A stretch of DNA of 64,000 bases from Leucoraja erinacea (Eukaryota). Position numbers and translations under genes: made by a program. Shown here piece after piece: positions 1-64,000 of the stretch. The notes beneath the pieces are model-generated. The model made no database searches. It saw only the letters and a program-made list of their open reading frames with translations, and was not told the DNA's origin. Within the stretch, counting starts at the first letter, position 1, and each line of letters starts with the position of its first letter. The stretch spans positions 31,248,001 to 31,312,000 of the forward strand of contig NC_073401.1 in assembly GCF_028641065.1 (NCBI RefSeq), given 5' to 3'.

Positions 1-1067
1 TTTCGGCCGGTACAATAATAACAACATTTAAGAGAATTTGAACATGGGTAGAAAGATCTGGAAGAACATGGGTCATCTGTGGGCTATTGGGATGAGTTTA
101 GATGGGGCCTCTTTGTCACTATGGACAATTTAGGCCAAATAGTGTGTTTCTGTTCTGTATGACTCAGTATGACAGAAGTTCACTAAGACTTCCTTGACAA
201 TCTTTCCAACTCCTGATCCCTCTTGTTTTGAATGGCTTTGTTCCATGGGTTGCTTTCCAAGTTGTATACTTGTAAAATATATTTAAAGAGCTGCAGATGC
301 GGGTTTAAATCGAAGGTAGACATTTACGAATATTTACCCTGTAAATATATTGCTGTATTCTCAATGTTGCTGTTTGGACCCCTGGGTCTCAGTATTACAT
401 TGTGGGCATACCTTCACACAGAGCACTCATGATATCAAAAACGTGGGGTTGCATGTTAAATGATCTCTTGCTCACAATCCTTGAGTTTTTAAACAAGCTT
501 GTTTTAAATAAACTGGTTAATTGTGGGTTGCCGAGTTGACTGAGGATGGTGTTAAAGGTATACATTTTATCAGAGATATGAAGCAGCTCTGGGTCTTGAC
601 ATTATGCCTTGTATATTGGAGCCCCAAGCTTCAATCAATTCCAACAGCACTGTTTGCTTCCGCAGAAAATAAACTATCCAAAGGGAAGAGGAAATAAACT
701 GCAGCAACCTTCCCCAATAAAAGCAGGATAAGTTTTCCAGAAACATCCATCGAATGGGAGATAAATTACTTAAAAATTGTGGCATGAAAATCAATCTCCA
801 GATGCTTCCAGAAGAGGCTAACAGATACCCGATCGACCATGTTGCCAAGAAGACTCCCAACTGACCCAGTTACAATTTGTTTCGTAGCAAGATTACATTT
901 ACCATTGGTGTGTTTTCCACAAAACTATTCCCTTGTATGTCATGACACTGAGCTATCGTGCATTAAAAAACTAACGGCAAACATGTGATTGGTGCTATTG
1001 TTTTGAGTTTCATGTTTACTTTGTCTAAGGAAGGCATAATGTAATAATCCATTCTGTTGATATCTAG

Positions 1068-1199
1068 ATGACAGACCCAGGCCAAGATCTTCTGCTTGCT
1101 GCTCTGAGCGAAAGTGGGATTAGCCCGAATGACCTTTTTGATGCAGATCCACTGGACACTGGCTTGATGTCTCCTCTGTCATCTGGTGGCTTGCAGCAG
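1068..1199 (+). CDS. SBNO1: SBNO1 first coding exon
   Basis: tag|ATG ACA GAC CCA... [25 protein letters not shown]...LQQ|gtgaaa. Confidence 0.93.
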
Positions 1200-4100
1200 G
1201 TGAAAATGGCTTTTTATATCATTTAATTTCTACAACTGTTTCTTTACTTTGGATGTGACTGAAATTTCTAGATTAAAATGGAAACTAGGGTTAGATCTAT
1301 TGCAATTGGCCCCGACTGTGATTGCAGGACACAGAATTTGCTTCTCCCAACTTATCCAGCAACTCATTCTAGATATTCACTGCCCTCTGTGATGAAAAAC
1401 CTACCCCTTGCATCCTATTTAAATTTCTCTCCACATCCCTTAAACATCGCATCTAATTTTAGATTTCCCTGCCATGGGAAAGAAACATACTATCCATTTC
1501 TTGCAATGCTCCTTGTAATTTTATAAACCTGACGTTTCTCACATTGGCCTCTCACGTGTCAGAGAATAAACCCAGCCTGTCCAATTTCCCCACATTATAA
1601 CCACCAGCCAGCAGATTTTTTTCTTCTGCACTCTATTGCTACTGTATCCTTCCCATAGTAGTCATTGGAACTAAACACTATTCCAAAAGAATTCAATGTT
1701 TTGTATAGGTACAAATGACATCCCAACTCTTGCACTCATTGTCCTCGCTTGTGCAGGCAAGCATATCAAATGCCCTCTGCACTCCCTATCCGCCTCTGTT
1801 GCCACTTTCAGTGATTTATGGTCTTACACTCTCAGTACATCAATGCTCCAGAGGTCCTTGCCATTGCCTTCATATGTTCTACCATAATATAACTCAATGG
1901 CAGTGTCCAAAAATGGAGCTGAAGTAAGTATCTGAAGGGAATGAATTTACAGGAATATGGTGAGAGCAGGGGAATGGTGTGGGCAGGATTGCTCTTGCAT
2001 GGAGCTGATTCACACTCAATATGTCGAATTATTTCCCCCTGTACTGCAATCATTGTGAATTCCACCCCTTTGCCTCTCCGTCTCTGCTCTGTTTAAAGTT
2101 GCTGTTTAATATTTCCCCGTCCTTTAATTAAAACTGATCTAATGCATTAGTGTTAGTTAAATATGTTGTTTTTACTGTAAATGTGCTCTATAACTACAGT
2201 TGCAATTTTAGGTTTAGTTTTCGGTAATGTTTCCGAATTCTTGTTTCAAAAGTTTCAGCAGGAGTAACCTATGAGCTGTCAGTACATAAGGTGATGAATC
2301 AGATTATTATTTATGGAGTTTCTGTACTATTTCCTGATTCCATGCAACTGTACAGCGGTGAACAGTACATAATAGGCCACTTAATCCAACTTGCTCTACA
2401 TGAGCTTCCTGCTTTTTCATCTCATTCTGTAAACTATCCTTTTCTTTCTTCTTTCATTAATCGTAAATGCTGTTCACCTTGCTCTTAATTCCTGATTTAA
2501 TTTGTTCATCACCACGGCAAGTTGATGGGCTGCAAGTAAAGACTCTCAGTCTGTTTTATTGAACTGCTGAGTCATTTTAAAAACTTCCACTGGGCCACCA
2601 TTCAGTTTTAGTTTGAGAAATGATTGCAAACCTCTGACTTCCTGGTTATTCTACTTCAAACATGAGACCATTTTCATTTCTATAATTATATTTTTCTGTC
2701 AACAGCCACCAACAGCTACCACTTTTGTGCTAAATCAGCTGAATCAGCTGCCAAACCTTGGAACAACATTAATTGTGACAAAGGCACCTGTAAATACAGT
2801 ATCTCGTCCCACTGTCACTGTAGCAAAAATAATTCATAGCAGCTCCCTCGCACTCACCTCAACTGCTGCTCCAGCATTGGCTACGGCATCATCCAAGGAC
2901 CAGATCCAACTTAAAGACTTGCTTAAAAACAACAGCTTATCTGAACTGATGAAAATGAAGCCACCGTCTAATATTGTTCAACCCATTACAACAGCAGCCA
3001 GTAAGTTATTTGCATTTAAGATCATTTTTGTTTGAATTGGGTCATTCTGTATAACTTTAGAAAGATTTGAAACAATAATTAACACAGACCAGGGAAGATA
3101 ATTTGCTGTTAATGCACTTAAATATTGTAGAATATTTAATTTTAAAATCATTTTGAAAAATGTTCATAGTTAGACTGCATAGGTAAGTTGAACTTGGATG
3201 CAAGTTGGTAATACTTTCTTGCATTTGCAGTATCAACGTCAAACCATTGGATGTGCATTTTATTAGCAATGTGATTGTGAAGATATAGTTTATTAAACAT
3301 CAACAGGCACATAAATGGACAAGTGAATGCCAAGAAGATTTACTAGAATACTCCTTTTATTTTTGAACCAAAGTGGCTCTCCTCATGTTTTCCACATTAT
3401 TTTTGTTTCATTTTCTATTTCCTTGCTTTTCCACTTCATAATCCATATCTTGCTGAAATCCCTCTTGTAACTTAGCTTTGTCTCATCAGCAAATTTGGAC
3501 ATATTGTGCTCGATCTCTTCATCTAAATCATTGATCTAGATTGTGAAGAGCTGGGACCCTAACATTAATCCCTGCGGCACCGTAGAAGTTGCCCCCTCCG
3601 AACCTGAAAATAACTTGTCAGTGACTCCTATTGTTTTACATTTTGAATAAAGCCAAGCCACCTGCTTACTTCACTGCTCGTCGTTTGCTTTATTCAAATT
3701 TAATCCCATGATATCAGATTGATCAATATAAATTTCAATATAAGATTCATCATAATATGATTATTGTTTCTGAAAGGCCCCTCCACCACCGGATCGTCAG
3801 CTAACCCAATACACTATACTTATCTAGAACATCCTGTTCCTAGTTGATCCCTCCACATACACTCTGTAATTTCACCCTTTAACGGTGTTAATCAAAACTC
3901 CATGTTTTCAATTGCAAAATAGCTGATCATTGTTTTCCTAGGTATATAGAACGAAAGAGCACAACAGCATTCTCTTCTTGCCAATTTATGCTTCGCACTG
4001 TAGCCATGTGGCCATTTGTAAGATTTGGCTGAAGAGATTGTGTAATTCTTGTCTGTAACGTAGCCATTTATTTTTGTCTGGTAAAGATTAAGTGTAGATT

Positions 4101-7100
4101 AAATGTATATAATCTTCTGAAGATTCTACTTATTAGGTACAATTAGTCCAGAAACATATTTAGAAAAAATCATCAGAAAAGAACGATTAATTTGAAACAT
4201 AACTGCAGTTTTTTGTTAAATAAGTGTTTAATATTATTAATGCAAGGAAGTTGAGCGACTTTCCAGAATGCATCAGAAACTTTTTCCCCTACTTAACTTC
4301 CTTACAGAAATTGTACTACTCACTTCTAAGATGGCAAATAATCCAGGTAAGGTAGTAATATCAGATCACAGAAGCTCAACACAATGGAGGCATACCTAGT
4401 GATTACGTGGTGGATTAGTGGGCAACATTTTTGGTTGAAGTTTGATATGCTGTGAAGTTTGGCCAGCACCCTCTCCTGTATTTAGTACCAGAGGTCAGAG
4501 GTTAGAATTATTTATCCTGTTTTCACACTGGTGAGTTTGTAAATGTACTATATACCAAGCTATCCTGCAGCCTTGATAATTACTTTGGTAAATTTTCTTT
4601 GCATCTCATCTCTGGTTATAGCTTTGTGTTGGGGCATCTTTTACAGTTATGCTTGCATGTTGTTGGTGTGGGGCTGAGGTACGTTTGTATATATCTTCCA
4701 GTACACCTTTGCATTGTATAATAATCGGGAAGGAATCTGCACAGTGTTTCACTGAATAAAGCAGAGGCATTGAATGTACATCTGGGAGTAATGATTGAAG
4801 CAGAAACTTAAAACGTTAGGCAGGTCCGGCAGCATCTGTAGAAGGTGAGTTAGTGTCTAACTAGACGATGGACAGAAATAGCTGGAGTAACTCAGTGGGT
4901 CAGGCAGCATCTCTAGAGAAAAGGAATAATTGACGTTTTGGGTTGAGGCCCTTTTTCAGCATGGATGACAAATGATTAGAACTGGTGAAATTATAGTGGT
5001 CTGGAATGTTAATTGTTTTATGGAATCTTTCAGACTTCACTCTCTATTTTCTGCTTTTTTTGGTGAATATTTTATCCTGAAAATGTAATGGATGCAATGT
5101 AACTGAGCGCAAGCATGAAGATGCGTTAAATCACTTCATTAGTTTAGGACGAGTGAAGTTTTTGATTAATGTGTTTTTATTGTTCAGGCAAAATATACTG
5201 ACAAATATAATTGGACCTTGTATTGTGGCTGATCAGGCATACATTTTAAATTAGCATTACTAATATAATTGGGAATTGTGGCTATTTAGAGTTAAAACAA
5301 TTGTATGTGTTGTTTGCAGCTGATTTGAACAATGGTGTGAAGAAGGAATCACTGAGTAAAGAGGTGACTCGAATATGGGTCAATGAAGACATCAAAGTGC
5401 GGAGCTTCTCTCCCACTCCGGTAATTATATTTCACAGCTTTGACATTTTGCCACTGTCAGTAGAAATGCATGGAGGTCTTTACCTGTTCCTTTCATGGTT
5501 TCTGTTTGGACTTGTAATTATATGCTGATAGTCTGGTATAACTTGCAGAGTGATCTATGTTTTTTCAACCTGGCCCAGAGCCACAGCATTCAGTTAAAAG
5601 TTGTTGCCTAAAAGATGGTGCCTGTCTTCATCTCAGTGAGGACATGAAGCAAATACTCTATAGTTATGCCAGTGTAGGCCAGATTTTAGCCACCCTGTGG
5701 GTTTTTCCTCAGAACCCTTATCAACGTACGCACTCTAGTTTCACATTCTTCTACGGCAGAGCAAAGCTTCCCACTATCGACGTGCTCAACATCCCTTACA
5801 ATCTTGTATACCTCTACTCCAAGCGAAGCAAGCCCAGCCCGTCAGTGTCATCTTGTAACAGAAACAATGCATCCCAGGCAACATCCCGGTGAAACTCCAC
5901 TGCATCCATTCCAATGCAATCTGTTCTTCCTATAGTTTGGCAGCAACAATTGCACTCTGTATCATTATAAAATTGCATCTCAATGCTCAGGTCAGGTCGG
6001 GGGGGGGGGGGGGGGGTTCCCCCCGCCACGGGTACCATGTAAGGGGGCAGTGGACCCTCAGCGGGACCAAAAACAAGACCTGTCAAATGGCGGATGAGCA
6101 TCTAGCGAGCCAATGGCCATGCACACTTCAGTAGAAGTTGCGATCACTGTCGTACATAGCATTGTAAGGAATGATGATAAATCACACAGCAAAATCCAAT
6201 TATTCCAGCGGTGGAAGTCCGCAGGAACTGGAGGACAGAGATGTGTGGTGTGTCCGTCACCGTTCCCGTTGAAAACCAGCACCACTGCGTTGCTAATGTT
6301 TTCAACGATGATGATGATCAATGAACTACAACACATCCCTGCTTCCCTCTACCACCCCAACATCAATTTAGTTTCTTTGATCTATTATGATGACCTTTAT
6401 AATGTGGCTGTTTACTAATATACAAAGTTCATGTACAAAGAGTATGGGACGGGATGTTCCATGATCATCGTTCCTTATGGAACACATGATTCTTAAAATG
6501 TGCATGGGATTTTTCTCCCCTTAATTTAAACTAAGATGCATTGAATCTAGACAGTATTTATTTTTTAAGTCAATTTTGTTTTTTTTTCCTTTGGGAGATT
6601 TATGATTTTCATTCTTTGTAATTGTGTAACTGCTGTTGACCAATAATGCCTGCCAATCTTTGAAAACCAATCCAAAACTACCTTTTCCTATAAAGGTTTT
6701 GTGCTTGCTTTTAAGAGTTAGTGAAGAAAGTGGAAGAGATACCAAATAGGTCATCTGTTCTTTGGCTGAGTTTTCAGTTTGTTGTCCTAATCTCTCTCTT
6801 AATATTTGATAGAAATTGCCTCTGAAAGATGAAGAGGAACCTGAGGAGGAGGACGATGAGGAGATGGGGCATGCGGACACATATGCTGAATATATGCCAA
6901 TGAAATGTAAGCCTTTTTCTCAAAGTCCTCAATTCATTTGTCTACCTCTATTTTAATTTAGTAGTCAAGTTTACTGAATTACTATAACAACTGAATACTG
7001 AAAGTTTATATCTTGCAATACATTTGCGATTAACAAGGAAATGGCAGAAGAGTTGAACAGGTACTTTAGTTCTGTCTTCACTAAGGAAAGCACAAACAAT

Positions 7101-10100
7101 CTCCCAGATGTACTAGTGGCCAGAGGACCTAGGATGACGGAGGAACTTAGTCAGGAAATGGTGTTGGGTAGACTGATGGGACTTAAGGCTGATAAATCCC
7201 CAGGGCCTGATGGTCTGCATCCCAGGGTAATCAAGGAGGTGGCTCTGGAAATTGTGGATGCAATTTTCCAATGTTCTATAGATTCTGGATCCCTGTGGAT
7301 TGGAGAGTAGCTAATGTTATCCCACTTTTCAAGAAAGGAGGGAGAGAGAAAGCAGGGTATTATAGACCAGTTAGCCTCACATCGGTGGTGAGGAAGATGC
7401 TGGAGTCGATTATCAAAGATGTAATAGCGGCGCATTTGGATAGCAGTAACAGGATCGGTCCAAGTCAGGATGGATTTATGAAGGGGAAATCATGATTGAC
7501 AAATCTTCTGAATTTTTAAAGGATGTAACAAGTCCCCACCAGCTCTTTAGAGTTAAGCAGTTATTCAAAACTACAGGCCATCTCAAGATAGTCTGACCAA
7601 TTTCTTGGGCTCGTGATTTTTTTTGGCAGTAAAAATGCATGTTCTAAAGTCTACTGTATCTGGATTGTCACGGTTACTAAAGCAGATAATAGTTTAGTAC
7701 TTAACACCAGTAAACCTGCCTAACTTTCACAAATGTATTAATTTTGTTAAAAGTAAAAGTTGGATTGCGCCATCCTGATCCAGTTGTGGAGACCAGTTCC
7801 TTATCAAGTGTGACACCTCCTGATGTTTGGTATCGGTTGACTCTACAGGAGGAGACCATTGACAGTGGCTGGCTGTCTGCTTTGCAGCTGGAAGCAATTA
7901 CCTACGCTGCTCAGGTACTGAGCTTTTAAAACAATTGGTCTACATGCAAATAAGTTGAGCAGCAATGCCCTCAGATCCAAGTGTGGCCATTACTAAGTCC
8001 TGTTCAACATTTATTGTTTTGAACCACAGCAACATGAAACATTCCTCCCCAATGGGGACCGTGCAGCCTTCCTGATAGGGGACGGGGCTGGTGTGGGTAA
8101 AGGCAGAACCATTGCTGGCATCATTTTTGAAAATTACCTTCTTGGTAGAAAAAGGTCAATATGGTAAGTGGAAACAACATGAATCCAAATTATCCAAAGC
8201 GTGTTTACTGCAGTTGGTTAAAGTTGAGGTTCTGTGCTTATTACAGGTTTAGTGTATCCAATGACTTGAAGTATGATGCTGAAAGGGATCTGAGAGACAT
8301 TGGAGCAAAAAATATTCAGGTTCATGCGCTGAATAAGGTAATGAACACTTCTTTTTGAAGGTGGTATCTTTTATGTTAAGGGGGGGAACTAGTCCATTTT
8401 TCTTTCATAACTGAATCAATTTTCCTACTATATATTTGAGGCCAATTTAGATTTATACGCTTTTCAACAAGATAATAGTGCTTTCCACTTTCCATAGCCT
8501 CGCTGCTTCCAGCCTTTCCCATTACAGATTGACATTTCTGTATTTTAGTTTAAGGCTTCTGAATTGCACACTGGAGAGTCTCAGTGGGTATAAGGGGGGT
8601 ATTTTGCTTCATGGGTGACCAGGAACAGGGAAATGCAAGTGAAGGCTTGTCTTTGTGGCCATGAAGTATTACAATGTGGCACATTATTTTAAATTTGACA
8701 ATTAGTTTTCAACAAGTTTAATGATTTTCTAAAATCTCACTATCTAAAATCTAAATGCATGTAGTTATTTGCGGAAGCTTGATAGGATTGAATGCTCCCT
8801 GCACGGGTAAAACCCAGGGGTGACAAGTATGTGTACCCAAGATGTGGAGGAAGATGAGCTTTGCTTAAAGAGAAAAAGGAAATATGAGCAGTGTAGGGAA
8901 CTAATGACTATTGACAATAAATAAACTTCCTGGTATTTTTAGTTTATTTAGTAAGTCTTTTCCCATTTCCATTCCCACATTACTGGAGTCCTTTTCAGAT
9001 TTGTTAACTTAAAGATAATTCAAAGTCTTGGTAAGATCGGAAAGTCCTGAATTGCATGGTTTGGGCTGCAGATTAATATGATGTGATGTATTTTGGAATA
9101 TCTACAATTTAGTGCACTTATAACATCGTGTGCATAATTTTGGCCCATACCACCTTCACACTTTGGGTCTTGGCAACCAATGTTTGAAATATGTACACTA
9201 ATAATATCACCATAACCACACTTGTTTGTTTTCTAGTTCAAGTATGGAAAAATCTCTTCCAAACAAAATGGAAGTGTGAAGAAAGGTATCATTTTTGCAA
9301 CATATTCTTCACTAATTGGTGAAAGTCAATCGGGTGGAAAATATAAAACCAGGTTAAAGCAGCTTTTGCACTGGTGCGGAGAAGACTTTGATGGGGTTGT
9401 ATCCTTTTTATTAGTACAGAATTTAAGTATCACTGTGGCATGTTCCACGAGTAATAAAACCAAAAGTTCTGTTTTCTACAGAGATGTATTAATTAAAAAA
9501 TGTCCACGATGATTTGTTTCACATATCCTTTGTTTTACAATGTAGTATGACTATTTTTGTCTGGTAGAAGAAAGAATGTATATTTAGATACTTTGATGTA
9601 GTATTGCTGTCCATTGCCAGTAGACTGGACTGCCCTCATCTGGGTCTATGTCTACCTGACCAACGTCATTTGGGCTTGTCTTCCCATGGCACTAAGGAAA
9701 TGCTGGTTGTCTGTTGGAGTGGAATTTTGATCTTGGAACTACGCATCTTTCTAAATCCATGGCATCCATTTATAGCTTGCCTGGCTTCCTGCATAACCTT
9801 CACCTATGGTCACTTCAATCGTCCAGCATCTTTCATGGCACATTTAATGAAAATTGGAACTTGGCTTTTTGAGAATAAAACCATTGTAATTAACTGGATG
9901 GTTGCATGCTATTTATAGTTAATATAGTTAAAAATCACCTTAACTGAATTATTGCAGATAGTTTTTGATGAATGCCACAAAGCCAAAAATCTGTCACCTG
10001 TTGGTTCCTCAAAACCCACAAAAACTGGACTGGCAGTATTGGAACTGCAGAACAAATTGCCAAAGGCACGCGTCGTGTATGCCAGTGCAACAGGTATGCA

Positions 10101-13100
10101 AACGTGGGAGCTTTAGTTTTGTCTGTGTGATCACTAAAGTAAATGTATTTACTTTGGGGGAAGCTGGATGGAGCAGCATAATTGTAAAGCAGGCCCCTGG
10201 CCATTCACATGCAAAATATGCAGATCAGGCAGCATCGGTGAAGAGAGAATCAAATGTTTCAGAAATAACCTATCATCAGAATTCTTACCACATTTGTACT
10301 TTCCTTTTCCATTTAAATTCATAACATCTTTGTTGCTCAACCACATTGACAGTTTCTGCTTTTTTGTTCCTAAGTGTACCAGCATCTGCAGTTCCTCGTC
10401 TCATCTTCCCCATCGCCATCTAATTCATGTGCACTAGCCTCTCTTGTTCTCATTCACTTGGCAGAACTCGTTCTAGTGATGAACAACCTCCCCTTCTCCT
10501 CCACTTACTCCTTCCTTGGCAAAGTAGTATCTATGGGATCTCGGGCTAGGCATGGGTTTGTGGTATTATATTAGTTTTAGTCCTACTTGTCCCCCAAGGT
10601 TCCTCCAATCCAACAATTATTTCACTGCAACATTGATGTCTGTATTGATTCTGCCTTCTACACTTGCATTGAATTTGAATAGTTTGTTACTTTTGCTGCC
10701 AGTTGTCACCCTGCTCTCACTTTCATGTGGTCTACATTTGAAATGTAATTTCCTATCTTGTGTGTCTATCTCCAACTTGGTGGTGGGGGGGGGGGGAGAG
10801 ATTACGCCAGTGACCTATTAAGTCCATGAATTCTCATAAATATCTCTCCATATTGCTTCTTGCAATTCCTTTATTATCTCTGTTTCTACTGTATCTACGC
10901 TGTTGACAGGACTTTCCACGTCAATGTTTCTGAAATGTCTTCCTTATTCTTTACCTGCTGCTCTATTGCAGTTGACATCTCTATTTCCTGTACTTCCACT
11001 TTTGTCCCCTCGCCTCCACGCTAGGATAAATTCCTTTTGTTCTTGCCTTCCACGACCACCAGTCTCCTCATTCAGCAATGTGGTCTTGTACGTAGGAGAA
11101 TCAAATGCGGATCGTGTGATTACTTTACAAAGCGAGGTGAAATGCCAAATGTCAGGATGTCAAATGCAAGAGAGTAAGACCCTTGGGAGTATCGATGGAC
11201 AGAGAGATCTTGTGAGCAAGTCCATAACTACCAGAATGTGGTAATATTTAGACGAGGTGTATACACAAGGTCTACAGGCTGCCTTTATGGATCAGGGTAT
11301 AGAGTATAAAAGTTGGCAAGCCATGTTGTGGCTGTATTGAACTCTGGTCAGGCCACATTTGGTACAGTTCTGATTGCGTGTTACAGGAAGGGTCTGTGGG
11401 CTTTGGAGAAAGTGCTCACCCAAAGGTTGCTTTGATTAGAGAATATAAGTTCTAACGAGAAGTTGGACAGTTGGAAACGCATATGATAATAGCTCAAGAG
11501 GCATTTATACTAAACAGGCAAGGAAACGAGGAATATGCACAATGTGCAGACAGATTTTCTGTGTAAATTGACGTAATTGTTAGCACAGACATGGTGGGCC
11601 AGAGGGCCTGTTCCTTGCTGTACTGTTCTCTGTGCACAAAGATGATTTGAAACTGTGGAAGAGGGATATTTGAGTATACTTAGGCCTTTTGAATATTATG
11701 AAGTTCAACATGGCCCCTACAACTCTTACCAACTCCTACAGATGAACCATAGAAAGCATTTTATCAGGATGCATCACAGCTTGGTTTGGGAACAGCTCCA
11801 TCTAAGACCGCAAGAAATTACAGCAAATTGTGGACGGAGCCCATACCATCACATAAATCAACCTCCCTTCTATTGACTCCATTTATACCTCGTGCCACCT
11901 CGACAAGGCCAGCAGTATAATCACGGACGAGTCGCACTCCCTCTTCTCCCATCGGGCAAAGGGTAAGGAAGTGTGAAAACGCACACCTTCAGATTCGGGG
12001 ACAGTTTCTTCCCAGCTGTTATCAGGCATCCTAACGCAACCAGAGAGCGCTGAACTACTATCTACTTCTTTGGTGACCCTTGGGACTATCCTCAATCGGA
12101 CTTTGCTGGCTATACCTTGCACTAAAAGTTATTCCCTTATGTAAATGTTATTCCCATATACACTGTGAATGGCTCTATTGTAATCATGTATTGTCTTTCT
12201 GCTGACTGGGTAGCGTGCAACAAAAGCTTTTCGCTGTACCTTGGTGCACGTGACACTGAACTAAATGATGTTCTTCCTTTGTACTTATGGTATTATTCCC
12301 CATAATAGGTGCATCAGAACCTCGCAATATGGCTTATATGAACCGACTTGGAATCTGGGGTGAAGGCACACCATTCAAAGAGTTCAATGATTTCATTCAG
12401 GCTGTTGAGAGGAGGTAAAATACAATCCAAACATTTGTATTGAAAGATAATAGTAACAATCTGTCAGCTAGAATGAGCTAATTCCTTGTAATGGTTATAT
12501 TTCAGCCCAATTCTGTAAATCGTGTTTCTTTTCTTTAAAAATCTTGTTTCTTTAAAACAGAGGCGTTGGGGCAATGGAAATAGTTGCCATGGATATGAAG
12601 CTAAGAGGAATGTATATAGCAAGACAACTGAGCTTTTCTGGAGTAACCTTCAAAATTGAAGAAGTTCCCCTCAGTCTAGATTACATAAAGATGTATAATA
12701 GAGCAGTAAAGCTGGTAAGTAACGGCGCAAAGCTTTGTCTTTGGGGGGTCGGGGGGGGGGGGGGGGGGGGTCTGCAGTTGCTAGAATTGAAGATTAACAC
12801 CATCATAAATCCTTTTCCATTGTGTTAAAATTCTGCTTTGAAATAACTGATTTTTTCCTTAAGTGTAGAAATATTAGGTAGTTTCTCTGAAGCATAAATT
12901 GCGGTCTAGTTTAGTTCGCAAGTTCTAGGAACAGAATTAGGCCATTCGACCCATCAAGTCTACTCTGCCATTCAATCATGGCTAATCTATCTTACCTTCT
13001 CAACCCTCTCCTGACACTCTTACTCATCAAGAATCTAAAATTTTAAATAGCAAGGAATAGTGAATGTTTAGAATTATAACCGTAGCAAGGATATTTGAGA

Positions 13101-16100
13101 GCACAAATGAAGATATTCCTTTCAATGAAGCCTGGATCAGTCCTGAATTGTTTAAAAAATATATTTATTTTGTTGAATGCTGACTTTTTATCTTTTCAGT
13201 GGGTGGAGGCAAGGGAGAAATTTCAAATGTCAGCGGAGCTGATTGATGCAGAGCAGCGGATGAAGAAGTCCATGTGGGGGCAGTTCTGGTCGGCTCATCA
13301 GCGTTTTTTTAAGTATCTCTGCATTGCTTCAAAAGTTAGGAGAATAGTGCAACTTGCCCGGGAAGAGATCAAGAATGGAAAGGTAATGAATCATAAATAA
13401 AGGCTGTCAATGTTTTTTCTTGTGATTGTACCTGCCTCAACTACCTCCTCTGGCAATTCATTTCATATACTTCCCACCCTTTGTGTAAAAATAAAAAGTT
13501 GACCCTCAGGCTCCTGTTAAATCTTTCCCCTCGCACCTTGAACCCATGTCCTCTGATTATCGATGCCCCCTACTCTGGGTAAAGGACTGCATTTAACCAA
13601 TCTATTTTTCTCATGATCTTGTACACCTCTATAAGTTTGCCTCTCGTCCTCTTGCATTCCACATAAATACTTAGCCTGCTCAACCCCTCCCTATAAGTCA
13701 GGCCCTCGAGTCCTGACAACACCCTTTACAGCTTAGCAACATCTTTCCTATGGCAGGTTAACCAAATCTGAACACAATACTCTAAATGTGGCGTCATCAA
13801 TGTCTTGTACGACTGTAACATGACCTTTCATCCATCTATTTCCAATATTGAGAAATCAGCAAATGCACTCTTTAAAATTGCAATGGGGAAGTTGCACAAG
13901 TTGTTGCTGATAAATAAAATGTAAACCATTCAAATACCTTAATTTTGTAATTACTTCTAGTGTGTGGTTATTGGTCTTCAGTCGACTGGAGAAGCACGGA
14001 CCCTGGAAGCTCTGGAAGAAGGAGGTGGTGAACTGAATGATTTTGTTTCAACTGCTAAGTATGTTTGCATAGTATAAATGTTTCTTACTGTCAGTGTTAT
14101 TTGAAAGGTGGTAGTAATGCAAAAGGAGCTGAGCATTTGTTTGTGGCATGTGGGAGTTGCTGTCAGGATGAGTAGTTCTCCCAACTGGAATTTCATTTGT
14201 TTTGTACGGAAGTCTTGTCCCAGCGAGCAAAACTGAGGGAAAAGCTATAAACGGCCCTGTACCTTTCAACATTGCGGCATTGCACAGATGTGATCACACT
14301 CTGTAAATGCACGTTCTTTACATGCGCTAGAAAAGCTCTGGAGTATCAAATGGTTTGTAAACAAAAATTCAGTTACTTGAGCTGTCTTAATTAAAGCACG
14401 GTAGAGTTATGGTCAAATAAATTTTATCATTAATTTTTATTTTTCATTTTTTAATTTAATTTAATTTTCATCATTAATTTTTATTTTTTTTAATTGTATC
14501 TGCTTGATTTGAGCAATCTGACCAATCTACATGAATACGTGTGTTCAGGCAGTTTAAAAATGCAAATAATTGCACTGTGAGCAAATATTTCATGTAACAA
14601 TTCATGAATAGCAGCTGCGTTTTTCCCAGGTTTTCCTAATGTCATGCATCTGATTAATGGTATCAACTCTGTGGAGGGTATGGACAGACAATATTTTCAG
14701 TTGGGATCTATCTTCAGGCTAATGGAGTAGGGGGGAGAAAACTGAACGGTTGACTTGAGTAGCGAGGGGGACACAAAAATGCTGGAGAAACTCAGCGTGT
14801 GCAGCAGCATATATGGAGCGAAGGAAGTAGGTGACGTTTCGGGCCGAAACCCTTCTTCGGATCTGTTTCTTTACCCCCTTTCCCCTGCCTTCAGTCTGAA
14901 GAAGAGTCCCGACCTAAAATGTTGTCTGTCCATTCCCTTTGTGAATCCTGCCTGACTCCGCTGAGTTCATATTTTGCTGCCTATTGTCATATTAGGTGAA
15001 AACATGATATCGTCTTTTTCAGGAATAATTTAAGATAATTGTATCTGCTGGAGTGACCGGAGTATTCATAATGCTTTTTTATTGATTTCTATGTTTTAAT
15101 TGTTGCAGAGGTGTTCTTCAGTCTTTGGTTGAGAAACATTTCCCAGCACCTGACAGAAAGAAGCTGTACAGTTTGTTGGGGATAGAAATGAATGTGCCCA
15201 GTAATCAAGACTCTCCCATTGACAGTCCATCAAGACAAAACAAAGGGAAAAAACGGAAAGGTATGACCTTCCCTTATACAGATATTGGTGAATGTGTTGC
15301 TTCTGGGAGTACAGTGATTGAGTTATCATGGTTAAAATGCTCAGTTGTGTTGATCCATGTAAATCAATACATTTGTGTATATTAAGGGCATCAAGGTATA
15401 TGGGGAGAGTGCTAGATATGGTGCCAGGATAGAATATTGACCATTATGTGCATGAATGCCAGACAGGCATGAAGGGCCACATGGCCGACTCATTTCTTAC
15501 ATGTTCACACTTATTTTTGCCTCCCATCACCCACCATTGGTTGAACCCTCAGCAGCCAGGACCATGAGATCAGGAATCTTCTATTATTGAAATGCCTTTG
15601 TTAGCCTGTCACTTAGATCAATCTTTTGGCAAGCTATATGGCTGGACAGCAATTTGTTTTCTGATATATTTATTAAAGGGGATGCTGATTGGTAGCTATT
15701 GACATAAATCCACGTATTTGAAAATTGCGAAGTTCTTTCTCTTTTGTGAACCATTTAAAATCTAACTCTTATTTTCTCAGCTAATGAGGACAAACGGGAA
15801 GCTAAAAAAGCCCGCAAGTCCAAAGGGCTGGCTGGGAGCAGCTCATCGGGGAGCGAATCTGAAGGGTCTGAAAGTGAAGGCAGTGACGCAGAAAGTTTTC
15901 ATTCTGTTAGTTCTGCTGACGATGACTTCAACCCTTTCAGAGATGAATCTTCCGATGAAGAGGATGGTAAGTTGGAGAAAGCTCAGTAATTATGAAATTG
16001 ATGAAACAAGAGGTGCACCATGAGGGTGGGCACGTTTTAACTGCAATTACCTCTTACCCTTCTGTTATATAAGACCTATAATTCATGAGCCTTTTGAGTA

Positions 16101-19100
16101 ATTGTCCTTTGAGCAATCCCGTTTGTGCCTCAATCCCTAACCTTCTTATCTTTTTGTTCACGCATGCCCCGACCCTATAATCCGATTCCCCAACCAGCCG
16201 CCTACATGAGGGATAATTCATTAAGGAACCAGCCAACACCTGTTTGAAATGTGGATGGAAATGCAAATTCCACACAGACAGATGAACCTTAATTGAAAAT
16301 ATGATGAGGTTATGAAACTCTCCGTTATATGGGACGTGTCCAGACTTATTTAAAAAAATTTAGATTAACTTAGTTTAGTTTATTGTCCCGTGCACTGAGG
16401 CACAGGGAAAAACTTTTGTTTGCATGCTATCATTTAAAGAACGGACAATACATTTAAAGAACAGGCTATACATGAATACTATCAAGCTATCCACAGTGCA
16501 CCAATACAGGGTAGGGCATTTAGTGCAAAATATCTTGTAGCAAAATATATTTCCATATCAATAATGCTGAGCTGTACTTTGTCCTGCTCACTGTTCAATA
16601 TGCTACACTTCCCATTGTTGCATGTGAAAAAGATTCATCAGTCAACACAGATGGTGTCTTCTCCTTACAGATCATTCCATGACTTCACATGTGACTGTCT
16701 TGAGAGTATTAACCTAAGAGTCATGTGGAGGTTGGAGAATTCTGAGGGGTACGAGTTCAATGGGGCAGGGAGATGGTGAAGCTGGGTCTTCAGGAGGTTT
16801 TAGCAGGTGAATTCGTTCAGGATTCTGTTTGTAATGAAGATGAAAGGAATGGGAGAATAAATAGTGATGAGTTGCACCAAGGGTGTGTCAGACATGGCAG
16901 CTGTTGGGCATATTAAGTGAGATATTTTAAGAGATGGAGAGGATTGTGATAGATCTGTGTTCTCCCAGGGCTGGAGGTTGAGGATGACTTTAGAGGAGCT
17001 GAAATCAATGGGATTTGATATGGCCATTTGATGGCAAGGTGTAGATATGCTGTGGATTGTGTGGTGAAGCTGATCATTGACTGATCATTGGTGACCTCAG
17101 CTAATTGTTTTCACTATCTGTTTTTAAGAAATCCTTTGGTTTTCCCAATATCCTTCATTTTTTTGTGACCATTCTCATTTCTGTTTTTAATAGATCCTTG
17201 GTTAGTAAGGAAAGACCGGAAGAAAGACAAAGAAAAGAAAAAGAAAAAGAAAAGCATTGATCCAGATTCTATCCAAAGTGCCTTGCTAGCATCTGGCCTT
17301 GGATCTAAAAAGCCCAGCTTCTCCACCACGTCAATAAGCAGCACAACCAACAATGCACTTCCTTCAGGTATAAGTCTTGCCAATGTGGGAAAAGGTTAAT
17401 AAACCTGTGCAGAATTACCAATTAGTACAGTGCAATTTTGTTATTATGTGGGTGAAACAGCGTTGTTTTAATCTTGCATTGGTAGCACGCAGAGGATTAG
17501 AGTCCATTTTCGAGAAAAATAAATTTCTCTTTCCTCCAAATAAAACTCTAGGTAACAGTAGCCATAGTATTGTAGCCAGCCAAGACGCAGTAGAAAGAGC
17601 CCAGCAAATGAAACGCGAGTTACTCGAGAGACTGGACAGGCTCGCTGAAGATCTACCTCCCAACACACTCGACGAACTCATAGACGAGCTTGGTGGCCCG
17701 GACAACGTGGCAGAGGTCAGTGTGAAGAGAACCATGTGGTCACGTGCATGTACCTGTAACTGACCGGCATCTGTAAGGTGGACATGCCATGAGATGTTCC
17801 ACAGGAGCCCTGATATTGAGCCTCAAGGAAACAACCATGCAAAATATGATTTTTAATCTATGTTGGGATTACAGTGAAGATGGTGATAGGAGGAAACACA
17901 ATGTAGCAAGCTCAAATGGAGGCAGCAGAGAAATTGAGTTGATGTGTGTGAAATGGGAGTTTGGTGAGAAAGGCACAGATCTTTGTAAATGGAGAGTAAA
18001 CAAAAACACATGTAAGATTTCAGCCACACATCATAATTGGTGCATGCATTGAGGTCGGACATTTGCTTGTCATTCTCAGACCATGGCTTGTGTAAATTGG
18101 CAGTGATGTTGAAAGTGAGGAGGAGAGTGTGGCTACAGAATAATATTGAGTTGGTAATAGAAGCAGAGAAGTGACAGGTGAAAAAAATGGAGGTATTGCA
18201 TTCTGGAAGGTCAAATAAGTCTGTATACAATAAATGGTAAAAGCTCAAGTAGTACTGAAGATGAGAGGAAGCTGGGTGAGTACGGCCTTTCACCCCTGCA
18301 CAGGAAGAGAAGTTGGTTAAGAATGCTTTCCTTCATTAATGGGGCATAGAACAAGTCAACCAAAAAAAGGCAGCTATTAAATGTGTTCATTTTTAATTAC
18401 TTTCTAGAGCTTTTTTTTATTTCAGAAAATAATATTTTAAGTTGGAAAAATGTCATCCTTGACAAAAGGCAATGTTCTGCTTATGCTTATGAAATCATAT
18501 AAATGACTAAGTTGTTCATAGTATTCATCTTTAATTACTGATTTATATATTGAAATGTTCCTGTAATTGAAGTGTTGCTAAACTTCTTGAATTGAAATGT
18601 TTTCTAGATGACAGGCCGGAAAGGTAGGGTTGTGAGCAACGATGATGGCAGTATATCTTACGAATCTCGGTCCGAACTTGATGTTCCTGTGGAAATCCTC
18701 AACATCACGGAAAAGCAGCGGTTTATGAACGGGGAGAAGGTATGTGGAGTTCTCGTCAGACATTTGTTTTACAGACGGTGCTCTGATTATCATTTTTGAT
18801 TATTGTTTTTTTGCACACCAGAATATTGCGATAATTTCGGAAGCCGCCAGTTCTGGGATTTCATTGCAAGCAGATCGCAGAGTAAAGAACCAACGGCGAC
18901 GGGTGCACATGACACTGGAGCTGCCTTGGAGTGCAGACCGTGCCATTCAACAGTTTGGTGAGAGCCCGCAACAGTTTTGTTCCCTCTTCTCTGTACATGA
19001 AGTTTAGAAAGTTTATCTTAGACAATTGGTGGGAGACCGACTGTGCCAGTTAGATGTAATGTCTGAAGCTAGGGAATTGTTGGCCAAAATAACCCAAATG

Positions 19101-22100
19101 TTCAAATTCCTCACCACTGATTGCCATCAGCAGGCATCTGCTCCACTGCTGAATATCTGCAGCTGCAATTAATGGATCTGAGACTTTTAAGATCAACGTA
19201 TTTTGGGTAAAAGAGCAGTTGCTTTTGCTGGAACTGGAAACTGATTATTGTTTGATTCGCAGGTAGAACACATCGGTCAAACCAGGTGACTTCTCCCGAG
19301 TATGTTTTTCTAATATCTGAATTGGCTGGTGAACAGAGATTTGCTTCTATTGTTGCAAAGAGGCTTGAAAGTTTGGTAAGTTCATAACTTTTAAAACAAC
19401 ATTTCCAACAAGGTTGCATTTCCAGTTTCACACCAAGTCCAACAAATAGGAGAAATTTTAAAAAACTGCCCCAAAACATTGCCACCCAGGTTCATTTTTA
19501 TTAGTTGTCTTTCTCCAAATTCCATCCTGCCAACTAGATCTGAAAGGTTGAGATCTTTCTGCAGTTGATATGTTTGCAGTCTATTTGCATTCATGATCTG
19601 CTAAAAAAGTTCATGAAATGACTGAGTTTACTTCATTGACCATGGTAAAATCTATAAAATATATGCTGCAAAAGCATATCGAAGCATCAACATCAACTGA
19701 GCAGATGGGAAAGGAAAGAAGAAAGACATTTAACAGCCTCTTTCACAATCAGCCGGCACGATTTCCTCCAGAGAGGAGAAAGTTGCATTCTTGAAAAGGT
19801 GATGGTTGACAGTTATGGGCATAAGACAGGAGAATTGGGGTAAGAGGGAAAGATAGCTCTGCCATGATTGAATGTAGACTCGATTGGCCGAATGGCCTAA
19901 TTTTGCTCCTATGACATATGACCTTATGAGCAGCTGCTTGGGCAGTATTGAAGGGACCTTTTTATGAACATGTTTCAGAAATCATCTTGGGGATTTAACA
20001 ACGGCTGGAGCTAGATATTTTGATGTTATTCGTTGCATAGGATGTTGGGATTCACAGCAGACCCGTATGTAAGACTAGCTTCAGGAAGCATTGTAACCTC
20101 TGTACTTGGAGTGCACCATTGCCTCATGTTAATGATATGAAGCATATTATTTTTTGTATACCTTACTTCCTGGTTCCAACCAGTATCTTCAACCTGAGAA
20201 CAATTCCTCCCGATTATGTCTGATCTGATCAGTGTTTTCCAAAACTTTCTCTTTCAATTTCAAATTCGCAGCGCCTACAGTTTTTGAGGGTTTTTTTCTA
20301 GGATGTTGACTTTGTTTTACCTTTTGGACAGGGTGCCCTAACTCATGGTGATAGACGTGCCACTGAAACCAGAGACCTGAGCAGGTTTAACTTTGATAAC
20401 AAGGTAATGTTCTAATTATCTGGGTGAGGAATAATGGGGTTTTACAGTTGCTTATTTTACTTTTCACAATTTATTTAATGTTTAGTCACTTTTCTAAGCT
20501 ATTGCATGTATTTTGCAATTGAAATGAGAAATGGCATGACCACAGTAATTTTAATTCATCAAAACAAAAACCAGGATGTGGCAATAAGATTCTGGCTCAT
20601 TATGAATGAAGTGATATGTTGCATGCCCATAATCTGATAAGCTGCCACAATTCTAATATGGTAATGGACTGTTTGCTACTTCTACAGTATGGACGGAATG
20701 CCTTGGAAATAGTCATGAAATCCATTGTAAATCTAGACAGTCCGCTGGTGTCATCACCGAAAGACTACTCTGGGGAATTCTTCAAAGGTGCAGTATACAC
20801 TCTTATTTAACTTGTATCCGCTGTTCTGAACTCTATGCTTGGTTTAATCTGCTTTCTAAAGTTCTTGTCACCCAAGTAAAATTGTTCTTTCACACCTATT
20901 CATTTTTACGGTTAGTGCAGCCTTGGTTCATTTACAGCATCCTAATTCTGGATGAGTTAGTTATGGTTCCAACTTCGCAGCAGAGAGTTTGAGCGCTCCA
21001 TCTTGGTTGAGACTGCATTAGAAGCATAAGTTCATATACAATCCTTTCAATATTGGATGAAGAATTCTCTGTGCCTGAATCTTCAGATAAATGTGTAAGA
21101 TTCCACAGCACATGTTAAAGAAAAGGAAGTTTTCTTTAGTTCTGGGCGTGTCCCGTCATTTATCTCATTTCTGTTTACACAAATGAACTCAAATTGATTG
21201 TCAGATTTTCTTTCAGTAAAGCTGCACGCCAAACAGAACAAACTTAACTACATGGAATGGTGCTTAAAGTTTTTTTAGTGAAATGTGCACACAATTCACA
21301 TGATCACTCAGCTCGCAAAAGGGAGCTGTATTAACTTTGCATATTTCGTATAGATACGTCAACAGCTCGTCCAGTGAGCTGTTTGTTATCTGACCATGAT
21401 ATAAACAGCAAGTTATTGGTTTGTTTCATATGGTACACCATGATGAGTTTTAACACCTCATGTCCTGTAACACGACTCCACTTGTGGTGGCACATCCATT
21501 TTTAAGACTGGCTCCTTCCTGCGTCAAGGCTGAAACACCTTGAATGTGAGCAGCTGTAGACACTTTGTGCTGGTGGTCCCCAAGGATGCAGGATCTGTTA
21601 TGAATTCCCCAGATGATGCAGCAATGTTGCCCACAGGACGGTTCAACTACCTAGACATTTGATGCTTTTATTATTAACCTCATTGAGCGAGCCATGCCTT
21701 TCTTTTTGCCTTTGCTTTTTAGAAAATAGAACAGTACAGCACAATAGCAGACCCTTTGGCCCACATGTTTGTGCTGAACATTATGCCAAGATCAACTGAT
21801 CTCATCTGCCAGCACATGATCCATGTCCCTCCATTCGCTGCACATCTATGTGCCTATGTGGAAGGTCTCAGATGCTGATGAGTCAGTAGAGACATGCCCC
21901 TTTTCCTGGTGCTAACTTGCACAATTCCTGCTTGATTATTTTTGCCACTTGAGTTCTGGGCGTGTTCAGCCAAGGCAGTATCCACAATATTGTTGAGCAT
22001 AACTAACATTACTGCTTTTAGAATACAAGTCCTCATGTTTTAACCCAACAAGTATCACCATGGATATTAACAGTAATGAAAGTGGAAAGTTGCAAGATCT

Positions 22101-25100
22101 GAAGAATTACATCTCCATCTATTGGTCCTTTAATCAGCCCTAAACGTGCTCTAATAATTGCTTCCCCTTTATCTTTGTTTGCTTTTTTTTCCCCCAATTT
22201 GTTTTTGTTTTAATTTCTTTATTAAGTTAATTGCAGGTAACCTCTTTCTGTGCCTTTGTATCTCTAGATGTTCGACAGGGATTAATTGGTGTTGGTTTAA
22301 TAAATATGGAAGACCGTTCAGGACTGCTTACACTGGATAAAGGTAACATTTTCATGAAAGTCTGATCTTAAGGAGTGTTTCTACAATCTGTGTTTCTGTT
22401 TCTGCAAGCTTGGCTGACGATGTGGTTAATGCATTGCAGATTACAACAATATCGGCAAATTCCTCAACCGAATCCTGGGCATGGAGGTGCACCAACAGAA
22501 CGCACTCTTCCAGTATTTTGCAGATACTTTAACCGCTGTCATTCACAATGCTAAAAAGAATGGAAGATATGATATGGGAATTTTAGGTAAGTCCTTTATT
22601 TTATATTGTAATGTATTTTAAATGTATTCCCCGATTTACCAATGTTTGCTTTTCATTTTGGATAGATCTGGGTTCTGGGGATGAGAAGGTGAAGAAACTA
22701 GAAGCTAAAAAATTCCTTACTCCTGGATATTCGGTGTCAGGACGTGTTGAACTGTACACTGTAAGTTCTACCTGTTTGGGGAGGTGGTTTGTATTTTGGA
22801 TCTTTGGTTGTTTTCCTTTTAACCTGGCATTTTCCTGAGGTTCAGCACAAAGGCTCTTCAAGGTTGTGTTAGAACACCATCAAGGCAGTGTTCTGTCCTT
22901 GTCTAAGGTGTATGAGCTGCTGTAGGGAATGGCTGCTCAACTATCGGGAGGTGAGATCTTGGGTAAGCTTTGGATGTTGAGACCATTTGTAACTCACTCC
23001 TGCTGCTTATACAGGAATCAAATTGAACGGTTGATCTATCAGATGAACTCGGCTAATTTACAGGTTGCTCCAAATGGGAATGTTTCCTATTCCCAGCCCA
23101 TTACGTTGTGCAGCTGAGGAGCACAGCTATCATAAACATGATTGATGATGACATGAAACTCAAATAGCCGAATAGAATTTGTCAGAGTTTGATTACCACA
23201 ATTTAGGAGTTTTAACAAAGCATATGTCTTCGTAGGTAAGTGTTGAACGAGGAATGTCCTGGGAAGAAGCTACAAAGATTTGGGCAGAGCAAATGGGACC
23301 GGATGACGGCTTCTATCTGTCAATGCAGGTATGTGAAGGGAAAGGGATGGAGTAAAGACTGGCTGGTGTTGTGGATCACATCCTGCTGCACTTGTCCTTG
23401 AGCTGGAACTGAATTGGTATTAAAAGATATCCTTCCATTATCATCAAATGTCTTTTTTTGTACATTGACAGTGAAATGGGAGAGTACTATACAGAACTAA
23501 TTAATTAATTGCTAACGTAATGATGTCCTTTTGTTCTAGATAAGAAATAACAAAAAGACAGCAATCCTTGTGAAGGAAGTTAACACCAAGAAGAGACTGT
23601 TTATGATGTACAGACCAAACACTGGCAAACAGCTCAAGCTGGAGAATTATATTGACGTAAAAAAGAAGTATAAAAAGGTGAAGGAAAATTTGCTAAACAA
23701 ACCTAGTGGTATGTGGTGACATAATGTTGCTTTGTTTCCTCAAGCAGCGCAGTGGCACGTTGCTGCCCCACAGCTCCACGCACCTCCGTCACTGGGTGCT
23801 CTCGCGGGTTTTCCATGTTTCTCCCTCCCTCTGACAGGCACGGGCCTGGTGGGCCGAATGGTTAATTTCATGCTATGTGACTTTGACACATCGCAAAAAT
23901 GAGCGGCTAGGGTAAATTAATATGGCATGGGACTTTATTTGTCACATACACCGAGGTACAGTGAAATGCATTTTTGTGTACAGTTCAGTACAAGTATCAC
24001 TATACATAAGCACTAAGATACATCTTAGATAAGCATCTCAGATACAGTGCAAGTGTATAGTAGCAGTGCACTGAGACACCAGTTTGGTGCCATTTTCAAG
24101 TTGCAGTTGCTAGGAGAATGAGGGGACGAGGGCAGTAGATGGGCATGAGAGAGAACAGGTTATAGGGAGTAAGTTGGGGGGGGGGTAGATTAATGGGAAT
24201 GCTCACAGGTGACATTGACTTCCTGTGCCATGGTAATGGGGAAAGTTCTGGGTCTGGCATTGACAAAAAATGTTGCCATATTATTGATGAATGTGTTTGT
24301 GAGCATGCCTGTTGCCTTACTAATAATGTTACTATCTGATGCTGTGGGCGGTGTGATCTTGAGCTCCTAACCTTTTGTGACTGCCATCGCAGGTCTCCTC
24401 TGGGGAAGCAGAGTTGCATTGGTTGGAGCAGTACAAGTCCTCTGCAGACACGTGCACTCATGCATATTGGTTAGTATCATTAACAATGTTTTAATTTGTG
24501 CGAAGATAGACACAAATCGCTGGTGTAACTCAGCGGGACAGGCAACATCCCTGGAGAGAAAGAATGGGTGATGCTTCGGGTCAAGACCCTTCTTCATACT
24601 TAATTTGTGCTATTTGGTGCTGGGCTCATTGCCTTGGTACCACTACTAGTTGCTTACCACAGTCCCACTGTCAGTTTCTGTGCTATCCACTTGTTGAATG
24701 GGTAATGGCTTCAATTCAGTCTGTATCTTAACTCCTTGCTTGAGGTTTTCCTATCCAATTTCTAGCTGCACCTGCAGTACAACTAACTGAGGCCTTGGCC
24801 AACAATTTTGGTGACTATGCGTAGCTCTTTACCTGGTATGGGTTAGAGCTTGGTCTGTGGATGGGTGTTGCCCTGTCATTTGATTACGTGTATGTGGACA
24901 GCTTGATAGTGGTTTCCAGATTGTAAATTGTTGCTGCAGTGAATGTGAGCAACGTTTCATATTCTGCCACCTGCTGGAACAGAGCATTCATGACTCGCAG
25001 TCACTTCTTGAATTTAAAAAATAGTCTTGAGTTCGAAACTAAAAATTCTGTCTTTGAACCCCTCCTACCCCTTGCCTCAACTGATGTTAGTTATGTTGGT

Positions 25101-28100
25101 ATCCTATAGAGAAGTCTGAAGAAGGGTCCCGACCCAAAATGTCACCTATCCAGAGAAGCTGACTGATCCACTGTATTTTTAATATTGTCTTATTTATTTT
25201 ATCCTATAATTAGTTATGCTAGTTATGTTGTTTTCTATTTTCTGCCAATAGTCTACCTAGTGATCTGTATCATTAATTTATCAACTTCTGAAGAGTCCAG
25301 CACTGAAATAGGCCTTTTGGTCCATAATAGACAATAGGAGCAGGAGTAGGCCATTCGGCCCTTCAAGCCAGCACCGCCATTTAATGTGATCATGGCTGAT
25401 CGTCCCCAATCAGTACCCTGTTCCTGCCTTCTCCCCATATCCCCCGACTCCGCTGTTTTTAAGAGCCCTATTTAGCTCTCTCTTGAAAGCATCCAGAGAA
25501 CCTGCTTCCGCCGCCCTCTGAGGCAGAGAATTCCACAGACTCACAACTCTCTGTGAGAAAAAGTGTTTCCTCGTCTCCGTTCTAAATGGCTTACTCCTTG
25601 TTCTTAAACTGTGGCCCCTGGTTCTGGACTCCCCCAACATCAGGAACATGTTTCCTGCCTCTAGCGTATACAAACCCTTAACAATCTTATATGTTTCAAT
25701 GAGATACCTCTCATCCTTCTAAACTCCAGAGTGTACAAGCCCAGCCGCTCCATTCTCTCAGCATATGACAGTCCCGCCATCCCGGGAATTAACTTTGTAA
25801 ACCTACACTGCACTCCCTCAATAGCAAGAATGTCCTTCCTCAAATTAGGGGACCAAAACTGCACACAATATTCCAGGTGTGGTCTCACTAGGGCTCTGTA
25901 CAACTGCAGAAGGACCTCTTTGCTCCTATATTCAATTCCTCTTGTTATAAAGGCTAACATGCTATTTGCTTTCTTCACTGCCTGCTGTACCTGCGTGCTT
26001 ACTTTCATAGACTGATGAACAAGGACCCCCAGATCCCATTGTACTTCCCCTTTTCCCAACTTGACGCCATTTAGATAGTAATCTGCCTTCCTGTTTTTGC
26101 TACCAAAGGGGATAACCTCACATTTATCTGCAATAAACTTCATCTGCCATGCATCTGCCCACTCCCCCAACCTGTCCAAGTCACCCTGCATTCTCATAGC
26201 ATCCTCCTCACAGTTCACACTGCCACCCAGCTTTGTGTCATCTGCAAATTTGCTGATGTTACTGAATCCCTTCATCCAAATCATTGCTGTATATTGTAAA
26301 TAGCTGCGGTCCCAGCACCGAGCCTTGCGGTACCCCACTTGTCACTGCCTACTATTCTGAAAGGGACCCGTTAATCCCTACTCTTTGTTTCCTGTCTGCC
26401 AACCAATTTTCTATCCATGTCAGCACTCTACCCCCAATACCATGTGCCCTAATTTTGTCCACTAATCTCCTATGTAGGACCTTATCAAATATTTTCTGAA
26501 AGTCCAGGTACACTACATCCACTGGCTCTCCCTTGTCCATTTTCCTAGTTACATCTTCAAAAAATTCCAGAAGATTAGTCAAGCATGATGTCCCCTTCGT
26601 AAATCCATGCTGACTCGGAACAATCCTGTTACTGCTATCCAAACGTGAGGCTATTACATCTTATGTAATTGACTCCAGCATCTTCCCCACCACCGATATC
26701 AGGCTAACTGGTCTATAATTCCCTGTTTTCTCTCTCCCGCCTTTCTTAAAAAGTGGGATAACTTTAGCTACCCTGCAATCAACAGGAACTGATCCTGAGT
26801 CTATAGAACATTGGAAAATTATCACCAATGTATCCACGATTTCTAGAGCCACTTCCTTAAGTACCCTGTGATGCAGACCATCAGGCCCTGGGATGCAGGG
26901 TACTTAAGGAAGTGCTGTCTGTGCTGTCCATGATGCCAATTTAAGCTGATCATACACTTGTGCATGGTCTATATCCTTTCATTCCCTGCCTATTCGTGTC
27001 TTGCCCAAATGCCTCTTAATCATAAGTTTAATGTCTGCTTCCACCACATCCCCCGGCAATGCATTCCAGACACTTCCCATTCTCTATATGTCAAGAAAAT
27101 TTGCCTCAAATCTTTAAATTTTCTACCTCTTGCATTAAAATGATGTAATCTATTTCATATTTCCACTCTGGGGGAAAAGGACTATCTGCCCTAACTGTGC
27201 CTCTTAAATTTTATATAATTCTGTCAGGTCTCCTCTCAGGTGTCTGATACTCCAGAGAAAACAATCCAAATTTGTCCAAACGATCCTTACAGCTAATGCA
27301 CTCCAATCTAAGCAGCATCCTGTGGAGCCTCTTCTCCACCCCCTCCAAGACATTGAAATTCTGTTAGTGATCAAGTTGACACAATGTGGAGATATACGGA
27401 TTTCCAGAAATGGACATGATCAGTCCAGCGTGCTGTCAACAGAAGATAATCCACAGTGCACTTCGATTTTAGAAGTGTTTTTGAGGATAATGGTTTTTCA
27501 GATGCAAAACTGTTGATCGTTATTCTGCCTTGTCTTAATAGGCGCGGAAACTGCAAAAAGGTGAGCCTTGGAATGGTTTGTGAAATTGGACTGCGGTGCC
27601 GCACGTACCATGTCCTCTGTGGCTCGGTTCTTAGTGTCTGGACAAAGGTGGAAGGTGTCTTGGCGTCAGTGAGTGGGACAAATGTAAAAATGCAGATTGT
27701 GCGATTGAAAACGGAAGATGGGCAAAGGATTGTAGGTGAGTTTGTGGCCAGGTGTATGTGTATATCTCTCATTGCAGCAGTGTTGTTTGGGGGAGTGAGG
27801 TCTGGCCTGCTGTGTGCTTATCACATCCATTCCATAAATAAATCACTGATGTGGTCATGTACATTTATAGGAAAGGTTTAGAGAGATATGGGCCAAATGT
27901 GGGCGGGTGGGGCTAGTGTAGATGGGGCATCTTGGTCAGCCTGGGCAAGTTGGGCCAAAGGCCCTGTTTCCGTGCTATATGACTGACGTAAGTGCCGGCT
28001 GCGATGACGGCTCTGATTTTCAAACGCTTAATCTTGCTCTTCTCGTCTCCGCAGGTTTGATCATTCCTCAAAACTGTGTCTCACCGTTGGTGAACATTCT

Positions 28101-28197
28101 GTCGACATCGGACCAGTCGCAGCAGCTGGCTCTGCAGCAGCAACAGATGTGGCAACAACTGCATCCGCAGAGCATGAGCCACGTGAGCAACACATAG
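1068..28197 (+). CDS. SBNO1: Strawberry notch homolog 1, complete spliced CDS (30 exons, 4038 nt, ~1345 aa)
   Basis: Phase-consistent AG/GT-bounded exons. Translation runs from [24 protein letters not shown] to [14 protein letters not shown], with Walker-A-like [15 protein letters not shown] box and helicase C-terminal motifs ([21 protein letters not shown]); matches recalled vertebrate SBNO1. Confidence 0.97.
2706..3000 (+). CDS. SBNO1: SBNO1 exon
   Basis: [16 protein letters not shown]...[15 protein letters not shown]...TTAA; cag|...|gtaagt. Confidence 0.93.
4308..4346 (+). CDS. SBNO1: Candidate 39-nt alternative in-frame microexon of SBNO1
   Basis: CTTAAC branch-like motif, pyrimidine tract, cttacag| and CAG|gtaagg; phase 1/1 and stop-free ([13 protein letters not shown]). 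Confidence 0.55.
5320..5420 (+). CDS. SBNO1: SBNO1 exon
   Basis: [33 protein letters not shown]. Confidence 0.92.
6813..6906 (+). CDS. SBNO1: SBNO1 exon
   Basis: [31 protein letters not shown]. Confidence 0.95.
7033..7530 (+). mobile_element. CR1-clade LINE ORF2 fragment
   Basis: [13 protein letters not shown]...[12 protein letters not shown]...[10 protein letters not shown]...GFMKGKS, with frameshifts. Confidence 0.9.
7754..7914 (+). CDS. SBNO1: SBNO1 exon
   Basis: [19 protein letters not shown]...[11 protein letters not shown]. Confidence 0.95.
8030..8163 (+). CDS. SBNO1: SBNO1 exon (Walker A-like)
   Basis: [32 protein letters not shown]. Confidence 0.96.
8247..8337 (+). CDS. SBNO1: SBNO1 exon
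   Basis: [30 protein letters not shown]. Confidence 0.96.
9237..9398 (+). CDS. SBNO1: SBNO1 exon (followed by U12 intron)
   Basis: [12 protein letters not shown]...WCGEDFDGV|gtatccttt. Confidence 0.95.
9399..9957 (+). other. SBNO1: U12-type (minor spliceosome) GT-AG intron
   Basis: 5' site GTATCCTTT at 9399; branch CCTTAAC at 9938-9944, 13 nt before the end of the intron; no polypyrimidine tract. Confidence 0.92.
9958..10093 (+). CDS. SBNO1: SBNO1 exon (DECH box)
   Basis: [24 protein letters not shown]...VVYASAT. Confidence 0.96.
10400..11135 (+). mobile_element. Degenerate Penelope-like element (RT + GIY-YIG relic)
   Basis: [30 protein letters not shown] resembles the PLE RT motif LAELVL..NNFSF...GVAMG; VVLYVGES resembles the YIG motif. 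Confidence 0.7.
11140..11630 (+). mobile_element. Old CR1 3' fragment
   Basis: Degenerate GIEYK...LVRPHL and the CR1 3' tail ggccagagggcctgttccttgctgtactgttct. Confidence 0.65.
11720..12262 (+). mobile_element. Rex1/Babar-like LINE 3' fragment
   Basis: [11 protein letters not shown]...KKLQQIVD...[11 protein letters not shown]-type C-terminus and 3' tail caaaagcttttcgctgtaccttggtgcacgtgac. Confidence 0.7.
12309..12414 (+). CDS. SBNO1: SBNO1 exon
   Basis: [34 protein letters not shown]. Confidence 0.96.
12561..12714 (+). CDS. SBNO1: SBNO1 exon
   Basis: [25 protein letters not shown]...AVKL. Confidence 0.96.
13200..13382 (+). CDS. SBNO1: SBNO1 exon
   Basis: WVEAREKF...[22 protein letters not shown]...NGK. 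Confidence 0.96.
13961..14058 (+). CDS. SBNO1: SBNO1 exon
   Basis: [32 protein letters not shown]. Confidence 0.96.
15109..15260 (+). CDS. SBNO1: SBNO1 exon
   Basis: [24 protein letters not shown]...GKKRK. Confidence 0.94.
15781..15966 (+). CDS. SBNO1: SBNO1 exon
   Basis: [12 protein letters not shown]...[16 protein letters not shown]. Confidence 0.93.
17194..17367 (+). CDS. SBNO1: SBNO1 exon (basic NLS-like tract)
   Basis: [38 protein letters not shown]. Confidence 0.94.
17552..17715 (+). CDS. SBNO1: SBNO1 exon
   Basis: [12 protein letters not shown]...[21 protein letters not shown]. Confidence 0.94.
18608..18739 (+). CDS. SBNO1: SBNO1 exon
   Basis: [23 protein letters not shown]...FMNGEK. 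Confidence 0.96.
18822..18957 (+). CDS. SBNO1: SBNO1 exon
   Basis: [20 protein letters not shown]...[13 protein letters not shown]. Confidence 0.96.
19263..19375 (+). CDS. SBNO1: SBNO1 exon
   Basis: [37 protein letters not shown]. Confidence 0.96.
20332..20403 (+). CDS. SBNO1: SBNO1 exon
   Basis: [24 protein letters not shown]. Confidence 0.96.
20688..20787 (+). CDS. SBNO1: SBNO1 exon
   Basis: [33 protein letters not shown]. Confidence 0.95.
22268..22342 (+). CDS. SBNO1: SBNO1 exon
   Basis: [24 protein letters not shown]. Confidence 0.95.
22440..22586 (+). CDS. SBNO1: SBNO1 exon
   Basis: [26 protein letters not shown]...RYDMGIL. Confidence 0.96.
22666..22760 (+). CDS. SBNO1: SBNO1 exon
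   Basis: [31 protein letters not shown]. Confidence 0.95.
23236..23328 (+). CDS. SBNO1: SBNO1 exon (begins with GTAAGT)
   Basis: [31 protein letters not shown]. Confidence 0.94.
23540..23677 (+). CDS. SBNO1: SBNO1 exon
   Basis: [15 protein letters not shown]...[12 protein letters not shown]...KYKK. Confidence 0.95.
24393..24469 (+). CDS. SBNO1: SBNO1 exon
   Basis: [26 protein letters not shown]. Confidence 0.94.
25325..26895 (-). mobile_element. Young 5'-truncated CR1 (HER1-like) LINE, ORF2 RT region
   Basis: [46 protein letters not shown]; a few frameshifts; (CTATTGT)-type tail. Confidence 0.95.
27542..27735 (+). CDS. SBNO1: SBNO1 exon
   Basis: [33 protein letters not shown]...EDGQRIV. 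Confidence 0.96.
28055..28197 (+). CDS. SBNO1: SBNO1 last coding exon
   Basis: [25 protein letters not shown]...HVSNT* (TAG). Confidence 0.95.
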
Positions 28198-30545
28198 TTG
28201 CTGGCCTGAAGCCACTCCAACTGCAAATGGCAGGTGTAGCGCCCTGCGACCTTCACTACTTGCAGGAATTCCCGGTCATGTTCCAAAGAGATTCCTTGAT
28301 TAGTGAAGTATTGATGATACTAGTGACTCTGGGATTGCCTTTAATTAAATCAGAAGAATCTGATTGAATGGGTGAAAGTTGAAGGCCTGGACATTGGGAC
28401 GTCTTTACTGATTTTTCTTCTTTTCCTCCTGAAACTCTGTCGGCACTTTCTCTTCTGACACTAGCTGCTATGACTTTCAACGTCCATTTCTGCCCTTTCA
28501 GTAATGGAGGTGAGTGTGCGCCCATTCTGCACACCAGTCAAATACCTTGCCTTCAACACAACTTCCTATGTCCTGTTCTGTAGCATGAGTGAGGCCATTC
28601 TGTGCCCTGTTACAAGTGTGGGTGCTCTGGTGCTGGAGGCATGTTGAAGGCTGCGTCACTCGCTGAAACCGCCTAGAATGTTTCATCTTAAATACAAACT
28701 TAGTGCAGTAGCAACCCCGTAGGATCTGTCCTAATTCTAGTGTGGGTTTGTTAACCTGCAGTCTTAAAAACTGAACAAACATTTATTCAGGGTTTGATTA
28801 TCATGTATATCCTATAAGCAGGATGTAAATAAGATGCAAAAAATTTGCAAAAATCGCAGCCTATTTAAAAAAAGAGGCAGTATATTTGAAGATTTATGAG
28901 GGCAGAGATCTAATTGCTTTATACAGAAGCTGTTTTGAATATGTTGATATGTTTCCTTTCTCCACAGTATATAATTTCTGGGTAACGATAAACTGTATGT
29001 TCTGTATTTCAGTGTTTCATGGCACAAGCTTAAATTATCTGGTGATTTTTTTTTTTTTTTTTTTATATATTAAAATTCTCAGAACCACTTTATAACAGCT
29101 CCATCATATTTAATCGCTCCCCTGCTATTGGTTACTCATTTTCTTCCATGCAATTTGACCCAACTCTTATAGTTTAAACCACATCCTTCAACAAACCAGA
29201 GAGCAGTTTACACATAAGCTGTCGTTTGAATCATAGTGGAATATTGCAGATGACAGTAATGCATGTCAGCATGGCTGGTGGTGGAAGTTTTAATACTGCC
29301 ACTTGTCGGTCGTGAGAAGTATCAAAGCTTGTAATTCAAGTTAAAGATGTACATCTTGTACTCTTCTGCATACTGACTGATTCATGGTACATTGGTTGCA
29401 CGTTTCACATGCTGGTGAAGCCAATTGCTTAGTCGGGGTATCAAATGTATGAAGGGAGTCTTTGGAGACGACTGCACTGTGTGCGGTGTCCTTAAGTGCT
29501 GTTCACACAATTCAATGCTGTTAAGTATTTAACAGAGTGTCTATATTCAGTTAGTAAAACTTGTACTGTACAGATGTGTATAGTCTCAGCTATGATACCA
29601 ATACTTTGTTTTGACTATAAATAGTTTTGTCAACTTTATCAGAATAGTGAAGGAAGTTTTGCCATTTCATGCTGGCACAAGTTGCACTACTGAAGATACT
29701 CAATTGTTTATAATTGTATATTTAAATTTAGAATTGTCGACAATAAGTTACTGCAAGGCACGAGGCTCTTGCAGCAAGCTATTAATAAATCATATTGTAT
29801 TAATGGAAACCGCTGTAGAATTTTTAAAAGATGGAAAGAGGTGCACACTCCCTATGTGTGTCTGTATAGGAAGGATACAGAGTATGTGTGTGCATGCGTA
29901 TGGGTGTGACTGAACAGCACAAATTATAAAAAAAACAGTATTATAAACTGGTTGTGTCTAAATTCTACTTCTGTTGCCTTGGTGAACAGTGAAGTGGTTG
30001 CAAAATGTCCTCATTTGTCTGATTATGGGGGGGATGATGCTGACAGTCGGATTCCGGTGTTCCTTAGATTTTTATCACCAGTTCTCAAGTGTTTTATTAT
30101 TTGCTGCCTGGTTCCTTCTGCAGTTGGTTGTGTGTGACGTGGGAACATTTGCCTTGAGAATTTAAATCTTATTTGGCTCTGGTTCCCGAGTCACTGTATT
30201 TGTTTTCTCAGTATCTATGGTGCTGGTTCTCATTGTAGTTTTTTTGTCTTTTTAAATTGGGCATTATAAAGTCACCTCGGCTTGTGTGCACTCCACTCAT
30301 TTCAATTCAACATCAAGATTCACTTGACGAATGTCGTTAATATACTTTCTGCTATGTTGGACAAACTAAGAATATTTGGCCTTGGTAATTGTAAATCTTT
30401 ACTCTCCCAGTCTTTTTATGATGCAGTTCAGAGCTCTCGTTAATGAATGATGAATAATAGTTTAATTTCTTCATGTTGGTTTTGACAGCTCACTTCCAAA
30501 CTAACCACTACAATTCTGCAATAAAGTGAGACTTTAGGATCTGTT
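28198..30545 (+). other. SBNO1: Probable SBNO1 3' UTR ending near AATAAA at 30520-30525
   Basis: Repeat-free AT-rich stretch after the stop; AATAAA followed by GT-rich sequence; interspersed repeats resume at ~30690. Confidence 0.6.
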
Positions 30546-30689
30546 GTACAGCGGTGTTGATGTCAACTGGCTGCTTTGTCGTTTCCTCCCTGCAATCCGC
30601 TCCTTAATCCTTAAAAAATTGGGTTAATTGATGTGCAGAGGTTGAGCTGAATTCAAACAATAATAAAGACTAAATGTTATCGGTAAGGA

Positions 30690-30945
30690 GCATCTGGCAG
30701 CCGAGTCTCCTGCTTTGGTGCCAGTTTGACCCAGGTTTGATCCTGACATTGGCTGCTCTCGGTGTGGAGTTCTCAATGTGACCATGTGGCTTTTCTCCCA
30801 CATCCCAAAGAAGTGTGGGTTTGTAGGTTAATTGGCCTTTGTAAATTGCCCTGAGTGCAGGGAGTGGATGCAAAAGTGGGATCATGTAGAACCAGTGAGG
30901 TTGTGGACCTGGTGGGTTGAAGGGCATGTTTCCAAGCTGTATCTT
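30690..30945 (+). mobile_element. Degenerate tRNA-derived HE1/V-SINE-like element
   Basis: Box-B-like ggtttgatcc, then ggagttctc...tcccacatcccaaag...gtaggttaattggc...taaattgccct core. Confidence 0.6.
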
Positions 30946-31968
30946 TAACAGGTGCAGGGAAAAGGATTAGAAAATAGTTGAGAAGAAAAGGATACCCAGA
31001 AATAAAAGTATTAAATGAGGAGAAAAGTTAATGTCATTACAGTAAACCAGGAGCAGCAAGGGGCAGGCAAGTTCCATCTGCACCTTAGAAGCATTCAAAA
31101 GAGAAATAGCGAGTGTTTAGGGCCAACATCTTCCTGTAAGTGTTGTAGTTATAATAAGCTCATGTTTGGAGTGGAATTAGACCATTCGGCCCATCAAGTC
31201 TACTCTGCGGTAGCCACTGGCAGATTGAGCAAGGAATTCTCAAACTAAGCTTTAGTTCAAATGAGTATTAATTCTAGTTACTTGAGACTTTCTGAGGTAC
31301 AATTAATTGCAAATCACATTTGACATAAAGCACAAGACTGGTGAACTGGCTGGCTTCACTTCCATGGGCATTGTAGTTCTGAGTTCCAAATTCGGGATCT
31401 TATGGTTGTTCCTCAGTAATTGCCACCCATGTTCTGGCAGATGGGATGAACCCATGGGATGAATGGTCTCTTACCCATGCTGTAAGAGACTATAATTTTA
31501 GTGATTAATGTGTGGAAAACAGTGTCGGAGGAGGAAGTGGAATCGGATATATTCACAGGTTTAGAGGGATGCGGATGCGGACACAAATGGGCAAAGCATA
31601 ATGTGCTGAATGGGATTAGTAGGTATGGTAAAACAAAAAGGTCAACATGGATATTGTGGGCCGAAGGGACTGTTTCTTTGTCGTACAACTCTGAAGTGAG
31701 ACCACTTTCAAATTTACGGCCCACAAGGCTTGTGGATGTGTATAAATCACCAAAATTATATTGATAAATGCAAATAAATAATGGGATGGGAAGCTTCCCC
31801 GTTGGGAAGGGTCATGTTCCCTGTGTGTGCGGGCAGCGGCGGGATGAGGATTCACCGGGATATCTGAACTCGGGAAGCAGCCTTTGTCTCAAGTTTTTTT
31901 TAAACAGTCGGAGGAGACAACGTGAGTGACGGACGGAGTTTACCGAAGGGGGTTAATTAAACTAACCC

Positions 31969-32046
31969 ATGAAAATAACCAGTTCCCACAATCAGCCGCT
32001 TTGCAGACAAGACCTGAACGCGGCAGCGGCAGAGATGATGATGATG
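31969..32046 (+). CDS. CDK2AP1: Putative CDK2AP1 first coding exon
   Basis: [26 protein letters not shown]|gtgagg; phase 0 matches the next exon; lies at the edge of a CpG island. Confidence 0.45.
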
Positions 32047-35000
32047 GTGAGGGGAGAGGATTCGGCCGGGGTGTGGGCCGGGGCCGGGTGGGTGTGGGGG
32101 GGAGCCGGGGCAGTGAGGGCGGCGGGTGTGGGCCGAGGCCGGGGGGTTGAGGGCGGCGGGTGTGGGGGCCTAGGGGGGCGTGAGGGCGGCGGGGGGGCCG
32201 AGGGGGCCGGGGCAGTGAGGGCGGCGGGTGGGGGCCGAGGCCGGGGGGTGAGGGGGCGGCGGGTGTGGGTGGGGGCCGGGGGTGTGGGGCGGCGGGGTGT
32301 GGGCCGGGGGGGCCGGGGAGTGAGGGCGGGGGGCGGGTGGGGCCGAGGCCGGGGGCGGGAGTGAGGGCGGCGGGTGTGGGTGGGGGCCGAGGCCGGGCCG
32401 GGGGAGTGAGGAAGGCGGGTGTGGGCCGGGGCCGGGCCGGGGGAGTGAGGGCTCGGATCCTCAGCAGATGGTGACCACGGGACGGCCTTCCCGCCCCGGG
32501 CCCGCAGCGGCTGCCGGCGGGGTGGGAGCGGGACCGGCCTGCGGTGCGGTGCGGGAGTCCGGGGGGAGGATGGCGGAGTAACGCTCTCCTGGGGCCCGGG
32601 GATCTGCAGCCTCTGGTGGGCCGCGGCCCCGGGTGGGAGGCGCCGTTTCCCGTCCCCGCCCTCGGGTTGCATCGGCGCCGGGATGAAAGCCGTCCGTCCC
32701 GGGGAGCTCAGTGCCGGCACTCCAAGTCAAGCAGGCCCATCGGCCCAACGTCCAAGCCCCATCTACACTAGTCCCACCTGCCTGTCCTCTAAATCTTTCC
32801 TATCCTTGTCCAAATTACTCTTAAATTATGTTATTGTGCCTGCTGCCTCAACTATACCCTCTGGCAAGTCGCTCCAGTACCCTCTGGGGAAAAAGTTGTG
32901 CCCCAGGTTCTATTAAATCTTTAAGAAGGAACTGCAGATGCTGGAAAATCGAAGGTACACAAAAAAGCTGGAGAAACTCAGCAGGTGCAGCAGCATCTAT
33001 GGAGTGAAGGAAATAGGCAACATTTCGGCCCGAAACGTTGCCTATTTCCTTCGCTCCATAGATGCTGCTGCACCCGCTGAGTTTCTCCAGCTTTTTTGTG
33101 TACCTTCTAGTAAATCTTCCACCGCCTCACCTTAAACCTAACCCCCATAGTTCTTGATTCGCCCCACACTGCATTCACCCTATCTATTCCCCTCATACAT
33201 TACACACCTCTGTAAGATCACCCCCTCAGTCTCCTGCGCTCCAAGGAACAATGTCCAAGTCTATCCCTGTACCTCAGGCCCTCGATTCCTGGAAATAGAC
33301 AATAGGTGCAGGAGGAGGCCATTCGGCCCTTCGAGCCAGCACTGCCATTCAATATGATCATAGTTGATCATCCACAATCAGTACCCCATTCCTGTCTTCT
33401 CTCCATATCCCTTAACTCTGCTATCCCTAAGAGCTCTATCTAACTCTATCTTTCTCTACCAAGAGAAAGCATCCAGAGAACCAGCCTCCACTGCCCTCTG
33501 AGGCAGAGAATTCCACACACTCACAACTCTGTGTGAAAAAGTTTTTCCTCATCTCTGTTCTAAATGGCTTACCACTTATTCTTAAACTATGGCCCCTGGT
33601 TCTGGACTTGTAAACCTTGTCAATCATCTCCCCAAAATCACAGGCCTGCACCAGTCACTTTCTCAGTCCCCGGCTGGTCTGGTTTCATAGTCAACCCACA
33701 CATCATGTCCACTCCTGAATTCTCAATCGTTTAATGTTTCTGCTCTGTGAGCCGACCCTCTCGCTGACCTGTCTCACTCACCCTACCCATTGCTCATTAT
33801 CCCTCCCTGTACCAACTACCCCATCTATCCCCACAATGTGGCCACAATCCACTCATTCTAGCCTCACCATGGCATACCAGCCATCCAGTCACTGACCAGG
33901 CCTCTTCCATCCTGCTGCCAGTAGGCCATGAAATGCAGCCTTGAATGTGGAGCAGCAGAAGCAGAGGGGCCTCCATCATTAACAAGGTCCGTCCTTTTTA
34001 ACCCCACAGCTCTCCACCAAGCCTACCATTCCTTGAGTATCACATAGCCTTAAGTCATCTCAAGGCACATTATCTCCACACAATTATCAGGACTAAATTA
34101 CATGTTCTATTCCACTGCCTATCTTACCAACTCACCGATATTGTCCTGTAGTTTACAACTATCCTGTTCACTATCAACAACACTGCTTACTAGTCATAGC
34201 TCCCATGATATTCTCCACGTCATTTGTTACTGTATGGACCAAGCAACAAGGTGCTAGCACCGACCCCTCTGCTACACACCAGGGTTCCAATAACAAACAC
34301 ATCACCCTCTGCAGTAGGCAGGTGCTATAGACCTACACGGGAAGGTAGACGCTCCCGCCCCCATGAGTCTCTGGCAAATGGGGCTCGTCAGCCTGGGAAG
34401 GTGGTTCATCTAGGAGAAGGAAAACTCTGATTTAAAACCTCCACTGCCTTGTGGCCATATCCAGTCATGGAAAAGGCTCCTGGAGTAAACCTCAAGAAAA
34501 CCCGGAGTCAGAGCCCCTAAGGTAGTTCGTCGTTGTCTACAACCTCGCTCTGGCAGCTCCTGCAACGGCGCTGGTGCCAAACTGTAACGGCCCTGCTATT
34601 CCTTTGGATCGATCAGCGACGTGGAGAGGGGGTACGTGCTGCATGGGCAACAGCCTGTCCTCCATGTGACATTGCCCAGGCTTGCATCTGACCACGCATC
34701 ACCTGCAAACTAGGATGCATCACCCATGGTCAGTCATGACCGAGGGGGGGCTATTACCCTCTGTCCTTACCCTCGTGCCACATTTGGATCCAATTTGCCA
34801 ACTTGCCTTGGATGAATAGACTCTAACATTTTGGACCATGTCAAAGCAAACTGAAGTCCATGTCGACTACACCAATCACACTGCACTTTATTGTCTCTTG
34901 ATGAGATTGGTCAGGCAGGATCTTCCAACAGCGCCATGCTGACAATCTTTGATTCACTGCTGCTGCTCCACTTGACATTCTGGCTCTAGGCAAGAGCAAT

Positions 35001-35669
35001 GCTACTGATCCCACTCTCCAATCTGTTACTGTGTTCTGTTCATTACCATTGTTGGCTTTAGTCACACAACATTTGGGGTCAGTGTGTCTCAGTTTGTAAC
35101 ACTTTGTGTCCTGTGTTAGACAATGAACAGTGGTCGGGCCCCACAGAGTAAATACACACAGCTCCTTGCTATCATTGAAGAATTGGAGAAGGACATTCGA
35201 CCATCGTACGCTGGGAATAAAAGTGCAATGGAGCGTCTAAAAAGAGGTAATTAATTGCACAACTGAAGGAATCTAAACAGAGCTCATTGTTTCAGGCAGT
35301 ATCTGTGGAATGAGAAACGGAAACTGACTGACTGAAATAACCTGTCATGAGAGTTGCTTCCCCGCTTTGGCCTTACCCATTCAACATTTTCTAATCTTTA
35401 TGTGTAATCTTTCTGCGAGTTTTGACTAGAGGTGAATCTTGATGTCACATTAAGAGGTATTGAAGTGAGAACTGATGTTTCTTTGTCAGTTTTTGGAGTA
35501 AAAAATGAACGGTGGTTGCTATTCAGTTATTTGTAGCGTGAGCTTATCTTTATCAACAAGACAAGATAGTCTAATTATTCTCTCTTTATATTTAGGAATA
35601 ATGCGTGCACGAGGATTAGTGCAAGAATGCCTTGCTGAAACTGAACGAAATGCAAGATCACAGTTTTAA
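31969..35669 (+). CDS. CDK2AP1: Cyclin-dependent kinase 2-associated protein 1 (DOC-1), short form ~92 aa: join(31969..32046,35120..35246,35596..35669)
   Basis: [35 protein letters not shown]|[24 protein letters not shown]; syntenic position; first exon is inferred. Confidence 0.85.
32047..32452. repeat. G-rich minisatellite (~33-40 bp unit GTGAGGGCGGCGGGTGTGGGCCGAGGCCGGGGG) in the CDK2AP1 5' CpG island
   Basis: Repeated GTGAGGGCGGCGGG / GGCCGAGGCCGGGG blocks; extreme G-skew. Confidence 0.85.
32925..33107. repeat. Palindromic Penelope-derived short repeat (78-bp arms)
   Basis: 32951-33028 is the reverse complement of 33030-33107 with 3 mismatches. Confidence 0.9.
33295..33610 (-). mobile_element. 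CR1 3' end fragment
   Basis: [24 protein letters not shown]; similar to 25325-25630. Confidence 0.88.
34300..34750 (+). mobile_element. RTE-related non-autonomous element (5'UTR-like motif)
   Basis: CTAGGAGAAGGAAAACTCTGATTTAAAACC resembles a recalled RTE-clade 5' UTR motif. Confidence 0.45.
35120..35246 (+). CDS. CDK2AP1: CDK2AP1 core exon (127 nt)
   Basis: tag|ACA ATG AAC...AAA AGA G|gtaatt; [42 protein letters not shown]. Confidence 0.93.
35596..35669 (+). CDS. CDK2AP1: CDK2AP1 last coding exon
   Basis: (G)[23 protein letters not shown]. Confidence 0.93.
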
Positions 35670-35924
35670 CATGGTTTGAGATTACATGAACTGCAGGTTT
35701 TTCTGCAAGTGCAATTTTCTTTGCCAACCTTTTGTTTTCATTTTTGTACTTGAGCCAAACCATGTATGATTTGTTTCAGGGGAATTCAAAAAATATCGAC
35801 TGAACACAATTTTACTTCTTTACAACTGACAATACTCTTGGTATAACAAAGGCCCAGGTTATGTAGTTAAGTCAATTTATAAATGGCCTTTTGGAAATAA
35901 TATGGCTCCTAATTATGTTCACTC

Positions 35925-36132
35925 TTTAGACTGCACACTAGGGACAATTTACAATTTTTTTTTTTAAACTGAAGCCAATTAACCTACTAGCCTGTACATC
36001 TTTGCCATGTTGGAAGAAACCCACACAGTCATAAAGAGAACGTACAAACTCCGTACAGGCAGCACCCGTAGTCGGGATGAAACCCAGGTCTCTGGTGTTG
36101 TAATGCAGCAACTCTACTGCTGCACCACGTAC
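35925..36132 (-). mobile_element. HE1/V-SINE-like tRNA-derived SINE
   Basis: Minus strand reads gtggtgcagcagtagagttgctgc...ctgggtttcatcccgactacggg...ggagtttgtacgttctc. Confidence 0.7.
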
Positions 36133-37798
36133 TGCCTCTTGCCAGACCAGTGTTAGAGTTGTTTTGTCTATTGGATGCAGGATACAAGAGAAAAAAAAAT
36201 ATTTTGCACATCAGAAGAAACTGGGGGAATAGATCAAGGTTTAATTTCATTGATCTATAGATTTAAGTTTTGCTATTGTACAGAAGTTAAACGCTGTCTT
36301 TGTATTTTCTTGCTGAAATAAAGGTGATTTTTCATACCTCTCCTTTCTTGGCTCTGGGTTGGTACCAGACCAAGCTCACATGATCTGGGTGCCCACTTGA
36401 GTGCAGTGTACCGTTCACACTGATCTTTACTTGAGAAAATGACATTACATTGGGTCTGAACAATGGAGTACCTAATCTTTGCAAGAGCTGTCCTAATAGT
36501 CTGACTTATGTTCCCTATTGTCACTGAATGCTTTCTTTTAAAATTAATTATGAATTAGTAACCACCTTGCATATAGCAAACCCTAACTACTGAATGAGAG
36601 AAATTCCAGCCTCCTTGGATCTTTGGCTGGCGTTTCTGAGCCTGTGATCTGTAAATGGTAGAGGAATTTAATCGTGACAAGTATGAAGCAAATAGGGTTA
36701 GTTCAGATGCAGTAAATCGGAGGGACTTATGAATGCAAAGATCTAGGCATACAAGTCCGTAGTTCCCTGAAAGTGGCAAGACAGGTCGATAGGGTGGTGG
36801 CATAGGGTGGTCCATCAGTCGTGACATAGAACACAAGGGTTTGGATATTATGCTGCTACTTTATAAATTGCTAATTAGATCAAGCTTGGGGTATTGTGTG
36901 TAGTGTCACAACACTATCATTATGCTGGAGGAAGTGCTGAAAAGATTCACCAGGGTGTTTTCTGGACTGGAGGACCAGACATTTAGGAAGAGCAGAATAA
37001 CTGGGTAAGGTGGTTGTGTCGAAGCCCGTGGACAGTAACCACACATCCCAAGGTGCTCTATGTATTTTTGGGGCAGGTGTCGTAATGGAGAGAGAGGTTC
37101 CCAGTCCAAGCAAAGGAGTATTCAGTGTATGGAACTAGGGGATGTGGGCAAGGTCCTGAATGAATACTTGTCAGTATTTACCATGGGGAAGGATGTGGAA
37201 GAAGGTGAGTTCAAGGATGGGTAATACGGAGCAGGTCATCATCTGGGAGAACGGTGATAAATCCACCAGATAATATTGTTGACAATTCATTGCAGCACAC
37301 AACAAATACAATGACTGTGCAACAATACTTATTTGTTGCAATTAGTTCCAAACAACTCAAAAATTCACTTTGTAGTTACAAATAAGAATGTCCCTCGCCC
37401 ATTTTCAGATAGTGTGATGAGGGCTCTTGTATTTCCGCTGCCACTGCAAGCCCCTGATCAGCCGACCTTAAAAACGAGGCTAGTGGTTTAAAGTTCAACG
37501 GTCTAAATCCAAAACACATTACTTTAAGCCATAATGAAATTGCAGCTTATGCTTTATATATAAAGTTGACACAAGGAACTACAAATGCTGAGCAAAATCC
37601 TTGCTGGGGAAGTGTCCCGACGTGACCTGCGCACATTCTGACCAGCTGAGTTACTCCAGCGTTTTGTGATTTTTGTTTTAAATATAAAGTTGTTACAGCA
37701 AACCTACCCTACACAAGACAAATATTGACCAGTCAACAGGTGTCATAATGATCATATATAACTGGACAAAGATACTGATGCTTATAAAGAAATCACTC

Positions 37799-37804
37799 TT
37801 TATT
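37799..37804 (-). terminator. Candidate MTRFR polyadenylation signal AATAAA
   Basis: TTTATT on the + strand, 12 nt beyond the TAG. Confidence 0.45.
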
Positions 37805-37816
37805 AAGATGCTTTAG

Positions 37817-38449
37817 CTAAGTGGCATCTGGAGATTCTTTTAAAAGGTCTTTAAATTGTTTTTTTCTTTCCAAATTGTCTTTTGCTTTCCTTTTTTTCTC
37901 TTGTTTTTTCCACTGTTGTTCTTTTCTTTCCTTCAAAACTTCACTGTTTATTCCTTTATAATAGACATCTAGTTTTTCTTGCAAAATTGATCTGGCAATT
38001 TTTCTGTTCTGATCCACCGACCTGGTTTGATGGCACTGGAGAAAATGAAAAAGGGACATTATCTTAAGGAGACTTTGTGTTTATTATTTAGAAATACTTA
38101 AGTGAAAATAAGTATCATGGTACTTGATTACGTGTTACAACGTGAGCATGTAAACGTTCTAAAGAGTTACCTTCACTACAATTCCAGAGGGAACATGCTT
38201 GAGCACAACACAGTTATTGGTCTTGTTGGTCGCCTGACCTCCTGGGCCATGTCCTCGGACAAACTGTTCCTCTAAATCATCTTCAACCACAGCAGGCAGG
38301 TCCACAAAGCCCTTTTTCTCGGCAATCAAATACAACAAAGTAGTAGGCTTGATATCAAGAAATTCCTTTGCTGAGTTCCATCGTAGCACGGACAGTGTTG
38401 GTGCTCTTCGCAACAACGGCAAGAAACTGGACAGAATGGAGGAAATCAT
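37817..38449 (-). CDS. MTRFR: Mitochondrial translation release factor in rescue (C12orf65), 165 aa: join(38449..38171,38035..37817)
   Basis: N-terminal mitochondrial-targeting-like peptide, [35 protein letters not shown]|[15 protein letters not shown]... with intact GGQ and a basic C-tail; GT-AG intron at 38036-38170; acceptor upstream of the ATG at 38480-38481. Confidence 0.96.
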
Positions 38450-38509
38450 CAGCTGTCAAGCTTAGTCTTAGGCAGTATTCTGAAAAACACAAGTTTGTAT
38501 TATTTAACG

Positions 38510-38905
38510 TTTGTTATTTATATCAATGACTTGGATGTGTATATAGGTGGGACGATGAGTAAACTTAAGAGATCCCACCAAAACGTGGTATGATAGCCGG
38601 TGAAAAAGGTTACCTGAGATTACAATGGAATCTTGATCTATTGGGCCAATGAATGGAGTTTAGTTCAGATAAATATGAGGTGTGCGTTTCGGTTGTCAAA
38701 CTAGAGCAGGACTTGCACAGCAAAAGATAGGGCCCAGGGGCGTGTTGCAGAGCACAGACCTAGGAATGCAAGTACACAGTTCCATGAAAATGTTGACACA
38801 GGTGGACAGGGTGGTGAGTGAAGAAGGTGTTTGGCATCGGTCAGGGTGTTGAGTGCAGGAGTGGGCACATCATGTTACAGCTGTACCAAACGCTGGAACG
38901 ACCAG
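38510..38905 (+). mobile_element. Old CR1 RT fragment in the MTRFR intron
   Basis: Degenerate IYINDLD...LQWNLD...VDRVV..KVFG...MLQLYQTL. Confidence 0.65.
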
Positions 38906-39086
38906 ATGTGGGATCGAGGAGTCCCGGTATAACTGATCTCAATGGGCATCCAGGAGACGGCCCTCCAATGAACATAGTTGCACCTCGTACTTGGGGAGGT
39001 GGTGGTGGATATCAGGGGACAATCATCCCAGCCCGGGACATCAGTGGTGTCGCACGCCCAATGATCTATTTGCCAATTAAAACTGT

Positions 39087-39213
39087 CTGAAGAAGGGTCT
39101 CGACCCGAAAAGTCACCCGTTCCTTCTCTCCAGAGATGCTGCCTGTCCCGCTGAGTTACTCCAGCACTTCGTGTCTACGGGGTAAACCAGCACCTGCAGT
39201 TCCTTCCCACACA
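39087..39213 (+). mobile_element. Short Penelope-derived repeat with hammerhead-like core (representative copy)
   Basis: CTGAAGAAGGGTCTCGACCCGAAAAGTC...GATGCTGCCTGTCCCGCTGAGTTACTCCAGCA...CCAGCACCTGCAGTTCCT; >15 related copies in the window. Confidence 0.75.
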
Positions 39214-39585
39214 CAACTATGCCTTCATGTTTTAGATTCCTGTTTCCTTAGAAATAGTCTTGACTATTCACTCATTCATTCACAAACCTCAGACTTCTTC
39301 ACTCCAGGAAACCCAGTGGCCGCCTGTCCAGAACTCCCCCCCCCGGCCCCGGCCTGTGTTTACACGGCCTGTAAACTGGGACCAGGCTGGTTGTGGGACG
39401 GGGATTGCAGCTCCTGCAGTCACATTACCTCATAGACTGGGGGTAAGACACAGAGACGGCGAAGTTACCATGCGATGTGGAGCCGACAGCGGGGGCGAGT
39501 GAGGCTGTGTCCTGAGCAGCGACGGGGCCAGGTGGTCAGCAAAGCTCCTCTATAATCTTTGATGGTCAGTGTCGGTCCAAGCCCG

Positions 39586-39595
39586 GCGCATGCGC
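39586..39595. promoter_or_regulatory. NRF-1 palindrome GCGCATGCGC in the MTRFR/MPHOSPH9 head-to-head promoter region
   Basis: Perfect match to the NRF-1 core within a CpG-rich region upstream of a mitochondrial-translation gene. Confidence 0.7.
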
Positions 39596-39609
39596 GCATC
39601 TCCGTGCCC

Positions 39610-40812
39610 GGCCTGTGGGGGGGGGGGGGGGGGGGCGCCCGACCTGTGGGGGCAGTACCGAGCAGTACCGCGCCCGGCGCCCGGCCTGTGGGGGCAGTAC
39701 CGAGCCCCTGGCCTGTGGGGGGGCAGTACCGCGTACCGCGCCCGGCCTGTGGGGGGCAGTACCGCGCCCGGCCTGTGTGTGTGTGGGGGGGGTTACCGCG
39801 CCCGCCTCCCGGCCTGGGGGGGGGCAGTACCGAACCCGGCCTGTGGGGGGTGTGTGGGGGGGGGGGGGTACCGCGGGGGGCCTGTGGGGGAGCAGTACCG
39901 CGCCCGGCCTGTGGGGGGCAGTACCGCGCCCGGCCTGTGGGGTGTGTGGGGGCAGTACCGCGCCCGGCCTGTGGGGGGCAGTACCGGCCTGCGGGGCCTG
40001 TGGGGGGGGGGGCAGTACCGCGCCCGGCCTGTGGGGCCAGTACCGCGCCCGACCTGTGGGGGGCAGTACCGCGCCCGGCCTGTGGGGGGGCAGTACCGGC
40101 CCGGCCTGTGGGGGGGGGGGGGCGCCCGGCCTGTGTGGGGGGGGGCAGTACCGCGCCCGGCCTGTGGGGGGCAGTACCGAGCGGGGCCTGTGGGGGCAGT
40201 ACCGCACCCGGCCTGTGGGGCAGTACCGCGCCCGGCCTGTGGGGCAGTACCGCGCCCGGCCTGTGGGGGGCAGTACCGAGCGGGGCCTGTGGGGCAGTAC
40301 CGCACCCGGCCTGTGGGGGGCAGTACCGCGCCCGGCCTGTGGGGCAGTACCGCGCCCGGCCTGTGGGGGCAGTACCGCGCCCGGCCTGTGGGGGGGCAGT
40401 ACCGAGCGGAGCCTGTGGGGGGCAGTACCGCACCCGGCCTGTGTGGGGGGGGCAGTACAGTACCGCGCCCGGCCTGTGGGGGGGCAGTACCGAGCGGGGC
40501 CTGGGGGCAGTACCGCACCCGGCCTGTGGGGGGGGGGCAGTACCGCGCCCGGCCTGTGGGGGGGGGGGGGGGGGGCAGTACCGCGCCCGGGGCTGTGGGG
40601 GACAGTACCGAGCGGAGCCTGTGGGGCAGTACCGCACCCGGCCTGTGGTGGGGGGGGGCAGTACCGCGCCCGGCCTGTGGGGGCAGTACCGAGCGGGGCC
40701 TGTGGGTGTGGGCCAGTACCGCACCCGGCCTGTGGGGGGGGGCAGTACCGCGCCCGGCCTATGGGGGCAGTACCGAGCGGGGCCTGTGGGCCAGTACCGC
40801 ACCCGGCCTGTA
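39610..40812. repeat. GC-rich minisatellite, ~40 units of CAGTACCG(CGCCC/CACCC/AGCGG)GGCCTGTG(G)n
   Basis: About 39 CAGTACC anchors counted, ~24-35 bp period, variable G-runs. Confidence 0.95.
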
Positions 40813-41031
40813 GGGCCCCGTCTGCCCACCGCCTCCTTCACTGAGAGACGCCCGGCCCATGACGGCAGCGTCCACACGCAGAGTCCTTGCGCCTCCAGCT
40901 CGGCCGGAGCAGGCCGCGGCCCGCGGACACCGGTACCGCCGGCAGCCGCCCTCACAGCGGCTACCACTCTATCTCTGCCTCTATCCATGGCTGGTCGGGG
41001 CAGCCTCTGCAGCAGGTGACTCGGGACCACC

Positions 41032-41144
41032 ATGGACGACTCAGAGCCAACTGTCAGCGCCAAAGCTGCAGGTCGCCAAGATGCTGAGGGGAAGGTGGCG
41101 GCCCCACGGTGCTCTGTGGCATCGGCGGCGGCGGCGGCACACAG
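41032..41144 (+). CDS. MPHOSPH9: MPHOSPH9 first coding exon
   Basis: Kozak ACCACCATGG; MDDSEPTVSAK...AAAHR|gtatgg; phase 2 fits the next exon. Confidence 0.7.
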
Positions 41145-44100
41145 GTATGGCCGGGGGGAGAGTGCTCATGGATCTAATCATCTCTTAACGTGTCTCATCT
41201 ACACCGTGAACACAAGGAACACACACACGGTGCTGGAGTAACTCAGCGGGTCAGGCAACATCTCTGGAGATTGAACTTGCTTTCGCCTTCCATCACAGTG
41301 AGGAATGTGGAGGATTAACTGTGGTGGATGTTTATGTTTAAATGTTTTCGTGTGTTCTGTTGCTTTCTCTTTGTATGACTGACTTGGCAAATTAAATTCC
41401 TCGTATGTTGCAAAACGTACATGGCTAATATACGTAGACACATAGTATTATTGTGATTGTGAACATGGATAGGGGACGTTTCGGGTCTGAAGAAGTGTCC
41501 TGATCCGAAAGATCACCTACCCATGTTGTCAGGAGATGCTGCCCAAAAATGATGCTGCCTGACCCGCTGAGTTACTCCAGCACGTCGTGTCATTAAACAT
41601 GTATAGTAGATTAGCCAGACCACCCATTGTGGATTTACCGAAGAAAATTGTTCGTTGAGCCAATCTCCGTTGCAGATAGAGAAGTTGGGTAGATGCTGGT
41701 TTAAACCGAAGATCAGACACTAGATGCTGGAGTAACTCAGCGGGACAGGCAGCATCTCTGGAGAGAAGGAGTGGGTGACGTCTCGGGTCCAGACTCTTCT
41801 TCAGACCTACTTAGCTTTTGACTTTTCTCGTTTTAACACTTTAGTTAACAAAAAAGGTCCCGATTTTAAATTTAACAATTAATATGATGAAGAGGGTTTT
41901 TAACGTCCGCCTTTGCGAGTTGATATTTTTTATCCTCAAAGGGCAAGCTTCGAGACTTTTGGTTAAACTCGCTTATTCAAGACACTTGAAGCAACTGGAG
42001 TAAAATAAACAGTACAGTGCAGTTATCCAGGATCAGTACTAGATACCAGGATAAACATTTCAGGTCGAGACCCTTCTTCGATTTAAACCAGCATCTGCAG
42101 TTCTTTCCTACACAGTAGATACCAGGAGTTGGTTCTGAGAAATGAAGACACGTGGAGCTTTTATCAATGAGGGCACATTGGGAAAGGGTGTTAGAGTTAA
42201 ATTTTAGCGTATCTACTGAAAACCAGATGCACTACTACATAAATTGGCAGAAATGGTTACAGCACTAAAAACAGGTCACTGGGCACCTAATATCCAATAA
42301 AAAACCCAATTTGTTAAGCACCTTAAAAAAAAAGCAAAGCGACCATGTATAGGAAGGAACTAGAGAGAGCTAGATAGGGTTCTTAAAAATAGCGGAGTCA
42401 GGGGATATGGGGAGAAGGCAGGAACGCGGTACTGATTGGGGATGATCAGCCATGATCACATTGAATGGCGGTGCAGGCTCTAAGGGCCAAATGGCCTACT
42501 CCTGCACCTATTGCCTATTGTCTATTGAACTGCAGATGCTGGCTTACACCAAAGATAGACACAAAATACTGGAGTAACTCAGTGGGAAAGGCAGCATCTC
42601 TGGATTGAAGGAATTCCTCCTATCCAGAGATGTTGCCTGCCCTGCTGTTACTCCAGCATTTTGTGTCTATTTTCACCTAATATCCATGTTGGCTTTCTAT
42701 ATGAGCCACCCTCCCTAGTTCTATCCCTGGCAGTTTCACCAGTGCTTTGAAACGTTTCTCAATGAAATAGTTATCTAATTCCTTCGTGACTTCCACCACA
42801 ACAACAGATTTCACCATACCTGTCAGGGAAGGACTTCCACAGTGAATGGAAAGTGAATTTATTTGTAAGGTTCTAGAAAATAAATACAAATCTTTGAATG
42901 AAGGTTTACACAGTTTTGGCAAAAAATGTGAAAATGGAAATCCTTTTGGTATTGGTTTATTATTGTCATGTGTCCTGAGATGCAGTGAAAAACTTTGTCT
43001 AGCCACTGAAATCATACCATACAGGAGTACAATCAAGCCATGCACAATCAAGCCCCCCATATCAGTCTGAAGAAGGGTTTCGGCTGGAAATGTTGCTTAT
43101 TTCCTTCGCTCCATAGATGCTGCTGCACCCGCTGAGTTTCTCCAGCATTTATGTGTACCCACAAATATAATAGGTTGTGTAAAGAGTAAAATAACCAGAG
43201 TGCAGAATATAGTGTTACAACTACAGAAAAAAAATATATACATTGCCAGGAACAAGATCATTTGGGATTGGGACTACACTCTTATCTTATGAGAGATCCA
43301 TCCGTTCATTTGTCTGATAACAGTGAGGAAGAAGCTGTACCTGAATCCAACGACACGTGCATTCAAGCTTTTGTATTTCTGCCTGATAGGAGAGGGGAGA
43401 AGAGGGAACACAGGGTGTAAGTGGTTCTTGATTATGTTCACTTTCTTGAGGCAGCATGCAGTGTGGATGGATTTATTGGGGCAGGTGGGGGAGACATGCT
43501 TATGTCTATGTTTTATGGCAGTATTAAAATATATACTGCAACCTAACTCTCTGTATAGGCATTAATATCAAAATACTGCTTCGGTAACCTTGTGCCTAAG
43601 TTGATTCCAAAGTGATAGTCAGTTCTTAGCTGGGTAAATATATTATTGTCAGTATCTCTGATCATTTTTGTACTCTACAAATTAGGTATGATTTTCATGA
43701 ACACTTGAAGAAAAAATTACCATTAATTAATCCAAGTGCTCTTCAAACCTTGGATCGTTTAATGCAAGAGATTCAAAACACAAGTCAGGCAGATCCTGAG
43801 ATCCTGAAGAAGTGTGAGGTTAGTTGTCTGTCATTCTGGAAATTAAATAATTTTACACCATTAATTCATGTACCACTAGGTATGTTTGTAAAGTCAGACG
43901 AACCAAGATCTTACTTATCTGCATTGATTTGTGATCTTGACTTTAAAACAAAATATTATGGATCATGTATAGATCATCCAAAGATTTTTGTTGTTGCTGT
44001 ATTTAAATGTTATCACTCTAAAGAATTATTTTGTTAACCCCCTGGAGACATTTAAAAGTCAAACCTGAAATTGGTTCCTTTAATTTTGTTCGCAGATTTT

Positions 44101-47100
44101 TTTACTTCCCTTCCTGGCCTTAGAGGAGGTAAATAGAGAGAGGGCGAGCAATTTTATTTTAAATCTTAGAGTTACTTTAATGTCCGCACTCGATGAAAGT
44201 ATTTACTGATGCTTAGTTACAGTATAAAAGGAAGAAAACGAGTATCTTCCTTTTTGACTTTCATGTTTTTGGACAATTTGTTATGCTGGTGGATGTGGCA
44301 GCTAGTTTGCAAACTTCCACCAAATAGCAACCAACCTTTTCACAAAGTTTGATATCAGTTGAAACTGTTGGTTAAGAATTTAGCCAACCTTTCCTATTCC
44401 TTGAAATCATTGAATCATTTTTATGTCTACATGTCCACCTGAATATGGATTCAGGGCCTATTGAGATTTGAACTTGCAATCTCCTAACTCCAAGGCTTTC
44501 AGTTAGGCAAGCGCTCCAGCATCGCCTCTCAATGTACATTGTTTATGTTATTGTAAGTTGTAGGCAGTTCTGTAAAATAAAATGTAATTATTGCACATAG
44601 TTGGATCAATACTGAGGCAGATAACATGTACTTTTGTGTCAATTGTTAGGCAAGATGGTTCCAGCTCTTTAAACTAGTGGAGAAGCAATACCAAGACCAG
44701 ATATTGTCCCAGCAGGACCAGTACCAATGTCAGATCCAAGTGAGTAAAATCAACATTATGGCATTTTTGATGGCTGTGTTAAGCTCATTAAAGTAAAAAA
44801 AAAACATAGTTCAGGAGTAATGATGAAGATCAGAAATACATGCAGAAAATCTCATCATCAGAACAAATACCAGGAACTGGGAGAATAGAATGGAGTCTTT
44901 AACATAGACATAGAAACATAGAAATTAGGTGCAGGAGTAGGCCATTCGGCCCTTCGAGCCTGCACCGCCATTCAATATGATCATGGCTGATCATCCAACT
45001 CAGTATCCCGTACCTGCCTTCTCTCCATACCCCCAGATCCCCTTAGCCACAAGGGCCACATCTAACTCCCTCTTAAATATAGCCAATGAACTGGCCTCAA
45101 CTACCCTCTGTGGCAGAGAGTTCCAGAGATTCACCACTCTCTGTGTGAAAAAAGTTCTTCTCATCTCGGTTTTAAAGGATTTCCCCCTTATCCTTAAGCT
45201 GTGACCCCTTGTCCTGGACTTCCCTACCATCGGGAACAATCTTCCTGCATCTAGCCTGTCCAACCCCTTAAGAATTTTGTAAGTTTCTATAAGATCCCGT
45301 CTCAATCTCCTAAATTCTAGAGAGTATAAACCAAGTCTATCCAGTCTTTCTTCATAAGACAGTCCTGACATCCCAGGAATCAGTCTGGTGAACCGTCTCT
45401 GCGCTCCCTCTATGGCACTAATGTCCTTCCTCAGATTTGGAGACCAAAACTGTACGCAATACTCCAGGTGTGGTCTCATCAAGACCCTGTACAACTGCAG
45501 TAGAACCTCCCTGCTCCTATACTCAAATCCTTTTGCAATGAAAGCTAATATACCATTCGCTTTCTTTACTGCCTGCTGCACCTGCACGCCTAAGATGCAG
45601 TGTGTGAGGAAGTACAGTCAAGATAGGCTGGAAACAAACGTCCATTCTTCACCTCCATCTCAAGAGAGGAAGATTCGGTGATGGACCATGGGGCCGTGAT
45701 GAACCAGTACGATAACTCCCTCGTGCTGCTCCCTATTGTCTTATTGAATTCCAAGATGTCATTATTTTCTACTGCCACTTTCTATCTTGCTCTTGCTTTC
45801 ACATTGTACATGATCAGTTACAAAGAAGATTTCTCAACTGAAAAATACCTGCTACTGATCTGTTCATGTTTAAATGTTGTCATACTCTTACTGTGGTCTA
45901 TGTCCACTAGAATGAAACTGAATCCTATGCAATCACCGTCAAGGATCCCATCAATCACAAGCCCTAAAGCAGAAACATCACTGATTGAGATGCCAAATAC
46001 CATAAGTGGAGGCAGGAATAAGCATCAGCTCCTCTTGCCAGATTGACATTCACTTTTTCACATGCGTCAAAGCCTCTTAATGTCTGAAATTCTACCCATT
46101 TCTATCTGTAATGTACTTGGTGACACCTTTCACAGTCTCTTTACCACCGAAGTGAAGAAAGTTCCTGATTCCAGCTGTAAATGGCAGATTTATGTTCTGA
46201 CGCAATGAAGCCTAGTTCAAGGTCACCATGCCAGGAGAAACATATATGCTGAATCTACCTGATAAGGGTTTTGGTTTCAATGGGATCGACTCTTGTTGCC
46301 CACTTTGGATTGTCCTGCTTCTTGTGGTGAGGATATACCAGGCCAGTTTACCTCGGGAGCATATGTCCAAACACCACTGCTGGGTCCCATCATTTAGTTG
46401 AGTTGGTGGGGTCAGTGAGTGCTGGTTGAGAGGCAAGGGTCAAGGGTTAACCTTTTCCTAAATAGCCATGAATTAAAATATGCGTTTTTAAAAAATATAT
46501 TGAAATGTGCTAGAAGTATTAAGTAATGCACAATGAGTGATATTATTTGTCGTGGTCAACTTACCCTGACCCTCTAAATTATGCTCTTGTTAAGATTATG
46601 TAATACATAAGCAAGATAACTTATTTGATAAGATTTGTGCATAAAATGTTATATTGCCAATTTTGTGTGTAAATTGTATTTTCAACCTGCCACTTCTAGC
46701 TTATCCAAGATGAAATCAAAGCACTAATTCAATTACAAAACGAAAATGGCCTCAAACATTGCACAGCCAAGTTACCATCCCCTTCAAAGCACTTAGGTGA
46801 CTTCGCTGGATCTGGTATTGCCAATGGCCACCATGTTAAGGAGTTGGAATCTGATGAACATTCTGACTGCAGTGCGATGGAAGAACAAATGATAGCTACC
46901 AGCCAATGTAATGACAACGACACAAGATTGACGTGTGCCAATGGGACATTTTTAGCACATGGACAACATATTTATCCGAGCCTTGGTACAGTAAATGAGG
47001 CAAGGCTGAATACTGCAAACAGTTCGCAGGCAACAAAGGAAAAAGATTCAATTCAATTCCAGCATAATCTATCCAGTCTTCCTCACCCGAAAGAAAATGT

Positions 47101-50100
47101 TCAAGAATCATTCTTTTTTGTCACTGGAGATAAACCTTCTTTCACATGCGTTTTAAGCAACCCAATTCACGACTTGAAGATCAACCAGGAAGCAAATAGC
47201 AATAAATCTGATTTTGAAATTAAAACTGTGACAGAAAGTCGTCTTGGTGAGCAGAACACCAGTGGGTATGTACCAAATTGTTGCAAAAATGCAAACGCTA
47301 ATATTGGTAAAGTTCAAGATTCATGTAAAATGTATGTACTCTGCAGTAAGGTGTAATCTTTAGAAAACAATGTGTCAAATTGGGGAATGAGTATTGAATA
47401 TTTTTGTGTTCATATAAATTGGATAGATTAGTTTTATTAATTGTAGTTTTGCAGCGTTGTGCTTTTGGAATGTGGAATATATCTTTCTTTGTTAAGCCTT
47501 TGAGAAGATGGTTCTACTTCCTGCTAGTAAAACACAAAGGCTTATAGAATGTAGCTTTTGTGAAGTGTCTGCTATGATGTGATTCAAACATAGAATACAG
47601 GGATCACGAGTTGATTGTTGGTTGTTCAAATATCAAGTAATTGCTATCAGTCAGAATCAGAATCTGATTTTCCCGTAGCCGGCATTCGGACCCTCCGCGT
47701 TGAGGCGTTCAGCTCCAGCATCGGGGGGGGGGGGGGGGGGGGGGGTGTCAGCTACTCCGCGCCGGACAATCGAACCTCGCGTTGGGGCTGGATAAACCTT
47801 CTACGGTGTTGGAGCTCCCAACTCGGCCTCTCCCGAGACTGCGAGCTCTTGATGGTAAGTCCGTAGACCGCGGTGGGAGCGATCCCAGGCAAGGAATCCG
47901 AAGGGTCTGTTTCCACACTGTATCACTCTGTGACTCCAATGACGAGGAATATTGACATTCAAGTAAAAAGCAGCACGTGTCGGGAATAGGCAGCTGGAAT
48001 TAAATGATGTAAGAGCACACTTAAGGAAATCAGGAGAAAAAAGGGGACGTGAGGTATTCTTGCGTTAGCAACTGCAAAGAGTTTCATTTTGGTAATGTAA
48101 ACTAGGGCAGGACATACAGTAGTAAGGCTCACTAGCCACAAATTCTCCTATTCTCTGTTTCCACATGTAATTGCAGGGCAGAATCCAATTTACCAGCTTT
48201 CCCATAGTATGGCTGTTTGGGTTACAGAAATTCGGCCTTATAGAATTTTCAAATCAGGAGAAGAAAAAGACTAACATTTAGGATGCGGAATAAAATTAGT
48301 TTTCTCAGACTTTATTGCAGGGGGAGGAGTGTGGGAGGAGTAAATAAGACAACATAAATGTATTTTCAAATCGTATGTCTTGATGCACACACAGGTGACG
48401 TGGCTTTGCATTACAGAACATTGTGATGCGGCCCATGTACTTGGAACACGAGCACTCTGTCACGCAGGAGGTTGCCTGTATTGTGCGGTGGGAACATCCA
48501 CCCAGGGTTACGAGGGCCATAAAGTGGCTTGATGCAGTGTCTGTGACCGCATTGAATTTGGTTTCTTCTTTTTTTTAAGTTTGACATCTTGGGCACAAAA
48601 GGTTAAAGAGAAAAAATGTAAATCAAAATGTGGAGCGGGAACAACATCAGAGATGGTACAGCCACACGGAGCTGGGCTGCCTCAGGAGACTGAAACGGCG
48701 CCAGATGTAAGCGTTCTGAACAGTTAAAGTATTTATTTAAAGTTTTCTCCAGGGATTCATAAAATCTACTATTGTTATTAATTATTTATATATTGAAAGA
48801 GACCGCTTTTAATATGCCTTTGTAATTTCATGCTGTTTTAATATTTGGCAGCTTCCAACTGACAATCACAATAAACATCACCCTGGTTAAGAAGTCTTAT
48901 CTTTTTCATTGACTTTTTCTGCTTCAAACATGAGCTGATAAATCTAGACTTACCAATGCCGAAACAGAAAACCCAGAAATTAATTACATTTTAGGCGTTT
49001 GCACTAGGTAAATATCCTGCCTTTATAAAGAGCCTTAAAATGAGCTTTTACAAACATAGCTTGCAAAAATGTACCCCTCTGTATTGAAGACTTTCTGAAA
49101 TTACTGTTTATTGACGGGACCTGGAATAAACATCATTTTATGGCAAGTTGACACAGAGAGTCCATCCGCCAAAGTTACTCCTCTGTAGTATTCAAGTTTA
49201 CCAGCTCGTTTTGTTCCGGCGTCAATAAATCGTCAGCTTCAGGTAGACGCGAAACTGAGAGGCTTGTGTTTAACATCTCATCTCCATTAATGATTGCCTC
49301 CTTATCAAAAGCAGTGAGTTTGTTTCTTTAAAATCACCTTTTTGCTAAATGCTTTCTTAATTGTGCAGATTATATAGTTTAATTTAAAACTTGCTTACTT
49401 GACATGCTTAAGAAGGAACTGCAGATGCTGGAAAATTGAAGGTAGACAAAAATGCTGGAGAAACTCAGCGGGTGAGGCAGCATCCATGGAGTGAAGGAAA
49501 TAGGCGACGTTTCGGGTCGTGACCCTTCTTCAGTTTATCTGACGTTAACATCATCAAAGACTGATTGTAGTAGTCCATGAATATTTAGAAACTTTAACAT
49601 GATTTTGTGAATGTTTTATTCAACATAGCTTTACAATCTTATTTTTCTCCAATTTTCAGGTTCATATGACCACTGCAGATTCTTCTCCCAATTGCTCCTT
49701 CTACCTCAGCAGACCTTCAAGCAGTCCAAATTCATTGGTATCCAGTGTTTCAGGTAGATGAGCTGCTTTGATTATTTGGGTTTGTAACTTGGTTAATTTT
49801 GTATAAGAGTGTATGTACCTTTCTACATTGAATTCCAGTGAATCATATAGAGATTTTTGTAGTATTTTTATATGCAGCTGGATGATTGGGGACAAAAACA
49901 GGCCCTTCGGTCCAACTTGCCCCAACCAGCCAACATGTCCCAGCTACGCTAGTACCACCTGCCCACGTTTGGTCCATATCACTCCAAACCTGTCTAACCA
50001 TATAATACCATATTACAATTACAGCACGGAAACAGGCCATCTCGACCCTTCTAGTCCGTGCCGAACACGTATTCTCCCCTAGTCCCATATACCTGCGCTC

Positions 50101-53100
50101 AGACCATAACCCTCCATTCCTTTCCCGTCCATATAACTATCCAATTTATTTTTAAATGATAAAAACGAACCTGCCTCCACCACCTTCTCTGGAAGCTCAT
50201 TCCACACAGCCACCACTCTCTGAGTAAAGAAGTTCCCCCTCATGTTACCCCTAAACTTCTGTCCCTTAATTCTCATCATGTCCCCTTGTTTGAATCTTCC
50301 CTTCTCTCAGTGGTAAAAGCTTATCCACGTCAACTCTGTCTATCCCTCTCATCATTTTAAAGACCTCTATCAAGTCCCCCCTTAACCTTCTGCGCTCCAA
50401 AGAATAAAACCCTAACTTGTTCAACCTTTCTCTGTAACTTAGTTGCTGAAACCCAGGCAACATTCTAGTAAATCTAAAGACTAAAGTATTTCTCTGAGGA
50501 ATAATTGGGTGTCATAGCATGAACTTTGTTCCAGTTTTCTGACTGCTTAAAATACTTGGTGAGGTACCTGACTGCTGTTTCAATTTCAGACGTTTTTAGA
50601 ACTACGACACTGGTATAATCTTGGGTTTTATTAATTATTATTATCAATGCGTGAGAGTTGGCAGCCCTGGGATTAAAAGATGATTAAATTGCAATATATA
50701 ACATTGTGATGGAGTAGGTGCAGTGATATTTACATCAGTGGGATAGTCTCAGTAGTTACATGATTGGGGGTGGGGTAGTCTGTAGAAAGGTGCATGTGTG
50801 CTTTGTGTAGTGGATGGTGAATCTCTGGAATTCTCTACTCCATTAGGGTATTTAAAGAAGGAGGTTTCAAGGTCAGCTTATTGTCACATGTACCAATTAA
50901 GGTACAGTGAAATTTGAGTTACCATAAGGCCATACAAAGTGAAAAGCAACAAGTCACACATACACATAGAAGTTCACATAAACATCCATCACAGAGGATT
51001 CCACATTCCTCACTGTGATGGAAGGCAATAAAGTTCAATCTACTTCCTCTTGTTCTCCCACGGTCGGGGCAGTCAAACCATCTGCAGTCGGGGCGATCAA
51101 AGCCCTCGCAGCTGACGGTCGAAGCCCCCGTCGGGGTCATCGAGACTCCCGCGTCGGGGCGGTTGAAACTCTCTCCGCAACATAGAGTTTCCGGGTTGGC
51201 CTCTTCTTACCAGAGACCTCGAGCTTCACAATGTTGAAGTCCACAGGCCCCGTGGTTGGAACTTCGATCCCGGCAAAGGGATCGGAAGCTCCATGATATT
51301 AAAGTGCCGCAGACTCCTGCGGTCTCCAGGAGAGGCCGCCAACTCCACGATGTTAGGCCGCAGTGTGGACAGAGATACGATACAGGAAAAAATATCGCAT
51401 CTCCGTCGAGGTAAGAGATTGAAAAAAGTTTCCCCCCCCAACTCCATCCCCACCTCCCACATAAAACAAACCAAGGAACACTAAAACATAGTTTTAACAT
51501 ACTAAAAATAACAAAAAGAAGAAAGGACAGACAGACTGTTGGCGAGGCAGCCTCTGCAGGTGGTGGGAAGCTGGCACTGGGTGCTGATGTTGGTTCACTT
51601 ATTCTGGTGAATGGGTTGTGGAATGAGCCAACAGAGATTGAGTAGCTTGCTCTTGTCATGTGGATTACCCTACTCCACAGTGTCAGCATCACTGATCCTT
51701 CAGCTCCAGGAGATGGGGAAAGACTAGCTGCACCTCTTTGATCTCAAAATAAAGGAATCTATGTAATTTCACAATTAGTTTTCCCATATCAAGATTGTGA
51801 GATTAGTTTTGTAGGAATTTAATGCATAAATGTTTGTTGGCTGAATTCTACTTTAACTTTAGGGCTATCTTATTGGCAAATGGATGAGCGAGAACTCTAC
51901 CACTCTTTACCGAAGAACAAGGAGACGGATCTTTCTGATGGATTCTCTCCCTCCAAAACCGACAAAACACTGCACGTATGTAGGAAATGCTTCACCAAGC
52001 AGCCAGCCTACTTTCACTGATATCACTGAGGAAATCTGTGTACGCCTGAAAACTGTTAATTTTCACAAAGAAGCTGTTTTATTTCCAGCTGTTTCTCAAA
52101 TATCCTGAATTCTTGAATGAATTCAAATGATGCCTTGAGGCGTAATTTTGTCATTTTTCTTTTATAATTTAAGAATCTAAAACATTTCTTCCAAGCTTTA
52201 ATTTGTCCCTTCCTCTTGGACATAAAACTATGAATTTACTACAATGCACGTGAAGTGGGAAAACAGAGGGACACCGAGGAAACAAGGAACAGCAGATGCT
52301 GGTTTATAGAAAAAGAAGGGCCTCGTCTGCAGTTATGTCAATGGGGAAACAGCAGTGGGGATGAGCATGGTTAACCAACTGTAGCATTGAAACAAGTTTT
52401 ATTCAACCTCGATTCTTCGGCCAACATGATGTTGTCTTGTGTGACAGCATGTAATTATTTAAGTATTTATACAACCCTGCTGGCTGCATTTAACATCAGA
52501 TGTAGCTTTTCAAACTTTTGCATTAGATTTGTTTTTTATTTTAAATTGCAGGAATTTAACCAGAAAAATAACAAGCCTATCATCATACCTGATAGACATA
52601 TATAAAACTGAGAGGTGGAGATAGTATAGACAGCCAAAACCTTTTTCCCAGCATAGAAATATCAAACACTAGAGGGCATAGCTTTAAGATGAGAGGAGCA
52701 GTTTAAAGGAGATTAGCTGGGCAAGCTTTCTTTATAGAGAGGGCGGTGGGTGCCCGGAACGCCCTGCCAGGGGTAGTGGTGGAGGCAAATGCATGTGGCA
52801 TTTAAGAGACTTTTGGATAGGCGCATGGATGTGGAGCGATATGGATTATGTATAGGCATCTAAGAATTGGTCTTAGCATCATGTTTAGCACACACATTGT
52901 GGGCCAAAGGGCCTGGGCCAGTTGCTGTTCTATGTTCTACTGCAAATTACTCCAGGGTCAGTTTCACAATGGTTGTAAGGTCTGCCGACTAATTTCATAC
53001 TGGCATTGTTTTGGGAATTTGGTATTCAATATTTGAAAAGATAGATATTTAAATTAGTGCATTGGTGCCCTGTGTGTTTTGATTTGCACCAAAGCAGTTT

Positions 53101-56100
53101 TATACAGAGCACCATTTAAAACAAGTATAGTTTAGAGATACAGCATGGAAACAGGCCTTTGTGGCTCACCGAGTCCACACCAACCAACAATCCCCACACA
53201 TTAGCACAAGCCAACACACACTCGGGAGAACATGGATAGGTGATGTTTCACAGAGTGCTGGAGTAATTCAGCGGGTCAGGCAGCATCTGTGGCGAACATG
53301 GATAGGTGATGTTTTCGGTTGGGACTTCTTCAGACTGAATAATAACTATAACATTGTCTAACAATAGATTAGATTTTTATCTTACAACATTATTGTATTA
53401 ACCAGGATGGTCTTGATTGGCTGAATATGATTCCATAATGCAATTAATACAAACTGGTTTTCTTCATTTGGGCAAATTAGACTTTCTTCATGCCTGTAGG
53501 TTTCAGAATAGTTGAGAGAGAGCTCCAACTCCCAAGAGAATCAGGCATTTTATTTTCACACTTGATGAGCAGCCAGCTCCAGCCATCTCTGTGGCTGCAT
53601 GGCTCTTGAATGCTCTGCAATACCAACCTCAGTTGCACCATTGCAACCTGCAGCGGCAGATTTAGGTGGAACATTTGTTGTTAGACTATTTTCCATCTTT
53701 ATCTTCTGCAGACTTTGTGTATAAGCACCTGTAATGTGTTGGCCACATCTTCTGTCATTGAACCATGTGATGAGTTGGCAACTACTTCCATTTCCTCTTA
53801 TAAACTTGTGTTCACCACTTTCTGCTGTGTGGTCCCAAGTTTCATTCATACTTGCTGGTAAGATTAAGATATTCCCTTATTTCACCAATTATTAGAACAA
53901 AAAATCTAAGGGATTGGGTTGCTTTTTAAATGACCTTAAAATATTTACCAGACTTGCATTAAGCTGGATCATATCACTAAAGTGAGAAAAACAAAAGTAT
54001 TTATTTTTAGTTTCCAGCAGACTCTCAGTGTGAGATCCCATCGCTGAAGGAGATCTATTGTATGAGGCAGAAAGACAAAGCGAGTCCGTCTGCCTGGGAT
54101 TCTTGCTCACCTCCACGCCTTCAGTCACCTCCACAGGTAAGACGATTTTGTTCAATGCAACCACATTTTGGAAACACGAGAGACTGCAGATGCTGGAATC
54201 TCAAGCAAAACCCAAAGTGCTGGCAGCATCTGTGGAAGGAAATGGGCGGGCAACGGGTCTGCAAGGGGCCCTTCTTCACACTGATGGATTCAGGGGGAGA
54301 AAGCTGGAAATAAGTGGAGGTGGCAGCTGGGCAACAGCTTTTCACATGTTTTAGCAACAGATCTCACGTTTTTTATGAATAGTTTTGGGAATTAGAAGAA
54401 CGTGGCGTACTGAAACCTTTGTAAGTTTGAATAGCGGAAGCTGAGGCAGAGTTCAAGAACAAGTATTTGTACCTTTGAAAGTTTTAGTGTTGCAAGGTCA
54501 GAACGTTTAGCAATAGGATTTCTGAAGGCAATTACTGAACGTGCTGGAGCAGAGGAGATACAATGTACAGTGGTTCAGAAGCAAAATAACTCACTCGGAG
54601 ATTGATCTGAGTTAAATTGGGATGAGTGAAAACCCTCATGATGGGGAATGTGTGTGTTTTGGTGGTTCATTAATCACCACAGGGCTTTCGAAAGGTTGTG
54701 GAAAACCATTGGTGCTTGTCATGGGAAAGGTAGGGAATACTTAATACAGGAGGAGGTTTAACTTTGGACCAGTGGGCTGGGCTGGGCCTGTTGGTGAGAA
54801 GGCGCCCGCATAGCGGTGGCAAAAACAGACTGGACAAGCTGATCAGGAAGGCCGGCTCAGTGGTTGGGGCTGAGCAGGTGGTTGGGTTTCTTCAGGTGGG
54901 GTGAAAACGTTGGACTGATATGCAGACAGTGAGAGGTTGTGGTTTTGGCACCACTATCCTGTGTATGTTGACCCATCCCCATCTGTAATTCAGCCAACCA
55001 ACGTGATGTCATTGGCGAATTAATAGGTAGCCACACAGTCAGCTACCCAGGGCAGAGTTTAGCAATAGTTTCTGCATCTAGGGAAAATGATGTTTGTGGG
55101 GGTTGTGTTGTTGCATTCAATCCGGAGATTGATGGAGAATGTCAGAGGCACTCAGCAGGTCAGGCAGCATCTGTGGAAGGAGAGACACGAGTTAATGTTG
55201 CAGGTCAAAGCCCCTTCTTTGGACCGGAAATGTTAACTTCCTCAGGGTGATGTTTCCAGCATTCTATATTTTTAGTTTAGATTTCCAGCAATCTACAGAT
55301 GATTTATATTTTCACAGACATGATTGGATTTTAAGGGACTTGGAGGTTGTTGGACAAGTGTGGGTTGAAGCGGTACTGAGGTGGAAGTTCAGCTGTCATC
55401 TTATTCAATGGCTGAGCAGGCATAAGGGACTGCATGGCTTCTCATATTGTGTATGTTCGTATTTGAAAGATCAGTTGATATTTGTTTATGTGTAATTCAT
55501 CTTCATATTTGAATGAAGATTTACATTAAAAGTTGATCAATTATCTTTTCTTGTCCTCCTAAGGTTTTAACACTTGATCCAAAGCTTCACATGAAGCCAA
55601 CTGAAGCATTTTCCCCACATGATCGTTGTAGTACCCCGCTGGTGGTTTCTGAATGTGAGACACTGTCTTCAGTTGGCCCAGACTCTCTCATCAGTGTAAC
55701 CGCACAAAGCTATTGCCATCCCCAATCAAATTTGTATGTATGTAGTAGTCCAGAATCAGAATTGATCGATACTTCCAAATGTACTGTACAGAAAAGCTCA
55801 GCACTTTCTCAAAGCTGGAATTGCCATTTGGCTTCTCCATCTTCCACTGTTGTCCAAGGTCCAATGTACAATGGCCAACATTGTACAAGCTTGAAACAAA
55901 CTCGGCATGCAAGCACCTTGCAAGGGCAAGGCGACAACAGCAGTTCCACGTTGACTCCATCATCTGTGCCTTGCATTGAGTTGAGGAGTGAAAAGAATAT
56001 AAATGGATTATTGGACTATGATGTTTCTGCTTCATCTCTTGAGGATCCCATCACATTATCAACGTAAGTGAACACTTTGTGAAAATACCTCATTGTTTAA

Positions 56101-59100
56101 GAAACCTCTTAGGTTTACATTGGTTGGAATCTATCAATAGTCCCAATTGTTTTAGTTACCTTATTTATGTAAGAAAGCAAGGTTATCATATGTTTCCAGT
56201 CAGCATTGAAGGCAGACTTGAGCATGGTAGTGCAGAGGTCAGTTGGGGAACTGCAAATTTGCCTTCACAGATTTCAGGGACTTAATGTGACTAAACTGTA
56301 TGCTTATGCAATTTATTTTTTGCATCATAAACTTAAATCCATGTTATTTATTTTATTTTATTTTAAAACTTGTTTCTAGTGCTCGCCTAAACTTGCGTGA
56401 GAAGCATGCACGTCATGTGGCCGACATCAGAGCGTACTACGAGGCAGAAATCGACAGCCTTAAGAAGAAACTGGACACTTTAAGTTCACCTTCAGCAATA
56501 TTTGAAGCAGAGAAACATAACCAGAATCTTTCCAAAAGGTTTTTTTTTGTTCCAAATAATAACAACATTTAAATATATATATTTTTTAACATCACCTACT
56601 GTTCTTGCATGTCGTTTTTTGAAATGTAACCAAAATATATGTGCTCTAGTGTAGTTCTATTATATATTTTTAAAAATCAATTTGCTTAAAATAATCAAAA
56701 TGTAATTAGAAACGTAACATACACAGGAGTAGAAATGTATTTTGATCTGTTCGATAGCATGATAGTCCAGATGCATCAGAACAGTGTGTCATTAGCCACT
56801 GGAAGCAATAAATGTTAATTAACTAAAGCTAAACTTGGAGAGGAAAAATACTGACAACTCGTGCTGGGAGATGGTGGGAAACTCTTATAAATTTGAAATG
56901 ATCACGTTGTACAGTTCTTGTCTCCTGAAATGTCTTGGGCATCGAATGTCTTTTCATTGAAGTGGCCATTTTACATACTGTGTGATAATGGATAATTCCA
57001 CTGAGAAGTTATTGCAAATCATTATTTTCAGATATCTGCATGTGTAAGTTTAAAATTGTCACTGGAGGCTGATCAGGAATCAGATTTATTTACTCTCTAC
57101 ATCGCCAGGTTAAGAATATTGGCAGAATTAATTCCCCATTACCTACAGGTATTATTGACTGAGCATTGACAATAACTTTGAAACTGTTGCAAGACTTTCA
57201 CGGCTACTTTGGATGTTTCAGATGTGAACAACTAGAAAGAACATTAACTGAGGCTGCCACAGTAATTCAGGATCTTGAGAACAAGAACTCCTTAATGGAA
57301 ATGCAATTGGTGAGTAAAAGTTCTTTTAGTAAGAGAATAGAATTTGTTATCCTTTGGAACAAATACTACAATTCATTCTTGATAAAACTGCTGCTTTAGT
57401 CCTAAGTGGAGTACCATAGGTTAGAAGATTTTTGAGGAAAATAAGTGCCAACCCCAGTAATGTCAGTTGTTTCTTTATTTACCATATAACCATAAAACAA
57501 TTACAGCACGGAAACAGGCCATCTCGGCCCTTTTAGTCCGTGCAGAACACTTACTCTCACCTAGTCACATCTACCTGCACTCAGACCATAACCCTCCATT
57601 CCTTTCCCGTCCATATAACTATTCAATTTATTTTTAAATGATAAAAACGAACCTGCCTTCACCACTTCCACTGGAAGCTCATTCCACACAGCTACCATTC
57701 TGAGTAAAGAAGTTCCCCCTCATGTTGCCCCTAAACATTTGTCCCTTAATTCTCAAGTCATGTCCTCTTGTTTGAATCTTCCCTACTCTCAATGGAAAAA
57801 GCTTATCCACGTCAACTCTGCCTATCCCTCTCATCATTTTAAAGACCTCTATTAAGTCCCCCCCCTTAACCTTTTGCGCTCCAAAGAATAAAGACCTATC
57901 TTGTTCAACCTTTCTCTGTAACTTAGGTGCTGAAACACAGGCAACATTCTAGTAAATCTCCTCTGTACTCTCTGTCTTTTGTTGACATCTTTCCTACAAT
58001 TTTGCGACCAGAATTGTACACCATATTCCAGAATTGGCCTCACCAATGCCTTGTACAATTTTAACATTACATCCCAACTTCTATACTCAATGCTCTGACT
58101 TATAAAGGCCAGCACACCAAAAGCTTTCTTTACCACCCTATCTACATGAGATTCCACCTTCAGGGAACTATGCAGTTATTCCTAGATCCCTCTGTTCAAC
58201 TGCATTCCTCAATTCGCTACCATTTACTATGTACGTCCTAATTTGATTTGTCCTGCCAAGATGTAGCACCTCACACTTATCAGGATTAAACTCCATCTGC
58301 CATCTTTCAGCCCACTCTTCCAAATGGCCTAAATCTCTCTGTAGAATTTGAAAACAAGTTCTACACTAACTTCCCTCAATGTCCTAGGGAATATCCTGTC
58401 AGGACCTGGAGATTTATCCACTTTTATATTTTTCAAAAGTGTCAGTACTTCCTCTTCTTTGATCCTCATAGTCTCCATAGCTACCCTACTTGTTCCCCTC
58501 ACCTCACATAATTCAATATCCTTCTCCTTGGTGAATACCGAAGAAAAAAAAATTGTTCAATATCTCCCCCATTTCTTTTGGCTCTGCAGATAGCTGTCCA
58601 CTCTGACTCTCTAATGGACCAATTTTATCTCTTGTTATCCTTTTGCTATTAATATAGCTGTAGAATCCCTTTGGATTTACTTTCACCTTACTTGCCAAAG
58701 CAAACTCATATCTTGTTTTAGCTTATCTAATTTCTTTCTTAAGATTCTTTTTACATTCTTTATCCGCTTAGCCGCTCCTGGGCCTCAAATGTAAAAAAAA
58801 CAAACATTTTTTCATGTTATTTACTAACTGTTAGAAATGACACTTGTCCTTTTGATAAGGCTGACTGGCCCGGACGCTATGATGCAGTTAGTACTGCGGC
58901 AAAGGCATTGCAACAGCGCCTCGATGAAATGCGAAAAGACAGCAAGGAGAAAGATAGCATGATCAACAAACTCAACAGCAGGCTGAAGGACCTAGAAGAA
59001 GCTTTTGAAAAAGCTTACAGACATTCTGATAACAAAGATGCCAGAAGAAAACAAGAACACAAAATATTGCAGGATGTGAGTCACAAATTATTTTAATTCA

Positions 59101-62100
59101 TTAATTAAGCTTGTGAGAACAACAGATTCTACTACCTGTATTTATGCGGAACTATTTTTGTGTATAGATTTTTTTTTGGAGAGTACTTTATCTTTAATTT
59201 GTCGAAGAAGAATTTAGTTTGAAGGTTTGAATTTAAGAATGGATGTTTTGCGTTGCAGCTGCTTACAGAATACGAGTCATTGGGGAAAGAGCATGAAAGT
59301 GTCAAGGTAATGTCATACTATCTTTTGCAGTTTGGGTCCGCTATATATGATTATCTAAGAAGGAATTCATTGGTCACATCTGATCCATGCAGCTCAACAC
59401 AAGCAATCCAGTTAGGCCCCCCCCCCCCCGTAGATGCTGCTGCACTCGCTGAGTTTCTCCAGCACTTTTGTCTACCTTCGATTTTCCAACATCTGCAGTT
59501 CCTTCTTAAATGCTTTCTATTTCAGTTACTTATGCGATTCCCTTTTGACCACTATAATCGAACCTGCTTCTGACATCAACCACTTCCCATGTATCTTTAA
59601 ACAAAAAGTCCTCCTGTCAGTTTTGTTTCTTATGCACTCATCTTGATTCTATATCAACTAGTTTTTCTCCCTTCCACCAATCTTGCCATATTGACTCTGG
59701 AAGCCATTCATAATTTAAAAAGTGTAATATTGGGACCATAGAAATGTACAGCATACGAATAGACCCTTGGCCCATCTTCTCCATGTCAATCCTATGTCTA
59801 GCTATTGCTAATATTTGCCAGCATTAGGGGCCTTTCCTATTCAAATACAAGTTATATAATATAACATAAGTTGTTCTTATTTTCTTTCTTGCCCAGGAAA
59901 CTTTACACACTACTGAAGATAAACTATATGATGCAAATTCTCAGATTTCTGAGCTGAAAAGGTTAGATGATGATATTTTGTTTTTATCACACAATGGAAG
60001 CATGGCAAAATCCTACTTTATACGTAATTTTAAAAGTGAGTTTTGATACTTTACAATAATGATGTTTAGACAATGTAATACTTGACTAAGATCAGGATTC
60101 ATTGACACTTCGTATTGCTGTGTTGAGCCAATGTGTTCTTTCTAAATTACAAGTTGCATATATTGTAATGCAGCAAAGGCATGAACATTGCTTTCTGTGC
60201 TGTTATCTGTAACAGTCTAATTAACTGACCATCACCCACATCGGAAAATGCATCGCTGGAGACCATTCTGTCTTTGCCTGCCCTTTATAGCGAAATCCAA
60301 TATCGTTCCTTGCATTTGTATAATTCGAATTTTCAAAAAGGTATCTAATTCCGTTTTGAAATCCACAATTGATTCTGCATACAACCTCCTTTCAGGCTGT
60401 ACATTCCAGATCATAGCCGCCACTCCATAACATATTTTTGTTAAATCTCTTGATATTTCACCATTCAATTTGAATCCTTTAAATCTTTGAATTCTGTGCA
60501 TATGGAACCGGCTTCTCTTGATTTACTTATTTAAATATGATCAGATTTTGAAAACCTCTATCAAATCTATAAAGTTTCCTGTGAAACAATCACAGTTTAA
60601 GACACAGGAGCAGAATTAGACCATTTGACCCATTGAGTTTGCTCCGCCATTCAATCATGGCTGATCTATTTTTCCCACTGATTCTCCTTCTCCCATAACC
60701 TTTGACACCCGTACTAATCAAGATTCTATTATTCCAAATGTGGTGTGCTTTAATTTCAAGACTTCTTATGTTGGAGACAAACACTTTCTGAAAGTCTAAA
60801 TATGTCAAATGGACTGTTCCTTCCTATCTGTTGTACTAGTTACATCCTCAAAAAATAAATCACTGCTGGATATGCTACGATTGCTTTCTCTTTCATCAAC
60901 CAATATAGCTTTGTCCAACCCTGTCAATGCTTTCCAAGTTCTGTAATAACATTTTCTGTAATTCTCTGTTTTGTTCCACCCCTTTAATTGAACAAAGTTT
61001 TAAGGGTAAGTAGAGCTCGCAAATAACCTACATGTAATTAGTCATTGTATTTTAGTCCCAGTTGTATCCATGTGAAGTTACTTCCCAACTTGTTCAAGCC
61101 AAGCAATTGGCCAACCTGAGCTAGCTCTATTTGCTAAACTTCTAATCCATGTAACTGTCTAAATGTATTTTAAACATAATTATACCTACTTTTATCACTT
61201 TCTCTGGCAGTTTGTTCTATGTTGCCCCTTGATCTACGTTAAACTATTCCCTCTCGCCTTGAATCATGCTCTCTAGTTTTGGACTCTCTACCCTGGGTGG
61301 GCCCTCGTGATTTCACCTATTATTTGTAAGGTCTCCCTCAACCACCTGCACTTCAGTAATAAAATTGGTTGTTCACTTTTCAGAGTTGTTTCAAAGCTCG
61401 AGGCTCAGATTAGACAAGTAGACCATGAGAAAAACTACATGAAGGTTCGGACTGGTGCAGATAGTTGTTTACATACATCGAACAGCAGGTAAAGAGCTAC
61501 GCAAGTCAAAGCTTATGTTTTCAAAAACATATTTACATAACATTTTGTACGTAAAATTCCCTTTCATGGCTTTTTCCCCATATCTGTGATTTTCCCAGAT
61601 CTTAATCTATCAATAGCAAACTTGAATATACTCATTGAAGCATCCTCATCTTTCATGGGTAGGGAATTGTAAAGCTTCACGATCCTCTACGTTACACTCC
61701 TTCACTCCCTTACAGGTCTGGTCCTTATTCTGAAACTGTGTGGCTCCCGGCTCCAGAATGTCCAGCTAGTTGAAAGAGTCTTACACCATTTACTCTGTTG
61801 AGGATATCTAAGATTGCCTTTTGTTTTACTAAACATAAGAGAATATAGGCTCGCTAGACAATTATTCTTCATCTTCATAAGACAGCCAACTCCGGAATTA
61901 ACAAAGGTGACTTTTAATTTATGCCCTCATTGGAGAAGTTTAAAGGCAAATCTTAATGGAGTTTGTGGATAAAACATTGAATTAAATAATCATGGGCTAA
62001 TCAATATTTTGCCTTTCATGATGTTTCTGAATTGTTTCATTGTTCTCTTGTTTACAAACAGATTTGTCCACCATGATGCATATCCTCCTGTAAAATCCCC

Positions 62101-63881
62101 AGCTGATGTGGCAAGACGGAAGTGGCTGGTTCCGGGTTCTGATTATTCCATCTTCACAGGACGACCTTTAGAGAACAACTACAGTGCTTCCGGCGACGGA
62201 TTTGAAGAAACTCACTTGCAGCCCAGAAGGTCAGCCCACATCTTTACTAGAAACATAAAAACAGAAAATGCAGGAAACAGCAAAAGGCTGAAAGAACTAG
62301 AATAGATTGGCTGTGTGTGTGGGTGTGTGTGGCAGATTTCCTTCCCAAAGGGCATTGATGTTCTTTTAAACAAATTAGTAATGTTGTGATTGCTGTTACT
62401 AGATTTTTTTAAATGTATTTTTTTTAATTCTGCATTTAATTATTTACTACTTGGAATTTAAATTCTCTAGCCTCCACTTTGGGATTCGAACGTATTTTGC
62501 GGGATCGGAACGTGTTGGAATATTGTGGCCTCTAGCTGTGCTGGTGCAAAGTGAGAGGTTTTACAGGATCACAGATGATACTTAGAAATGGTCCTTTCTC
62601 ATTTGTTATTCTCCCCAGGTACCATTCTCCACCAGAGAAAGATCATCCCTGCACTCTGCAAGATTTTGCAAATGACTTGGACTTGTCAACTCCTCCCATT
62701 CTGAGGGCATTGAAACAATTTGATGGGAGAAAGGTTTCTGAAAGCTGGGGAGTACAAACACCATTACACAATGTATCAGGAGGAGGAGATGGTACAAGTA
62801 AGCACAGCTTATTCCCTTCATCCTGCCATGCTTGATTTGTTGTTTGTATTGAATCTAAATTCATTTAAACTACATTTTTATAACAGATGTTAGATATATT
62901 GGTGTCATTATATAATTGCACATTATGACAATGGCACTCCATCTATTGTTTTTGCACGTTCAATATTCCTGTAGTATTTTGTAAATAATGGGGGTGTGAT
63001 GTTAACAATGATGAATACAATCCAATGCCACCAAGGAAGATTATGCCTTAGTGGTTTCAGAGTTTCAGCAACAGACGATAGTGTTGAGCTTTTGGTTGAC
63101 TTAAAATTGATCATGAAATTATATTTGAAAGGCTAGCTGCTAAATCTCTTAGTGTGAGTGGGCAGATAGGTAAATTTGCAGATAAAGCAAATATTGACAA
63201 AGTTGTGAATAGTGAAAGACACAGAGTACTGGAGTAATTCAGTGGGTCAGGCAGCATCTCTGGCGAACATGGACAGGTGACATTTTGGATTGAATGTTGT
63301 CAAGCAGGATCTCGAGCAGTTTGAAAAGTGGGCAGAAAAATGCCTTTTGTAATTTTGCAATTTGACAAGCTGAACAATTTGGAGACACAAGGAACCACAA
63401 AAAACGACACAAAGTGCTGAAATAACTGCTGAGTTACGCCTGCACATTGTGTTGTCTTGAGAGTAACTCTTGAGTGGGACTACCTTGAGATGCAGACATT
63501 TCCTGTAGATATTGTTTCTGGGGATCCAATGGAGTTTAATCTAGAGAAGGAGGTCAGCAACAGAGGCATGACTGGACCAATGTCCATCTCCATCACCCTT
63601 CTGTGGGGTTCAATTTCATAAATCTGTCTGGGAAGAAGTTGTATAATTTGCTTCAGACATGAAACATGTAGAGATGAAAGTGACAATGTCAATTATTTAT
63701 TTGCTGTAAGCAGATGTCATGAAACACACACACACCTTAGTGGACTCAAGCTTTAGTAGAGGCCAATCAATGGACTCGTGTAAGGATCGGACAAGATCAA
63801 AGGGCAACAGTTCTCCCTCAGGCCAAAGATCATCATCTGTGCCCCCTTCAAACAGGAAATCAACACCCACTTCCACACCAA
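41032..63881 (+). CDS. MPHOSPH9: M-phase phosphoprotein 9, 5' part (18 exons, ~1042 codons; continues past the window end)
   Basis: Motifs match recalled MPHOSPH9: RWFQLFKLVEKQ, LTSWAQK, PSLKEIY, VLTLDPKLHMKP, LREKHARHVADIRAYYEAEI, EYESLGKEH, RRKWLVPGSDYSIFTG, QRSSSVPPSNRKST; consistent exon phases. Confidence 0.95.
42362..42527 (+). mobile_element. CR1 3' terminal fragment
   Basis: gagagctagatagg...gatgatcagccatgatc...ggcctactcctgcacctattgcctattgtctattg. Confidence 0.85.
43686..43818 (+). CDS. MPHOSPH9: MPHOSPH9 exon
   Basis: YDFHEHLKKKLPLINPSALQTLDRLMQEIQNTSQADPEILKKCE. Confidence 0.88.
44650..44739 (+). CDS. MPHOSPH9: MPHOSPH9 exon
   Basis: ARWFQLFKLVEKQYQDQILSQQDQYQCQIQ. Confidence 0.93.
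44903..45588 (-). mobile_element. Young CR1 LINE 3' fragment
   Basis: Intact 195-aa ORF2 C-terminus ([13 protein letters not shown]...TRGHSL); (TTTCTATG)n tail. Confidence 0.95.
46700..47331 (+). CDS. MPHOSPH9: MPHOSPH9 large exon (alternative phase-2 donor after 47265)
   Basis: LIQDEIKALIQLQNEN... open frame; 3' boundary uncertain. Confidence 0.8.
48580..48706 (+). CDS. MPHOSPH9: MPHOSPH9 exon
   Basis: LTSWAQKVKEKK...ETAPD|gtaagc. Confidence 0.88.
49412..49533 (-). mobile_element. Short Penelope-derived repeat with an intact minimal hammerhead core
   Basis: Minus strand CTGAAGAAGGGTCACGACCCGAAACGTC at 49533-49506. Confidence 0.75.
49660..49753 (+). CDS. MPHOSPH9: MPHOSPH9 exon
   Basis: VHMTTADSSPNCSFYLSRPSSSPNSLVSSVS. 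Confidence 0.85.
50005..50475 (-). mobile_element. CR1 3' fragment (same subfamily as 57483-58760)
   Basis: [27 protein letters not shown]; near-identical to 57495-57955. Confidence 0.9.
50865..51555 (-). mobile_element. Unclassified interspersed repeat (related copies at ~41270-41430 and ~47650-47900)
   Basis: Shared ccacattcctcactgtgatggaaggc and ggcaaagggatc blocks; tail resembles the Rex/Babar-like 3' end. Confidence 0.55.
51863..51975 (+). CDS. MPHOSPH9: MPHOSPH9 exon
   Basis: GLSYWQMDERELYHSLP...KTLH. Confidence 0.88.
54011..54136 (+). CDS. MPHOSPH9: MPHOSPH9 exon
   Basis: FPADSQCEIPSLKEIYCMRQK...SPPQ. Confidence 0.87.
55564..56063 (+). CDS. MPHOSPH9: MPHOSPH9 exon
   Basis: VLTLDPKLHMKP...SSLEDPITLS. 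Confidence 0.92.
56380..56538 (+). CDS. MPHOSPH9: MPHOSPH9 exon
   Basis: ARLNLREKHARHVADIRAYYEAEIDSLKKKL. Confidence 0.93.
57222..57309 (+). CDS. MPHOSPH9: MPHOSPH9 exon
   Basis: CEQLERTLTEAATVIQDLENKNSLMEMQL. Confidence 0.92.
57483..58762 (-). mobile_element. CR1 LINE with an internal deletion of most of the RT core
   Basis: KVNPKGFYSYINSKR...DKSPGPD joined at ~58350 directly to LQRDL...LVRPILEYGVQFW. Confidence 0.9.
58860..59075 (+). CDS. MPHOSPH9: MPHOSPH9 exon (coiled coil)
   Basis: ADWPGRYDAVS...SRLKDLEEAFEKAY...KILQD. Confidence 0.93.
59259..59306 (+). CDS. MPHOSPH9: MPHOSPH9 exon
   Basis: LLTEYESLGKEHESVK. Confidence 0.93.
59897..59961 (+). CDS. MPHOSPH9: MPHOSPH9 exon
   Basis: ETLHTTEDKLYDANSQISELK. 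Confidence 0.93.
61384..61488 (+). CDS. MPHOSPH9: MPHOSPH9 exon
   Basis: VVSKLEAQIRQVDHEKNYMK. Confidence 0.92.
62062..62229 (+). CDS. MPHOSPH9: MPHOSPH9 exon
   Basis: ADVARRKWLVPGSDYSIFTGRPLE. Confidence 0.92.
62619..62797 (+). CDS. MPHOSPH9: MPHOSPH9 exon
   Basis: YHSPPEKD...TPPILRALKQFDGRKVSESWGVQT. Confidence 0.88.
63711..63881 (+). CDS. MPHOSPH9: MPHOSPH9 exon (tandem acceptor 63711/63714)
   Basis: GQRSSSVPPSNRKSTPTSTP|gtaagt. Confidence 0.88.
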
Positions 63882-64000
63882 GTAAGTATGTTTCTGTAAT
63901 CCTTCAGAAAGGTTTAACTGTTTGTTTATTGACCATCTATTATTTAGTTAAATATTTTCTTTGGTCTCTTTACTTTTTTAGTCTCTTTATATTTATTAGT

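Follow-up and report, generated by a model that had tools for sequence, protein, structure and literature searches.

A dispersed repeat carrying a hammerhead core

The window, by which we mean the whole 64-kb stretch of DNA analysed here, holds a decayed Penelope-like reverse transcriptase (RT) and many copies of a repeat bearing a hammerhead-like core, which self-comparison identifies as the commonest dispersed repeat of the window. A pattern for the hammerhead core, with up to 3 mismatches allowed, matches 9 times against 0.00 expected from 100 shuffles. A family profile recovers 28 pieces from the window at E ≤ 0.05 but 0 once the sequence is reversed, with the proviso that it was built from 19 window copies, which match by construction. 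The 22 repeat intervals sum to 2,069 bp, or 3.2% of the window. The ten copies listed in a preliminary description of this DNA are all present at the positions and strands given there. The core recognized there stands; its extent is corrected here to a unit of 90-130 bp that continues beyond the core and divides into at least three subfamilies (A, B and C) with diagnostic bases, and the list is extended by an older CUGAUGA copy at 10279 (-).

Two of the 13 tabulated A/B/C-type copies keep the core boxes CUGANGA, GAAA and UH intact. The first, a subfamily A copy with tail at 39085-39212 (+), has a core (39087-39114) intact except at position 15.2, where the palindrome is broken, and a helix I of 2 bp; the palindromic C missing at 39111 is present in 74-78% of reads. 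The second, a tailed copy at 49400-49533 (-), is the sole one to combine a whole core, a 4-bp helix II and ACGT. It had been named the best copy, rightly as to core and palindrome, but it is cut at C3 and its helix I has 0 bp. Both intact cores are antisense to host genes, that at 39087 to an RF-1-domain gene, with an inferred intron position, and that at 49533 to an inferred + strand gene. Sense-oriented cores number 4 among 16 core-bearing copies, all four damaged, and the window contains 0 copies with all hammerhead features.

In subfamily A, the copy at 41691-41806 (-) has A14 mutated (GAGA) and a helix II mismatch, and the tailless copy at 24502-24599 (-) has C3 mutated. Subfamily B includes a copy at 43065-43164 (+) that has lost the G10.1-C11.1 pair, a coreless piece with tail at 59428-59509 (+), and a copy at 14768-14862 (-) with U4 mutated, which is nested within an older inverted pair (14675-14967, arms 14675-14725 (-) and 14888-14967 (+), with G12 mutated at 14896). 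Subfamily C is represented by a copy at 41462-41591 (+), with its core at 41487, a helix II mismatch, a lost palindrome and a fold-back arm predicted to pair with the core and mask it; by pieces at 25114-25173 (+), where G12 is mutated, and 63214-63293 (-), cut inside helix II; and by a copy at 53221-53335 (-) in which a partial tandem of 66 bases begins anew at GAAA, a joint also found in reads, with both palindromes decayed. Further members are a decayed copy at 4866-4959 (-), mutated at G8 and G12, a strongly decayed one at 55138-55224 (-), an older copy comprising a pyrimidine-rich upstream part and a tail at 54190-54330 (-), and a piece without a core at 41214-41270 (-).

Sequencing reads used here come from relatives that may belong to another species. 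One DNA run yields 176,866 contig pieces, a very high copy number. In some copies the sequence continues upstream as a pyrimidine-rich stretch, where agreement among loose read ends is 0.34-0.50; very few window copies reach upstream into the element body, and read depth drops to near zero beyond the tail.

The hammerhead motif

The core had been identified as a minimal type-I hammerhead of Penelope-like elements (PLEs), and this assignment is supported at the level of sequence by the extra base before helix II, the G10.1-C11.1 pair and the ACGU palindrome, features that match those of Cervera and De la Pena 2014 (PMC4209133). The unpaired base between positions 9 and 10.1 is A in 11/11 aligned copies; the 10.1-11.1 pair is G-C in eight of them, G-U in two and unpaired in one; and helix II is 89% paired across the same 11 copies. 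For helix II, 4 bp with a 4-base loop is a better reading than the 5 bp with a 2-base loop first proposed, and the Acropora Neptune row of Fig. S3 in PMC4209133 has the same arrangement. The palindrome at 15.2-16.2 is CG in 4/11 copies, most of the others being CpG-decayed. Helix I, whose shortness the preliminary description had already cautioned about, is 2 bp in the family majority (the outer two pairs form in 3/11 and 6/11 copies), at the low end of the published range: most rows of PMC4209133 have 3-6 bp, whereas Culex, several Drosophila and Oikopleura also have 2 bp. The family-majority core is intact in reads, among the positions listed.

Compensatory change in helix II is two-sided in 0/5 pairs, and covariation does not rise above shuffles (72/500 shuffles), both over only 11 related copies. 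The helix II variation, earlier described as lying in the loop or forming G-U wobbles, is one-sided only; one-sided C>T and G>A changes are the product of CpG decay, and we rejected the wobble argument on this ground. The suggested scan with Infernal-type models gave 0 window matches to Rfam hammerhead models at gathering and none at E ≤ 10 around 49533 and 10279.

A reverse transcriptase remnant and marks of insertion

A decayed Penelope-like RT core and thumb of the Neptune/Nematis type, with stops and deletions, lies at 10422-11075 (+), followed in a different frame by a GIY-YIG-like LYVGE motif at 11089. A full HMMER scan returned 14 library matches for the remnant, with RVT_1 in six of the 14 and a best RT match at E 2.3e-8; the top match, P0004, was set aside as an artefact, being a repetitive protein with 25 residues aligned. 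By tblastn, a relative's protein returns to 10626-11075 at E 2.8e-14, and 45 of 51 longer relatives of the remnant carry, ahead of GIY-YIG, the CX2-5CxxC linker of the Neptune/Nematis clade (PMC3846280; PMC8557442). Word-based protein searches with the decayed RT found no match, nor did Pfam, NCBIfam and PDB.

Directly ahead of the remnant is a probable tail piece of the family at 10351-10396 (+), with a family match at E 6.9e-4; the piece also aligns weakly as RT and may be decayed RT coding instead. The older copy at 10216-10285 (-), with its CUGAUGA core at 10279, adjoins the remnant in inverted orientation. Its helix I would reach 6 bp if one extra base is allowed, and its body is only weakly like the family (E 0.035 against the profile). 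A distant PLE locus, L013, has its core laid out in the same way and folds back where the core starts. The preliminary description had proposed looking for a PLE that shares the repeat termini: an RT remnant lies beside the older related copy, and no full-length element or ORF with subfamily A, B or C ends was found in the collections scanned, one scan giving only 24-42% identical relatives. The hammerhead pattern has 0 loci in metagenome, viral and prokaryote collections, and PLE protein has no match in viral contigs.

Inversions, an optional tail and a short target duplication are marks of PLE insertions (PMC3846280, PMC8557442). Self-alignment reveals head-to-head inversions in 4/18 regions, and each of 8 listed inversion joints occurs in 6-40 DNA contigs and also in RNA. 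In the subfamily B pair at 32921-33107 both arms are cut inside helix II, the tail is on one arm only and a target duplication matches at 13/14 positions; in the subfamily A pair at 42527-42669 the junction lies 5 bases beyond the predicted cleavage site and the tail is again on one arm. At 42052-42115 half a core, inverted, abuts a tail piece in direct orientation, and the whole is flanked by a 12-bp duplication found by eye (42040-42051 / 42116-42127). The 3' ends fall into two classes, at +86 to +104 (12/24 pieces) and +108 to +126 (9/24), with 3/24 shorter. The classes lie 30-36 bp apart and define the tail, which by eye measures 31 and 36 bases in 32921-33107 and 42052-42115. Target duplications of 11-14 bp accompany 3/17 insertions (2 by script, the third by eye), including an exact 11-bp one around 24502-24599 (24491-24501 / 24600-24610), and a clear duplication is absent in the other 14. 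At the 5' side, 14/24 pieces begin within a few bases of C3, a clustering that is partly an effect of references starting near the core, and 0/24 begin at the cleavage site (+28). An initiator-like TCAGT stands ahead of the core in 3/13 copies, and the majority sequence of loose read ends has it too.

Origin and activity of the family

We consider that the dispersed 90-130 bp family most likely represents solo pseudo-LTR and tail ends of Neptune-type Penelope-like retroelements, with copies predicted to be catalytically dead. The Penelope origin is argued from the head-to-head inversions, the two 3' end classes, the target duplications and the RT remnant by an older related copy. Of the earlier proposal of a high-copy, non-autonomous, PLE-derived family, the copy number and the Penelope derivation hold, the latter on insertion anatomy and the RT remnant, whereas a separate non-autonomous family is less likely than short terminal pieces of autonomous elements. 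The element's RT/GIY-YIG protein would nick the target and prime reverse transcription internally, at a site lying either ~60-70 or ~90-100 bases downstream of the hammerhead; internal initiation at such sites has been shown in vitro for an anole element (PMC11167929). Reverse transcription would then copy through the uncleaved hammerhead and stop at or just before the core, where fold-back would often yield an inverted arm. The stop is perhaps the RNA's own 5' end, for which TCAGT is a lead only. The hammerhead would be retained in master elements, working as a dimer or with protein help, and would be a passenger in inserted copies.

The scarcity of upstream body fits a separate short family equally well. 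Such a self-standing, non-autonomous SINE-like family, with short masters of its own whose transcription starts immediately ahead of the hammerhead, and moved in trans by a Neptune-type protein, is in our view unlikely, although its very high copy number, short uniform length, three subfamilies with diagnostic bases, 5' ends near C3, TCAGT and loss of depth beyond the tail all accord with it, and trans-mobilisation through pLTRs has been described (PMC3846280). Against it, some copies run upstream into the pyrimidine-rich stretch, no tRNA-derived head was found, and short pLTR-only pieces are expected from 5' truncation with internal initiation.

An elaboration that we rate as improbable is an abundant short Neptune-dependent retroposon whose RNA starts 3 bases before the core, in which the 66-base partial tandem of one subfamily would supply the second ACGU half, so that a single transcript, helped by protein, could form a dimer-type active site in cis, and active copies would be purged from the sense strand. 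Such purging, if true, would explain both the excess of G12-mutant RNA reads and the antisense bias. Cis rescue of cleavage by the partial tandem is predicted to be unfavourable: helix III closure costs 4.8 kcal/mol, and 8.7 with helix I.

Inserted copies decay like neutral DNA, and mutation of the catalytic G12 is no rarer than that of a control CpG: RNA reads carry a changed G12 in 22-25% of cases and DNA in 16%, and the control CpG G is changed in 15-16%. That the dispersed copies are working ribozymes, cutting host pre-mRNA or yielding small or circular RNAs in the manner of retrozymes, as the preliminary description envisaged, is very improbable. The majority core is intact, the family makes up 0.25-0.42% of the RNA reads of a relative, the partial tandem accounts for 5-6% of bulk RNA depth and rare head-to-tail joints occur (11-18 DNA contigs); the higher G12 mutation in RNA and the few sense cores could likewise reflect loss of active copies. 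Yet no window copy has every feature, the intact cores are antisense, Rfam models do not match, and the partial tandem would not close readily. Among 23 TRF rows there is no tandem array of units each with a whole hammerhead, and the tandem retrozyme reading was rejected on this ground. Read ends do not pile up in three poly(A) or single-cell runs, an insensitive test, and back-joints to the unit start amount to 0-4 reads per RNA run and occur also in DNA, poly(A) libraries being such as would miss circles. Monomer folds are predicted to bury the core by pairing it with downstream pyrimidines. In published work, minimal hammerheads show no activity as monomers and little as dimers (Cervera and De la Pena 2014, PMC4209133), and 8/9 Xenopus hammerhead dimers showed no cleavage. 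An 8.5:1 strand excess in a single-cell run was not used as evidence; its chemistry is uncertain and T-rich loose ends suggest oligo-dT priming.

It is scarcely credible that one ancestral repeat resembled a hammerhead by chance and was then multiplied by copying, even though common ancestry makes the ten matches one observation, compensatory change is lacking and a relaxed descriptor gives 0.36 matches per random 64-kb sequence. The match to PLE pLTR hammerheads already goes most of the way to refuting this reading. The family has all four marks of PLE hammerheads that lie outside the descriptor; the older window copy, L013 and the published Neptune motif repeat the layout with a different helix II sequence; and the motif sits in PLE-type termini.

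PLE termini with minimal hammerheads are already described in many animals. The metazoan PLE motifs of PMC4209133 share CUGANGA, the extra base, G10.1-C11.1, GAAA, the palindromic CG and UH with the window family, likewise occur mostly singly and scattered, in association with truncated PLEs, and include opposite-strand pairs. The density is far higher here, at 28 pieces per 64 kb, than the 4,000-9,000 motifs per coelacanth or Xenopus genome, counted with a stricter descriptor. Neptune/Nematis insertions (Arkhipova 2013, PMC3846280; Craig 2021, PMC8557442) share the 5' truncation, the inverted 5' copy with palindromic junction, the optional 30-40 bp tail at one end and the short target duplication; unlike them, window copies are nearly all terminal pieces, with no same-subfamily ORF seen. 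The anole Poseidon element PAc (Frangieh 2024, PMC11167929) belongs to a different clade, and its ORF starts in helix II, whereas no conserved ORF start is established here. As in the window family, two 3' end classes define a tail, copies take in the uncleaved hammerhead, and RNA-seq reads do not end at the cleavage site. Animal non-LTR retrozymes (Cervera 2020, PMC7229834; Li, Clavereau, Pollet 2026 preprint), which one chondrichthyan genome is reported to contain with a mean consensus of 363 bp, are also short, non-coding, equipped with type-I hammerheads and kin to PLE pLTRs, but they form tandem arrays with mostly canonical hammerheads and circular RNAs, whereas the window family is dispersed, minimal and often inverted.

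The searched supplement of PMC4209133 contains no cartilaginous fish, and the present family adds, from a probable member of that group, a very dense case of the known link between PLE termini and minimal hammerheads. With hundreds of pieces per megabase, it offers material for asking genome-wide, from 5' and 3' end positions, the junctions of inversions and the ratio of sense to antisense copies, whether uncleaved RNA is the source of PLE transposition and whether host transcripts ever contain an active hammerhead. Separately, a host exon scored 0.75 in Atlas, which we record as a lead only.

Hammerhead motif and repeat family

By the sequence features tested, the window repeat is a minimal hammerhead of the Penelope-like element (PLE) type, lying in remnants of the pseudo-LTR end (pLTR), and its self-cleavage is putative. 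PLE minimal hammerheads combine the core boxes, one additional base ahead of helix II, a G10.1–C11.1 pair and a palindromic 15.2–16.2 (PMC4209133, Cervera and De la Pena 2014), and the window repeat has all of these defining features. Its layout matches the Acropora Neptune row seen there, with a helix II of 4 bp and a loop of 4 bases; helix II, given in the preliminary description as 5 bp with a 2-base loop, reads better as 4 bp with a 4-base loop. No Rfam model matches the window motif.

The hammerhead-bearing repeat is a real observation: each of the ten copies first named is present where it was placed, and the core pattern has nine matches at ≤3 mismatches in the window versus 0.00 expected. 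The motif forms the head of a 90–130 bp repeat. A profile built from 19 copies finds 28 pieces in the window and none in the reversed window, and 22 repeat intervals make up 3.2% of the window. Diagnostic bases, sorted by eye, separate three younger subfamilies (A, B and C) and older relatives. At 14675–14967, the two arms of an older inverted pair enclose a younger copy, all of one repeat type.

The family is very abundant, since 176,866 contig pieces of a public DNA run (20,444,512 records) align on the copy with its core at 39087, and three RNA runs from a related organism contain 52,562 of 12,895,792, 54,331 of 12,895,792 and 44,194 of 17,596,208 family reads; the high copy number first proposed is borne out by these counts. 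The DNA run contains the window locus, with a contig identical over 38980–39108. The presence of family RNA fits passive read-through. A non-LTR retrozyme was rejected, as the window lacks a tandem array of the unit and head-to-tail joints are only rare in the reads.

According to PMC4209133, PLE minimal hammerheads are mostly single, dispersed and tied to truncated PLEs, sometimes in close opposite-strand pairs, with thousands in each of the coelacanth and Xenopus genomes; the searched portion of its supplementary file 2 has no mention of shark, Callorhinchus, skate or Leucoraja. Retrozymes as well as PLEs are already described from one chondrichthyan in a 2026 preprint, whose tables may include sequences related to the window family. 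Penelope elements are also noted in the whale shark genome. We found no description of the family in the literature searched; it is probably already annotated in Repbase and Dfam.

Link to a coding Penelope-like element

Window 10404–11153, translated with X at stops, served as a reverse transcriptase (RT) query and gave 14 matches among 1.84 billion proteins, with RVT_1 in 6 of the 14; one match, a repetitive artefact, was set aside. The matching library protein P0005 (E 2.3e-8) carries RT, a CX2-5CxxC linker and GIY-YIG. The linker recurs in 45 of its 51 longer relatives, and RVT_1 with GIY-YIG in all four relatives rescanned. This is the Neptune/Nematis arrangement, as given in PMC8557442. 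In the window, tblastn places the RT remnant at 10422–11075; just upstream are a probable tail piece (10351–10396), where the RT also aligns weakly, and an older copy (10216–10285) that is inverted and carries a hammerhead core. Overall, 10216–11130 is a decayed Neptune/Nematis-type PLE with RT core, thumb, GIY-YIG-like motif and inverted hammerhead end, followed by LINE-like sequence. The proposed PLE derivation is supported for the repeat type, tied to a PLE by the RT remnant beside an older hammerhead copy, but subfamilies A–C themselves are not so tied.

Among distant PLE loci from metagenomes, 2 of 14 match the descriptor. One of them, L013, shares the core arrangement of the window copies and folds back where its core begins; its hammerhead and its RT match are on opposite strands, the hammerhead being 1.4 kb upstream. 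Positions 1080–1200 of L013 are a solo fold-back pair of the minimal hammerhead end, with its junction at the core start as at window copy 41487; the PLE-bearing contig is unrelated.

State of the copies and their RNA

None of the 13 tabulated copies (A/B/C-type or similar) has the complete feature set. Only 39087, 49533 and the older copy 10279 (−) pass the descriptor scan, for which the background is a mean of 0.36 matches per random sequence of window length; 39087 has a 2-bp helix I and a broken palindrome, and 49533 a helix I of 0 bp. An alignment of 11 copies shows 89% pairing in helix II, two-sided changes in 0 of 5 pairs and a covariation score matched by 72 of 500 shuffles.

In the read majority the palindrome is whole, with C at 39111 in 74–78%. 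No non-CpG core position among the rows listed is mutated in ≥8% of reads, and core CpG positions mutate like a control CpG. From the intact majority and the CpG-type core mutation we therefore conclude that masters keep the core and inserted copies decay. G12 is mutated in 22%, 22% and 25% of reads in the RNA runs and 16% in the DNA run, and the control CpG G in 15%, 15% and 16%, and 15%. The RNA excess at G12 (window 39107) is not seen in the DNA run, which comes from another organism, and a subfamily variant may account for it.

Sense intronic copies had been suggested as possible cleavers of pre-mRNA; by hand count, with host-gene strand inferred, 4 of 16 core-bearing copies are sense (14896, 25116, 41487 and 43067), all damaged, and 39087, 49533 and 10279 are antisense. 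In predicted monomer folds, the purine-rich core would pair with downstream pyrimidines. The RNA runs list no site with many molecule starts or ends, a weak test in poly(A) and single-cell libraries of a relative at a threshold of one-fifth of depth. Reads of single-cell run X20 favour the minus strand 8.5:1 over the hammerhead and 3–3.7:1 farther along (1.1:1 in bulk runs), possibly from oligo-dT priming.

A 66-base partial tandem restarting at GAAA occurs in 1,162 and 1,433 bulk RNA reads of the relative (4.9% and 5.9% of depth), in 93 single-cell reads and in only 3 DNA contigs; the window copy at 53333 spans 53221–53335 on the minus strand. It could supply a second ACGU and form helix III in cis, but in a model the pairs have a probability of 0.001 and closing costs 4.8–8.7 kcal/mol, so that such a helix is predicted to be unfavourable.

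Insertion anatomy and genomic setting

Of 18 regions compared by self-alignment, four contain inverted arms, and the reads list eight inversion joints, from unit start to 39120–39134, each present in RNA and in 6–40 DNA contigs. On a common scale (C3 = 0), 12 of 24 pieces have their 3′ end at +86 to +104 and nine at +108 to +126, and three are shorter. Fourteen 5′ ends lie at −8 to +2, partly an effect of references starting there, and none of the 24 pieces starts at the predicted cleavage site (+28). Target duplications are not evident in 14 of 17 insertions; inverted pair 32921–33107, with a tail on a single arm, has a 13-of-14 duplication, and copies 24502–24599 and 42052–42115 have an exact 11-bp and a 12-bp duplication. 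Marks of PLE insertions are an inverted 5′ copy joined at a palindromic junction, a 30–40 bp tail that may be absent, and 8–10 bp duplications (PMC3846280 and PMC8557442).

In an anole element, reverse transcription begins at two internal sites, which define the tail; the main substrate is uncleaved RNA, the hammerhead cleaves only when protein is bound, and no RNA-seq ends fall at the cleavage site (PMC11167929). By analogy, priming in the window family would occur 60–100 bases downstream of the hammerhead, copying would halt at or near the core and fold-back during copying would give inverted arms, which would explain the short pieces and inverted arms observed.

TCAGT, similar to the initiator consensus, precedes the core in 3 of 13 copies, those retaining that stretch, and in read loose ends. 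It could mark where the RNA starts or serve as a 3′ splice site; Drosophila Penelope has a 3′ splice site at helix I (PMC4209133).

The window DNA is vertebrate-type, with GC of ~40%. Of 295 stop-free frames, the longest 150 were scanned for domains; this identifies strawberry-notch exons at 9.2–19.0 kb (plus strand; Pfam AAA_34, Helicase_C_4), and an RF-1-domain gene lies at 37.8–38.5 kb (minus strand); long plus-strand frames suggest a third host gene on that strand past 41 kb. By resemblance, the host would be a cartilaginous fish and the genes probably SBNO1, MTRFR and MPHOSPH9. LINE pieces with RT are also present. A GC-rich tandem array (39602–40816, unit 25–26 bp) lies in the CpG island that separates two genes in apparent head-to-head arrangement, and a degenerate one lies at 32064–32441 (periods 34 and 102). 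CR1-like LINE 3′ fragments are paired (49997–50475 with 57481–57959; 25326–25994 with 44910–45585), and further dispersed, SINE-like repeats of 120–320 bp lie at 12926–13048, 33294–33609, 41217–41377, 42362–42525 and 60603–60739.
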